DNA of 64,000 nucleotides from Macrostomum lignano (Eukaryota): positions 116,665 through 180,664 of the forward strand of contig NIVC01002363.1 in NCBI GenBank assembly GCA_002269645.1. The letters are read 5' to 3'. Positions within the stretch are counted from its first letter, which is position 1, and the number at the start of each line of letters is the position of its first letter. The notes beneath the pieces were generated by a model. That model worked only from the letters and a program-made list of their open reading frames with translations, was not told the origin of the DNA and did no database searches. The translations under genes and the position numbers were made by a program. Shown here one piece after another: positions 1-64,000 of the stretch.

Positions 1-269
1 TTGTGGCCTTAGCAACTGACCACCTGACAAACAGTAACACCCTACGTTTCATTTTTTGGTAAATGGACTAAATTAATGCCAAAATTATGATTTCTTTCTT
101 AGGTCAGATTGAGTCAACTGCTGTTAACAGATCAAACTGACTGGAAAATATTACGATATTACAACTGTCTACAGCGGTCGGCGAACTCCAGCCCTGCAAA
201 GCCTGTCTATCCGGCACTCGGGTCCTTGAAAACTTCACAATAGCAATCCGGCCTGTTCAAGGTTTCTGC

Positions 270-580
270 CTTTTCTCAGCTCCTCTCCCTTCTCTTCACT
301 CCCTTCTCTCATCTCCCTTTTCTTCCCCTTCTCTCCTCTCCTTTCTCTCCCTTCCCCTCTCTTCTCTCCTCTCCCTTCTCTCCACTCCCCTCTCCCTTCT
401 CTCCATTCTCTCCTCTCCCTCTTTTCTCTCATTTCTCTCCTCTCCACCCGCACCTCTCTCTTCATCCTTCCCCCTCTCTCCTCTCCTCTCCTCTCTCCTC
501 TTCGCTCTCTTCTCTCCCTTGTCTTGTCCCTTCTATTCTCTCTCCTGTATTCTCTTCTCCATACTCTCTACTCTCTCCCT
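270..580. repeat. CT-rich low-complexity tract
   Basis: Almost pure C/T sequence; the 235..465 ORF is an artefact of it. Confidence 0.9.
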
Positions 581-713
581 TCCTCTGGGCCGCAATCATC
601 CGCTAGACTGTCCATCTGGCCCTTAGGGTAGACAGTTTGCAAACCTCTGGTCTACCAAAAATTTTAGACATAGTTTACAGAAGAAGACGCAGTCCAAAGT
701 CAATAAAATAAGA

Positions 714-1201
714 CTACTCAACCGGGCCTGTACGTCTCACTCGATTAGCCAGCTCAAAGTAGCTGGTGTCCTGACAGTCGCCGCCCAAATCCGGCACAAA
801 CGGCGCCTCGGAGCTGTGCAATCGCTCCCAGGAGATGCCGCCAAATAGCGGATGCCGCCGCAGGTCGTTAATATCCAGCCTGCTAGCCGGCTCGTACGAC
901 AGCAGACCGTCTATGGCTGAGACCGCCTCGGCTGATAACTCCGGCTCGGACAGCTCGTCCTCTTCTCCATCAATTCTAGATCCAGCTTCCGGCCAGGGGA
1001 TCTGCCTATTAACAATGTTCTCCATCACCTGTTCGGGCGAATCTCCAGCAAACGGCGGACAACCGGTGAGGAACTCGAATAGACAAACGCCTAGAGCCCA
1101 GTAATCAACAGGTGTGCCGTGCGGCAGGCCCTGGACTAGCTCGGGTGCCAGGTAGTCTGGCGTGCCCAGCAGGCGCTGATACTGCTGCTGCACCGATTGA
1201 C
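714..1201 (-). CDS. MASTL: Greatwall/MASTL kinase, exon 3 of 3 (kinase C-lobe + AGC tail)
   Basis: LLGTPDYLAPE, VDYWALGVCLFEFLTGCPPF, FVP..DTSYF; acceptor TTTTCAG before 1201 fits phase 1; stop TAG 716-714. Confidence 0.92.
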
Positions 1202-1289
1202 CTGAAAACCGCACGAATTTATGTGCATTAGAAAACTGGGACTTTACTGACAGCTGCATCCCTAGACTGGCTTGTGTTATAGCTTGTCC

Positions 1290-1820
1290 AGCCTCACAGA
1301 CCCCCAGTTGCTGGGCCAGCCTCCCAGATCCCCGCTTGCTGGGCTGCCACCCTCCCAGATCCTCAGTTGCTGGGCCAGTCTTTCAGATCCCCAGTTGCTA
1401 GGCCACCAGCCTCCCAGATCCTCAGTTGCTGGGCTGCCACCCTCCCAGATCCTCAGTTGCTGGGCTGCCACCCTCTCAGATTCCCATTTGCTGGGCCAGC
1501 CTCCTCCCTGATCCTCAGTTGCTGGGCTGCCACCCTTCCTGATCCTCAGTTGCTGGGCCACCAGCCTCCCAGACCCCCAGTTGCTGGGCCACCCTCCTAA
1601 ATCGTCAGTTGCTGGGCCAGTTTCCCATGCAGATCCCCATTTGCTGGGCCACCCTCCTAAATCGTCAGTTGCTGGGCCAGTTTCCCATGCAGATCCCCAT
1701 TTGCTGGGCCAGCCTCCCAGATCCTCAGTTGCTGGGCCAGCCTTCCAGATCCCCAGTTGCTGGGCCAGTTTCCCATGCAGATCCCCATTTGCTGGACCAG
1801 CCTCCCAGGTCCACAGTTGC
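1290..1820. repeat. Intronic minisatellite, variable ~20-29 bp unit (GATCCTCAGTTGCTGGGCCAGCCTCCCA-like)
   Basis: Degenerate tandem copies filling MASTL intron 2; explains the overlapping short ORFs. Confidence 0.9.
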
Positions 1821-1906
1821 TAGGCAGGATGTTATATTATCTAGCTATTATTGCCCTTATTTCAACAGAGGCGCAAGAAACAATAAAAGACACGAGCGAC
1901 ACTCAC

Positions 1907-2576
1907 CAGAAGACAGCTGACTTGACAGAGGATCGCAATGTAACTCGTCGGCAGACAGCGGAGGAGAAGCGGCGCTGGCTGAGGCCACCGGGCCCGACTT
2001 GAATCTGACCCGGGTCACGTGATCTGTCACCGCCGCCGCCGTAGCCGACACCTCCTCTGAACCTGCAGCAGCGGTCAAAGCCTCTTCAATGCTGACTTCC
2101 GGCGTGACTTCTAAAGAATTTTTCGAATTGTCCTTTTCAATCCGACTATTCGACTCGATAAAAAGTTCTAACGGCGACTTCTTGCTACTGGATTTATTGC
2201 CCTGTTCGCCATCCTCCTGCGGCAAAGGTGATTCATCGAAACAGGGAGCTGGCAGAGGCGGCGGCAAAGTTGACGGAGGAAAACAGGATGGCGAACCGGC
2301 GGCTGGGGTGCCCAACGGATCCTCTGTTGCTGATGCCGCCGCCGCGGATGCCAGATACCTAGCCTGCCGTCGGCGACGAGCTAAGCGACTACAGCTGCCG
2401 CTGCCGACAACACAGCCGCCGCCACCGCCGCCAGCTGAACCGAATGAGAAGTCCGCCGCCAAGGACATCAGCTGACGAGGCGTTCTAGGATAGCGCTTCT
2501 CAGCACTGGCCTGGTAGCCTCCGGGAGTGCTGTTGCCGAACATGAGCTGCTGCTGAGTGACGCGCCTCACGCTGAC
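1907..2576 (-). CDS. MASTL: Greatwall/MASTL kinase, exon 2 of 3 (non-conserved middle region)
   Basis: CCAG acceptor gives DFGLSQ|VSVRR..; RTPRQLMSL matches Greatwall RTPGQVLSL; donor G|GTGAGT after 1907 (phase 1). Confidence 0.85.
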
Positions 2577-2965
2577 CTGGACAAGGCGGGTTGGTGGGGT
2601 TTTAGAAGTCTGCTAAGATCTTTTATCGTCTCGGGTCACCTCTATGTAAACGACAGTCAGTTGTGTCGTTGCAGGTAACAGGAAAATAAAAAATGACTCT
2701 TGATGACTCTGAAACAACATGTCATGACTTTGAGGCGTTTTATTGTCTGCGACTCTACGACTCGCAAGTGACTCTAGGCGGGGGGGGGTGTTATAACGTA
2801 CCTGAGGCGTGCTAGAGGCTGTACAATCACTGAGTTGCGTGTAAGCGCTTCTGCGCAACTTTATAAATTAGAATCGCATTTTGCATTGATAACAATACTA
2901 TTCAGTCTACTTGCGTTAGTAGAAAGTTAAGCGCTAGCACGACTCTTAGACGACGTTTTCGCGAC

Positions 2966-3329
2966 CAGGGGCGTCGCCATGGATTTTATGGTGGGAGGGG
3001 GGGGAATCCAAGAATTCAACATTTACATGACTAATTTCCTACATTTCCATTATTTTGTGAGAATCGTGTTGTCAGCCCTCATTTTGGCGCCGCAGGCACT
3101 CATTTTGGCGCCGCAGGTACTCATTTTAGCGCCGCAGGTACTCATTTTGGCGCCGCAGGCATTCATTTTAGTGCCGTAGGCGCTATATTTTGGCACCCTG
3201 AAGAAAAATTATTGATTACCACAACGAGTCACAAGGTGGGGTGGGGTGGGGGGACAAAGCACTGGCTGTCCCCACATAGCTTTTACTGGGTGGGACATGT
3301 CTCCCGTCCCCCCGGTGGCGACGCGCCTG
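2966..3329. mobile_element. hAT-like MITE with internal 21-bp minisatellite
   Basis: TIRs CAGGGGCGTCGCCA / TGGCGACGCGCCTG; perfect 8-bp TSD TTCGCGAC (2958-2965, 3330-3337). Confidence 0.85.
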
Positions 3330-3890
3330 TTCGCGACTCTTACGATTCTGCAACTCTCAGTCGCATTACAGTCGTTTGAGTCGATAAAAAGTCACAAGAG
3401 TCACCCCCAGAGTCGCTAGAGTCACACGTGTGAGTTGTTTGCAATGACTCTTTACCGCTTCTTGTCACAATAACTTTTTTGATCTTCAGTATGGTCTACG
3501 GAACATCAATAGCAATAAGGTAATCCTTAGGGTTCTCTACTAAGCAATCAACAAATTTCTTCTGAGCACGCAGACGGGAATAGCGTTTGGGTGCTTTCAC
3601 AAGCTCGAAATTTCACAATGTCGAAAACTCGAATATAGCAGCCTATGAAGGTATGAATGATTGCTATATGACGTCCCTTGCTATGGAGTTTTCGACGTTG
3701 TGAAGTTTTGAGTTTGTGAAACCCTTTATAGCATTCACACAGGGTGTTTAGCGGCCCTGAAATTTTCATCTTCAGACAGACAGACACAATCCGGAGCTTG
3801 GGGGTTTGGCTCTATTGAACGCCAATCGTACAAAAGATGTCGCCATAATCTGCATTCAATTTCGGCATCTATATACGCTGGTATATATAC

Positions 3891-4424
3891 CTGACTCAAT
3901 CCAAAATCAGTCAGCTTGATGTGGCCATTAGCCGATACAAGCATATTGTCCGGTTTAATATCCCGATGAATAATGCCGTGACTGTGCAGATACTCCAGCG
4001 CCGTGGCCACCTCGGCCGTGTACACAACAGCAGCTTCTTGGCTGAGGCAGCCAACAGCCAGCAACATGGATCTGAGGTCGCCACCGCACAGATACTCCAT
4101 CACCAGATAAACGTGCGTGTCAGTTTGCAACGAGTAATACAGGTGCACAACGTGACGACAGCGACTAATAGCTAGAGCGGCTCGTTCGCATTGGATCTGA
4201 TCAATTAGATTCTTAGTAACTAGGGTCTTTTTTGATACGCGTTTCACTGCAAACAGCTGCGACTGATCATTTTCTTGTCCAGTTCGGCGCTTCGCCAGGA
4301 ACACGTCTCCAAAAGCACCGCTAGATACGTGTTTGACTATTTCAAAATCGCTTATTGATGGCAATTGATGAGGCCCAGCTGCTGCGAGGGGCGGCAAGTC
4401 TGCATCGCTGCTAGATGCTAACAT
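3891..4424 (-). CDS. MASTL: Greatwall/MASTL kinase, exon 1 of 3 (N-lobe)
   Basis: FEIVKHVSSGAFGDVFL (Greatwall-type SxGAFG loop), FAVK, HRDIKPDNML, IKLTDFGLS; donor CAG|GTATAT after 3891. Confidence 0.92.
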
Positions 4425-6349
4425 TATTAGTGAGAAGACAGAGCAGGGCTGAACGATACTTTAAATTGATGCAGGTTGACAGGGTGTAGTCTGCAAGGTT
4501 GACAGGGGCAGCTGTAATAGCCAGTAATGAGAGGTCCCAATGCCCCATTTGTGACATTAAATGAGTGCTCCAAGGATTGAATTGCCTGTCGGTTTGACAC
4601 ACTTTTTACCATAGACAACTAGCAGTGAGGCTCAAAATGCATGTGTTTTTGCTGTCTTGGATTAAATTGCTTGCTCGTAGTCTCTACTAGCTTGCAAAAT
4701 GCTATATTTTTTCTCTATTGTAACCAATAGGCTTTTTTAAAGATAGAAATCATAGGTGCAATTTAAAATTTCCTTGACATGCAATTATGGTAAGCCTAAA
4801 GCTTAATTATATATAGCAAAAAGGGCTACATTTGTTTGCAGCACTTAAGTTTTATCTAGTCATTATAAGCGTTAGAAATCTGAAAGAAGGTCATCCAAAG
4901 AAAACCAAAGCATCCACTAGACCATTTTAGATAAAGTGCAACCTGTAAAAATCAATCAAAACAAGTGCAGCACGTGTCTGGGCTGGAGACTAACAACAGG
5001 GAGAGCATTGGGCATGCCCAACTCTGGCAATCAACCCTGCAGGGCATGTCGAGTAAGAGGTGCAGGTGGGGCTTGACAAATGCAAGAAAATACTCGAGGT
5101 CAGACCTCTCTAACACAATTTGGGCAAAATAATCAAGCCTAAGCAAACTAACCTTGTCCTGTGTAACCTACCTATCCCATGTGATGTAACCACGTTTTGG
5201 TCGCGGGATCATGTGGGGAATTTTTCAAAATGTCCCCGATCCCCTTTGACCCATTGGGCAGTGCTGTCCGACTGCGAACTGACTCCCACTCTGTTCCGAC
5301 CCCTGCTGTCTCTGCTCCATCTCCCACTCAGCAACACCTGCCTTTCCGGAGCCTTTTTTGTGCACCTCGCCTGCCTCCCCATTTCTCACGGGCCCCACCC
5401 CATTTATCATGTGTTTTTCATGTTTCCCATCTGTTTATCATGTTGTAACACGGTTTTCTTGCACTGTCCCCTCCTCATCCCATGCCTACTTAGAGTATCG
5501 CTTGTGCTCATCGTCACCCCATCTCCCTTTAGGATCCCAAAATGGTGACGCAAGGCTCCTGACGTCTCCCTTACCCGGATGACTCATCACCCTCCTCTTG
5601 CGCAACCTTTCTCATGCTATTGTTCTCTTCCCAAGATTTCTTATGTAACACCCACCCCTCCTTCCGCTTCTATTGTTCTCGTTTTTGATCCTTTGTTCCC
5701 TTTTTGCTACTAATTATCACATTTTCCCAAATTTTCTCATTATTTTGTTCTTTTTTCGCACCCAATTAGCACATTTTTCTCAATTTTTGCTTTTCGATTC
5801 TCCCCAATTCTCCCTGATTTCCATTTCCTTTGTTCTTGATCTGGACCCCATCGTTCTCAATGTTTGTATGCGCAACACTTTTTCGACCCCCACTGTGCTC
5901 ATTTTCCCACCAACCCCTCTGGATTGCAAATTTTTCCATTTCTCATGTTGCTATGCCATTCTCATATTTCTCATCATGACTTATTCTGACGTCATTTTCC
6001 CGGCGGCCAATCAGAGAGAGTGAGTCATGGAAACGACATTGGAGCGGCGACCGTGATGACTACGAATTGACTATGACTATCGTATTTAAGGAAGTGATTT
6101 TCAGTGTGAGCACCTTTAACTTTTGGCCTTGGGTCTTCCCCAATACGTTCACTCACTTTGGCTTCTCATCCTACCTTTGGACTTACCTTGTCATAATACC
6201 GCCAAGTTTCCCCAGCTCCCCAAGCGAGCTCATCTGCCAGCCCGCAGTCTAATACTGCCTAGCATCCTCAGCATCACACTCTGAGCTTCATCAGTGCCTC
6301 GTCATTTCAGCGCATCGCTGCTTCACTATCTGCCTGTCTGCAGGCTACA

Positions 6350-6521
6350 CATACATGCGCAACCTTGGGAATCACCCGGCCATTTCTATTGGCAACACGC
6401 ACATGCAAGTCGCTATTGGCTGAGAGCAGTCCAGTGACTACTATTCCGTCCAATAGTGACTTACATGTGTGTGTTGCCAATAGAAATGGCCGGGTGAATC
6501 CCTAGTTTGTGCCCAAGCATG
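6350..6521. mobile_element. Palindromic MITE (CATACATGCGCAAC family)
   Basis: ~55-bp inverted arms; 8-bp TSD AGGCTACA/AAGCTACA (7 of 8 match); left end shared with 8181-8446. Confidence 0.7.
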
Positions 6522-6551
6522 AAGCTACAGCCGCCCTTGGTCACTCTATCA

Positions 6552-6554
<3 letters not shown>

Positions 6555-6633
<79 letters not shown>
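6555..6633. repeat. (CT)n microsatellite
   Basis: Perfect dinucleotide run. Confidence 0.97.
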
Positions 6634-6635
<2 letters not shown>

Positions 6636-7087
6636 GCAGCAGCCGGTGAGTTCCTGTACTGATTTGTGCTCTAATTGCCTTTGCTTATCCGGGGTTTGCT
6701 TATTTCCCATTGCTTGATTAGAGAACTGAGCCAATTGTGTACCATTGTATCCTGCTGTATTTTACTCAATAGTGAAGCCACCTAATTGCCTGTTTATTTT
6801 GCCTAAGGGCCTAATTACTAAGGATTACTAACTACCTCATTTTTCACACCTTCACCATCATTTCACTCATGGCTTGCTGAGCCTTTCTCCCTAGGTGGCA
6901 AAGCATAAAGAAGTTTGGGTAAGCTAATGGCGTCTCCCGATGCAAAACCTGCCTGTGTGTGTGCTATGGATGTTTGTGCGTGCAGTAGAGGGAATTACTA
7001 GAATTAGCGGGTCTTGGCACAGAATGGCAGCAGGAAGGTTGCAACACCCTGTTTACATATCCCTTTGCCCTGAGCAAGCTAAACTAT

Positions 7088-7505
7088 AGCTAGTACATGT
7101 TCATCTCATACTACTCTTAGTAATTGAAGCCGCGAGTCCATCTCATTCATAGCCACAAAGGACTCCCTGCTAAGAAATCCTCTAGATTGATCCTAGAGTT
7201 CCTGAATATGCCCCAAGCAGAGTCCCTGTACTTGGCTGCATGCATCTCCCCTGTTAGCCTAAATCCCCTGGTAACCAATCCAGGCAAGGCTCTAGCCTCA
7301 AAAGGTCTAGTCATTAGATCCAGGTACACTAGGTCATATAGAGTGGTGGCAGCTATTTGGTCATGCTATGGCTAAGTGACAAATATTTGCATCTTGGCTA
7401 CAAGTGGGGTCTAGTGGGAGCTAGTACATGTTCACCTCATACTACTCTTAGTAATTGAAGCCGCGAGTCCATCTCATTCATAGCCACAAAGGACTCCTTG
7501 CTAAG
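7088..7505. repeat. ~87-bp direct repeat pair (7088-7174, 7419-7505)
   Basis: AGCTAGTACATG...GGACTCC(C/T)TGCTAAG occurs twice with ~2 mismatches. Confidence 0.8.
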
Positions 7506-8180
7506 CACAAAGGGGTCCTTGGCCCTATGGTCACAAAAGCATTACTAAAGCTATCAAACATATGGGTAGGATAGTCTAGTACTGGAGGTCTGTCAGGTCA
7601 TTGCCCAATCATAGATAGCCTATAGTCATTGCCCCCTATAGTCATATATTCTCCTTCCCACGGAATGGATAGTCAAAGGTGGTTGCATTATATGCTTTAT
7701 TTAATTAGAAAATGTGTCATCTTAGAAAGTTGTATAAATATGATTGTTAGCCATGTATAATACAGTTAAATGAAAGGGGGACATATTTTAATGAATGATA
7801 AATGCCTATCTTAGCTCGAGAGTTTATTCTTTTATTGATGCAAAGATGTATTAGAAATGAATTAAAATTCTGATTTCTTTCAGTTATTCTTTCTACCTTT
7901 ATATGGTAAAGACTCAAACAATTGCTAGGCCTAAACTTACAATAAGTAATACATTTAGCATTTATTTAGACATAGACCTATTTAGTACTATAATTGTCTA
8001 GCATAATTGAACCTTTAACTACAAGTCTACAATAGCAACTTTATTTAGGACTTGAAGCCTAATTAGTTATAAGCCCTAAAATAATTATATAAGCATTATA
8101 AAAAATATACTTAGTGTTGTGCTTTTGGCTTTAGCCTTTAGCAATTGTCAGTCTAGTGGTCTGTTGACCTCTGACGCATC

Positions 8181-8446
8181 CATACATGCGCAACCCCCCT
8201 GATTTACACTGGCCATGCGACTTACTTTTTGACCAAAAATGCGACTTACCTGTGAAAGAAACCTAACGCAATTTTTGGGTAAACGGCAGGAGTAACTATG
8301 ACTGTCTTATAAGGGCTAAATGCCTCGTCATCCAATTAGTACTACGTTTGTATTCTTTAGGCTGGGCATTTTTGCGACTTACCCCTTGTCCACCACAATT
8401 TACGGTGGCCAGATCGGCCAGGTTGGCCAGCAGTTGCGCATGTATG
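8181..8446. mobile_element. 266-bp MITE inserted in the 3' LTR
   Basis: 14-bp TIR CATACATGCGCAAC; 8-bp TSD GACGCATC; the 5' LTR has the empty site GATGCATC. Confidence 0.92.
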
Positions 8447-8578
8447 GACGCATCTATCATTTATTTCATAACTCAATAGCATGGTTCAATTCATCAACGC
8501 AGTCGCGTAACAAAAATGTCTATGGCAAAGCCATCAACCCACAACACCCTCCCTCTTCTATAGGTAGGTGTACAATTA

Positions 8579-11500
8579 TCACTCAGGTGCGATAAAAATT
8601 CTAGTTTTCTTGGCCAAGCGTTCGCTTTGTCTGGGTGACGGCTTGGATTGAACTCCGGCCTCAGTCTGTTGCTGTTGTGCTCTCTCAGCTTGTTCTGTTC
8701 CCGGTAGTATCTCAGTGTCTGTCGATGACGGACGCGTCTGTTGGCCGTCGTCACTTGGACCGTTGCCACCGGGCTTGGAATCCCCCATTTCCGTAGTTCC
8801 GTGAGCCTCAGGTACCTCACCGATTCGTAGTTTATCGAGGTGGGCCTTTAGATTTCGTCCAGTCTCTGTGGTGACGACTGCTGTGTTGCTGCCAAGCATT
8901 TTGGCAAATCTCACAGTTTGTGGCTCATGAGAACTTGATACACGGTAGATGAGTGATTCTCCTGGGATCCACTTGGACTGAGTGCTGCTCTCCGAGATGG
9001 GGAGTCTTATTTGTCTGCCGTTCAACAACTCGGACGGTGATGCTTGCTGCTTCCCTTTGGCAGCTCTGTAGAACAGTAGAAATCTGTCAATACTTCTTTG
9101 GGATAAACCATTGGTCTTGATTGTCTCTTTGACGGTTCGCACCATTCGCTCTACAATGCCGTTGCTCTGTGGATGGTAGGCGGGCGTTGTGATGTGCGAA
9201 CAGCCAATCTGGGTGAGCCAGCCGGTCACCGCTTCGCTCACAAAACTAGGGCCGTTGTCTGACACGAGACACTTGGGCACCCCCTGTTGTGAGAACAATC
9301 TTCTAAGTCTGGAAATGACTGTGTCGGCCTTCATGTCGCTCGTGATGAAGACTTCCAGGTAGCTCGAATGCACATCCACAATGATGAGTAGGTACTTGCC
9401 CTCTATCGGACCAGCAAAATCAATGTGCACTCGCTCCCAGGGGTTGTCAGGTTCTGGCCACGAGTGCCAAAAGTTCTTATTTCTGGACTTGTACGCGTTG
9501 CACACGTTGCATCGTCCAATGTAGTCAGCGATGTCACAGTCCATCTGTGGCCACCAGAACTGTTCCCTCAAAATCGACTTTGACTTTTCCACCCCAAGGT
9601 GCGTTGAGTGTACAGCTGCCAGGGCAGTTTCTCTCAGGACACGAGGCAATACAATTCTGTTCATTCTGTAAATAATTCCATCATTGACAGTTAGCTCATC
9701 TTGAACCTTTGAGTAGCTGAGTAGGTGTGGGTCATCAAATAGATTATTGTTAATTATGGCTGCGCCCAGGCATCTGAACTCTGGGTCCTCTCTGGTTGCA
9801 TGTGCAATGCGATCCAGCTGAATTACTCCCGGGTTGTCAGCTTCGAGGAGTCCAATCGATGCTGTCTGTGCATTTGGCTTAGCGGGCACCAGTCGAGATA
9901 GCGCATCCGACAGCATTAGCTTTGATGGTCGATACTGTATGTCATAGTCATAAGCAGCTAGTATGATTGCCCAACGTTGTAGTCGAGCTGAAACTCTGGT
10001 GGGCAGCTGTTTGTCTGGTGCGAATATGTATGTGAGGGGCCGGTGATCAGTTATCAGTGTGAACCTCCGGCCATACAAGAACTGATGGCATCTTTGAATG
10101 CACCAAACCAGTGCCAGGCCTTCACGCTCTATTTGCGAATATTTTGTTTCGGCGTCAGACAGAGTCTTGCTCATGTAAAGCACGACTTGACCGCTTTGTG
10201 TCAACACTCCGCCCAGAGCTCGCTGAGAACTGTCGCATTCTAGTTCAATGGGCTTCTCCGGATCAAATATTTGAAGACTCGATTGATCAGAGAGAGTGAC
10301 CTTGCTTTTGTCAAATGCTATTTGACACTGTGTCCACTCGAAGTCCTCATTTTTCTTTCTTAGTTGATTGAGAGGCTTGGTCAGTGCAGCTAGGTTTCTG
10401 ATGAACTTGCCGCTAAAATTTACGAGACCCAGGAAAGATTCAAGCTTGCCAACGTTCTGCGGTGGTGTCATGTCCTGGATTGCCTTCACTTTGGCTAGGT
10501 CCGGCTTGAGCTGATCTCCTTCCAATAAGTAGCCTAGAAACTTGATCGAAGTCTTGCGGAATTCACTTTTCGCCGTGTTGATCTTCAATCCTTGCTGGTT
10601 TAGTCGATGCAATACTTCCGTCTCACGAACTGCCAATTGTTCTACGCCTTTGCCGCATATCAATATGTCGTCTACGTAGGCAATGACGCCAGGAATTCCT
10701 TGTAGGACTTGGCTAATGTACCGCTGGAAGATCGCAGGTGCTGTTTTCACTCCGAACGGAAGCTTGTTGAAAGCAAACATCCCAAATGGTGTTGATATTA
10801 CTGTCAGCTCTTTGAAAGCTTCATCTAGTGGGATCTGGTGATAAGCTTTCACTAGGTCCAGACGAGTGTATATCCGGCTGCCAGCAGCAGTTGCAATCAC
10901 TTCGTCAGGTGCAGGCATTGGATATGAATCATTGATAAGCTGAGAATTGATTGTCACCTTGTAGTCGACGCAAAGTCTGAGCTTTCCAGAAGGTTTCTTG
11001 ACCACGACAATTGGTGAGGCCCATTCACTTAACTTGACGGGCTTGATGGTGTCTTCTTCAAGCAACCGATCGATTTCATCTTTGACTCCCTGTCTGAGTG
11101 CGAAGGGTAGCGGCCTGGGTTTGCAATGAATTGGAGTGGTTCCTTCCTTGATCTTAAGAGTTACTGGTGGAAATTCGCATGACTGGGTTGCCAATGTGCA
11201 GCTGTTGTCTACAGCGTTTAGCGTGAAATTGAGCTTGTCTCGGCCAACCAGAACAAAGTTCCTCTGCGATTCCACAATGAAGAATGTGATTGGAATGAAC
11301 TCGTCATTGTACTCCAACTCAGTGTCGTGTGTTCCAAAGACCTTCATCTGCGTATCAGCGTATGTTGTCAGAACAGTGTCTGTAGGTGTCAGCTTTGGAC
11401 AACCTAATCGTTTCCAGATCGTTTTTGACATTACCGAAACTCCTGCCCCAGTATCAATTTGTGCGTTCACGCTAAGAATCAACCCACTCGTGTGTCTGAG

Positions 11501-12538
11501 CCTAACAGGCACAGTGTAGCTATCAACGGGATGTCGAATGTGAAAACAATCCTCCTGTTCAGCTTTGCTTGCATCTACAAAGCTTGTGGTCCTTGGCCAC
11601 ACTGCAGCTCGCCTAAATTGACCAGATGCTGACGGGCTTTTGAACGATTTTCGGCCTTTGCCAAAACCAGTTGATTTCGTTTTGCAAACTGTTGCGAAGT
11701 GGTTTTGCATGCCACATTCGTTGCACATTTTTCCTTTTGCAGGACACCCTCCATTGGAGCCATGCATTGTGCCACATCTGCCATACTTGGAGCTTGTAGA
11801 GTGGGAGCCTCTGGCTACCGATGCTGAAATTTTCATTACTTCAGAAGACTGCGGCTGACTGGTGCAACCCTTTAGTATTTGCGTTTGTGATAGGTTCTGG
11901 TGCACCTCAGCGATGTTGATAGCTGTCTCAAATGTGAGAGTGCTGAAGTCCTGTTCCAATAACTTGCTGATGGCCACCTTGTCATTCAAACCGAATACTA
12001 GCTGATCTCTCAGTCTCTCATCTCTGGATAGGCCAAACTGACACTTGTCTGCCTGCATGCAGAGTTGCTATGCATACTCACGAATGCTCATTGATGCCAT
12101 GCGAGTGATATGCTGGAAATTGAATTTCTCAGCCATGACGAATGTCTTTGGTTCCAGGATGCTGGCCAGTAGTTTGGTCAGTTCATCGAAGCTCTTTTTT
12201 CCCAGCTTCTTGGGAGCGGCTCAATTGGCCAATGCGTCATACAGCTTGGTGCTGAGCTTCATCAGCAGCAGCTTGTTTTTCGTGTTGTCCTGCCAGCCAT
12301 TGATTTTGCTGCACAGTGTGAATCGGTCCAACCACCTCTGGAAGTTTGAACTTTCATTGAGTTTTTCGATGTCAACTTGCTGTCCTCTCGCTACTTGTGC
12401 GCTTGGGTTCTGCGCTATCGCTGTTGCTGTCTTTGTTGCTTGGACTGATTTTGATGAGATCATAAGCGGTGCTGCTTTGTTGCTCGAAACTGTTTTACCA
12501 ACTCCTTTAGTTGGCAATGCTGGCATACTTCCAGGCAT
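8579..12538 (-). pseudogene. Gypsy single-frame gag-pol with two premature stops
   Basis: Zn knuckle CNECGMQNHFATVC, protease DTGA, RT YVDD, RNase H DSSQ/TDHRPL, integrase H..H..C..C and DFAG/SDNG; one frame from ATG 12538, broken by TGA 12223-12221 and TAG 12070-12068. Confidence 0.9.
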
Positions 12539-14078
12539 TTTCGTAGCCTATGCTTGCCGACGCCACTGTTGTGCTTTTGGCTTTAGCCTTTAGCAATTGT
12601 CAGTCTAGCAGTCTGTTGACCTCTGATGCATCTATCATTTATTTCATAACTCAATAGCATGGTTCAATTCATCAACATAGTCACGTAACAAAAATGTCTA
12701 TGGCAAAGCCATCAACCCACAACACTTAGGCCTAAGTTTAAAGTAATTCATAAGATTTTAAAATTAGGTCCTATGGTTCATATTATATAATTATTAGAAT
12801 TCTTATAGGCCCCCCTAAATATTTTTGAACTTTATAAATAAAATTACATTTTTGGAATAAAACTTCTTAGGCTTTAGCCATTATTTTTAGGCCTAAAGGC
12901 TAGGTTAAATTTTTATTGTTTTGTAGGCCTACATCTATGGACAATGAGTATAATATCCATATAATAAATAGAATAGGCATTGATAAACTTGTTTCTATTT
13001 ATATATATAATATTATACATATAAAGATATACCAATTATACTTATATTATATGCATAGGTCTAGTATAGATTATCATATTAAAATTCATAGACCTAGGCA
13101 TAGCTAGCCCTAGCTAGAATTCTAAATAGTTAGGCCTTGTATATTCAAGTAATTTATTAGGCTCTATTACTTTAGTCTTTTACTAATAGGGCCTAGGCCT
13201 GCCAGTCTTTCCACTTTCACCAAGCTCAAAAAATATATAGCTAGCTAATATAGGTAGCAAGAAATTTTATCTACAGCCATATAATTTGCAGGCTATAGGC
13301 CCTAGGCGGCTAGGCCTATGCCTATTCCTTGTTGACCAAGTGTTAAAACTGAGTTTGACTGTTTCAATAATTTTTTGCTATTACAGTATTAGCAATGCTA
13401 GTTTAAAATAAACCTAGGAAACAAATTATAACCCAAAATGCCCTAGAAAAAATAACGAGAATAACTTAATACTACATAAGAAATATGATTACCATTCAAT
13501 TATTTGACTTGATTTTAAGTTTAAAGTTTGAGTTTCTGTTTCAAACAAAAAATTAAGTCGTTAAGAGTACAATTTTGCTACTGATGTGACGCTGTTAGCA
13601 GTTACACACATAGAGGATGAACATTAAAGTTCATTGAACTGAAGAAAGCGAGAACTAAGTATCAGTAACTAGGCCTAGGCCTAGTCTAAAGTAATGGACT
13701 TCGTGACCGTAGCGAGCGACGGCCCGAACGCACGTGCAAAGAATATCGAGATTTTACGTGTTACAACAAAATGTGTACTATAAAAGTTTTTAGGCTATTC
13801 ATATGTAAAATTTCTGACGCTTGAAATTTAAATATTCAATATTTAATTTAATTTAACATATATTAATTATGTTAAAAACTCTTGACTGGTAGACACTGAG
13901 GCATCGAACAAATTTGATTTGCCACCAAATTTTTTTATTATTTGGGTAGTTCATCTTGTACTTCGTTTTTCTGAGTTAGATTAGCATGCACAAGTACATC
14001 AATATAGGCTTCCATTCCCTGAACGACCTTAAAATGTAATTTGACAATTGTCTGCAATTGACTGGAGCAAGATCTACA

Positions 14079-14302
14079 ATGTCACACTCAACTGGAACGG
14101 CAGCAGATGTTAACTGGATGATCGATGACTATTTCGAACAACTGCTAAAAACTGATAGGGAGGAATTCGGCTATGCATTAGAACTAATGGTAGATGATCT
14201 TCATAGGAAAAAAGAAAAGACAGTCAATCGTTTTATGTGTCATAAAAAAATAAATGAGTTTTTATTCGCACTTTTGCGACTACTAAATGACGAAAACATG
14301 CG
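14079..14302 (+). CDS. ARM-repeat/FN3 protein, exon 1 of 17
   Basis: ATG 14079, MSHSTG..LLNDENM(R), donor CG|GTAAGA. Confidence 0.7.
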
Positions 14303-14575
14303 GTAAGAATTGAATTAAGTCGTAGTTAACTCGTAGTTATATAATCCAAAATACTATTGATTAAAATGCTTAGCAGAAAATATATCAAAGAGCTTAGTAT
14401 TTTTAACTATTTTAAGGTGAAGCTTTTTCCGCCTCTTTAGTTACCATTAAATATTATAAACTACCTCCGTTTGTAAGAAAATTTCATTTTATAGCTGATG
14501 ACGAACTAATCCATTAGCTACATATCATTAGTCATCAGTTAAAGTTCAACTTTCTCAACACAACTGACCCTACAG

Positions 14576-14756
14576 AGTTGCGGGAAATACAGCCTACATC
14601 CTGGGCTGCCTTGCTGAGAGTCAACTGGGCTGCTATAGACTGCTGTCTACTGTCACCAGCAATAAAAAATTCAAAGTTTTACAGTCGCTCGTAAGCATGC
14701 TTACTGTTTCTGACGGTGAAACGGTTATGAATGCTGCTGGTACCATAGGAACTCTG
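14576..14756 (+). CDS. ARM-repeat/FN3 protein, exon 2
   Basis: VAGNTAYILGCLAES..VMNAAGTIGTL (ARM-like); CTACAG acceptor, GTGAGT donor. Confidence 0.8.
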
Positions 14757-14846
14757 GTGAGTTTACCATTTAGGATTTTTTGCATCCAATTTTTCAAGAA
14801 ACATATTAAACTAAAGTAACACATTGGTGTCTATAATTCCATGCAG

Positions 14847-14977
14847 GCTGAGAGTAAAGAAGGTCGAGATTGGATTCTCGACGAAGATTGCCTGCACGAT
14901 CTGATCGATTTCTGTTCCAGCCTGCTGGCCAGTGACAATCAGTGGACAGGCAGCAATGCAGCTCTGGTTCTGGCGAG
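14847..14977 (+). CDS. ARM-repeat/FN3 protein, exon 3
   Basis: AESKEGRDWIL..GSNAALVLA(R); phases 0/2. Confidence 0.8.
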
Positions 14978-14989
14978 GTAAACTGCAGC

Positions 14990-15190
14990 CTGAGTAGCGT
15001 CGCTGAGTAGGGTCTCCTCTATCCCTGAGTTAGGGTATCCTCTCCCTGAGTAGGGTATCCTCTCTCCCTGAGTAGGGTAACCTCTCTCCCTGAGTAGGGT
15101 CTCCTCTCTCCCTGAGTAGGGTCTCCTCTATCCCTGAGTAGGGTCTCCTCTCTCCCTGAGTAGGGTCTCCTCTATCCCTGAGTAGGGCGG
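14990..15190. repeat. 22-bp intronic minisatellite
   Basis: GTCTCCTCT(A/C)TCCCTGAGTAGG tandem copies. Confidence 0.9.
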
Positions 15191-15307
15191 ATCTCCTCTC
15201 TACTTTCCTGTGTAAAGCGACTGCATAAATCAAGCACAGATTACAGCCTATTCAATCGAGTGCAACACAACAATCTCATTGTCTTATCGCCTTGTCAACT
15301 CGATCAG

Positions 15308-15751
15308 ACTGTCAATCAGCGATCGCGGCTGCTCCAAGCTGGCCAATCACACTCAGGCCGCGACCCTGCTCTGCCGTCTTTGCCGAGCACTCGGCTGCGA
15401 CAAAGCCGGTCGCGGCATGAACGCCGCCTTCGCCTTGGGCCGCTTGGTCGACACGCCGCTAGTGTCGACGTTGTCGGGCGCTCCCTGCAGCCTTCTGGAA
15501 CGCCTGTCTACCGACGATCTCAACCGGATGGTGCAGGATCTCGCCGACATGACTGCCAGCTCGGATGGTCAGTCCGCGGCAGCTGATGCCGGCTCGGCTA
15601 AGAACGCCTGCTTCTGCCTGAGCTGCCTGGCTGGCAGCCAGTTCGGCCACGGCCTCGTGCTGGCCGACCAGCAGCTCGCGGCTCGGCTTCTTGTTCGCCT
15701 GGCGCGCCTGCTGACTGGCCCCGATGAGGAGACGGCCTGGTTCGCCGCGCT
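15308..15751 (+). CDS. ARM-repeat/FN3 protein, exon 4
   Basis: LSISDRGC..MNAAFALGRL..KNACFCLSCLA..; donor CT|GTGAGC. Confidence 0.82.
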
Positions 15752-15779
15752 GTGAGCTGGCGGCGCTGATATCGTGGAT

Positions 15780-16310
15780 AGTGATGGTGATGGAGATGTG
15801 ATGGAGATGTGATGGAGATGGTGATGCTGATGCTGATGCTGATGCTGATGCTGATTGTGATGGTGATGGTGATGCTGATGCTGATGCTGATTGTGATGGT
15901 GATGGTGATGCTGATGCTGATTGTGATGGAGATGGTGATGCTGATGCTGATTGTGATGGTGATGGTGATGCTGATGCTGATTGTGATGGAGATGGTGATG
16001 CTGATGCTGATTGTGATGGAGATGGTGATGCTGATTGTGATGGTGATGGTGATGGTGATGCTGATGCTGATTGTGATGGAGATGGTGATGCTGATGCTGA
16101 TGCTGATGCTGATTGTGATGGAGATGGTGATGGTGATGGTGATGCTGATGCTGATTGTGATGGAGATGGTGATGCTGATGCTGATTGTGATGGAGATGGT
16201 GATGCTGATGCTGATGCTGATTGTGATGGTGATGGTGATGCTGATGCTGATTGTGATGGAGATGGTGATGAAGATGGTGAAGGTGATGAAGATGGAGATG
16301 AAGATGGGTG
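15780..16310. repeat. Mosaic GAT/GCT/GGT trinucleotide repeat
   Basis: Intronic; produces the spurious poly-ML and poly-IS ORFs. Confidence 0.92.
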
Positions 16311-16428
16311 TTTTTTTCATGATTATCGATTAATCAATAACTTTTCAAATATTGGCTCATTTGCAATCGTTCGCATCCTACACAAAGCTTTACAATAAAA
16401 TTCCAACAAAATTTTTCCTACACTCCAG

Positions 16429-16507
16429 CGCAATTCGAATTCTGTCTTCCAAGGCGAAAGGTGCAAAGTTTTTGCGCAGCCAACCGCAAGTTGTGGCCAC
16501 CCTGCAG
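16429..16507 (+). CDS. ARM-repeat/FN3 protein, exon 5
   Basis: AIRILSSKAKGAKFLRSQPQVVATLQ; CTCCAG acceptor; phases 2/0. Confidence 0.7.
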
Positions 16508-16611
16508 GTTCGATGGCTTAATATTGCTGCACACTGAGCATTCGACCATAGACAATTGAAGTCAAGGAATAACTCTGTACCCTTTTGCTGCTTTTAAACT
16601 TCTGCTTCCAG

Positions 16612-16717
16612 AAGCTGGCCAGCGACCCGGCTGTGTCGCCAGATTTGAGAGAGGAAATTTTGAGCACTCTGGAGTTTTTGAAACCGCTGGACAAGCCGTT
16701 TCCACCGATGGTTGAGG
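16612..16717 (+). CDS. ARM-repeat/FN3 protein, exon 6
   Basis: KLASDPAVSPDLREEIL..PFPPMVE; donor G|GTAGGC. Confidence 0.72.
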
Positions 16718-16914
16718 GTAGGCCGCGAGCTTCTCATTTTGATCTGGTTTTAGATTTTCCCTCTATCCAAGATTCCCATGCTTGCTGGAAATCTCTCACT
16801 GACTGCTAAAAATGGAAGTGATTTCAACTCATTCTTTTACTGTCTTAAACCCGCTCTTTCCTTGCTCTGCCCTTTCCTTCTCCTTCTTCCCTTTCCTTTC
16901 CTTCTCTTCGTTTC

Positions 16915-17025
16915 CATTCTCTTCTCTTCTCTTCTCTTCTCTTCTCTTCTCTTCTCTTCTCTTCTCTTCTCTTCTCTTCTCTTCTCTTCTCTTCTCTTCT
17001 CTTCTCTTGTCTTCTCTTCTCTTCT
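16915..17025. repeat. (TTCTC)n pentanucleotide microsatellite
   Basis: Direct reading. Confidence 0.95.
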
Positions 17026-17113
17026 ATTCCATTCTTCCATTCCATTCTCTTCCTTTAAAAGCATGTTTAAAATTTTAAATCGATCTAGAGAATTCGACCT
17101 CTGAAAATTGCAG

Positions 17114-17347
17114 TTAGAGGTTGCACCGAGCTCAACATTCGCTGGTTAGCAACCGAGCCTAAAAACGAATTTCCGGTTAGCTACGAGCTGCACTGCGGCC
17201 AGGGCTTGATCTACAGCGGTGAAGAAACCCAGTATTGCTTGAAGAATTTGAGTCCGGCTACCAGTTACGCCTTTCGATTGAGAGTTTGCACGGAGGTGGA
17301 TAAAAGTCCTTTTTCTGAGGCCATTATTGCAACTACGGAAGAGGCAG
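17114..17347 (+). CDS. ARM-repeat/FN3 protein, exon 7 (FN3 no.1)
   Basis: LNIRW..SYEL..IYSG..LKNLSPATSYAFRLRV FN3 signature; donor GTGAGT. Confidence 0.88.
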
Positions 17348-17409
17348 GTGAGTGTTTTTCGAAAGCAGAGTTTGATAACTGGTTTTAGCTGCCAGCTTGA
17401 ATATCGATG

Positions 17410-17790
17410 AGTTGAGAGGCCAGTTTGATTATTGATTAGTTAGGAGGCCAGTTCCATTATCGATTAGTTAGGAGGCCAGTTTGATTATCGATAAGTTAGG
17501 AGGCCAGTTTGATTATCGATTAGTTAGGAGGCCAGTTCCATTATCGATTAATTAGGAGGCCAGTTTCATTATCGATTAGTTAGGAGGCCAGTTTGATTAT
17601 CGATTAGTTAGGAGGCCAGTTCCATTATCGATTAGTTAGGAGGCCAGTTCCATTATCGATTAGTTAGGAGGCCAGTTCCATTATCGATTAGTTAGGAGGC
17701 CAGTTCCATTATCGATTAGTTAGGAGGCCAGTTCCATTATCGATTAGTTAGGAGGCCAGTTCCATTATCGATTAGTTAGGAGGCCAGTTT
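17410..17790. repeat. 28-bp intronic minisatellite
   Basis: AGGCCAGTTCCATTATCGATTAGTTAGG, ~13 head-to-tail copies. Confidence 0.93.
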
Positions 17791-17861
17791 CGTTAACAAT
17801 TAAAAGTCTAGCTTAAAAATCAGTTTGCCAGCACTGCACCAGTCCCCTTCAACTCCCGCAG

Positions 17862-18052
17862 CACCCAGCAAACCGCAGAATATCCGCCTACTGGCATCAA
17901 CGGCAACCCAGCTGAAGGTGGGCTGGGACCCCTCAGCAAGCGGGTCAGTTCGCACCTACATTGTCTATTGCGATGGCAGGCAGGTGGACTGTACAACAGA
18001 GACAACTAGCATTATATCGGGCTTGAGTCCGTGTACTCAGTACTCTATACAG
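17862..18052 (+). CDS. ARM-repeat/FN3 protein, exon 8 (FN3 no.2)
   Basis: PSKPQNIR..LKVGWDP..Y..ISGLSPCTQYSIQ. Confidence 0.88.
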
Positions 18053-18504
18053 GTATGTCAAGAAATATTGCCATTAACGTAGTGCTTCAACTTGAATCCT
18101 ATAATTAAAAGCGAAACAAAATGATTATTAGTTACTTTACTTTCAAGATCCCGAAGCTATAACGATACAAACTTTTGCGGTAAAATTCATGGTCGAAAAT
18201 GATAAATTTCAAGTTTGTTTCTTTGCATGCGTTTGAAGCTGGATTTTGTCTGCATCACTTCAGTGTATCACCTCAAGGCTGTATTGAAAAGTTTTTTTAC
18301 TTTATTACATTCTCTTTGCTTAAAGATTTGACTTTCAACTGTCACAGAAAAGATGAAATTGATGTACATGTACTTCTCACTTCATGGAAATTAGAACTAT
18401 AAGCGCAGTATATGCTATCTCTGTGAATTTAAGTGGAGTAGTCTTCACATTAGGCTTTAAATTTTTAAAAGAATCTTAAGCCTTTCTATTTAAAGTGTGC
18501 ATTG

Positions 18505-18670
18505 AGAGACGAGTGGAAATAGCGGCGATTCAATGTACGTTTGGGGGACGAGTAGAAGCAGGGGTGGGGGAATTCAATGTACATTTGGGGACGAGTGGAA
18601 GCAGGGGTGGATGAGTCATTCTATGTACATTGGGGGACGAGTAGAAGCAGGGTTGGACGAGTCACTCAGT
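18505..18670. repeat. Degenerate ~35-bp tandem repeat
   Basis: GGGGACGAGT(A/G)GAAGCAGGG..AATGTACA, about 4 copies. Confidence 0.6.
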
Positions 18671-18838
18671 GTAAATAAAGGACATATGAAGGCACAGTTG
18701 AACCCATGAAATGCAGATTTTTTACTTTAAATTGCTGAGATTTTTAAGTGTCTCCTGATTTCATTTCTTGGTATCTGTGATCTTACAATCGTTTGTGCTC
18801 ACAAAGACACTAGCTAACTAATTTATTAATGTTTTCAG

Positions 18839-18905
18839 GTATGCGCTTCTTCAAGCAAAGGCAAAAGTGAGCGAGCTGTCCTGCAGGCAACCACTTTAGA
18901 TTTGA
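18839..18905 (+). CDS. ARM-repeat/FN3 protein, exon 9
   Basis: VCASSSKGKSERAVLQATTLDL completes FN3 no.2; TTTTCAG / GTGAGT. Confidence 0.8.
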
Positions 18906-18979
18906 GTGAGTTGATAAAATTCACAAGTAAATACTGATTTTGAAAGTAGTATATTTCGTTTTGCTCAAATAATTGTCAG

Positions 18980-19179
18980 GAGCTCATGCACCTCCAAAGC
19001 CGCAAGTGACGGTGCTTGGCAGGCACGAGATGTCGGTTACCTGGGAGATACCGGAGCAGCCTCTCGGCCGCATCAATCATTACAATGTGGTGCTCAACGG
19101 AAAGAAAGTAGTTTACACTGGCACCGATATGACCTGCAAAGTTACTTCACTGACTGCTGATACCGAATACTTAGTCACG
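18980..19179 (+). CDS. ARM-repeat/FN3 protein, exon 10 (FN3 no.3)
   Basis: APPKPQV..MSVTWE..YNV..VYTG..LTADTEYLVT. Confidence 0.88.
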
Positions 19180-19268
19180 GTAATGCCGATCAGAGAATTA
19201 TCGCATTACACTACTCTTAGTAAGCTGATGAAAGCGCAACAAAATAATTCGTTCCCACGCCACTTCAG

Positions 19269-19338
19269 GTTGTCGTAGTCACTAACGAAGGCAAAGCTGA
19301 GAGTAAAGCCACGAAAAAACGAACAGCTAAGGATGAAT
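19269..19338 (+). CDS. ARM-repeat/FN3 protein, exon 11
   Basis: VVVVTNEGKAES.. completes FN3 no.3; phases 0/1. Confidence 0.78.
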
Positions 19339-19544
19339 GTGAGATTCAAATTATGAAACCAATGATCATGTTTTAAATGATCCACCATAAGGCTGGGCCT
19401 TTAACATTAATTGATTTCTGTTGTTAAAGTTCTTCTGATGTTTTTAAGAAACTTAGGATAGTAAAAGGGTTCACCATGAGACAACTGCACAACTGCAGGG
19501 GAAGAATATTTGAAATGAAAGTTTTTTGTAGGACCTTGGCATTA

Positions 19545-19899
19545 CCTTGCCTTGGGCCTTGGGTGATCAGAGTTTGTAACATTAATAATGTATTGAATAA
19601 TAATTGATTACACCTGCCCTAGCGAGCAGATGTGCAACCGACAGCTCAGCCGCAGCTATTGCGCGGCGCATCTGAAGGCTGCGTACGGCTGTTCAGTCCA
19701 AGGACTGGGGGGTCGCCACACGCACCCTCTGTTACCCCAGCTAATGCTGGCACCCATTTTACAGCTGGGTGAACTGAAGCAATGCAGAGTTAAGTGTCTT
19801 GCTGGCTCAATAACACAAATTGTTCCAAGTAGGTCGAGAATCGAACCCCCTACCTTTCACTCGTAAGTCCGATGCTCTAGCCACTAGGCTAAACCCCCC
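19545..19899 (-). mobile_element. tRNA-derived SINE with CORE-like central domain
   Basis: Minus strand: A box TAGCCTAGTGG, B box GGTTCGATTC, then GCAAGACACTTAAC..TCAGTT..CTGTAAAATGGG resembling the MIR CORE; 3' end uncertain (CAAGG-like repeats near 19545). Confidence 0.7.
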
Positions 19900-19991
19900 T
19901 CAGAGTTTGTGCAGCCATCTGAAATATTAATTAAACTGCATAATGTTTCCTACATCGAAATTTAGCCTCTCCAAACCTTGCCAACATGCAG

Positions 19992-20116
19992 TTGATCCCC
20001 AGAGAGCACCTCTGTGGGCACCGAACAGGCGCTCCTCGCAGACCAGCTTGGCAACTGGTGAACCACCTGCAGGGTCCGCAGGGGATAGCGATAACAGGCG
20101 AGGATCTTTAGCTAAG
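19992..20116 (+). CDS. ARM-repeat/FN3 protein, exon 12
   Basis: DPQRAPLWAP..RRGSLAK; phases 1/0. Confidence 0.7.
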
Positions 20117-20207
20117 GTGAGACCTGTCTAATTTTTGAGTTATCCAATTAAAATCAGGAAAAAAACTTTAAAATACACGGAATCATTCGACTTAAACTTT
20201 TGTCAAG

Positions 20208-20312
20208 ATTGAGCAGCCCCGTTCGCTGAAGCCGCTAGCTGAGAAATCGGACACTTCGCCTCCTGTGGCGGCTCCGCGACGGCGATCTCTGCCGCAGGCG
20301 CCGGAACCGAAG
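20208..20312 (+). CDS. ARM-repeat/FN3 protein, exon 13
   Basis: IEQPRSLKP..RRRSLPQAPEPK; 35 codons; AAG|GTGAGA. Confidence 0.7.
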
Positions 20313-20444
20313 GTGAGACAACAACTGACATGGCTGGTTTACCGTCATTTCACTGTGGAATTCAGCAAAGTTGCCGGCGTCGTAGTTTGTTAACCATCAA
20401 TTCAATGGACGTTTTATGACGTAAACTTACCAGAGCTTGTACAA

Positions 20445-20700
20445 TAGCATGTTCAATAGATATCATAGCATGTTCAATAGATATCATAGCATGTTCAATA
20501 GATATCATAGCATGTTCAGTAGATATCATATAGCATGTTCATAGATATCATATAGCATGTTCAATAGATATCATAGCATTTTCAATAGATATCATAGCAT
20601 GTTCAATAGATATCATAGCATGTTCAATAGATATCATAGCATGTTCAATGGTTATCGTAGCATGTTCAATAGATATCGTAGCATGTTCAATAGATATAAC
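20445..20700. repeat. 21-bp intronic minisatellite
   Basis: TTCAATAGATATCATAGCATG tandem copies. Confidence 0.92.
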
Positions 20701-20790
20701 ATGCTCAATAGATAATAATCATAGCTTGTTAAAACGGACACCACAGCATCTCCATCTTCATACACACGTCAACCGCTAATTTCAATCCAG

Positions 20791-21332
20791 ATACTCCGAG
20801 AGATCCGGGAGCCTCGCCAGGTGACCAGCCTGGCCCCAACCACCCTGGTGTTGGACAGGTTCGGCTCTGAGAGCGGCAGCCGCCTGCGCCGAGTCAGCAA
20901 CGATGAGGTCCGCGCCTCGGTTCACCTTAGCGAACGTCTGCGACCTCAGCCGCAGCCTATGTCTCCGCTGCCGCCGACTCCACCGCTGCCAGACGTTGAG
21001 GCGGAACCTTCGCCGCCATCGCCGACGCCAGGATCGTCTTCGATAGCGTCTGACACTGGCAATCTCGACGCGTCAGCGAGCGCCGCCGTAGCTGCAGTTG
21101 CTGCCGCAGCTGCGCCACAGCTGTCCAGCATGGTGAAGACTCAGCAGCAGTCCAACTTATTCTCATCGTCGATGAAACCTCGAAGAAACGCCAAAACCGA
21201 GCTGGAGCCGCTGTCCATCGGGGATGTGCGGCAACCCGCTCAGCAGCAGCAGCAACCGAAGAGGCAGCGCGTTCGACCACCGAATCGTCGGCGGAAATCG
21301 CAAGAGTCGGTGTGGCTTCAAAGTAGATCACT
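20791..21332 (+). CDS. ARM-repeat/FN3 protein, exon 14 (S/P/Q-rich disordered)
   Basis: ATCCAG acceptor in frame with ORF 20821; donor CT|GTGAGT. Confidence 0.75.
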
Positions 21333-21349
21333 GTGAGTTTTGCTAGCTA

Positions 21350-22590
21350 AGTTCTGGTTCTGAATGAGATGTGTCCTTGAGTTCTGTGTGAGATGTGTCT
21401 TTGATTTCTAGTGAGATGTTTCTTTGAGTTATTGGTGAGATGTGTCTTTGAGTTCTGGGTGACATGTGTCTTTGAGTTCTGTGTGAGATGTGTCTTTGAG
21501 TTATGTGTGAGATGTGTCTTTGAGTTCTGTGTGAGATGTGTCTTTGATTTCTAGTGAGATGTTTCTTTGAGTTATTGGTGAGATGTGTCTTTGAGTTCTG
21601 GGTGACATGTGTCTTTGAGTTCTGTGTGAGATGTGTCTTTGAGTTCTGTGTGAGATGTGTCTTTGAGTTCTGTGTGAGATGTGTCTTTGAGTTCTGTGTG
21701 AGATGTGTCTTTGAGTTCTGGGTGAGATGTGTCTTTGAGTTCTGGGTGAGATGTGTCTTTGAGTTCTGGGTGAGATGTGTCTTTGAGTTCTGTGTGAGAT
21801 GTGTCTTTGAGTTCTGTGTGAGATGTGTCTTTGAGTTCTGTGTGAGATGTGTCTTTGAGTTCTGTGTGAGATGTGTCTTTGAGTTCTGTGTGAGATGTGT
21901 CTTTGAGTTCTGGGTGAGATGTGTCTTTGAGTTCTGGGTGAGATGTGTCTTTGAGTTCTGGGTGAGATGTGTCTTTGAGTTCTGGGTGAGATGTGTCTTT
22001 GAGTTCTGTGTGAGATGTGTCTTTGAGTTCTGTGTGAGATGTGTCTTTGAGTTCTGTGTGAGATGTGTCTTTGAGTTCTGTGTGAGATGTGTCTTTGAGT
22101 TCTGTGTGAGATGTGTCTTTGAGTTCTGTGTGAGATGTGTCTTTGAGTTCTGTGTGAGATGTGTCTTTGAGTTCTGTGTGAGATGTTTCTTTGAGTTATT
22201 GGTGAGAGGTGTCTTTGAGTTCTGTGTGAGATGTTTCTTTGAGTTATTGGTGAGAGGTGTCTTTGAGTTCTGTGTGAGATGTGTCTTTGAGTTCTGTGTG
22301 AGATGTGTCTTTGAGTTCTGTGTGAGATGTGTCTTTGAGTTCTGTGTGAGATGTGTCTTTGAGTTCTGTGTGAGATGTGTCTTTGAGTTCTGTGTGAGAT
22401 GTGTCTTTGAGTTCTGGGTGAGATGTGTCTTTGAGTTCTGGGTGAGATGTGTCTTTGAGTTCTGTGTGAGATGTGTCTTTGAGTTCTGTGTGAGATGTGT
22501 CTTTGAGTTCTGTGTGAGATGTGTCTTTGAGTTCTGTGTGAGATTTTGTCCTCGAGTTCTGGAGTGTGATATACTTTTGAGTTCTGGTTG
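21350..22590. repeat. 24-bp intronic minisatellite (~50 copies)
   Basis: GTGAGATGTGTCTTTGAGTTCTGT; explains the LTQNSKTH and CVRCVFEF ORFs. Confidence 0.95.
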
Positions 22591-22982
22591 AGTTGTAACT
22601 TTTAGTTCTTTGGTTTTACAGACGGAGTTTCTAGGGCACATGTTTGTAGATTAAATTCTATGTCAGCTAACGCATTGGTGGCCTGTTTCACTATTTACAG
22701 CACAATGATTGATGCCAGCTCCTGGTTAAGTTTCAAAAAAGTGATTGGGTCAGTCAGTAAATTATAACAAATCTTTCTAAAAAAATAATTTATTTTTTAT
22801 CTATCTTCCGCTATCAGAACTGAATTTTTAGTTTCTTAGTCTTTTCAAACTTTGCATCGCTTTGAACTTGCTGCTACTTGCTAAATGATTTGAAATTCTG
22901 TTTATTGATTAATTTTTTTACTATCACATTCGTATTTGTCAGGAACAATAAACTTTACCATTCCATAAAAAATTTCAATCAG

Positions 22983-23159
22983 TGTGAACAGAAAGCTAGC
23001 AAAAGACACAGACGACGGCGGTTCAAACGACAACGACGGGTCGGATGCTTTTGGAGGTCGACAGGTCGACTCAGCGACAAATTTGTCTGGCGCTGATGGC
23101 GCTAACATCGTCGGCGGTGGAGGACTGCTTAGTTTGAACTCTCGGTCAAGCACTGATAG
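22983..23159 (+). CDS. ARM-repeat/FN3 protein, exon 15
   Basis: VNRKLAKDTDDGGS..RSSTD; phases 2/2. Confidence 0.65.
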
Positions 23160-23164
23160 GTGAG

Positions 23165-23590
23165 ATGTGCCACTGTGGTGTGACGGGTGCTGTGGGGTGA
23201 TACATGTAAGTGCTGTGGGGCGGTCGGTGCTTTGGGGTAGTGAATGCTATGGGGTAGTGGGTGCTGTGGGTGGTGGGTGCTGTTGGTCGGTGGGTGTTGT
23301 TGGTCGGTGGGTGCTGTTGGTCGGTGGGTGCTATAGGGTGGTGGGTGCTATGGGGTGGTGGGTGCAATGGGGTGGTGGGTGTTATGGGGTGGTGGGTGCT
23401 ATGGGGTGGTGGGTGCTATGGGGTGGGGGTGCTGTGGGGTGATGAGTTCTGTGGGGTGGTGTGTGCTGTGGGGTGGTGGGTGCTGTGGGGTGCGGGTGCT
23501 GTGGGGTGGGGGGTGCTGTGGGGGTGCGGGAGCTGTGGGGTGGGGGGATGCTGTGGGGGTGCGGGAGCTGTGGGGTGGTGGGTGCGCACA
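23165..23590. repeat. G/T-rich degenerate repeat
   Basis: GGGGTGGTGGGTGCT(A/G)T-like units. Confidence 0.85.
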
Positions 23591-24322
23591 CTCTCACAAA
23601 AGCGCTAATTTCTATATGCAATCAGATGTAAAGATAGCAGTGATATCCCATTTCGAATGTTATATGGGAACGAATTTAAAGAAATTAAAAAAGTAAATGC
23701 TAGTTGTATGCATGATTACTGGGTTAATTTTTGCTTGATAAACAGTGCCAAGAACTCTAACAAAGCCATTTAGTTTTAAAGATTTTAGCCAGTTTTCGGC
23801 TAATTCTGTTGAACTTTCTTCCAGGCAGGAATATTTATACCTGTGTCGCCAACGAATGTTCGCCATTTGGACGATGGGGCTTCTGTGGTGGCTTCTCAGA
23901 TTTTAAACATGAAGGTTTTCAGTTCATCTTCCATGTCTGTGTGGCCACTTTCACTTTCAGTGCCCTGCAGCTTTCTAATTGTTTGAAAGCTCGAAGTGAT
24001 CTTTCGTACTGACCCAACCCAGGTCCCTTCCATAGACTTCCAGGGGATTGACGTCATACAATGTTGACTTAATGTCAACTTTAGACAGTAGAATAGAATC
24101 CAAACGGGATCTCAAGGGGATCACTCATCATTTCTGAGGTAATCTTTTGTCCTTACGCTCGTAGCATATATCAGTCAGTGCTGTTGTACACCAAGTGTCT
24201 CAGTGGTTTTATGATTTGACTGTTTTAACTGCCCTCATCATGGAAACCAATTTAGCGTCTCGGAGTTTCCAATTCAACCAACTGGTCCGACAAGTAATCG
24301 CGATTTTGTCTTCAATCCGCAG

Positions 24323-24492
24323 ATTCAAAACCAACCTGGCCATCCTGAGCAGCAAGTCGTACGCCGCTCTCGCCGGAGGTCAAGCTGGACAGCGAGTCGG
24401 AGCCAACCAGGCTGACAGCTGGATGAATCGGGAGGCCACATCGACTGGGGCTGTTGGACGGTTTAATCGACAGAGCACCTTAGTTCGACTGG
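24323..24492 (+). CDS. ARM-repeat/FN3 protein, exon 16
   Basis: FKTNLAILSSKSYAAL..RQSTLVRL; CCGCAG acceptor, G|GTGAGT. Confidence 0.7.
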
Positions 24493-24519
24493 GTGAGTTG
24501 ATCGTGCCTCATGCCTCAA

Positions 24520-25482
24520 CTTGCGACTCGTTGCTGAACTCAATAATTTTGCTTTAGGGTGCCAAAATGAGTGCCTGCGGCGCCAAAATGAGTGCCTGCG
24601 GCGCCAAAATGAGTGCCTGAATGCGGCGCCAAAAATGAGTGCCTGAATGCGGCGCCAAAAATGAGTGCCTGAATGCGGCGCCAAAATGAGTGCCTGAATG
24701 CGGCGCCAAAAAAAGTGCCTGAATGCGGCGCCAAAATGAGTGCCTGAATGCGGCGCCAAAATGAGTGCCTGAATGCACCGCCAAAATGAGTGCCTGAATG
24801 CGGCGCCAAAATGAGTGCCTGAATGCGGCGCCAAAATGAGTGCCTGAATGCGGCGCCAAAATAAGTGCCTGAATGCGGCGCCAAAATGAGTGCCTGAATG
24901 CGGCGCCAAAATGAGTGCCTGAATGCGGCGCCAAAATGAGTGCCTGAATGCGGCGCCAAAATAAGTGCCTGAATGCGGCGCCAAAATGAGTGCCTGAATG
25001 CCGCGCCAAAATGAGTGCCTGAATGCGGCGCCAAAATGAGTGCCTGAATGCGGCGCCAAAATGAGTGCCTGCACCGCCAAAATGAGTGCCTGAATGCGGC
25101 GCCAAAAATGAGTGCCTGAATGCGGCGCCAAAATGAGTGCCTGAATGCGGCGCCAAAATGAGTGCCTGAATGCGGCGCCAAAATGAGTGCCTGAATGCGG
25201 CGCCAAAATGAGTGCCTGCACCGCCAAAATGAGTGCCTGAATGCGGCGCCAAAAATGAGTGCCTGAATGCGGCGCCAAAATGAGTGCCTGAATGCGGCGC
25301 CAAAATGAGTGCCTGAATGCGGCGCCAAAATGAGTGCCTGCGGCGCCAAAAATGAGTGCCTGCTGCGCCAAAATGAGTGCTAGCCACACCGATCCCCAAA
25401 ATAATTTAGAAATTTAGTCGATGTACATGTAGAATTCTTGGCTTTTTCTCCACCCACCATAAAATCCATGCCGAAGCCTCTG
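24520..25482 (-). mobile_element. One-end-truncated relative of the 2966-3329 MITE with an expanded 25/21-bp array (24565-25380)
   Basis: Both array flanks and one terminus are reverse-complement homologous to the intron-1 MITE of MASTL. Confidence 0.75.
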
Positions 25483-25884
25483 GAATTGTTTCTCAGTTTC
25501 TACCGTTTTGAATGAATTCTGATTTTAACATTCGTGTAACTATATTATGCAGTTGATGCAATTTTTGGTAAAACAATACGAGTGTAGAACCTTCAAAAAG
25601 TCATAATTGTGTCACCGTCACTAACATGCGTCTTGTGTAAAAAGGCCCTGATTAGCGATACGTTCTATAACAAAGCTCTGAGCATCCGATGACACCCACA
25701 ATTACTTGGTCAGTGAAGAAGACTTAGCTGATGAAAGTTTAAAAAAACTTTTTTAGAAAAACTATTAAGGAAATATCCCTATTCCTAGATGTATAGGTAG
25801 TAGCTAGAATGATTACAAACTACATGTAACACAGAAATGAAAGAGATTAACAAATCCCATGTTTATCGTTAATTATTTTTTCAG

Positions 25885-25958
25885 GCGGAATCAATCGCGA
25901 ACGAAGCGTTATGCAGACGAAACGGATGGACTTCCCATTAAAAAGTCAGCCTCAATGA
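25885..25958 (+). CDS. ARM-repeat/FN3 protein, exon 17 (terminal)
   Basis: TTTTTCAG acceptor; GINRERSVMQTKRMDFPLKSQPQ-TGA; total CDS 3120 nt. Confidence 0.62.
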
Positions 25959-26409
25959 TCTGACCGTAGTTAAACAAATATCCGTGTACATTTAAGCTAC
26001 GAGTTGCACTATTTTTTGTTTGCACTTGTGATTTTTATCGATTTTTCCAAACAGCTGCTGAGTAAATTGCCTTTTCTGTACTGCGAATTGGCACCATTAA
26101 GCAAGTACAATTGGCTCAATCCTCTTTTCAAATTGCGAGTAGCTATTTATAACAAACAGTTTGTAATAAGTATGTACTACCTAGCTATATTTGCAGACAT
26201 TATTGTTTTATGTTATTTGTGTTTTATGCAATTGCAGGATCATTTTCAGTTCGTGTGAATTTCGAATGGCACCATAATTGAATTTTTTCGGTTATTTTTT
26301 TCTTTTCATACACAAATCCGTGCTGAGAAATTACCTTCTGACTTGAGATTTTTCCTACATTTGCGCAATGTCATCTTTAGCCACAGATGGTCTGAAGTTT
26401 CAAATTTAT

Positions 26410-26530
26410 TTAGCGGTCTTGCTCAAGGCCACGAATTAATTGTTCCAAATGGGTTGAGAATCGAACCCCCGACCTTTAAGTCGTGAGTTCTTTTGATCAT
26501 CATTAGACACAGCATTAGTGGCTAGGATAT
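26410..26530 (-). mobile_element. Fragment of the same SINE family as 19545-19899
   Basis: GTCTTGCTCAAGG..TTGTTCCAA..GAGAATCGAACCCC..ACCTTT..TCGT shared. Confidence 0.5.
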
Positions 26531-27441
26531 TAAGTTGTGAGGTGCTTGTACGAGTTGTATTTTTCGTCTTTCCAGGCGCCATTTCTATTCCTATCTCCTT
26601 CTATACTTCTATACTTCTATACTATCTATACTTCTCCATCAGCCAAGTATCTGTCAGGTAAATAATTCATGAAAACGGCCCCAACACAAGAACTTCGCAG
26701 TTCGCAGGGTTGGACCAAGCGTCATGGTCATCTGATGGCAGTTAGTTTATCCTCTCGACTTTGATTGCGCCTTCCCTTCTGAGCCGACGATAGGCATGGG
26801 TATCCTTCAATTAAATGCATGCATAGCTAAGCGGAATGCATGACTTGCGCGAGTCGAGAGCGGTAGGCAGTGCCAGCCGTGCCATGCACCCAGTCAACGA
26901 GAAATAAGCTTTTTTTCTACTCCCTTCAACTCCGCAAGTTTTATGCCATACCGGAGATGACGCTATGATGAGAGCAGCTCTCTATACTCACTGGAGTGGA
27001 AATGCCTGGAAGCTAATTATTTATTTATTAGGTATGTACGAGCGTCTCTTAGCCGCATATCCCTAACGATGCTGCTGGCAGCAATGCCTCCCTATCCAGT
27101 TGATTATAGCATGGGCAACTGTTTGGTCTTAACGCAGCTCAACTATGCCTACCTGCTCCCATCTGACAGCTGCTCAGACTGCTTGATGAGTCCGTGCTGT
27201 TCGCAACTAGCTAGAGCTAAATCGCAATAATTGATTAAAAAATTGTTGGCCCCAACTGGAGCACCAGCTCATGTGACGATAATAGCGTGACAATGAGTCA
27301 GACACCATTGATCTCAAATCATGAGTTGATGCGAGTTAATTAAAATGAATATTTTTAGCCCACTGAGTAAACTGGCCATAACATGTTTACGCTGCTCTAA
27401 ACGCTGTGGCAAACCAGCTATCTAGTCTATACGAGCTACAT

Positions 27442-27510
27442 CAGAAGTCGGCAAACTTTTTGCCTCAAGGCCCAGATAGAAAATACAGCTCATGGCTGCG
27501 GGCCATGAAA
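27442..27510 (+). mobile_element. hAT-Charlie (MER58-like) terminal fragment
   Basis: CAG..GTCGGCAAACTTTTT..AAGGCCCAGATAG..TGCGGGCCA resembles the MER58 left end from memory; no right end found. Confidence 0.4.
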
Positions 27511-28010
27511 ATGTAATGAGAGAGGAAAGTAGAAAGGACAAAATATTAGAGTGAGATGAGAAAAAATGGGAGAGTAGAGAAGGAGAGAGGGGAGAGGAGA
27601 GGAGAGGAGAGACGGGGAGAGGAGAGTAGAGAGAGAGAGCCAGCTATCTAGTGTATACAATATACATCGATTTATATTAAAAAGAACTGAACAAAAGACG
27701 TTGATATAGCTTTTGTCAATATAAGATGATAGATTTTTTCTGGTCTGCTGTTGCGATGCCTCAATTCGCGGTTGGGCATTCAACCTTAGGCAAGGAAAAA
27801 CTTCATTTGAATATGTTTTTTTCACGGGATATACGGGTATTTGCTGTGTTTTTTGTTTAACTTCAATGTGTTTATACTACTCGAAGGTTATAGTTATAAC
27901 TATTATTCCTTCCAAGCCTATCAGTAGTTAGTTATTAGTTATTTAATATCCTTCAATGGCGAACCGGTCATTCGGGAGAAATTCCGCACTTTGACAACCC
28001 CGCGACTCGA

Positions 28011-28216
28011 TCACTGGTTGGAGTTGCCGAGGAAGCCGGACTGGACCAGGCGGCCAAACAGGGCGTAGGCCTCGCGGTAGGCCTCCTCGGGCATGCCATC
28101 CAGGATCAGGTCGATGACGCGGCCGTCCCTGGCGTACTCGAGCGTGAGGATGAGCTTCTCGGTCTGTTCGGGAGTCAGATGCACCTTAGCGGCGTAGTCG
28201 CGCACGTTGGGCTCCT
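28011..28216 (-). CDS. Prohormone-4/IDLSRF-like precursor, exon 6 of 6
   Basis: EEPNVRDYAAKVHL..ARDG..LVQSGFL matches the family C-terminus (ESQTIEDFGAALHL..VENG..LVNTGFLD). Confidence 0.8.
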
Positions 28217-28888
28217 CTGTAAAATGGAAAGGATTTAGTTTGCACCTTAAAGGCTGACTGTTCTGTTCTAATAGCTTCAGAGCTCAAATCAGAGTCAAGA
28301 GGAATGGGTAAAATATTCAGATGGGGCATCATAGGCAGAGACATAGTCAAGTTAAAACTCACTTCAGGAAACACCCCACTGACATCAACCGTTGTGGCGG
28401 GCTTAAGGTCCTACTCGTACCATTTAAGTATCGTTTCTAATGGCCAGATTTTGTTAAAAGATTTATAAGCTCGAAGTTGAACGTGACATTAGCAGCTATT
28501 CGTAGATCTATGATTTTTTTATTCACAAATAACTGGACTCAAATGATACGGATAGACTGATCGGTTAATCGACATACACGATCTTGCAAATCCAACATCC
28601 AACCAGTCCTAATTAATTAACTATAACTAGAGCAAGCTTAGTACCAAGATGAGCACCTAAATTATTAACTACTACCAATTTTCACGATTGAAGGTCCTGA
28701 AGAGTCCTACGGTTGACGATGATTGCTGATAGAAACTGAAAGAAACAATCAAAACTATGTTTCTTTTCTGTTTGAATCTCGGTTCAAATTCGATCGGAAA
28801 CAGTAAGACCTTTCTAAGAACTTCATGCTGCTACCAGGAATTTAAAAAAACGTTCCCATTATTCTAGTCAAGCTTCACGCAAACTCAC

Positions 28889-29002
28889 CGGTGAGCAGTT
28901 TAGACAGCTCTTTCGGAGTCCCTTCGCCAAGGACGCCGGGGATTAGCCAGTTATGAAAGCGTTGAATAAAGCCGGCCAGGATGACGCTAGCGGGACGGTC
29001 CT
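28889..29002 (-). CDS. Prohormone-4-like precursor, exon 5
   Basis: KDRPASVILAGF..LSKLLT; TTGCAG / GTGAGT; phases 1/1. Confidence 0.78.
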
Positions 29003-29622
29003 CTGCAAGGTTTGGAAGCAGTAGGATTGTTTTGTCTTAATACTCGTAATAATAATATTCACTAGAAGGTTGCGGACACCATAGCGCAACGCTTTTGGCG
29101 AACTCGTCGGACAACCAGCGCTGAGGCACATACAAGCGCGCCAATACCCGTACGAAGGCCTGCTCATACACGCGCTCACACAGGGTGCACAGTGGCCCCG
29201 AAGTTCTAATCGTCAGGCATGTACACTCTCTAAGCCTCATTGGGGTTGGCCCTCGCGGGTGTGAATTGAACGACAACCCGACCTTACTAACTTTCGTGCA
29301 CAAGCGCCGAACGAATGCGGCCGCGAACAGAATCGAACCAGATGTCGTGATGGCTCGAGAGTCAGACGCGTTTACCCCTCTTGATTAAGATGATTAAAAT
29401 AGCAAGCCTAACTGGGAAATTTTAGTACAAGCCGACTCTCAAGTACGTCTCAAGTCTCACGTGACTCTCAGCATTGGATCGTACTCGTAGTGATTCTTAT
29501 GGTAGCTTGATGTTGCTTTGCTTTGTAAGAATGTTTAAAAATGTTCATCATAAAGCTAAAAGTTACAGAAGCCAATTGATTGTGGGAAACTGGGATCACT
29601 CTGCAAAATCAGGGCCACTCAC

Positions 29623-29810
29623 TGGCGGTGCACAGAGCGCTGTCCTCATCGTATCCGTCGATGCAGTCGCTACGGCCGTCGCAGATGAAAGAGAAAGCCA
29701 GACACTGGCCGCTCTTGCAGGGCCAGGGTGCAGTTTTCGGACAGTCGTTGCCAGCTGGGTTCCCTGGTTTTGTATGAGGAGTAATGTTGTAATGAAGCAC
29801 TTTTGAACCT
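29623..29810 (-). CDS. Prohormone-4-like precursor, exon 4 (LDL-receptor class A domain)
   Basis: CPKTAPWPCKSGQCLAFSFICDGRSDCIDGYDEDSALCTA. Confidence 0.88.
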
Positions 29811-30235
29811 CTGTGGTTCTAGTAGTAAGTCGTGGACAGAACCAAGGTCTACAATGATGAAATCATCGTTCAAGGACCGCTAAAAGTATGCGGAGGCAAC
29901 ACGGGCTCCACCACAATTGACTACCGCTACTTGACAGCTTAGCTATAGTTGACTGACATTAACTTTGTACGAGCGTATCCCTTATTTGATAAGCCTGGTA
30001 TCTAGGAAACTAACTGGAAACTTTCTCACAAGCTCATTACTCTTGTTCTTTATCAAGCCATATCAGACCAAGCACAGACACTGGTCTCTTACGGCTGCTG
30101 GAAAGCACCAAAGTGTAATAAAGTTGTCAATTTGTGACAAGATCGGAAAAATCGTAATTCAGCATTCCTTTTTAAATCGAGGCCACAATGAATTTCAAGA
30201 ACTTTCAGGGCCTCGATTTCATTATGAAGACGCAC

Positions 30236-30342
30236 TTTTGCGAATCAAGAATAAGAAAGACATCAATCTTTCGAGGTTGATTTTCTTGATGGCTGATTAG
30301 AAAACGAAGCTGTATGGATGTCTGATGGAGCCGAGAGAAGCT
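30236..30342 (-). CDS. Prohormone-4-like precursor, exon 3 (SFSRL peptide region)
   Basis: CACTTTTAG acceptor, open frame SFSRLHQT..LDSQ(K), phases 0/2 bridge exons 2 and 4. Confidence 0.6.
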
Positions 30343-30489
30343 CTAAAAGTGAGAATAAATTCCATTTTTTACTTCAAAATCTTAGCTGGATATAAAAAAT
30401 ACCTGAGAAGACAGTCAGACGGAAGAAATTTCAGTTTCATTTCATCTTTCCAATGTAATTTTTATATCCGATTTGGGGGGGGCTCCGCT

Positions 30490-30700
30490 TCAGTTGCTAG
30501 GGGCGTCAATTCTGTTACTTAGGGCACCAATTCTGTTACTAGGGGCACCAATTCTGTTACTAGGGGGCACCAATTCAGTTGCTAGGGGGCACCAATTCAG
30601 TTGCTAGGGGCACCAATTCAGTTGCTAGGGGAATCATTTCTGTTACTAGGGGCACCGATTCAGTTGCTAAGACCGCCAATTTAGTTACTATGGTGACCAA
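30490..30700. repeat. 20-21-bp intronic minisatellite
   Basis: GTT(A/G)CTAGGGGCACCAATTC(T/A) copies. Confidence 0.85.
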
Positions 30701-31525
30701 ATTCAATTGATAGGATTGCCAATCCAATCAAAACGCTTACGTGCGAAGACGGCAGGTAAATATCAAAGATTCGACAGATTCTTAGCATGTTAATAGCAGT
30801 ATCACACACTTTAAAAAAATCATTCGAAAACTTGTAAACATATATATGTGACGCAAAAAGTGCATCAAATATTGGACCTAAGCAGGAATGTTTTTATGCA
30901 GACTGATTGTTGAATGGTTTAATTTTCAGCCTTTTAAAGAAGTTTGGTGGATTTTGGCTTCGTAAATGAAGATTTCGAAGATTAAGAATTTTTTATTCTC
31001 CTCGTCTACTTAATTATTGCAACGCTAACCATTCAAAAAACAGTCAATTTTGTTATAATGAAATTCTGTTAAACTCACTGTCGGATACATAATTGAACAA
31101 CCTAAAAAACTCTCATATCTTTTCTTAAGAACAATAAGATAAACAAATTTATAATCATTTTTGGAACACTTGAATAAAAGTTAAATTACAAAGTCATACT
31201 TTTTGTCTATTTATTACCAATATCGCATATCATAGCATAATATTCATTTTAAGTTCATTATATCACACAGCTTACAGTGTCCCGTTGTATCTGAAATTAA
31301 CCGACAACCGTCATCATTTATACTTTAAAAATAGATCAAACTAAGTAAAACTGAAATTCTAATTCAAACTGCCAGAACTGTGCAAATTAACCCCCCCCCC
31401 CCTAACTTCATTGTGAAGCTTTTATTCAAAGTTCTTATCTGCTGTACTTATTGAAGTTTAATTATTCTATTAAGTAATAGGTGCAATTGTAGATACACCG
31501 GAGTTTTTGTTTTACCTTTCTTTAC

Positions 31526-31605
31526 CAGAGGCTGCCGGTAACCAGTGACGCTTGCTAGAAGGCTCAGCAGTACCACGGTTGCTATGGTGATGCCTGTATC
31601 GGTGC
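31526..31605 (-). CDS. Prohormone-4-like precursor, exon 2 (signal peptide)
   Basis: ITIATVVLLSLLASVTG-YRQPL hydrophobic signal; TATTCCAG acceptor, CTG|GTAAAG donor. Confidence 0.68.
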
Positions 31606-31749
31606 CTGGAATAATTAAAATCGTTGAGACACCTTTAGTAATACTACTTCTATTATTGAAATTTATTGCATATAATGAATTTAATAAACGACCGCATTAC
31701 CTTTCATTGCTAAAAGTTTACTTATAGCTGTCAGTGGGTTGCAGTTTAC

Positions 31750-31795
31750 GAGTATTGAAACTATCAGCTTGGTCGAAGGTGAGAAGCATTTTCAT
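31750..31795 (-). CDS. Prohormone-4-like precursor, tentative exon 1
   Basis: ATG 31795 and C|GTAAAC donor give the required phase 1; no homology support. Confidence 0.35.
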
Positions 31796-31996
31796 TCCGT
31801 ATCATATATCAACCTGCAACGATATGGACTGCCATTCTGTTGGCAACTGCACTATTGGCTGTTCCACATCATTGGCTGATGTCTGATAAAATTTAAATTC
31901 ACGTGCTGCTGTAAAAAAAACTATATAGAATAATAAAACTAATCATGCTACTATCTTGTAGATAGTAGCGCTGTCAAGGAAAACCGGTCAAAAGTT

Positions 31997-33837
31997 GCAC
32001 CAGGGGCTTTAGCACCAGGGGCTTTAGCACCAGGGGCTTTAGCACCAGGGGCGCCAGCACCAGGGGCTTTAGCACCAGGGGCGCCAGCACCAGGGGCGCC
32101 AGCACCAGGGGCGCCAGCACCAGGGGCGCCAGCACCAGGGGCGCCAGCACCAGGGGCGCCAGCACCAGGGGCGCCAGCACCAGGGGCGCCAGCACCAGGG
32201 GCGCCAGCACCAGGGGCGCCAGCACCAGGGGCGCCAGCACCAGGGGCGCCAGCACCAGGGGCGCCAGCACCAGGGGCGCCAGCACCAGGGGCGCCAGCAC
32301 CAGGGGCGCCAGCACCAGGGGCGCCAGCACCAGGGGCGCCAGCACCAGGGGCTTTAGCACCAGGGGCGCCAGCACCAGGGGCGCCAGCACCAGGGGCGCC
32401 AGCACCAGGGGCGCCAGCACCAGGGGCGCCAGCACCAGGGGCGCCAGCACCAGGGGCGCCAGCACCAGGGGCGCCAGCACCAGGGGCGCCAGCACCAGGG
32501 GCGCCAGCACCAGGGGCTTTAGCACCAGGGGCTTTAGCACCAGGGGCGCCAGCACCAGGGGCTTTAGCACCAGGGGCGCCAGCACCAGGGGCGCCAGCAC
32601 CAGGGGCGCCAGCACCAGGGGCGCCAGCACCAGGGGCTTTAGCACCAGGGGCGCCAGCACCAGGGGCGCCAGCACCAGGGGCGCCAGCACCAGGGGCGCC
32701 AGCACCAGGGGCGCCAGCACCAGGGGCGCCAGCACCAGGGGCGCCAGCACCAGGGGCGCCAGCACCAGGGGCGCCAGCACCAGGGGCGCCAGCACCAGGG
32801 GCGCCAGCACCAGGGGCGCCAGCACCAGGGGCGCCAGCACCAGGGGCGCCAGCACCAGGGGCGCCAGCACCAGGGGCGCCAGCACCAGGGGCGCCAGCAC
32901 CAGGGGCGCCAGCACCAGGGGCGCCAGCACCAGGGGCGCCAGCACCAGGGGCGCCAGCACCAGGGGCGCCAGCACCAGGGGCGCCAGCACCAGGGGCGCC
33001 AGCACCAGGGGCGCCAGCACCAGGGGCGCCAGCACCAGGGGCGCCAGCACCAGGGGCGCCAGCACCAGGGGCGCCAGCACCAGGGGCGCCAGCACCAGGG
33101 GCGCCAGCACCAGGGGCGCCAGCACCAGGGGCGCCAGCACCAGGGGCGCCAGCACCAGGGGCTTTAGCACCAGGGGCTTTAGCACCAGGGGCGCCAGCAC
33201 CAGGGGCGCCAGCACCAGGGGCGCCAGCACCAGGGGCGCCAGCACCAGGGGCGCCAGCACCAGGGGCGCCAGCACCAGGGGCGCCAGCACCAGGGGCGCC
33301 AGCACCAGGGGCGCCAGCACCAGGGGCTTTAGCACCAGGGGCGCCAGCACCAGGGGCGCCAGCACCAGGGGCGCCAGCACCAGGGGCGCCAGCACCAGGG
33401 GCGCCAGCACCAGGGGCGCCAGCACCAGGGGCGCCAGCACCAGGGGCGCCAGCACCAGGGGCTTTAGCACCAGGGGCTTTAGCACCAGGGGCGCCAGCAC
33501 CAGGGGCGCCAGCACCAGGGGCGCCAGCACCAGGGGCTTTAGCAACAGGGGCGCCAGCACCAGGGGCTTTAGCACCAGGGGCGCCAGCACCAGGGGCGCC
33601 AGCACCAGGGGCGCCAGCACCAGGGGCGCCAGCACCAGGGGCGCCAGCACCAGGGGCGCCAGCACCAGGGGCGCCAGCACCAGGGGCGCCAGCACCAGGG
33701 GCGCCAGCACCAGGGGCGCCAGCACCAGGGGCGCCAGCACCAGGGGCGCCAGCACCAGGGGCGCCAGCACCAGGGGCGCCAGCACCAGGGGCGCCAGCAC
33801 CAGGGGCGCCAGCACCAGGGGCGCCAGCACCAGGGGC
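31997..33837. repeat. 15-bp satellite (~123 copies, GCACCAGGGGCGCCA; variant GCACCAGGGGCTTTA)
   Basis: Near-perfect tandem array; gives (GAPGA)n and (PLVLA)n ORFs. Confidence 0.95.
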
Positions 33838-34798
33838 ACTTGCCCAAGTTGGACTTTTCGGCTTCAGGGGCCTCATCTAGTCAGAAATACGATTTTGATA
33901 AGCTTGGTTTAGTGATCGAGCCAGTCTCTTAACATATGGTTAGCTTAAGCTTATCCCTTTCAAATTTTCGTCTTTTACTATCTATAATCAGGAATAGGCT
34001 TCTGACTGTTAGCCCACACTCATGTATTTATGCTACCATTGGTGACTTTCTGAATATCCAGTCAAAATGCCGATAAGATATTAGTTTCTGTACTCCGAAC
34101 ACTAGAAGTCAATGCTTAAGGCTGCGCTTCCACTTTAGCTCGTATTCTGCATCTAAAGTCCATATCTGCATCTACCCAGACGATCGATAATTTTTTGTCA
34201 CTGACTCACCGCCCCCTTATCCTTCAGTATTATGCACTGCATGGTTACGGCTGGGTACGCATTTATGTATCTGATAACTAAGGCCATCATAAACCAAACC
34301 AAGCTTTAGAGGCCTCAAGATAAAGCTTAGAATAAGACAGGCTCACCAAAAATCGGATCCGCGGAATTACCGCTAGCTTTTGCACTGCCGTTGTTGAATG
34401 GTTGCTTAAGAACTTTATCAAAACGAATGAAGAAACGTTGGTTCAGGTAGTGCTGCGACGGAAAGATTTTAAGCCATCGTTTGTCTTCAAAGTCTTGTCC
34501 TATTATTTTTCGAAATCTTGCTTCAAGGAGCACAAGAAGATGACTGCAATATGAATGCTGACCTATCATATTTCTGGCTTTCCCTGAAAACTTTTCAGCC
34601 AGTTGAAAAGAAAAGAAAGACCCTACTGCAATGGGCTGCCGCATACCGTGAAGCTAAGTTCGCTGCATTATCGGAACCAGCAGTGTGCAGCAAGACGTCT
34701 GAAACCGAGCCTGTGGCTGGAATGGAGGATGATGTTGAGTAGTTTCCGCAGGACCTCTAAAAACTGTGAGAACAAGGACAACTAAAGCAACATTTATA

Positions 34799-35210
34799 CA
34801 GGGCGCGACACTCACGTTTCATGGGAAAAGTTCTGAAGGCTACTTTAGATAAATATTTTTCTGGATACTACCGCTTGGCAATTAACATTTAGTTATATTG
34901 TTTATAGATTCTACACGGCTAATCGAACCCTTTGAATAGTTAGAAATGGAGTTTAAGGCACGTAACTACGAGCGTAATTTTAGATAGTAAGCTGGCATAC
35001 CTTGTTGAATAAAATGGGTTGCCTTAAGAAAGTGAAATTTTAAAAAATTAAGTAAAGCCAAAGCCGCAAATGCTATTATCTTAAAGGGGAATATAAATTT
35101 CGAAGGTCCCCGCGAAAAAAGACATTTCCACGTGCATTCCTACAAAAGTGACATTGTTTGGAAAAGTGGCCTTCAAAATATTTTCCATAGATTTTAAGTG
35201 TTGCGTCCTT
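34799..35210. mobile_element. Old degenerate MITE
   Basis: ~50-bp imperfect terminal inverted repeats (CAGGGCGCGACACT..GAAGGCTACTTT); no TSD. Confidence 0.45.
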
Positions 35211-35791
35211 CTACTTTAGTAGTCCATGTGTGAGAAGACAAGAATTACCCTAGGTAGATAGCAAGGTGAGAGCTTGCAGAAAAAAAATATTGGGCTCTTT
35301 TGGCAAGAAAAGTATTGCAATTTTTTATCTCTGTGCTCAACGCACAGTCTATGCAATCGAAGAGCTTAAAAATTAGAGCACTTACCTATAATCATCAGAA
35401 AACTTTAACTAAATATCGAGAAAATTTATTTTAAATGACGAAGTTCAACCAAATTTATTGACCTCCATGCAGTTTACTACTTATAGCAGCAGGTTACCTA
35501 GCAGCACCAAAACTATTTTCAAACGGAGTTCATAAGTTTACTTTAACTTTGCACTTTTTTAGTCCAGGAGCTTATGCACCTTGTGAGGATTTTTAGCTTC
35601 CCATCCTAGTTGGCTCTCAAATGCTAAGTATATTTACCAGGATTTCGAAATCAAGCATTTCAAGAGATTGTTTCCAGCGACGCGCAGTTCGAATGGACGC
35701 TGGCAGAGCCTTGGACTACAAGCGATGTTGTGACTGACTAAATGTCACTGGAATCTACGACAGAATGAAACTCCAACAAAGGAATATTTTC

Positions 35792-36780
35792 TGCTGGCTA
35801 AAAGTTGACAGAAGCCATGGCCATTAGGCCAAGTGATCAGAAACAACTTCGGCATTGCCTACATATATTTAGAGGGATAGCGACGTTTGCCAGCCGACAT
35901 TTGCCAGCCGACGTTTGCCAGCCGACGTTTGCCAGCGGTACATTTGCCAGCCGAAGTTTTCCTGCCGGACGTTTGCCTGCGGCACGTTTGCCAGACGACG
36001 TTTGCCTGCCGGAAGTTTGCCAGCTAAAATTTGCTAATCAATATAAAGCCAGTCAGTGAAAAACTTGATACTGAAATATTCCCAGTTTAGTCGTCTGGCA
36101 AACGTCGGCTGGCAAACGTCCCGCAGGCAAATGTTCGACAGGCAAACTTCGGCTGGCAAACGTCCCGCTGGCAAACGTCCCGCAGGCAAATGTCCGGCAG
36201 GCAAACTTCGGCTGGCAAACGTCCCGCAGGCAAATGTTCGACAGGCAAACTTCGGCTGGCAAACGTCCCGCTGGCAAACGTCCCGCAGGCAAATGTCCGG
36301 CAGGCAAACTTCGGCTGGCAAACGTCCCGCTGGCAAACGTCCCGCAGGCAAATGTCCGGCAGGCAAACGTCGGCTGGCAAACGTCGGCTGGTAAATGTCG
36401 GCTGGCAAACGTCCCACAGGCAAACCTCGGCTGGCAAACGTCCGCAGGCAAACGTCGGCTGCCAAACGTCGGCTGGCAAACGTCCCACAGGCAAACCTCG
36501 GCTGGCAAACGTCCCGCAGGCAAACGTCGGCTGCCAAACGTCGGCTGGCAAACGTCCCGCAGGCAAACGTCGCTTTCCTTCTAAATACATGTAGGCAATG
36601 CCGAAGTTGTTTCTGATCACTTGGCCTAATGGCCATGGCTTTTGTCAACTTTTGCCAGCAAACGTCGGCTGGCAAACGTCGGCTGGCAAATGTCGGCTGG
36701 CAAACGTCCCGCTGGCAAACGTCGGCTGGCAAACGTCGGCTGGCAAATGTCGGCTGGCAAACGTCCCGCAGGCAGACGTC
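35792..36780. mobile_element. Foldback-like element with minisatellite-built arms
   Basis: Unique ~90-bp block at 35792-35885 inverted at ~36565-36660; internal GGCTGGCAAACGTC subrepeats in opposite orientations. Confidence 0.7.
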
Positions 36781-37987
36781 GTAGACCCTTATATAGGTTA
36801 GCTCGTATTTTTAGTAAAATTTGGGTTGATGGTGGAGTCCCTTTCAAGTAATTTGAAGAATTGATTCAGAGACTACATCGTATCAGGTCGTATCAGGTTG
36901 ATTTTATACATGTATATAGCCACGCCGCGTGCATGCAAATGCGGTGGAACTCAGCCACAATCGATTTAAGCGATCGATCTGACCTGCTTATCTAACTAAT
37001 AAGCCTTTAAATGTTAAATTTTGGACTTTAGAAATGCACAGAGACTACACTTGGCCTTGAAGGCACGTGTTTTGTGAGTGCACTTGCGAGAGAGGGAAAG
37101 AGAGGACTTGGAGGGACAGACAGGGCGTCACCCTGTCTCGTCCTAGCCGCGGTCTGCAGGCCGAACTATAAATGAATAAACTATATGGAGAGAAGATTTT
37201 CTCCACTTCTGCTCCCTGCAGATGTAACACATCATTTCCGGTGGCTTCTGAAGGCCTCTCACCAACTTGAATGCCTGCTACCCTTCTGTCACGATCGACA
37301 GAGGCCTTAAATCAACAGAGACAAGGCTTTGTAATTTACAGTGTACTGTGGCTCACAGTTGGTCCAAACCAAACAGCAATAGCAAAGAGAGATCTTTTCT
37401 TTAGATAGTCAATATATTTATAGTCCATCCTGCGGACCGTCAAGGATTAGCTCTCCGAATGAGATTGAGAACAGACTCAGGGATCTGTGTACATGTTTTT
37501 TATTTTCAGCCTTTATATTGTTATTGAATGCGTGTGCCGCACAGGTTTAAACTGGTTAGCAACAAAGGAACCCGAACGGAGGAAATATTGATTAAAAATG
37601 AGTGACAGCGTTGCAGAAAAGTACTCAGAAGAATAATGAAAAATTTAGGTGGCGAACTAAGGTAAACCAAATAAATTTGCTAATTTAACGATGAAGGGCT
37701 ACATAAACGAGCAAACGTCAATACGGCTCGTACTTGGCCTTGATAAATGACCCAACATGTATTCGATGAATTAACTTCAAAGTGACAAACAAGTACTCGT
37801 ATGGAGTAAAATGGCTTTAAAGACTCAAAATCAACCTGACTCAATCGACTTCTTCACAGACTCGATCAATCTTTTCAGAAGCTTTTTTGAAACTCCAGCT
37901 GGATATACGTAAAATAGTTGGAAACGACAAAGAAGACAGGATTCTAGGTATAGGCTTCATCAGCAACTGTCATACCGTTTTGTCTTT

Positions 37988-39066
37988 ACAACAGCAACAA
38001 CAAAAATGCGCAGTTAGCATCACAGGGCGCGTCTAAGGTCGGCGCGTCTAAGGTGGCGAACGAACGCCAACGCCGGCCGAATCCGGGCCGCCAGCGTCAG
38101 CCAGCTAGCAGTCGACGAAAAGCCGAGAGCGCGCCTGTCCCCGCCGGTAGGGTGCCTGCAGTGTCGGCAGCAGCATCTCCTGCACAGGTAGTGGGCAGTA
38201 TGTCTCGGCGCGGATGATATGGCCTGCCAGCTGGAGTCACCGACGGCGCAGCAGGTCGCTTGGACGGAGCAGACCGGCCGGTTTTACAATGCTGCGTTGG
38301 TCACTCGCTCGTAGCCGATCTTGAAGACGTCCGCATCCAGGTTTCAGTGTTGTACAACAGGGCGGTTTCAACCACCGTCTGGAACAACGCCGCCCTCTAG
38401 CGGTCAGGTGGCCTCGGATTGCAGAACTGCCCTCGCAGAACGGAAGGCAGCCCAGGCAAGCCAGGAACCAGACCGCCGAGGCAGACAAACTGCTGACAAC
38501 ACGAGAGCTCCGCCACCTGTCCATCAGCGCATCGGTACAAAATCACAGCCTCGATGTCGTCCGGCACGCAGAGCACGACATTTTTCTGCATGTTGACCAC
38601 CAGGCCGACACCACCAGGTCGACCGCAACTAGTAGCTTGTCCAGTTGTCGCTGGGTGCCCTCGACAGTTGAGGACAGCAGGGTGAGATCGTCGACGTAGC
38701 CAAGCACGCTGAGCTATCTCTCCGGTTGACGTTGACCCACGCACCGCCGCAACAGAAAGCCGTCGTCGTTGGTAGGAAGAGCGATCCACACAACATCCAG
38801 TCAAGCACCAGAACGAATAGAACGGCGCAAGTGTATCTCCGAAGAGTACCCCGGAGGATGTCTCAAAGAAGTCCGATTTTTGTCTCAAAGAAGTTCGATA
38901 GGCCGTCCGGTGTTGAAACAGCAGCTTTCGTATCGTAGTACATCGCCATGATGGCGGAAATCAGCTGCTCTGGCACGTTGTATGCACGGAGCACCTTTGG
39001 AAGCACGGACCTGACGACCGAGTCGAACGCCTTCTTGAAATCTATGAAGAAGACAATCGGGATCAA
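37988..39066 (-). mobile_element. 5'-truncated, frameshifted RTE-like non-LTR retrotransposon
   Basis: FIDFKKAFDSV, SGVLFGDTLAPF, LGYVDDLTL, LLYNTETW, LQLAGHIIR..RRGQ; (TTG)n-like 3' tail at 37988-38006. Confidence 0.85.
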
Positions 39067-39082
39067 GCTCAATTAAATTTAG

Positions 39083-39462
39083 ACACGTGGCCTCAGGAGC
39101 TGCGAGCACTGATTGACCGAATCCAGCCTCCGCCACAGCCGAGGCAGCAGCAGCAGCAGAGACCATCCCAGCCGTCTTTTCGCTCTCCTTCGCAGCATGA
39201 GGCGCTGGCGGGGATTAGGGATTGGGATGCTTTCTACTCAACACAACATCAAGGAAGTTGGCGGTCAGCAATGGGTCAGCGCAGGGCTGCGCCATCTGCT
39301 GCTGAAGGTGGGGACGCTCTTGACTCACCACAACAGCAATGAAGTCGGCCGCCGGCAACATCAGGTCAGCAGAAGGACAAAATTCGCGACACAGAGAAGT
39401 CAGAGGGCCAGCAGAGCTCTAAAAGCAACGGATTTGAGTATCTCCCTGAAGACGAAGGATAA
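39083..39462 (+). pseudogene. Orphan paralog of the terminal exon of the TPR-HEPN-CCCH gene
   Basis: TTTAG acceptor; WPQELRALIDRIQP..QQQQQ..ATSGQQKDKIRD nearly identical to 60201-60553; in-frame TGA 39340-39342. Confidence 0.78.
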
Positions 39463-39819
39463 GCAATGCTTTAAAATGACTGTCTTTGCTGAATTTTTCC
39501 TGACTACTAAACTTGTACTTCCCCAAACTTCAGCGAATGAGTATTCAGTAAAGCCACTAATTCAAAATCAGGCGTCCAATTTAAGGTAGCTAGCTAATCG
39601 TTAGCTGCAGCTTAAGGGCAGCGCAGCTTTGTCTTAATAAAATTCAATAAAACACTGATTAATGACATCAACCAATACCTAACCAAAATGTACTTAGGAC
39701 TTGATCAGACCCGGATCTCCCACTGTATTCTATCAATCTGGTCGTTCTATATTCGTGCGTTGGATTAAATTTGGCATACAAAGTGAACAAAAGGCCAAGA
39801 AAAGCAAAATTCAATTGGG

Positions 39820-40035
39820 CCTGGCCATAGACTGCTGACACGTATTTATTCCCCAATTGGGCCCGGCCATAGACTGCAGACACGTATTTATTCCCCACTT
39901 GGGCCCGGCCATAGACTGCAGACACGTATTTATTCCCCACTTGGGCCCGGCCATAGACTGCTGACACGTATTTATTCCCCACTTGGGCCCGGCCATAGAC
40001 TGCAGACACGTATTTATTCCCCACTTGGGCGCAGC
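39820..40035. repeat. 42-bp tandem repeat (~5 copies)
   Basis: GGGCCCGGCCATAGACTGCAGACACGTATTTATTCCCCACTT; paralog at 60960-61130. Confidence 0.9.
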
Positions 40036-41999
40036 CATAGACCACACAGAAGTATTTTTGCCTAGCGCAATAAACCTCCAATGCTTAAATAATATTTTAC
40101 TTTTTTAACAGCTTTTTATCGGCTAGTCTATATTTACAAATATATATTTGTGATGCAATATTACGTAATAACCTTCAGTCCTCCACTATGTAGCAAGCGC
40201 CGCACAGTCTGTACTTAAATTTTTAGTTTTTTAGATTTTTAGATTTTTAAAAAGTTGTATTAAAGCACGAAAAAGTTACAATCTGGTTTTATTTTTTGAG
40301 TCTCCGGTTTACAGTTTGTACTTTTTTCGAAACTTTCGCTAGTCAAGCCAGTTTGTGGCAGTTTTTTAAAACCGTTGAAATTTGTTTTGATTTTTCCAGT
40401 CTGGTTTACAGTTTGTTTTTTTCTCGCGGTAGGTTTGTCAGTCAAGCCGTTTTTGGCAATCACTAACAATTAATTACGAGTAATCCATAACTGTGAAATA
40501 TCCTTTAACTCACTCCAAGCTTTAGCCCTTATTTATGGACTAATAGGTGTCAGGGTTAATAAGTGTTGCCTAACTGATTATGGCTGTGGATAATTTTATG
40601 CTACTATTATTATTATTATTATTTTGCTCGTATTATATCATAACTACTATTTCATGTCTAGTCAGTTATCCTCAAGATTTTAATATGCATACTAATTATT
40701 CATATAAACTAATATATCGATATATGAGGTTACCGCTATCCCCATCCGGATATGCCTGTCTCTGTCTACCTGTGTCGCAACGCTTATTGCGCAGCAGCCG
40801 AAAAAGCACTTCAACATACAGAGTCTAATATTGACGTCTTGAATTTTACTTTTAAAGCGACAGTATTAGTGTAAACCTCTAGACGAAGAATAAAAAATGC
40901 CTTAGTTAGAGATTGTGTTTGCTGAATTTTTACTGTCTACTAAAATTTTACTTGCACTTTAGGTTATTCGCCTAAATCTGTGGAATAGCTTCCCAAAATC
41001 TAAGCGAATGATTATCCAGTTAAGCCACTAAGTAATAATTCAGACGTCAAATTACAATAGCTAACTTTTTGGCAGTTTTTAAAACCGTTGAAATCTGTTT
41101 TGATTTTTCCGGGCTTTGGTTTGGTTTGCAGTTCATTGATTTTTTCGGTACTTTTGCAATTCTATAGCCAGTTTATGTTAGTTTTAAAACAGTTAAAATC
41201 TGTTTTCATTTTTCGAGTCTCTGCTTTACAGTTTTCCTTTTTCGGTACTTTTGCAATTCTAGCCAGTGTTTATGGCAGTTTTTAAACACTGCAGTTGAAA
41301 TTTGTTTTTAGCGCGTATTTTTAGTCTCTGGTTTACAGTTTGTTTTTTTCTCGCGGTAGGTTTGTTAGTCAAGCCATTTTTTGGCAGTTAGCTATTACCG
41401 GTTTATTAACCATAACTCATAACTGCAATATCCTGTGAACTCCCTCCACGCTTTAGCCCTTATGTATGCACTAATAGGTGGGCAGGGTTAATAAGTGTTG
41501 CTTCACTGATTATGGCTGTGGATAATTTTTGGCTACTAATATTTTTATCATCATATTAATTATAAACTAATATATCGATATAAGATTAACGCTATCCCCA
41601 TCTGGATATGTCTACCTGTGTCGCAACGCTTATTGCGCAGCCGAAAAAAGCTTCAACAGAGTCTAATATTGATGTCTTGAATATTACTTTTTAAGCAACA
41701 GTATTACTGTTGGTAGTACTACAGTAGCAGTAGTACTTCGCCCCTTCAACTGCACACACTTGTGCTTGCTGACCAACGTCAGCAAATGCATTCTGTTGGA
41801 ATGAGGTCCTTCCCAGCTGCTTCACAAGGATGTAGTGAATGTGTCGTCAGTGGAATGTCCATGCAAGATGTCTTCGAGCTATCGTAGATTCTCACTTTAA
41901 GATTTGCATCCAGTGCCTGTTCAACACGACGATGTCCTCTTGGTTCCATTGTCTCATAGCTCGTATTGGGACTATATAAATATCGGATTTTGAGCTCTA

Positions 42000-43745
42000 T
42001 ATCTTACAATTTCTCGTGCCAGATTCGCGCCAGTCGCCACAGCCTGATGAGCAGTGATGAATTGAGTTAGAAGCTGCTGACGAGACTATGGATGTGCCAT
42101 CATTTGATTTTGCCCACAGATACTAGAAGAACAACAATTGTTCTAGTATCTGTGATTTTGCCTATGAATTGGCCTTGTTTGTTCTGATGTTCAATCTGTC
42201 TCGTGCCGCGGTGGAGTACTTGCTTCGACTTCTTATTCGAATGGGTGTCAATGTTCCACCGTCTTTTTACCTATTGATGAAAGAAAGTAGGCAGTGTACG
42301 TGGCCCCTGTAGTGTCGCTATACCTGCGATGGTACTTTTTCTTACATGCATGTCCATTCGATAGCACATCAAGTTTTAGATAAATCGTTGCTTTGCCTTA
42401 ACGCACTGCGTGTTAAATCATCTGCCATTGCCATTGATGCCCTTATTAATATCGACGGATTGCCTCTTTGCAAGAGCATGCAGTTCTGCGTCTCTTCGGC
42501 CCATGCTAATCCAGTTTGAAAGCTCTCATATTTCCTCTTGCTTTGTTCTATGCGTTTGCTAAGCCAAAGGTCGATGAGTATCTGCATGTTCAGGCAGACT
42601 AGGTTTGAGTATAACGGTACGCTTTTTAAGCTCCGTCATCAAACGTTCTTTTGCGATGCTCCTGCGCGTGCTTTTATACAATATATCGCTGTTCATACCT
42701 CTGCTAACGGTGTGACTATTGCCGAGTCATCGCCAAGAAAGAAAACAGTCGGATGCATGGTTTTCCCTGTGTCCGTTTCTGCATCTAGAGAGGATGCTAA
42801 AAAAGAAGAAAATAACCAGTAAAGATTGTCGCCGCTTTGTAGCATTGCATCCCTGTTGACTGATTTCCCAGTAGACTATCAGCATTGCGTTTGTCTTGGA
42901 ATTTTTAGGCATCTGTGCCAGTTTCATTTTCAAAGAGTAAAGTCCTTTCGTCTTCGTTGTCGTATTTCCAGTGCTCAGCTAACTGCATTTTCTGACAGCA
43001 TCGCTGCTTGCAGTAAGTATTTTCCCTGTGAGTTCCATGCGCTCCGAGGCGATGGGACAAGGAGCTGAGCAACTATAAAGGAACTGAATTTCGCTCTCTC
43101 ATTCTTTACTGTGGCCCTTGTCTGTCCATGGTCCTATACTTGCCTGCCGATACTTTGAGCCTTTTCTCCTTCTACACTTTGCCTTTTTTGTCTTTACTTC
43201 CCATCAACTTAATCACTTGCACCAGCAGGCAGCCAGTGCCATTCAGTTGTTTGTTTTTCAGGCACGTGAGCTGTCTGGTTCTAGCTCAATTTTCTACAAT
43301 TTTCATATTCTTTTGTATCTTTTTGCATGACTTTGTCAAGCGTTATGGCCCCTTGGACAGTTTTTTTTTACTTTTTTGCTTTGTGAACTACCTGGTTAGT
43401 TTGAAGTGAAGACTCGGGCAAGTTCGAGGCATCTTCAGTCATGCAGTTGTGTCGGTAGGGATGCTGTGGCACTCAGAGAGTTGCATTCAGATAAGCGTAA
43501 TCAGTGGGAATTTTCCTATAAGACCTCTGCACCAGACAACTGCGCTATTGTAAATGGCATGTACGTTTTGATTGATTTCATTAATGGTGATGGAACTGTC
43601 ACTGGATCATCTCTCTTGTATTTCAGCGGGACTTGTATGTTTACCCGCATAGCTCTCGTATCCTTAATATTGGCGTTTACGCACTTTCGCGGTCCAGAAT
43701 TACGGGTGTACCACAGGGAAAGGCTATTACTTTTTCGAAGTTAGC
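42000..43745 (+). pseudogene. Decayed CMC (EnSpm/CACTA-like) transposase
   Basis: Fragments across frames: LFVLMFNLSRAAVEYLLRLL, NIDGLPLCKS, CDAPARAF, DYQHCVCLG, PCEF..KGTEFR..LYCGP, PDNC. Confidence 0.75.
42115..42154. mobile_element. 40-bp micro-transposon
   Basis: Perfect 14-bp TIR CACAGATACTAGAA; perfect 8-bp TSD ATTTTGCC (42107-42114, 42155-42162). Confidence 0.75.
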
Positions 43746-44040
43746 CAGAAATTTTCTTCAGGAGGGATAGGCCGTCCCTACGTAGAACTTTTCTTCAGGA
43801 GGGATAGGCCGCCCCTACATAGAACTTTTCTTCAGGAGGGATAGGCCGCCCCTACATAGAAATTTTCTTCAGGAGGGATAGGCCGCCCCTACATAGAAAT
43901 TTTCTTCAGGAGGGATAGGCCGCCCCTACATAGAAATTTTCTTCAGGAGGGATAGGCCGCCCCTACATAGAAATTTTCTTCAGGAGGGATAGGCCGTCCC
44001 TACGTAGAAATTTTCTTCAGAGAGAATAAGCCACCTCTAT
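43745..44040. repeat. 37-bp tandem repeat (~8 copies)
   Basis: GAAATTTTCTTCAGGAGGGATAGGCCGCCCCTACATA. Confidence 0.92.
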
Positions 44041-44149
44041 GGAGAAAAACAGACTTCAAAAAACATTTTTAGACTTTTCGGGAGGTGCAACGCCCGGATA
44101 GCCCCCTCTCTGTCGGGCTTGATGTTTCCTGTTTCTTTCTTCGGGTGGG

Positions 44150-44492
44150 TTTCACAACCGCTAAACTTCACAACCGCTAAATCATCTACTTTCAGTTAGC
44201 GCTAAGTTTCATAAACGCGAAAATTCACAACAGCTAAATTTTTTCCAGTCACTTTCACAAACGCGAAACTTCACAACCGCGAAACTTCACAAACGCGAAA
44301 CTTCACAACCGCTAAATGTCATCTACTTTCGCAACCGCGAAACTTCACAAACGCTAAAATTTTTGCACTTACTTTCACATACAACAGTCTTTTTAGCGGT
44401 TGTGAAGTTTAGCGTTTGTGAAGTTTAGTGTTTTGAAGTTTCGCGGTTGTGAAAGTAGGTGATTTAGCGGTTGTGAAATTTCGCGTTTGCGA
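44150..44492. repeat. Inverted array of TTCACAA(C/A)CGC(T/G)AAA subrepeats
   Basis: Forward copies 44150-44380, reverse-complement copies 44392-44492. Confidence 0.7.
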
Positions 44493-45641
44493 AAGCAACC
44501 TCTTTCTTCTAGTAATCTTTTGGCATTGTTCTGCGAATCTTCAAATTGTTTATATAGTGCCTTGCGTTGGAAATTGTATTGGTAAAGTTGATATTACGAC
44601 TGGCGACTCGTATAAACCACGCGTCGTACCCTATGGTTTTCAATGCACTGGATTCAAATAATTCAACCAATCGTGAAAAATCAGGGGCACCTGATTGATA
44701 CAGTTTTGAGGACAAATTGTTTTTCTTTTTTTTAAATTATCGAGTTTTCTTTTCTTCTAGTAGTAAAAGTAGAAAGTAGAGAGAGCGATTCAGTTGTACG
44801 ATATAAAATTGGTTTTTAATGCAGTATAAAACCCAAGGAGCTGCAGCTAGGGAAAGCAGCAATTGCTGTATGATGCACTTAAAAGCAGGCGGCTCGAGGC
44901 CGGCGCGAGCGCTACTAGCGCGATTGGAAAGCGGCTAGGCTTCGGCCCGTCTGCGATTTTCTGCTACACGTAGCGAGCGGCCCAGCAGCATTCCTCGGCG
45001 CATGCCGCCCGCAGCTGCCACGCCAACCGCTACGTAGTATGCTACCGTATGGCGTCTGCTTCTCCACAGCCCCACAATGGCATACCTCAACCATTGTGGG
45101 CTGGCCCGCGCTAGCGGGAGCCCACCCCACCGTGGGGCGGACCGCGCTGGAGGGTTATTCTTAGCGTGGGATGGACTCCGCTAGCTGGCGGCCATAAACT
45201 GCATCTGTCTCTGTGTCGCGGAGGTGGGCGGGTGTCTTTTGGAGGGGCTTTTATGTTTGCCCCGAGCAGCTCAGGCCCGGCTGCTTAGTTTCGCTCTTTA
45301 ACACGCAATTTTTTGCTTCGCTTTTATTTGTCCTTTTTATTCACCAAACCTATCGAAATTGAGAGCAATAAATATATTCGATTTATCACTGGATAACCTC
45401 CTTCCTGTCCTTCCTCGGCGTCGTTCGCTAAAAGTACGTTACTGCAATTGGGAAGAAAAAAGTGTTACCTATCCCCCTTTTCCAGTGTTCTTTTCCGAAA
45501 ATTTTTCTACAATATAGTCATGTTGTAAATTTCAGGCTACGAGCTTGCTAGGTTCCTGGCTAGGTTTCAGTCACTAGCAGCTCAGAATTCAGAGACGATT
45601 GCACTCGGATTATCGACTACTCGGTCGCTGAGACCTGCTGA

Positions 45642-48463
45642 ATGGCCGGTGTCGAGTGTCACTCAGGCTGGTTGCCTGAAGTCAATTGCGACAGTCGAGA
45701 GATCGAGAGAATTTTGCAAGAGCTACAAAATACAAACAATACATGGATGAAAGGTTTCTGCCAGCTTGCTATAGCCCACCTGTACACTCTACCTGGCTTC
45801 TGTAATTTGACTGAAGCATGGAAGGCTCTGAATTCCGCCAGTCAGCCAGACGAAGAGGTAGAACATAACTTATTTAACCTACCGACCATTGACATTCGAT
45901 TTCTTGCCACAGCAATGAAACTAAGGCTTGAGAAAATGCAGTTAGGACACCCATCTAAGCACGAAGATTTAAAGAATGAATTAACGACTTTATGGGCAGC
46001 TCAGGATGAGTCGGTGAAGGCAACTTGCTTGGTTGCCAAAGGCTGGACGATGCACTGGTTTGCAGTCGGACCGCAGCGAGACGAAGTTTTGAAATTGTGC
46101 CACAAAGCATTAAAGGATGCTCAAGAAAAATTAGCCACTATACCTGATGATGCTGGTCAATTGAGGCATGTCAAATTTCTCTGTCTGTTTGAGCTGGCTT
46201 GTACTTACTTCCAACAGCGAGATGATCACCATAAAATTCTTCAGGAAGAGCTTGACCTGTGGACTACTACCAAAATGTTATATGATGAAAACAAATGGAA
46301 TCACCCGCTGTTTGAGCTTGACTTTTACAGGGCCGTCGCTTCCATTCCGAAACACTTTGATGACTGCAGAACTTTCGCCGATGAGAAGTATTGTGAAATC
46401 ATGAATAAGTCTAGCTTGTTGAATCAACTCTTTGAAGCTTATTGCGCTCTTCCGGAAATCTACGACGTGCTGAAGAAACAAAAAAATGGCAAAGATCTGG
46501 CAGAGGATTTTAGAACTAAAATAGGTAAATTGCTGGAAGAGGGAACCAATTTCAACGAATGCGCGATGCATAAAAGATTTTTGCGTCGAAGAATCGAGTC
46601 AACTGAATCAAAGACTGCAATCGACTTGCTCAAAAGTGAAGAGAACAAATGGAAGAACGAGTACTGGTTTGCCAATAGACTCATCATGCTAGAAATATTG
46701 GTAGATTATTCACTGGTTGAAGATTTCATGCAACGGTTCGAGTCTCTCTGTACAAACTTTCCATTAATGGCACCGGAAATGCGCTTAGAAAAAGGCATAT
46801 TTCTGTTGAAGTGCGGCAGCGTCGAAGAAGGAATGCACAGCCTCACCTGGGCAATGAATGACTATCTGCATCCTCCGCTAAACTTTAAGCCTTACTACTC
46901 TAGCAAGCTAAAGGATGTAGAGTCGTTCTTGAAGGATTCTGAGCGTGATTTGTATCTGATTTGGATTGAAAGTCAGTTTAAAACTGATTTTAAGACTTAT
47001 CACTTCGATGACTCCATTCGAAAGTACCGGACTGAGCTCACAAGGAAAGATCTGACGAACAAACATCGCCATTTCATCAGTGAGCACATCGGAAGGCTGC
47101 TGATGAAGAAGTCGCAATTTGAAGAGGCGGAGCAAAAGTTCAAGTCTCTGCCTGACGCACTTGAGCACAAAAACGCAATGATTGCTGACTCCCTCTTGTG
47201 TCAGGCAGAGAGCTTGTCGAGCGGTGATGACGTCACAGAAGTATGCAAGGCCAAGCTACAGGAGTATAAAGCACAGCCAGATAATGCAGTTCACACAACC
47301 AGCATCGGGATGCGGCTGTACCTGCTGAACGAGTGTGCAAAGCTAGGCTGCAGAGACGCCATTCATGAGGCTCTGCTTCTGCTGGAGGACATCCGGAAGC
47401 AGAGTGGCGGAGGTCACTTGTTGCAGCCAGCTCCAAACCATTTGTTCCTGCACAGCAGTCGCGTCTACGTGTTCTGCTCCCGGCTGCTTCAGCTGAGAGA
47501 GCAGGGCTTCCATATCGAGCGAAGAAAAAGCTTTTTGGACTCTGGCGGTGACCAGATGGGTGACATGCTGGACAAAGTAGAGCAAATCTTGGCCACTGAG
47601 TTGTATCCAAGAAGAATTCGACTGAAAATGACACAGCTGGGCTTGAAGTATGAATCAGTAGAGGAAATGCTTCAGAGTCCCGAGGCTGAGCGCAGCATTT
47701 GGCACACGCTGGAGGAGTCCCGAAAAGCACTCGATAGCTTCTGGACTCAATTCGTCTCTAAAGTAGAGAAGCAGGAAGCTGTCTCTGAGTCGAAGAATGT
47801 TCCCAGATATTACCCATTTGCCCGCCGTGATTCGAAAAGCAGCACTGAAAGCTTTTCAAACCTTTTCAAAAACAATTGGAGCGATCAAGCAAAACTGTTT
47901 ACTTCACTACTTCAAAGCATGAAAAGCACTGTTGATTGCCTCACCCAGGCTGAAGAGAATGGAGTTGAACTTGATGCATGCGTGAGTTCTCTGGAAAATA
48001 TTAAAAAAGCTAGGTTAAAAGATGAAGTATCAGATGATCAGCTAAACGATTTCAAACAGCAGCTGGAGAAGCTCAAGAAATTTCGCAACACTGCAAAAAG
48101 TTCCGCAAGTAGTAGTCAGTCAAAGCAAACAGTCTCAATCGACAAGCTTAGAAAGTCAAGTGAGAAATTTATCAAAATGCTACAGAAACCATTCCCTCTC
48201 GCGTTTCGAGCGAATGACGAAGTCTGTGATTGGATGATCCGGAAGGAAGAAGCCATTGATTCCAACCACGGTTGTTGGCACGTACACTGGTGCAATGAAG
48301 TCAACTCAGTAAGCACGATGAGCAGGTTAATCTTGCCAGATTCAACCAAGAAATCAAAGAAAGATTTGATCAGAAGAAGAGTGGGCCAATTGATGTTCTG
48401 GCTTTGGCTCATTGCGCTGCGGAATTCGCTGAAGATGCCAGGCTCGTTCTAGAAGAGTACACG
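45642..48463 (+). CDS. TPR-like + putative HEPN-like RNase + CCCH protein, coding exon 1 of 4 (1-nt disruption at ~48311)
   Basis: 936-aa ORF with TPR-like helical pairs; LEESRKALD, YYPF, LQKPF, WCNEVNS; the shifted frame continues KHDE..LEEYT for 51 open codons to donor ACG|GTAAGT. Confidence 0.8.
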
Positions 48464-49524
48464 GTAAGTTTTTCTTAATTCCTTTTTTAAGAATCAAGAG
48501 AAACTATTTTTAATTGGACATTTTAAAATGGAGATCATCGAACAAAGATTATTCAAATGCTGTTTTCAAGCTCTTTTCGATAGTGTAGCAGGTGTAATTT
48601 TACTTATTTGTTCGATCTCGCAATTTCCACTAAATACCACCAAGTTGTAGCAGATTTATTTGTTCTGCCTAATTGAATCCCCCGTTTGTCACTAAGTTAT
48701 GACTCTTTCCTAGGAAATTTCCTGGTTCACTAGATTTCTTTGAAATCTCGTGGTAGCGATGAGTGCCCGAGCGGTAAGACACTGTTCTAAATTGCTAAAT
48801 TAAATCCAAAATTACAGCGTTCCCGGGGATCAAGGGTGTCCAGCGGCAAGCCTTAATACCTAATATTTGTCTGTCTTCTAATGCCTAATAATTTAATGAA
48901 TCTTATGACCTTCTTAATACCCCTTGAACCTGTACGGCTTTATCTCTACTTCTGGGTCTGTACGACCTTTATTGCCTGTACGGCCTTTTCCCTACTTCTG
49001 GTATAAGAAATGAATAAGCAAAGATCATCTCTCAGCAAAAATTTCCTTTATCAAAAGAGGTAAGCTAGGAAGGAACAAACTAGAGCTTGTTATGTTATGT
49101 TATAAGAAACGAGACCAAATGGCTTGCTAAGTTGTGTCGACAGCTCTTGACTCAATCGATAAGTAAGCGAGGTCTTTTATTAGTTAATTTGCAAGTACGT
49201 ACATTTAGAAAGTACAGTGCATCGCGTATATGTACATAGAGCGCTCAATGCTAACACAACACCTCCCTACCATAGAATGGGAAATATAAAAATATTCGAA
49301 AGAAAAAAAACCTTATTCGATCACGACATCTAACAAAAACGATTAAAACTAACGAAGCAATCGATAATAATCGTCGAACTTGAAAAACAAGATTAGGGGA
49401 ATAAAAAAACAAAAATCTAAATTCTTAAATCAAAATACTTCATCTTAAGCTTTACGAGTTATTAAGCAAAAATCAATTAAACCTTTTAGTTAAATCAAAG
49501 ACTGGCATTTACATTTATACTTAT

Positions 49525-52500
49525 TTAAAAACTGTCCTGATACCTCATCGGCTTCTTGATGAGTCGCCACTTGGCTGTGCGATATTCGATCTGATCAGAT
49601 GCAGAGGCCGGCTGCGCTGAGGCCGGCTGCGCTGAGGCCGGCTGCGCTGAGGCCGGCTGCGCTGATTCGTCGAGATTTTGATGTACATCTAGTTCTTGGT
49701 GATATTCGTCAAAAGGAACTCCAATTTTCCGTAGTCTGAGAAATCGTCTGTTCCGTCTGAGAAGCTGACCTGTCTCCGTGCGGACGAAAAAAGATCTTCT
49801 GGAGTCGCCCACCTCACTGTCGACCTCAGCCGCCATCCAGTCTCGGCGACCACGCTGAAGCCACACAGGGTCGCCAACGTTCAGTTGATGAAGCGGGCGA
49901 GCACCACGATTGTAAAGTTGTGCCGCTCGGTTGCGCTGATTCTCGAAAGCCTCAATACTAGCTTGAATGTGGGTCTCTTTAGGACGAAGATCTTGGAAAG
50001 TCGCTGGCAGATCACACCGCAGTTTTCTTCCGAATGCCATCTCAGCAGGACTCGGAAAGCCGCTTCCAATCGGTGTGTTTCGATAGTGCAACATGGCCAT
50101 TTCAAAGCTTTGCCCAGTCTCGTGGCACTTCTTGATCATGTTCTTGGCTGTCTGCACGTACCGCTCGGCTTTCCCATTAGACTGCGGGTAGGTCGGACTG
50201 GAGGTCCTGTGCTTTACTTTAAAGATCGATAGCATTAGCTGGAACTCGCGAGACGTGAATTGTGGACCACCATCACTGATGAATTTCTCCGGGACTCCCA
50301 AGTTCTGAAAGTGCTCGCGGAGAATTTGCACGACAGCTGATGTCGTGGTTGACCGCAGTCGGTTAATGCTCATCCAGTGACTGTAGAAGTCTACGTAGAG
50401 CAAATAGGTTGCACCAGAGAACTAAAAAAGATCCGCTGAGCATACTTGAAACGGAAAATCCGGGAATAACCACCGACATTAGTGTCTCCTTTGACTGTGT
50501 CTTCATGTTTTTTTGACACGACTCACATTGACCTACTGTGCGCTCGATGCAGTTGCGCATGCCAGGCCAATAAAAATAATCTTTCGCCTTTAGGTCCATT
50601 TTGACTATGCCTGGATGGCCGGCGTGTAAAATGTTGAGAACGCTTTTTCTTGAGTTTCCTATGGGTACGTAGATTCGATATTTAAGACAGAGCAGGCCTG
50701 CTACCTCGGTCAGATCATGCCGAACGTCCCAGAAAACCTTTAAGTCTTCAGACAGGCTCGATCGACGCTCCGGCCACCCATCTCGGATCACATCCAGCAG
50801 CCGCATGCTTGTCGCATCCGATGATGTTTCAGTGCGTATCATGTCGAGAATTTCAGCGTCACCACTGAAGCAGCGCTCCACTGAAAGGACCTGCCATCTA
50901 GAGCTTCTTGAAGCTGCACTGCCAAGTAGTCCGTCGGCCCGTATGCTCGGCTCAGAGTGTCGGCCACGTACAACTCCTTTCCTGGTGTGTACTTGACCCG
51001 GGTGTCATACGGTTGCAGCTGTAATAATAGGCGCTGAATTCTGGGAGTAGTGTCACAGAGCGCCTTTTTGAAGATTGCTTCCAGTGGCTTATGATCACTC
51101 TGTTCTTGAACTGTGCGGCCCCACAGGTATCGATGAAACTTTTTGCAGCCGTATAAAATAGCTAGCAGTTCTTTTTCGATTTGTGCGTATGCTTTTTGAG
51201 CGTCTGTCATGGCTGACGAGGCAAAATCTACCGGTCGGTCGTCTTGAAGTAGAACAGCTCCGATGCCACTCTTGCTTGCATCCACTGAGACAACCACCGG
51301 CTTGCTGACATCAAATGTTGCTAGAACGCGCTCAGAGCAGAGTTCAGTGATGATGGAGTCGTACGCCTTGTCATGCTGGTTCAGCCAGCTCCACATAACG
51401 TCCTTTTTTAGTAGATGTCGCAGTGGCTCTGCAGTCGAAGAAAGGTGTGGGCAGAACTTAGCAAGATACGTAGCAAGAAGCAAGAACTTAGCAAGATAAG
51501 ATACGTAAAAATCGTCTCAGCTGTTCTCGCTTAGCTGTTATGCTCTCAAAATCATTCGGCCGAGTCATTTCTTTGATTGCCTTAACTTTTCCTGGGTCTG
51601 CTCTTAAACCCATTCGATCCAAGGATATCGCCTAAGTAGTTCAGCTCTGTTAAGCCAACTCTCATCTTCAGTGGGTTCAATGTGACATTTGCACGGCTGC
51701 ACTGCTCAAGAAGGTCACGGACGGCTTGATCATGCTCTTCGACAGTTTGACCCCACACGATAATATCGTCGAAAAAATTCTTAGCATTTTTAAGTGATTT
51801 GTGACATTTTCCTCCATACGCTTCTGGAACACCTCGGGAATTGAGCTGAGTCCATACGGAAGACGTTTCCAGCGGTAACGGCCACACGGTGTGTGAAAAG
51901 TGGTCAGAAACGAGCTTTATTTGTCCAGCTTGAGTTGATGAAAACTCTCATTTGCGTCAAATGAGCTGTACATTACAGCTCCAGCTGTTGCTATTCGAAC
52001 CTCCGCTGTCGGTATCGGGTGGTATTCTCTAATTATGAATAGGTTCAGATAGGTCGGGTCGAGACACAGTCTCATTGATCCATCCTTTTTCCATACTATG
52101 GCGACATTCGAGACCCATTGTGTTGGCTCATCAACCCGAACGATGGTGCCATCTTTCTCTAGTCATTCAAGCTCGCACTTTAGAGGCTGGTATGCTGCAA
52201 ATGGCACCTTTCGAGGTGGCTGAACCTTTGGAACAGCGCTATCGCTTAGCCGAATCGTATAAGGTTGACTCATACAGCCTACACCGTTAAAAACTTTGGC
52301 GTAACTAGTTTTCAGTTGGCCTGGAGTGAGCTGTGATGGCTTTGTGACCTTAGCGAAAGTCTTTGGACTTTGTTGGATACTAAATAACTTTTTGATTAAT
52401 TCTAGGTCTTTCAGTGCAGACTTGTAGCCAATTATTGGCGTCGAGTTCTCGCCTACTACCACTAGCTGAATTCGGAGATTCTTTTTGCAGGGTGATAACA

Positions 52501-53547
52501 CAGTCAAGTGTGTGACACCTACATCATCCAGCTGCTGCTTATTGTACGTCATCAGTGTCCATGAGGTTGGCTCGATCTGAGCCTTTGGAGCCAGCTGAGT
52601 TAGGTGCCTCAATGGTATGACGTTGACGTCTGCCCCTGTGTCGACCTTGAACAGCAGCTTTCTGCCAGTCTCTTTAACAGTCAAACTCACCATCATTGGG
52701 GAATTGCTAGTTGGTGGATTATCCTGGCCGCAGTTTGGCTTCTCCAGCGTCATGATCGATGCCGACATAGGAACTAGAGACTCGTCTTCTTCAACCAGCT
52801 CATTAATCTTCTTGGACGAGCGGCACATTCATTCTTTCGACCACAGGTGCTGCATTGCTTTCCATAGGCCGGACACTTGCGTCGTTCGTGTTGGTAACCA
52901 CAGTAACCGCAGCTGCGTCCCGGTGGCTTGAATTGGCTGGCTGACCTTGAACCGCGTCCACTGATGAAGATGTCGCACTGAGTGGAATTCGACTTGGCTT
53001 TGCTAAGGCTCGAGCTTGTCGCTTTGATGTCTCAGAAGCTCGTCCGATTTGAATCGCACGGTCCAGTGTGAGCTTTTCCTCCCTCAACAGTCTTTTTCGA
53101 AGTGCTGGGTCGTTGCTCCCGATGACAATTTAGTCTCTAATGACGCTGTTGACGATATTCTCCCGATTTGCTGGCTTTTCGTAGTTGCATCGTTTTATTA
53201 ACTGACGCAGAGAGCTAACAAACTGATGGAATTCCTCTGCATCACCTTGGACTCTAGTCCTGAAATGATAGCGCTCAAATGTCTCCTTAGAGTTTGGCTC
53301 ACAATATTCTTGAAATTTTGCGACTACCTGCTCGTATGTCTTTACTTCCTCTGCTGCAAATGTTGAATAGATGTCTTGCCCTTCGGCTCCTAATGCAGTA
53401 AGAAGTGTTGCAATTTTCACTTCGTCGTCCTCGCTCGTCTTCTTGGTAGCCTTCATTTAGAGATCAAACGCCATTTTCCATCTTGGCCAATTCTCCGCAC
53501 GGTTTGTATCAAAGGCGATTCGGTTCTGGAGGCCTCAGACCATCCAT
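49525..53547 (-). pseudogene. Gypsy gag-pol, multiply frameshifted
   Basis: gag MDGLRPP.., protease DTGADV, RT FFDDIIVWG, RNase H VDAS/SDHKPL, integrase H..H..C..C and ISDGGPQF spread over 7 ORFs. Confidence 0.88.
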
Positions 53548-53556
53548 GCTTATTTT

Positions 53557-54975
53557 ACAAGTAGTATGAAGACGCACACGTCTTTTTGCCACCAGTGAAC
53601 GGGCTTCTTTTTAGACGTGGGTCTTCATACTACTTGATAAACCTAGTTTTGTACCGATAAAAAAGAACTGAGAATCTCAAGAAAAATTTAAATCTCTACT
53701 TATCCCATTTTTCTCTTTGTCTGTTCTGTTTTTCTCCTCTCTAATCTCTCTCTAGTCTCCCCTCTCCTCTCGCTTTTCTCTCGCCTTGCCTTATCTTTAT
53801 CTCCTCTTTTCTCTTCTCTATCTATTCTCTTTCATTTCCTCTCTTATCTGTCCCGCAACCATGAACTGGAATCTTCTACAATAGGCCCTCGATCTAAAAA
53901 AATTGTCTAAAGTCTCTAGAGCGTAGCAGGGTTATACAACTCCATTTAAGCTGGTTGTTTCGGCGCAAGATCCTCTAGCATCAGCTTAAGTGCTTGGAAA
54001 GCCAGGCCAGTTTTGTGGGACCTAATACTCATACTGACTGATACTATCAATCAGATAGTACACTAAACTGACATAAGATACGGGGTTGCAAAAAAAGCTA
54101 TAAATAAAGTTATTCCAAAACTGTACATACCTACTTAATAAGCCGCGTATCGCCTGACCTTTTAGCCTGGGGGGGGGATGTACACATAGTGACTTGGAGC
54201 AGCGAAATCAGACGGCGGCAATATAGACCAATATAGTACAGCAACTATGCTATAGAAATTCGAAATCGGCTTATTCGCACCATGTTCTCAAAATTATAAT
54301 GAGCAATAATGCGAAAGTCATGTGATTTTTTGAAAAATCGATTTTTTCGGCACTGCAGAATCGTAGGGAAACAAAACTTTAGACACTTGTAGATTTTTGC
54401 ATTGCGCATCCAACTGCACTGCTTTGAAGCCCAAACTCAAAAAGCTTCGTAGGAAAAATTGGCGAAATAATAAAATGAAGGTCATTTTTTACCCAAAAAA
54501 CCCACCAAAACTGCATAAAGACGCCGAAATAAATTAAAGTGCCATATACCATTTTGTAGGAAATTTAGTTTTACAACTTTGATCCTTAGATGTCGAAGCC
54601 GTATCTCGTAAGGTGTACCAGAATTTTGAGATCTCCCAGAAGCACTTTTGAAAAAATCGTCTTTCCACTTAATTTACGGCTTAGTAATAAAATCTCTGCA
54701 CTTAAAAGTATATTCATTCGATAGATTTAAAAGTTTTCTATCGATCAACACCTCACTCAACTCAATCGGTGCAGTGGTTGCAAAACAGGAGCATTTTTTG
54801 GCGAAAAAACGTGAAATTTAAAAATGCTATGTAAGAGTCTAACTTATTTACTCGTAAATACTTTCTAGCCCATGTCGGCCTTCGGCCGCCATGGGTAGAA
54901 ATTATTCACTCGCCCTCGGCCCCTAACGGGGCCTCGGGTTCTTTCGCTCTCGGCTCGTTCACTGGTGGAACTAGT
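53557..54975. mobile_element. Non-autonomous Helitron2/Helentron-like element, copy 1
   Basis: Asymmetric 13-bp sub-TIR CCACCAGTGAACG (53589, 54956); 16-bp terminal stem; CT-rich tract; inserted in a T run without TSD. Confidence 0.65.
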
Positions 54976-55291
54976 TGCAACTTAAGCTTGCGACGCCATG
55001 TTATGTTATAAGAAACGAGACCAAATGGCTTGCTAAGTTGTGTCGACAGCTCTTGATTCAATGGATAAGTAAGCGAGGTCTTTTATTAGTTAATTTGCAA
55101 GTACCTACATTTAGAAAGTACAGTGCATCGCGCAGATGTACATAGAGCGCTCAATGCTAACAAAACACCCAAGTTAGATGGTTTTATTTTCATGCCAGGC
55201 GAAGCTTTTATATAATAAACAAAGGGGGTGTGGGGTGCATCGTAATTGACGGGGACAACTCAAAACTAAATTAGATAAAATTTTTAACAAA

Positions 55292-57503
55292 ACAAGTAGT
55301 ATGAAGACGCACACGTCTTTTTGCCACCAGTGAACGGGCTTCTTTTTAGACGTGGGTCTTCATACTACTTGATAAACCTAGTTTTGTACCGATGAAAAAG
55401 AACTTTGAGAAGCTCAATAAAAATGTAAATCTCTACTTCTCCCATTTTCTCTCTTTGTCTGTTCTGTTTCTCTCCACTCTAATCTCTCTCTAGTCTCCCC
55501 TCTCCTCTCCTCGCTTCTAGCTCTCGTTTTATCTCTTATCTTCTCTTTAGTCTTATCTCTTCTCTATTCTCTTTCTCTCTCATCTGACCCGCAGCCATGA
55601 GCTGGAATCGAGTCTTCCATAATAGGCTTTAGAAGGCCTCGATATAAAAAAATTTCTAATGACTCCAGAGCGTAGCAGGGTTATATTTTGCAAAGAAAGC
55701 TATAAATAAAGTCTTTCCAAAACACTGTACATACCTACTTCAGAAGCCGTATCGCCTGACTTTTTAGTCGGGGGGAGGATTGTACACGTAGTGACTTGGA
55801 TCTTGCGCCCGACAAACTTTGTACTGGGCTTGCAATTCAAATGTGCCTGTTAAAGAGCTAAATTTAATACGAAATTCTAATCACGTGACGCCCGTTTATC
55901 GATCTAATTTCCCTTGGTCTGTGTGCGAGTCAAATGAAGCTCTATTACACGCCCTCCAAACCAAGCCGCCAAGCCCTCTCGCGTTGCCACAACCCCACTT
56001 GGAAGGGACGGGTGTGTACATTGTATGTACGATTATTCCTTCCTTTCCTTTCCTTTCTAACCAGCTTAACTCAGCCCAACGCCAAAGCCATGCAAGCAAT
56101 CGCATGCAAATGCAAATTATGCAAAGCGGTATGCGGCTTAATCTGATGAATTTTGGTGCAAAAAATGCATTTTTACCTCAAAAGAACATCGAATGGTTAT
56201 GAAACTCAAGAAATCTGTTAAATTAGCTGTATGGAATACTGTGCATTGGTTTCAGTGCAAAATTCTTACCATTTCCAGTTTAAATAGCCCCGAAACTAAC
56301 ATAAAAGTAAAAAGTCAAGTTTTCAGTTTTTTATCGATAATTTTTTACCCAATGAACCGAATCTCTAGAAATTGCACACAAATATGCCTCGTTATGTGGG
56401 AAATCAGGCGTCATTAAAATCTTGTCGTCCTATTGCGTTATTTTGCCTGATTTCAAGCAAAATATAAAAAAATCACTACTCTGATCGATTTCCAATCACT
56501 TTTGACACATGAGCACTTGTTGCAGACACTCAAAAACTTGGTAAATTTTAGCCAGACATTAGTACAACTAATTGCAGTGTCCGCATTTGATTTACCATTC
56601 TTTTAAAAATTTAATCACCCTTTTTTCTGGCACCCAATCAGCCAAAAATCACAAATTATCGATTTCTGATCGATTTTTCAACCCGAAAGCAGCGAAATCA
56701 GACGGCGGCAATTTAAACCAATATAGTACAGCAACTATGCTATAGAAATTCGAAGTCGGATTATTCGCACCATGTTCTCAAAATTATAATGAGCAATAAT
56801 GCGAAAGTCATGTAATTTTTTGAAAAATCGATTTTTGTCAATTTTCTCAGCACTGCAGAAGCGTAGGAAAACAAAGCTTTAGACACTTGTAGATATTTGC
56901 ATTGCGCATCCAACTGCACTGCTTTGAAGCCGAAACTCAAAAAGCTTCGTAGGAAAAAGTGGGGAAATAATAAAATGAGGGTCATTTTTTTACCCAAAAA
57001 ACCCACCAAAACTACATAAAGATACCAAAATAAATCAAAGCGCCATATACCATTTTGTAGGAAATTTAGTTTTACAACTTTGATCCTCAGATGTCGAAGC
57101 TGTATCTCGTAAGGTGTACCAGAATTTTGAGATCTCCTAGAAGCACTTTTGAAAAAATCGTCTTTCCAGTTAATTTACGGCTCATTTAAAAAATCTCTGC
57201 ATTTAAAAGTACATTCATTCGATAGATCTAAAAGTTTTCTATCGATCGACACCTCACTCAACTCAATCGGTGCAGTGGTTGCAAAACAGGAGCATTTTTT
57301 AGCAAAAAAACGTGAAACTTCAAAATGCATAAGAGTCTAACTTATTTACTCGTAAATACTTTCTAGCCCATGTCGGCCTTCGGCCGCCATGGGTAGAAAT
57401 TATTCACTCGCCCTCGGCCCCTGGCGGGGCCTCGGGTTCTCTCGCTCTCGCCCGACGCCGCCTTCGGCGGCGCCGGGCTCGGCTCGTTCACTGGTGGAAC
57501 TAG
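55292..57503. mobile_element. Non-autonomous Helitron2/Helentron-like element, copy 2
   Basis: Same termini and sub-TIRs (55324, 57485); ~890-bp extra segment 55801-56688. Confidence 0.65.
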
Positions 57504-57870
57504 GATTTATAACAAATAATACCGTATAAAACAAAGGATTTCTGATTGCTTGCTAAATTAGATTCGAATGTAGCTACTTATAGTAATACAATGGGGATTG
57601 GCCAGACCTTACATCAATAGCAAAAGCAGACGTGTGAAATATTTTGCTAAGCTTTGACGTTAGCATAAACTTAAATTCACTTAGAAGCTCGGCTGAAAAT
57701 AGAAAATACGGACTCTATTCCACTTTTTCTATTTTAAAATTTTAAAGAACCGAAAGTAGTGATGTAAAAAAATTGCTGACATTTGCAAACATTTAATTTT
57801 CCGACAGATCTATAAAACTCGGTTTACAACAAATATACGCTTGTATCATAAAACTAAATTCGATTTGCAG

Positions 57871-58507
57871 TACCCAGAGGTAATCATTCCAACGAAGCCA
57901 GACGCCATCGGCGAAAACTTCGAGTGGAGCCTGGTCTGCTACTCGTGTGCTCAGCCGAACGACGTATTGCGCAGCAGATGGCACCGCTTGCAGAATGAAT
58001 GTGCCAACTGTGACAAGTGCATTCTGCTGGTCAGAGAGAAGGCCAGTGTGGCACCAAGTGACGTTTGGCAGCGTGTCCGACCCAGACCAAGGAAACTCGT
58101 CAAGCTGGACATGTGCAGGAGATACAGCGATATAGAATCCTGCAACGGTTGCAATCGTTCTGAATGCGACTTTGCCCATGGAGACGCGGAGCTGCGGCAG
58201 TGGGAGCTGGAGAGAATCGGCAAATTCTCCTTCAACAAGCTGCTGGAGTCCAATCGATCAGCTGGGTCAGAACTGCCGCTGATTCTCTGCGAGCGACCTG
58301 CGGTCGAAGGAGGCTCGGAGACCCGAATTTTCTACACGGGTCCGGAGTCGCTTCCCGCCAGACTCCCTGCTGGGAAAGCACAAAATTCCTGCTATTCGCT
58401 CTGCAACTCTCTACTTGAAGGAACTGAGTGCCAGCATCAAGGCATATGCTTCAGTGCTCACTGTGCTGAGGAGGAGCAGCTGTGGAACATCATGCAACAG
58501 AAAAGAG
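57871..58507 (+). CDS. TPR-HEPN-CCCH protein, exon 2 (zinc ribbon + 2 CCCH fingers)
   Basis: TTTGCAG acceptor phase 0; CYSC..CANC, WQRVRPRP..CDFAHGDAELRQW..ER, C-x8-C-x5-C-x3-H. Confidence 0.85.
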
Positions 58508-58598
58508 GTTAAATCGAGATGCTTACAGAATTCTAATCTTTACGTTATAGCTCGTAATATTGAATAACGCTCGTGTTACAATTCATTAACTGTTTTAG

Positions 58599-59233
58599 AT
58601 AATTGGCCCGAACATCTGGTTTTAAGAATCGACAAAATCGAGCCCGAACTCATTGGCTGGAGCCTCGAATCGAGCTGCGACTACATGTACAAGCTGACCT
58701 GCTACAGGTGCTCCGAATCACTGGATCCTCTGAGAAGCAGATTCAAGCTGAAGGAAACACAGAACTGTGAGCGGTGCGACCAGAGCATCCTGCTGGTCAG
58801 ATCGAAGAACAATCAAATCAACAAGTGGCAACGCATCCGAGACAGACAAGGACATCTGGTCATATGTGATCTCTACCAATCAAACAAATGCAGGCGCTCC
58901 GAATGTGACTTCGCTCATGGCGATGTGGAACTGAAGCTGTGGAAGCTGGAGAGAATCGGCAAGCTCTCCTTCGACAAACTACTGAAGTCCAAACTGCCGC
59001 CGATTCTCTGCGAGCGGCCTGCGGTCAAAGGAGGCTCGGAGCCCCAGATTGTCTACACGGGTCCGGAGCCGCTTCGCGCCAGACTCCCTGTGAAACGTAA
59101 AGATTTCCACACTCTCTGCAACTCGCTGTTTCAAAGAAAAGAGTGCCTACATTACAAGTATAATCGCGGCAACTGCTTCTATGCTCACTGTGCTGAGGAA
59201 GAGCAGCTGTGGAACATATTGCGAAAGAAAAAG
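58599..59233 (+). CDS. TPR-HEPN-CCCH protein, exon 3 (duplicate zinc module)
   Basis: TTTTAG acceptor phase 1 in frame with ORF 58685; CYRC..CERC, C-x7-C-x4-C-x3-H, C-x8-C-x9-C-x3-H; donor GTAAGA. Confidence 0.85.
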
Positions 59234-60200
59234 GTAAGATAATCATATTGATATGCTATTAGAGTACGTTTTTAACCTTCGCTATTCTCTCTTCGTAAAT
59301 TAGAACCATGGTTTGGACCATAGATCTTATATTCCCTAGATAGGCCACTTTGTATGGCGTAAATAGAGAAAGCGCGACCGCTGTTTTTCGTCACTTGTGC
59401 TTTTGTGCTTGTGTTTTTCGTTTTTCGTCACATGGTTGCTTAAATTTTGAGTTCAGTAGCTTAGAGACATAGACGCTATTTTTGAGAATTTAATAGAACT
59501 TCTCATGAATTGAATAAAAAGCTACTCAATCAAACTATGAATGGTGCATGCACTGCAGAGACTACGGACGAAATTGAGTTCAGTAGTTGATTTTCGCGCT
59601 GTCGCAAGTTGCAAATGTTTTTACATTAGCTTTATGGCCACATGAGTGGTTAATGAGTGGCCCATCCTGTGTATATATGATCTTTGGTTTGGACTCATGT
59701 TTGATTTGGGTGCGCATTTTAGCAATGTGCATTGTAACACGATATAAATGTGTAAAAGCGTGCATTAAACGCTAGAAGCGGGCTTAAATGGCTCGTGATC
59801 GCGTATTGGCTGGAGTCATTTAATGCACGAGAAATATATATCGTGTTACAATACTACTCAATACTTGGTTTTTCTGGCTTAAATGGCTAGGTCACGATTG
59901 CGCACTGTGCTCAAAACCAAGTATTGAATCCTATATTCGGCTGTAAATGTTTTGATAAGCGGAATTTTCATCTATGGATCATCCTGTCAAATATTGTCTC
60001 ATTTTGAATTGCAGAATTGTATGCGAAAATTCTATCTTTAGCTATCAGAGATTTACTGTGTGCCAACTAAATCATGTTACCCTTCCCATATAATCTGTTT
60101 ATATATGACGCTGTTTTCTTGGCCTCTACCTACATGTACAAAATGCAATACAGAGTTACCTCCTCTTACGCTCGTATCTAACACGCTCAATTACATTTAG

Positions 60201-60553
60201 AGAAGTGGCCTCTGGAGCTGCGAGCACTGATCGACCGAATCCAGCCTCAGCCACAACCGAGGCAGCAGCAGCAGCAGCAGCAGCAAGGAAGTTTCGGAAC
60301 TGAACAACATTCCTTCGGAGAATGCGGCGCCCACAGGGCCAGCAACAGCAGATCAGAGCGGGGCTGCGCTGTAGGTCAAGATGCTCCTTGCTCAACGCAA
60401 CAGCAATTAGGAACTTGGCGGCCGGCAACATCAAATCGGAGCGGGACTGCACTATCTGCCGTAGGTCAGGCTGCTCCTTACCCACCACAACATCAAGGAA
60501 GTCGGCAGCCAGCGACATCAGGTCAGCAGAAGGACAAAATTCGCGACAAATAA
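60201..60553 (+). CDS. TPR-HEPN-CCCH protein, terminal Q-rich exon
   Basis: KWPLELRALIDRIQP echoes the NWPEHLVLRIDKIEP linker of exon 3; poly-Q; TAA 60551-60553; splice phase from exon 3 is off by one. Confidence 0.6.
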
Positions 60554-60959
60554 ATCAAAGGGTCAGCAGAGCTCCAAGAGCATCAGATTTGAGGATCTCC
60601 TTGAAGAGGAAGAATAACCTTTAAAAGACTGTCCTTGCTGAATTTTTCCTATCTACTATACCTTGTACTTACACTTAAGTTATTCGTCTAACTCTCTGGA
60701 ACAGCTTCCCGAAATTGAAACAAATTTTAGCGCACAAGGGCCGCTAAAAAGGAATCCGCGCAGTTTTGTCTTAATAAAATCAAATGAAACTCTGATTGAT
60801 GAAATCAACCAATACCTAACTAAAATGAGCTCGTGACTTGATCAGATCCCTCACTCCCTTTATACTTGTATTCTATCAATCTGGTGGTTCTATATTCGTG
60901 CGATGGATCAAATTTGGTCTACAAAGTGAACAAAAATCTAAGAAAAGCAAAATTCAATT

Positions 60960-61130
60960 GGGCCCGGCCATAGACTACAGAAACGTATTTATTCCCCACT
61001 TGGGCCCGGCCATAGACTACAGAAACGTATTTATTCCCCACTTGGGCCCGGTCATAGACTACAGAAACGTATTTATTCCCCTTGGGCCCGGCCATAGACT
61101 ACAGAAACGTATTTATTCCTCACTGGCGCA
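60960..61130. repeat. 42-bp tandem repeat (~4 copies)
   Basis: GGGCCCGGCCATAGACTACAGAAACGTATTTATTCCCCACTT. Confidence 0.88.
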
Positions 61131-64000
61131 ATAAAGCTTCAAAACTTTATAAAGTTTTATTTCTTTTATCAGCCTTTTTATCGACTTGTCTATATTTGCT
61201 AATCTATATTCGTGATCTGCAATATTACTTAATTACCTTCAGTCCACCACTATTATAATAATTAAATAAGCGCCGTGCAGTCGGTACTTTAATTTTACAT
61301 TTTTCCATTTTTAAAATTGTATTGAAGCACGAAACAGTTAAAATCGATTTTTATTTCTCGAGTCTCCGGTTTACAGTCTTTGCCTTTTTCGGTACTTTTG
61401 CTAGTCAAGCCAGTTTATGGCAGGTTTTTAAACCGTTGAAACTTTTTCCAGTCTCTGGTTTACAGTTTGTGGTTTTCTCGCGGTAGGTTTGTTAGTCAAA
61501 CCATCTTTGCAATTACGAGTTTATTAACCATAACTCATAATTGCAATATCCTTTAAACTCCCTCCAAGCTTTTGCCGTTATGTATGCACTAATAGGTGGC
61601 AGAGTTATTAAGTGTTGCTTAACTGATTATGGCTGTGGATAATTTATGCTACTAATTTTTTTATCATCATAACTTTTCCATATCTTCTCAGCTATTCGCA
61701 AAATATTTATATGCATATTAACTATAAACCAATACATCGATATATGAGGTTAACGCTATCCCCATCTGGATATGTCTACCGGCCTGTGTGGCTACGCTTA
61801 TTGCGCGTCTGAAAAGAAGCTTCAACAGAGTCTAATATTGATGTCTTGAATTTTACTTTTTAAGCAACAGTATTACTGTTGGTAGTACTACAGTAGCAGT
61901 AGTACTTCGCCCGTTCAACTGCACACACTTGTGCTTGCTGATCAACGTCAGCAAATGCATTCTGTTGGAATGAGGTCTTCCCAGCTGCTTCACAAGGATG
62001 TAGTGAATGTTCGTCCGTGGAATGTCCATGCAAGATGTCTTCGAGCTATCGTAGATTCACTCTTAGATCTGCACCCACCCAGTGTCTGTTGAGCACGATG
62101 ATGCACTCGCTTTTTTCTATTGCTGAAGTTCTATCATAGCTCGTATTATATAAATAACGGCTTGCGAGCTTCAGCTATAGAGTTTTCTAGAGCTCAACAA
62201 ACTGTGACATGTATATAGTAGTCTCAGAAGGAATATAATTGAATTACTACACATTTCATAGTATCTTGAAACTGTTGCTCAACTTGATCCAGCTCGTCTA
62301 GAAAATTCTGTCGACCTGTGGCTTCTTACCGAAAGAGTGCGTCATAGAATGCATTGAGCAGCTTCATTTTATGCGCTAGTCGTGTTCTGTAGTGGCTGCA
62401 CCGCATGCTTTGAGCCGCTGCTCCGCCTAATGATTGATGGTCACGACTTCGTATTGAAAAAAACGTTCGAGACGTCCTCACCAAGATGAAGGTCTCAAGG
62501 TCACCACATCAGGCCCTTGTCGAAAGCCATGGCAACATGACAATGCCTTCGCATACGTAGGGATCCCACAGTGAAGTTACGGATGCACGGACTTCTCTAC
62601 TAAGTCAGTGCACTGTATGTCACCCACATATAGTGGGGTGTGGCTACGCGTTGGAATGGTGCACTTTGATGTATTGACGACTGTGACGATATGGGGGAGT
62701 GGGGAGTAAGCGCGTGCTCTCAGCAATAAGCTCAAAGGGGAGTTATATAGTAATGAATTTATCACAGTTTAAACTCGTTTCACCTTTTATTGCCTCAGCT
62801 CGGATAATCATGCAGGTGCAGCGGTGGCAATTTGAGATGGTGTTGAGCCTATCGTAGGGTAGATGGGTACGGGTGGCTCGGCAGATGCTACTGTTCTGTT
62901 GCACAGAGGAAAGAGAAATCAGAGAACAAGCCTATAGGGCTGTTTACGCAGGTTTGTGCCAGACGTGCACTGTAAGAACAAAGAGCTGGAATATTGTTAC
63001 TCCGCTCGCTGGGCGGAGGGGTTTTATTTTAGCATTAAAAACTGGACCGCAACACTGTGTTCCCCATAGTTCGCATATTTGTGCTTCTATTTATTTTGGC
63101 TCAACCGACGCCGAGTAAGTTTATGGGGCCCTGAAAAGGGCCGTTTGAATTTCCAGTCACCTCTTAATACACAACAGCTAGTCTGCAGCTGGTGCAGTCG
63201 GTGCAGCCGTCCCGCATTATCTTCAGCTCAAAACGCCGCAGGACCATGCAGACGAAACACGCGGAAGTGATGCTGAATCGATGATATCCGTGTAGATCAC
63301 TGCCGTCTGTGGAGTCGAGAGCTCCCATGCAGGTAGGCGCAATGTCTCTCATTTGTGCAGAGCATCGCTTAGCGCACCCGATGACATTGACAACATATGC
63401 TTGGTCCAGCGTAGATCATGCGCGAGCGTTACGACTCGTACAGTTCAAGGACTGCTGAAAAAATCATATATCTACTTACCTACTTCAAGTAATCTACTTA
63501 ACTAGTCCTTAATTAAAGCGTTTCACCTAGGCATTTTGTTTCTTGTGGGATGTCCTTTCTATAGATGGTGTCTCGCATGCTCCACCACTTCCGCTTCTGG
63601 TGAAAAAATGGCCACCATCGTCTTGGCGTTGCTAATTTATAGTTAGGCAATGTTGGGTAGCCCATTGCTCCTTATGGCGAACTGCTGCATCAGGTTCCGG
63701 AGAAAGCTGGTGTCAGGGCCACTGAAAAAAGCTACGACATCCGCGTAACCGCACGGCTCTGATGATGCTGCTGGGGGCGTCAATTGTCAGGAGTTCGTCG
63801 TCGATCACAAGTTCCAGATCAGGTAGGTGAGCACCGCCTTTGGTTCCGCCCTTCATCACCGTGTGGTTTCAGCATCCACATTGAGCTGTCACCGTTCTGT
63901 TTCGGATCATAAAGTGATGATCCATCGCACAACACTTGGTCTGACCTTTTTCTCTTTCCTTTCCCTTTCTCTTTCCTCTTTCCTCTTTCTCTTTCTCTTT

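What the first reader, a model, noticed from the sequence alone, without database searches (positions are those of the whole stretch)
45642..60553. Candidate novel RNA-defence protein: TPR solenoid + HEPN-like RNase + duplicated CCCH zinc-finger modules
Seen: four exons join into ~1480 aa across a 9.4-kb transposon-filled intron. Known: HEPN domains are RNases of antiviral and toxin systems (RNase L, Ire1, Cas13, Abi). The W..(I/V)RP.P..C..C..C.FAH..EL..W..ER finger style is that of ZC3H7/RoXaN and HELZ2, RNA-binding proteins linked to viral RNA. From recall, LEESRKALD / YYPF / LQKPF / WCNEVNSVKH / final amphipathic helix follows the motif order of a mostly bacterial HEPN-like group with NxxKH. 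Inference: a sensor-effector fusion in which fingers bind RNA, TPRs regulate and HEPN cleaves, possibly with a bacterial-derived nuclease. I know no named gene with this architecture.
Basis: partly seen in the sequence, partly recalled or inferred. Interest (0 to 1): 0.85.

Follow-up and report, generated by a model that had tools for sequence, protein, structure and literature searches.

The report
Flatworm IFIT-like TPR zinc-finger gene
This is one copy, broken by a one-base deletion, of a flatworm (Macrostomum) gene family joining an IFIT-like TPR region, a conserved helical domain with no known relative and two CCCH zinc-finger modules; the proposed HEPN RNase is not supported.

Summary
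The gene is real and the large ORF and the zinc-finger exons belong together. Four predicted Macrostomum lignano paralogues cross the same LEEYT|YPEV junction. The model needs correction. There are three coding exons, not four: 45642-48463, 57871-58507 and 58599-59242, about 1367 aa. The proposed fourth exon is out of phase. A base is missing at 48309/48310, so this copy is a young pseudogene or an assembly error. The 9.4-kb intron holds decayed Ty3/gypsy elements.

TPR and CCCH are supported. HEPN is not. No HEPN profile in Pfam, PADLOC or NCBIfam matches any of 17 family members. PDB profile search finds nothing. A confident AlphaFold model (pLDDT 84, pTM 0.83) has no Foldseek neighbour in PDB or BFVD. 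The motif is xNxxKH, without the HEPN arginine. An exhaustive search of 1.84 billion representatives gave 15 relatives. Those I traced are M. lignano or long high-coverage ENA contigs, and none is a recognisable bacterial protein.

New lead: the family's N-terminus carries the IFIT hallmark (CHFTW in a paralogue) and aligns collinearly with IFIT1/2/3/5 (hhalign 96%, E 4e-9). Paralogues carry RGG tails instead of fingers, which points to RNA binding. Function remains inferred.

The parts
45642..47435 (+). Exon 1, first part (aa 1-598): TPR solenoid. It starts MAGVECHSGWLPE, a diverged copy of the family's LECHF(T/K/N)WxPE motif, and is IFIT-like at the family level.
   Evidence: ORF. Homologous to P0004 and P0006 N-termini (E 1.5e-28 and 5.3e-19). 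TPR hits. hhalign of the family against IFIT.
47436..48463 (+). Exon 1, second part (aa 599-941): conserved all-alpha C-terminal domain (CTD). Family-invariant residues are E869, W879, W883, N888, K891, H892, H924 and E931. It is not recognisably HEPN.
   Evidence: Alignments A4, A5 and A7. AlphaFold model with pLDDT 83.7 and pTM 0.83, 12 helices. No Foldseek, PDB, Pfam, PADLOC or NCBIfam match. Not TPR-like.
48309..48310 (+). Site of a one-base deletion. TCA G-T AAG stands where paralogues have TCA GAT AAG. It splits the invariant NSDKH motif and shifts the frame, and the uncorrected ORF stops at 48450-48452.
   Evidence: tblastn frame switch. P0003 and P0001 sequences. Frame translations.
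48464..57870 (+). Intron 1 (9407 nt, GT...AG), filled with nested, decayed transposons.
   Evidence: Splice sites. Repeat pairs.
49092..55169 (-). Decayed Ty3/gypsy LTR retrotransposon inside intron 1. Fragmented gag, PR, RT, RNase H and integrase ORFs span 49525-53456. An LTR-like pair lies at 49092-49263 and 54998-55169 (97% identical). A second repeat pair of about 750 bp lies at 54198-54952 and 56688-57450.
   Evidence: Pfam rve, Integrase_H2C2, RT_RNaseH and RVT_1. Direct repeats.
57871..58507 (+). Exon 2: zinc-finger module 1. It has a CxxC...CxxCxxC zinc ribbon at 57937-58020, a CCCH finger at 58114-58179 (C-x8-C-x2-C-x4-C-x3-H, followed by GDAELRQWELER) and a CCCH finger at 58402-58461 (C-x8-C-x5-C-x3-H).
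   Evidence: PDB 2d9m ZC3H7A at E 0.004, and TTP 1m9o. 95% identical to P0003.
58508..58598 (+). Intron 2 (91 nt, GT...AG, phase 1).
   Evidence: P0003 reads QQKR-D-NWPEH across the same junction.
58599..59242 (+). Exon 3: zinc-finger module 2. It has a zinc ribbon at 58700-58777 and CCCH fingers at 58865-58918 (C-x7-C-x4-C-x3-H) and 59117-59188 (C-x8-C-x9-C-x3-H). The stop codon TAA is at 59240-59242.
   Evidence: Pfam zf-CCCH_3 at E 0.02, below the family cut-off.
60201..60553 (+). It is not part of the supported model because it is phase-incompatible with the end of exon 3.
   Evidence: No paralogue extends into such a tail.

Best explanation
The locus is one copy of a lineage-restricted, multi-copy gene family. 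I found it only in Macrostomum lignano and in at least two unidentified eukaryote-like genomes in ENA long-read assemblies.

The family core is a single-exon ORF with two parts. The first is a TPR solenoid of about 600 aa whose N-terminus and repeat order resemble vertebrate IFIT proteins. The second is a conserved all-alpha C-terminal domain of about 260-340 aa with no detectable relative among known folds or families.

In one Macrostomum subfamily, which includes this copy, two extra exons add tandem modules. Each module has a zinc ribbon and two CCCH fingers. Other paralogues carry RGG-repeat tails at the same place.

Shown: the gene structure, the family, the domain boundaries, the CCCH ligand patterns and the absence of any HEPN signal.

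Inferred: the protein binds RNA. The CCCH fingers or RGG tails would supply affinity, and the IFIT-like clamp possibly adds more. The conserved C-terminal domain would act as the effector or assembly module. Its invariant residues are E, W, W, N, K, H, H and E. The likely role is RNA surveillance, defence or post-transcriptional control.

The copy in this window has a one-base deletion inside the invariant NSDKH motif. As written, it would yield a 936-aa protein with no intact C-terminal domain and no fingers. No other lesion is seen in the coding sequence, 153 nt of exon 1 plus both zinc-finger exons, that follows the break. So it is either a very recent pseudogene or an assembly indel.
For: Gene model. 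Splice sites and phases fit. Paralogue proteins P0001 (68% identical, 94% coverage), P0002, P0003 and P0005 read through the same exon 1/2 junction, and P0003 reads through the exon 2/3 junction.

Family. An exhaustive HMMER search found 15 relatives. Their sources are M. lignano NCBI/UniRef records and ENA assemblies ERZ25074608 and ERZ26859043.

C-terminal domain. It has 8 invariant and 5 near-invariant columns. The model is confident, with pLDDT 83.7 and pTM 0.83.

IFIT link. CHFTW is invariant in IFITs (PMC11462223). P0004 has CHFTW at residues 12-16. hhalign of the family against IFIT1/2/3/5 gives Prob 80.7%, E 1.3e-5 over 355 collinear columns, against a block-shuffle null of 29.3 +/- 3.9 for an observed score of 51.2. 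Without the two most diverged members it gives 96%, E 4e-9 and score 76.7, against 26.1 for the best off-register alignment.

RNA binding. The CCCH spacing fits. The best PDB hits are ZC3H7A and TTP fingers. P0004 and P0008 carry RGG tails.

Frame break.
Against: The window's own subfamily (window plus P0001) shows no collinear IFIT alignment on its own. For this gene the IFIT link therefore rests on transitivity.

HMMER-level PDB searches find LapB and consensus TPR proteins, not IFIT.

By eye, in the hhalign alignment, IFIT1 positions that I recall as RNA-contacting (for example K151) are not conserved. The residue list is from memory and I ran no systematic test.

I had no structure prediction of the N-terminus to confirm an IFIT-type clamp.

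No expression, binding or activity data were available. The defence role is inference from analogy and from the multi-copy, fast-diverging nature of the family.

Pfam's CCCH models do not reach their thresholds.
Confidence: 0.6

Rival explanations
1. The C-terminal helical domain is a diverged HEPN RNase. The protein is then a sensor-effector in which the fingers bind RNA, the TPRs regulate and HEPN cleaves, possibly with a bacterially derived nuclease.
For: The domain is all-alpha. The invariant N-x-x-K-H has the N...H spacing of the common R-N-x-x-x-H form of the HEPN motif (established knowledge, from memory). Invariant polar residues suggest an active or binding site.
Against: No HEPN family in Pfam, PADLOC or NCBIfam matches any of 17 members at E<=1. 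Pfam finds nothing at E<=10. A PDB profile search gives zero hits at E<=10. Foldseek with a confident model gives a best E of 1.9 and TM<=0.25, with no HEPN entry listed. The earlier long-insert model gave the same result. The position of the HEPN Arg is filled by V, I, L, H or D. No relative I traced is bacterial.
Confidence: 0.1
2. The TPR region is an ordinary TPR scaffold unrelated to IFIT. The CHF.W motif and the collinear alignment would then be convergence or repeat-driven artefacts, and the protein a generic TPR plus CCCH regulator of the ZC3H7 type.
For: Any two TPR proteins score against each other. Off-register hhalign alignments still reach 26-35. The window subfamily alone gives no collinear IFIT hit. 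PDB HMMER searches rank LapB and CTPR proteins, not IFIT. A 2013 survey found IFITs only in jawed vertebrates (PMC3688568).
Against: The in-register alignment scores 76.7 against 26.1 for the next alternative. It scores 51.2 against a block-shuffle maximum of 40. It begins at the non-TPR N-terminal helices with the IFIT-specific pentapeptide. Several further blocks align: LLAYVKH with TLAYLHT, EGWALLKCGGKNYERAK with KGxTLxCFGPTKYExA, and DKALELLKKAL with DKAIELLERGK.
Confidence: 0.25
3. Two separate genes, a TPR/CTD gene and a zinc-finger gene, have been wrongly joined by prediction.
For: Family members outside the Macrostomum finger subfamily end just after the C-terminal domain. The intron is very long and full of transposons. 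All support comes from predicted proteins; I saw no transcripts.
Against: Exon 1 ends at a canonical donor with no stop in the repaired frame, and exon 2 begins in phase just after an AG. Exon 2 has no ATG until codon 81. Four paralogous models use the same junction.
Confidence: 0.07

Closest known systems
IFIT proteins (IFIT1, IFIT2, IFIT3, IFIT5; vertebrate interferon-induced TPR proteins that clamp viral 5'-ppp or cap0 RNA)
   Same: The N-terminal CHFTW-type motif sits at the same place: exact in paralogue P0004, and ECHF(K/N)W in others. The TPR region aligns collinearly over 260-420 columns (hhalign 81-96%). Both form multi-copy, fast-diverging families.
   Different: The window copy has CHSGW. 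The TPR region is longer, about 600 aa against 470. Residues I recall as IFIT RNA-contacting are not visibly conserved in the hhalign alignment. This family adds a helical domain of 260-340 aa and CCCH or RGG tails, which no IFIT has. It occurs in a flatworm, outside the reported range of IFITs (PMC3688568). Induction by virus is unknown.
ZC3H7A / ZC3H7B (RoXaN)
   Same: The architecture is N-terminal TPR plus C-terminal CCCH fingers. The best solved-structure match of finger 1 is the ZC3H7A finger 2d9m, which shares C.FAHG.AEL..WE.R.
   Different: The match is weak (E 0.004-0.026) and covers a single finger. Orthology was not tested. I know of no IFIT-like motif or counterpart of the C-terminal domain in ZC3H7 (from memory). 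The zinc ribbon plus two CCCH module and its duplication are specific to this subfamily.
HEPN-containing TPR proteins (TTC3, DZIP3) and HEPN RNases (RNase L, Ire1, Cas13)
   Same: In TTC3 a TPR region precedes an all-alpha domain (from memory). Both have an N...H motif in a helical domain.
   Different: No profile or fold match to any HEPN family. The motif lacks the Arg.
TTP/TIS11 and ZAP-type CCCH RNA-binding proteins
   Same: C-x8-C-x5-C-x3-H spacing and the FAHG..EL signature. PDB hits are 1m9o and 1rgo.
   Different: Only the finger resembles them. The rest of the protein is unrelated.

Membership tests
HEPN superfamily | Rx4-6H motif (commonly R-[NHD]-x-x-x-H) | tested here: not met
   The invariant motif is x-N-x-x-K-H. 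The Arg position holds V, I, L, H or D across 17 rows.
HEPN superfamily | Match to a HEPN family profile | tested here: not met
   Pfam at E<=10 on the repaired protein gives nothing. Pfam, PADLOC and NCBIfam at E<=1 on all 17 C-terminal-domain rows give no HEPN family. The PDB profile search gives nothing.
HEPN superfamily | Four-helix up-and-down bundle superposable on solved HEPN domains | tested here: not met
   Foldseek of a model with pLDDT 83.7 and pTM 0.83 against PDB gives a best E of 1.9, prob <=0.07 and TM <=0.25, with no HEPN entry among those listed. Small helical bundles are hard for Foldseek, so this is strong but not absolute.
HEPN superfamily | Metal-independent RNase activity dependent on the motif His | not testable with these tools
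   Needs a biochemical assay.
IFIT family | Invariant N-terminal CHFTW pentapeptide (PMC11462223) | tested here: inconclusive
   Exact in paralogue P0004. It is CHFKW or CHFNW in P0006, P0007, P0010 and P0013, CHSGW in the window and CHSKW in P0001.
IFIT family | Collinear similarity over the whole TPR array, beyond generic TPR similarity | tested here: met
   Family against IFIT1/2/3/5: 80.7%, E 1.3e-5, 355 columns. Global mode: 91.6%. Block-shuffle null maximum of 40 against an observed 51.2. Without the window and P0001: 96%, E 4e-9, score 76.7 against 26.1 for the next alignment. It is not met for the window subfamily taken alone.
IFIT family | Clamp-shaped three-subdomain fold with a 5'-RNA pocket and its basic and aromatic residues | not tested
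By eye, IFIT1 positions I recall as RNA-contacting (for example K151) are not conserved in the hhalign alignment. The residue list is from memory.
IFIT family | Induction by virus or interferon-like signalling | not testable with these tools
   Needs expression data.
CCCH (C3H1) zinc fingers | C-x7-8-C-x4-5-C-x3-H ligand spacing | tested here: met
   Three of the four fingers fit. The fourth is C-x8-C-x9-C-x3-H.
CCCH (C3H1) zinc fingers | Profile or sequence match to known CCCH fingers | tested here: inconclusive
   PDB ZC3H7A 2d9m at E 0.004 and TTP at 0.028. Pfam zf-CCCH_3 at E 0.02, below the cut-off. UniRef names paralogues P0001 and P0005 'C3H1-type domain-containing protein'.
TPR proteins | Match to TPR profiles or TPR structures | tested here: met
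   The family profile hits LapB at E 3.5e-7 and CTPR proteins. P0004 matches TPR_2 at 7.4e-10. UniRef calls P0002 'TPR_REGION domain-containing protein'. The window protein alone gives no Pfam TPR hit.
Ty3/gypsy LTR retrotransposon (intron content) | RT, RNase H and integrase in order, flanked by LTRs | tested here: met
   RVT_1, RT_RNaseH, Integrase_H2C2 and rve fragments on the minus strand. A 97%-identical direct repeat pair lies 5.9 kb apart. The ORFs are broken, so the element is decayed.

The most novel reading that the evidence does not exclude
Flatworms, and at least two other unidentified eukaryote-like genomes, have an IFIT-like RNA-surveillance family. In it an IFIT-type TPR clamp is fused to a previously undescribed helical effector domain. 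That domain could be a new kind of nuclease or RNA-modifying enzyme built on invariant E/N/K/H/H/E residues. Interchangeable RNA-binding tails, CCCH modules or RGG repeats, would complete the protein. This would push IFIT-type defence back beyond jawed vertebrates and add a new effector fold.
Probability: 0.15. Interest if true: 0.8.

Novelty: new variant of a known kind. Interest (0 to 1): 0.45.

Why it matters
IFITs are textbook interferon effectors reported only from jawed vertebrates (PMC3688568). A collinear IFIT-like TPR family in a flatworm would suggest that the IFIT-type scaffold is older than the interferon system and can be combined with other modules. Here it is joined to RNA-binding tails and to a conserved domain with no known fold relative.

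The C-terminal domain is a well-defined target. It is a confident model with eight invariant residues and no structural neighbour. Macrostomum lignano has RNAi and transgenesis (from memory), so function could be tested directly.

For the scan itself, the result is also a caution. The HEPN call from recalled motif order did not survive testing. This particular copy carries a frame break.

Tried and rejected
1. Pfam on the raw and the repaired proteins gave nothing for exon 1.
2. PDB sequence and profile searches of the C-terminal domain gave nothing.
3. The first AlphaFold model used P0001's C-terminal domain with its 145-aa insert. It had pLDDT 65, and its Foldseek hits were meaningless. I replaced it with a compact member, P0007.
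4. BFVD viral fold search gave nothing.
5. The search for homologous proteins was nearly blind to this family, returning 1 and 2 hits. The exhaustive representative search was what found the family.
6. IFIT by HMMER against PDB was negative. hhalign against IFIT1 alone, or against mammalian IFIT1-like sequences only, was weak at 24-44% and barely above off-register alignments. It became convincing only with IFIT2, IFIT3 and IFIT5 added and with the less diverged family members.
7. The paralogue locus for P0001 is not on record.
8. I could not identify the ENA organism. There is no nucleotide similarity to the window.
9. The species is inferred only. P0003 is 95% identical over exon 2, and P0001 is nearly identical over residues ~495-690. 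Shared repeats with M. lignano contig NIVC01000052.1 are 71-85% identical.
10. I tested alternative acceptors for a fourth exon at 60153 and 60155. They give short, unconserved tails, and none has support (codon phases worked out by hand from those sequences).
11. Literature searches for invertebrate IFIT-like genes found nothing beyond the 2013 survey.

Full report
**What is in the sequence**

The + strand carries a 936-aa ORF at 45642-48452. At 48309/48310 the reading frame of the conserved protein shifts by one base. The text continues in the next frame as KHDEQVNLARFNQEIKERFDQKKSGPIDVLALAHCAAEFAEDARLVLEEYT and ends exactly at a GTAAGT donor at 48464. tblastn with the paralogue P0001 switches from frame 3 to frame 2 between 48308 and 48311. 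The closest paralogue, P0003, reads NEVNSDKHDEQ, so the window lacks the A of a GAT codon.

After a 9407-nt intron, exon 2 (57871-58507) starts in phase behind an AG. A 91-nt intron follows, then exon 3 (58599-59242), which runs to a TAA two codons past a possible donor. No paralogue shows such a tail. I count three coding exons and about 1365-1367 aa, not four exons and 1480 aa.

The long intron holds a decayed Ty3/gypsy element on the minus strand, with integrase, RNase H and RT fragments. It also holds two sets of LTR-like direct repeats.

**One gene or two**

The only hit of the word-indexed search was a Macrostomum lignano protein, UniRef A0A1I8J5T1 (P0001). It is 1346 aa, 68% identical over 94% of the model, and named 'C3H1-type domain-containing protein'. 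It has an intact WCDEVNSDKH and reads LEEYT|YPEV across the same junction. P0002, P0003 and P0005 do the same, and P0003 also confirms the exon 2/3 junction. Exon 2 has no ATG until codon 81.

I accept the fusion, with the caveat that all support comes from predicted proteins. Identity to P0001 is mosaic: about 50% in the first 480 aa and 95-100% afterwards. This suggests recombination or gene conversion among paralogues.

The source organism is a Macrostomum, probably M. lignano. P0003 is 95% identical over exon 2. P0001 is nearly identical over residues ~495-690. Repeats shared with M. lignano contig NIVC01000052.1 are 71-85% identical.

**The family**

An exhaustive HMMER search of 1.84 billion representatives with the exon-1 profile found only 15 relatives. 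I looked up ten of them. Five are M. lignano proteins. The other five are unnamed ENA ORFs. I fetched the contigs of four of these. They lie on long, high-coverage contigs of ERZ25074608 (three) and ERZ26859043 (one), and P0015's contig carries retrotransposon genes nearby. P0014 appears to be the 239-aa ORF directly downstream of P0013 on the same contig. I traced nothing to a bacterium, but P0010, P0012 and P0016 were not looked up.

The common core has two parts:
- an N-terminal TPR region that begins LECHF(T/K/N)WxPE;
- a conserved C-terminal domain with the motifs L(K/R)(E/D)S(R/K)xxLD, YYP(F/H)AF, RRE(H)xI, AWHxxWxxxxNxxKH and AHxAAEFAE.

Eight columns of that domain are invariant. The zinc-finger exons occur only in the Macrostomum subfamily to which the window belongs. 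P0004 and P0008 carry long RGG-type repeats at that position instead. Two different RNA-binding tails added at the same point are the best indirect evidence that the core works on RNA.

**TPR and CCCH**

The window protein alone gets no Pfam TPR hit. The family profile hits LapB (E 3.5e-7) and consensus TPR proteins in the PDB, and P0004 matches TPR_2 at 7e-10.

Each finger module has a CxxC...CxxC(xxC) ribbon and two CCCH fingers. Three of the four fingers have canonical spacing. The best solved match is the ZC3H7A finger 2d9m (E 0.004), followed by TTP. Pfam's CCCH models stay below threshold.

**HEPN**

This was the core claim, and I tested it in four ways.
- Profiles: there is no HEPN family in Pfam at E<=10 on the repaired protein. 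There is none in Pfam, PADLOC or NCBIfam at E<=1 on any of 17 family rows.
- Solved structures by sequence: nothing, either with the single sequence or with the profile.
- Fold: a first model of P0001's domain, with its 145-aa insert, was poor (pLDDT 65) and gave no useful hits. I then modelled a compact member, P0007 (264 aa), with a 17-row alignment. That model has pLDDT 83.7, pTM 0.83 and twelve helices. Foldseek found no neighbour in the PDB (best E 1.9, TM <=0.25, no HEPN entry listed) or in BFVD.
- Motif: the invariant motif is x-N-x-x-K-H at the end of a helix. The Arg that defines Rx4-6H is absent.

I keep about 10% for a very diverged HEPN. Small helical bundles are hard to match, and the N...H spacing fits. 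The domain is also not TPR-like (hhalign <=1% against the family's TPR region or against IFIT). It stands as an orphan helical domain with a conserved polar constellation.

LECHFTW at the N-terminus of P0004 is the pentapeptide described as invariant in all IFIT proteins (PMC11462223). I verified my recalled human IFIT1 sequence against PDB 5w5h (100% identical). I read IFIT2, IFIT3 and IFIT5 sequences off PDB alignments.

hhalign of the family's N-terminal profile against IFIT1 alone, or against mammalian IFIT1-like sequences only, was weak. Probabilities were 24-44%, and the score was barely above off-register TPR-to-TPR alignments. With IFIT2, IFIT3 and IFIT5 added, the results changed:

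| Comparison | Prob | E-value | Score | Columns | Control |
|---|---|---|---|---|---|
| Family against IFIT1/2/3/5, local | 80.7% | 1.3e-5 | 51.2 | 355 | 34-column block shuffles 29.3 +/- 3.9, max 40 |
| Same, global mode | 91.6% | 1e-7 | 41.3 | 421 | - |
| Family without window and P0001 | 96% | 4e-9 | 76.7 | 263 | next-best alignment 26.1 |

The best alignment is collinear and starts at the CHFTW motif. The aligned blocks are CHFTW, LLAYVKH/TLAYLHT, EGWALLKCGGKNYERAK/KGxTLxCFGPTKYExA and DKALELLKKAL/DKAIELLERGK.

The window's own subfamily alone does not show this. The link to this gene therefore runs through its clear homology to P0004 and P0006 (E 1e-28 and 5e-19). IFIT1 positions I recall as RNA-contacting are not visibly conserved in the alignment. 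I put about 70% on a specific IFIT-type relationship for the family. A 2013 survey reported IFITs only in jawed vertebrates (PMC3688568). My further literature searches found no invertebrate IFIT report, but they were not exhaustive.

**Most likely mechanism**

Shown: the gene structure, the family, the TPR region, the CCCH ligands, the orphan C-terminal domain and the frame break.

Inferred: an RNA-binding protein. The finger modules, or the RGG tails in paralogues, would provide RNA affinity, and the IFIT-like solenoid would contribute a scaffold or clamp. The conserved C-terminal domain would be the effector or assembly module. The family is multi-copy, fast-diverging, recombining and partly broken. 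That pattern suits defence or genome-conflict functions, but this is analogy, not evidence.

The copy in the window cannot make the full protein as written. The 153 nt left in exon 1 after the break and both finger exons are otherwise intact, and all zinc ligands are preserved. The lesion is therefore either very recent or an assembly error.

**Verdict**

Fusion, TPR and CCCH hold. HEPN, a bacterial origin and the fourth exon do not. I class the gene as a new variant of known TPR and CCCH RNA-binding proteins. It carries an orphan domain and has a reasonably supported, untested IFIT-like ancestry.

Noticed in passing
P0005 (M. lignano UniRef A0A1I8G528) compared with window 48288-48316: A second paralogue has its own frame break about 25 nt upstream of the window's. 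Its model starts in the +1 frame (…RKRPLILNKVVGMYTGA) and re-enters the true frame at NEVNSDKH. That fits an extra A in TGCAA(A)TGAA. So two copies are broken within about 30 nt, from either recurrent pseudogenisation or long-read indel errors.
   Followed up: partly
window 45642-59242 compared with P0001: Identity to P0001 is mosaic: about 50% over the first ~480 aa and 95-100% from about aa 495 onwards, including finger module 1. This suggests gene conversion or recombination between paralogues.
   Followed up: partly
window 8579-12058 (-): An intact 1159-aa Ty3/gypsy pol ORF with protease, RT, RNase H and integrase. It looks like a younger element than the decayed one in the intron.
   Followed up: partly
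window 31997-33837: A 15-nt minisatellite (GCACCAGGGGCGCCA, 123 copies, 96% matches). It gives a 74% GC block and long spurious ORFs on the minus strand.
   Followed up: no
window 21357-22609; 24561-25380; 15777-16300; 17402-17789; 1288-1825; 36090-36781: There are many further minisatellite arrays, with 24-nt x 52, 25-nt x 34, 6/30-nt, 28-nt, 31/60-nt and 14-15-nt units. The window is unusually rich in tandem repeats.
   Followed up: no
window 39815-40042 and 60958-61124: The same 42-nt tandem unit (TTGGGCCCGGCCATAGACT.CAGA.ACGTATTTATTCCCCAC) occurs on both sides of the gene. It is probably part of a dispersed repeat family.
   Followed up: no
window 38083-39061 (+): This stretch is 71% identical in nucleotides to M. 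lignano contig NIVC01000052.1 (L003 6550-7579). It is 35% identical in protein to residues 295-595 of the chimeric 4203-aa model P0019. It is a repeated gene or transposon fragment unrelated to the finding.
   Followed up: no
L005 3001-4833 and 4853-5572 (ENA ERZ25074608): P0013 (TPR half, 610 aa) is followed 20 nt later by a 239-aa ORF, the same length as P0014 (the C-terminal-domain half). I did not check the sequence. They look like one family gene split by a stop or frameshift. In these ENA genomes the family ORFs are intronless.
   Followed up: partly
window 60156-60624: The region proposed as exon 4 is CAG/Gln-rich and has overlapping ORFs on both strands (120 aa on the minus strand, 100 aa on the plus strand). 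It looks like low-complexity sequence rather than coding sequence.
   Followed up: partly
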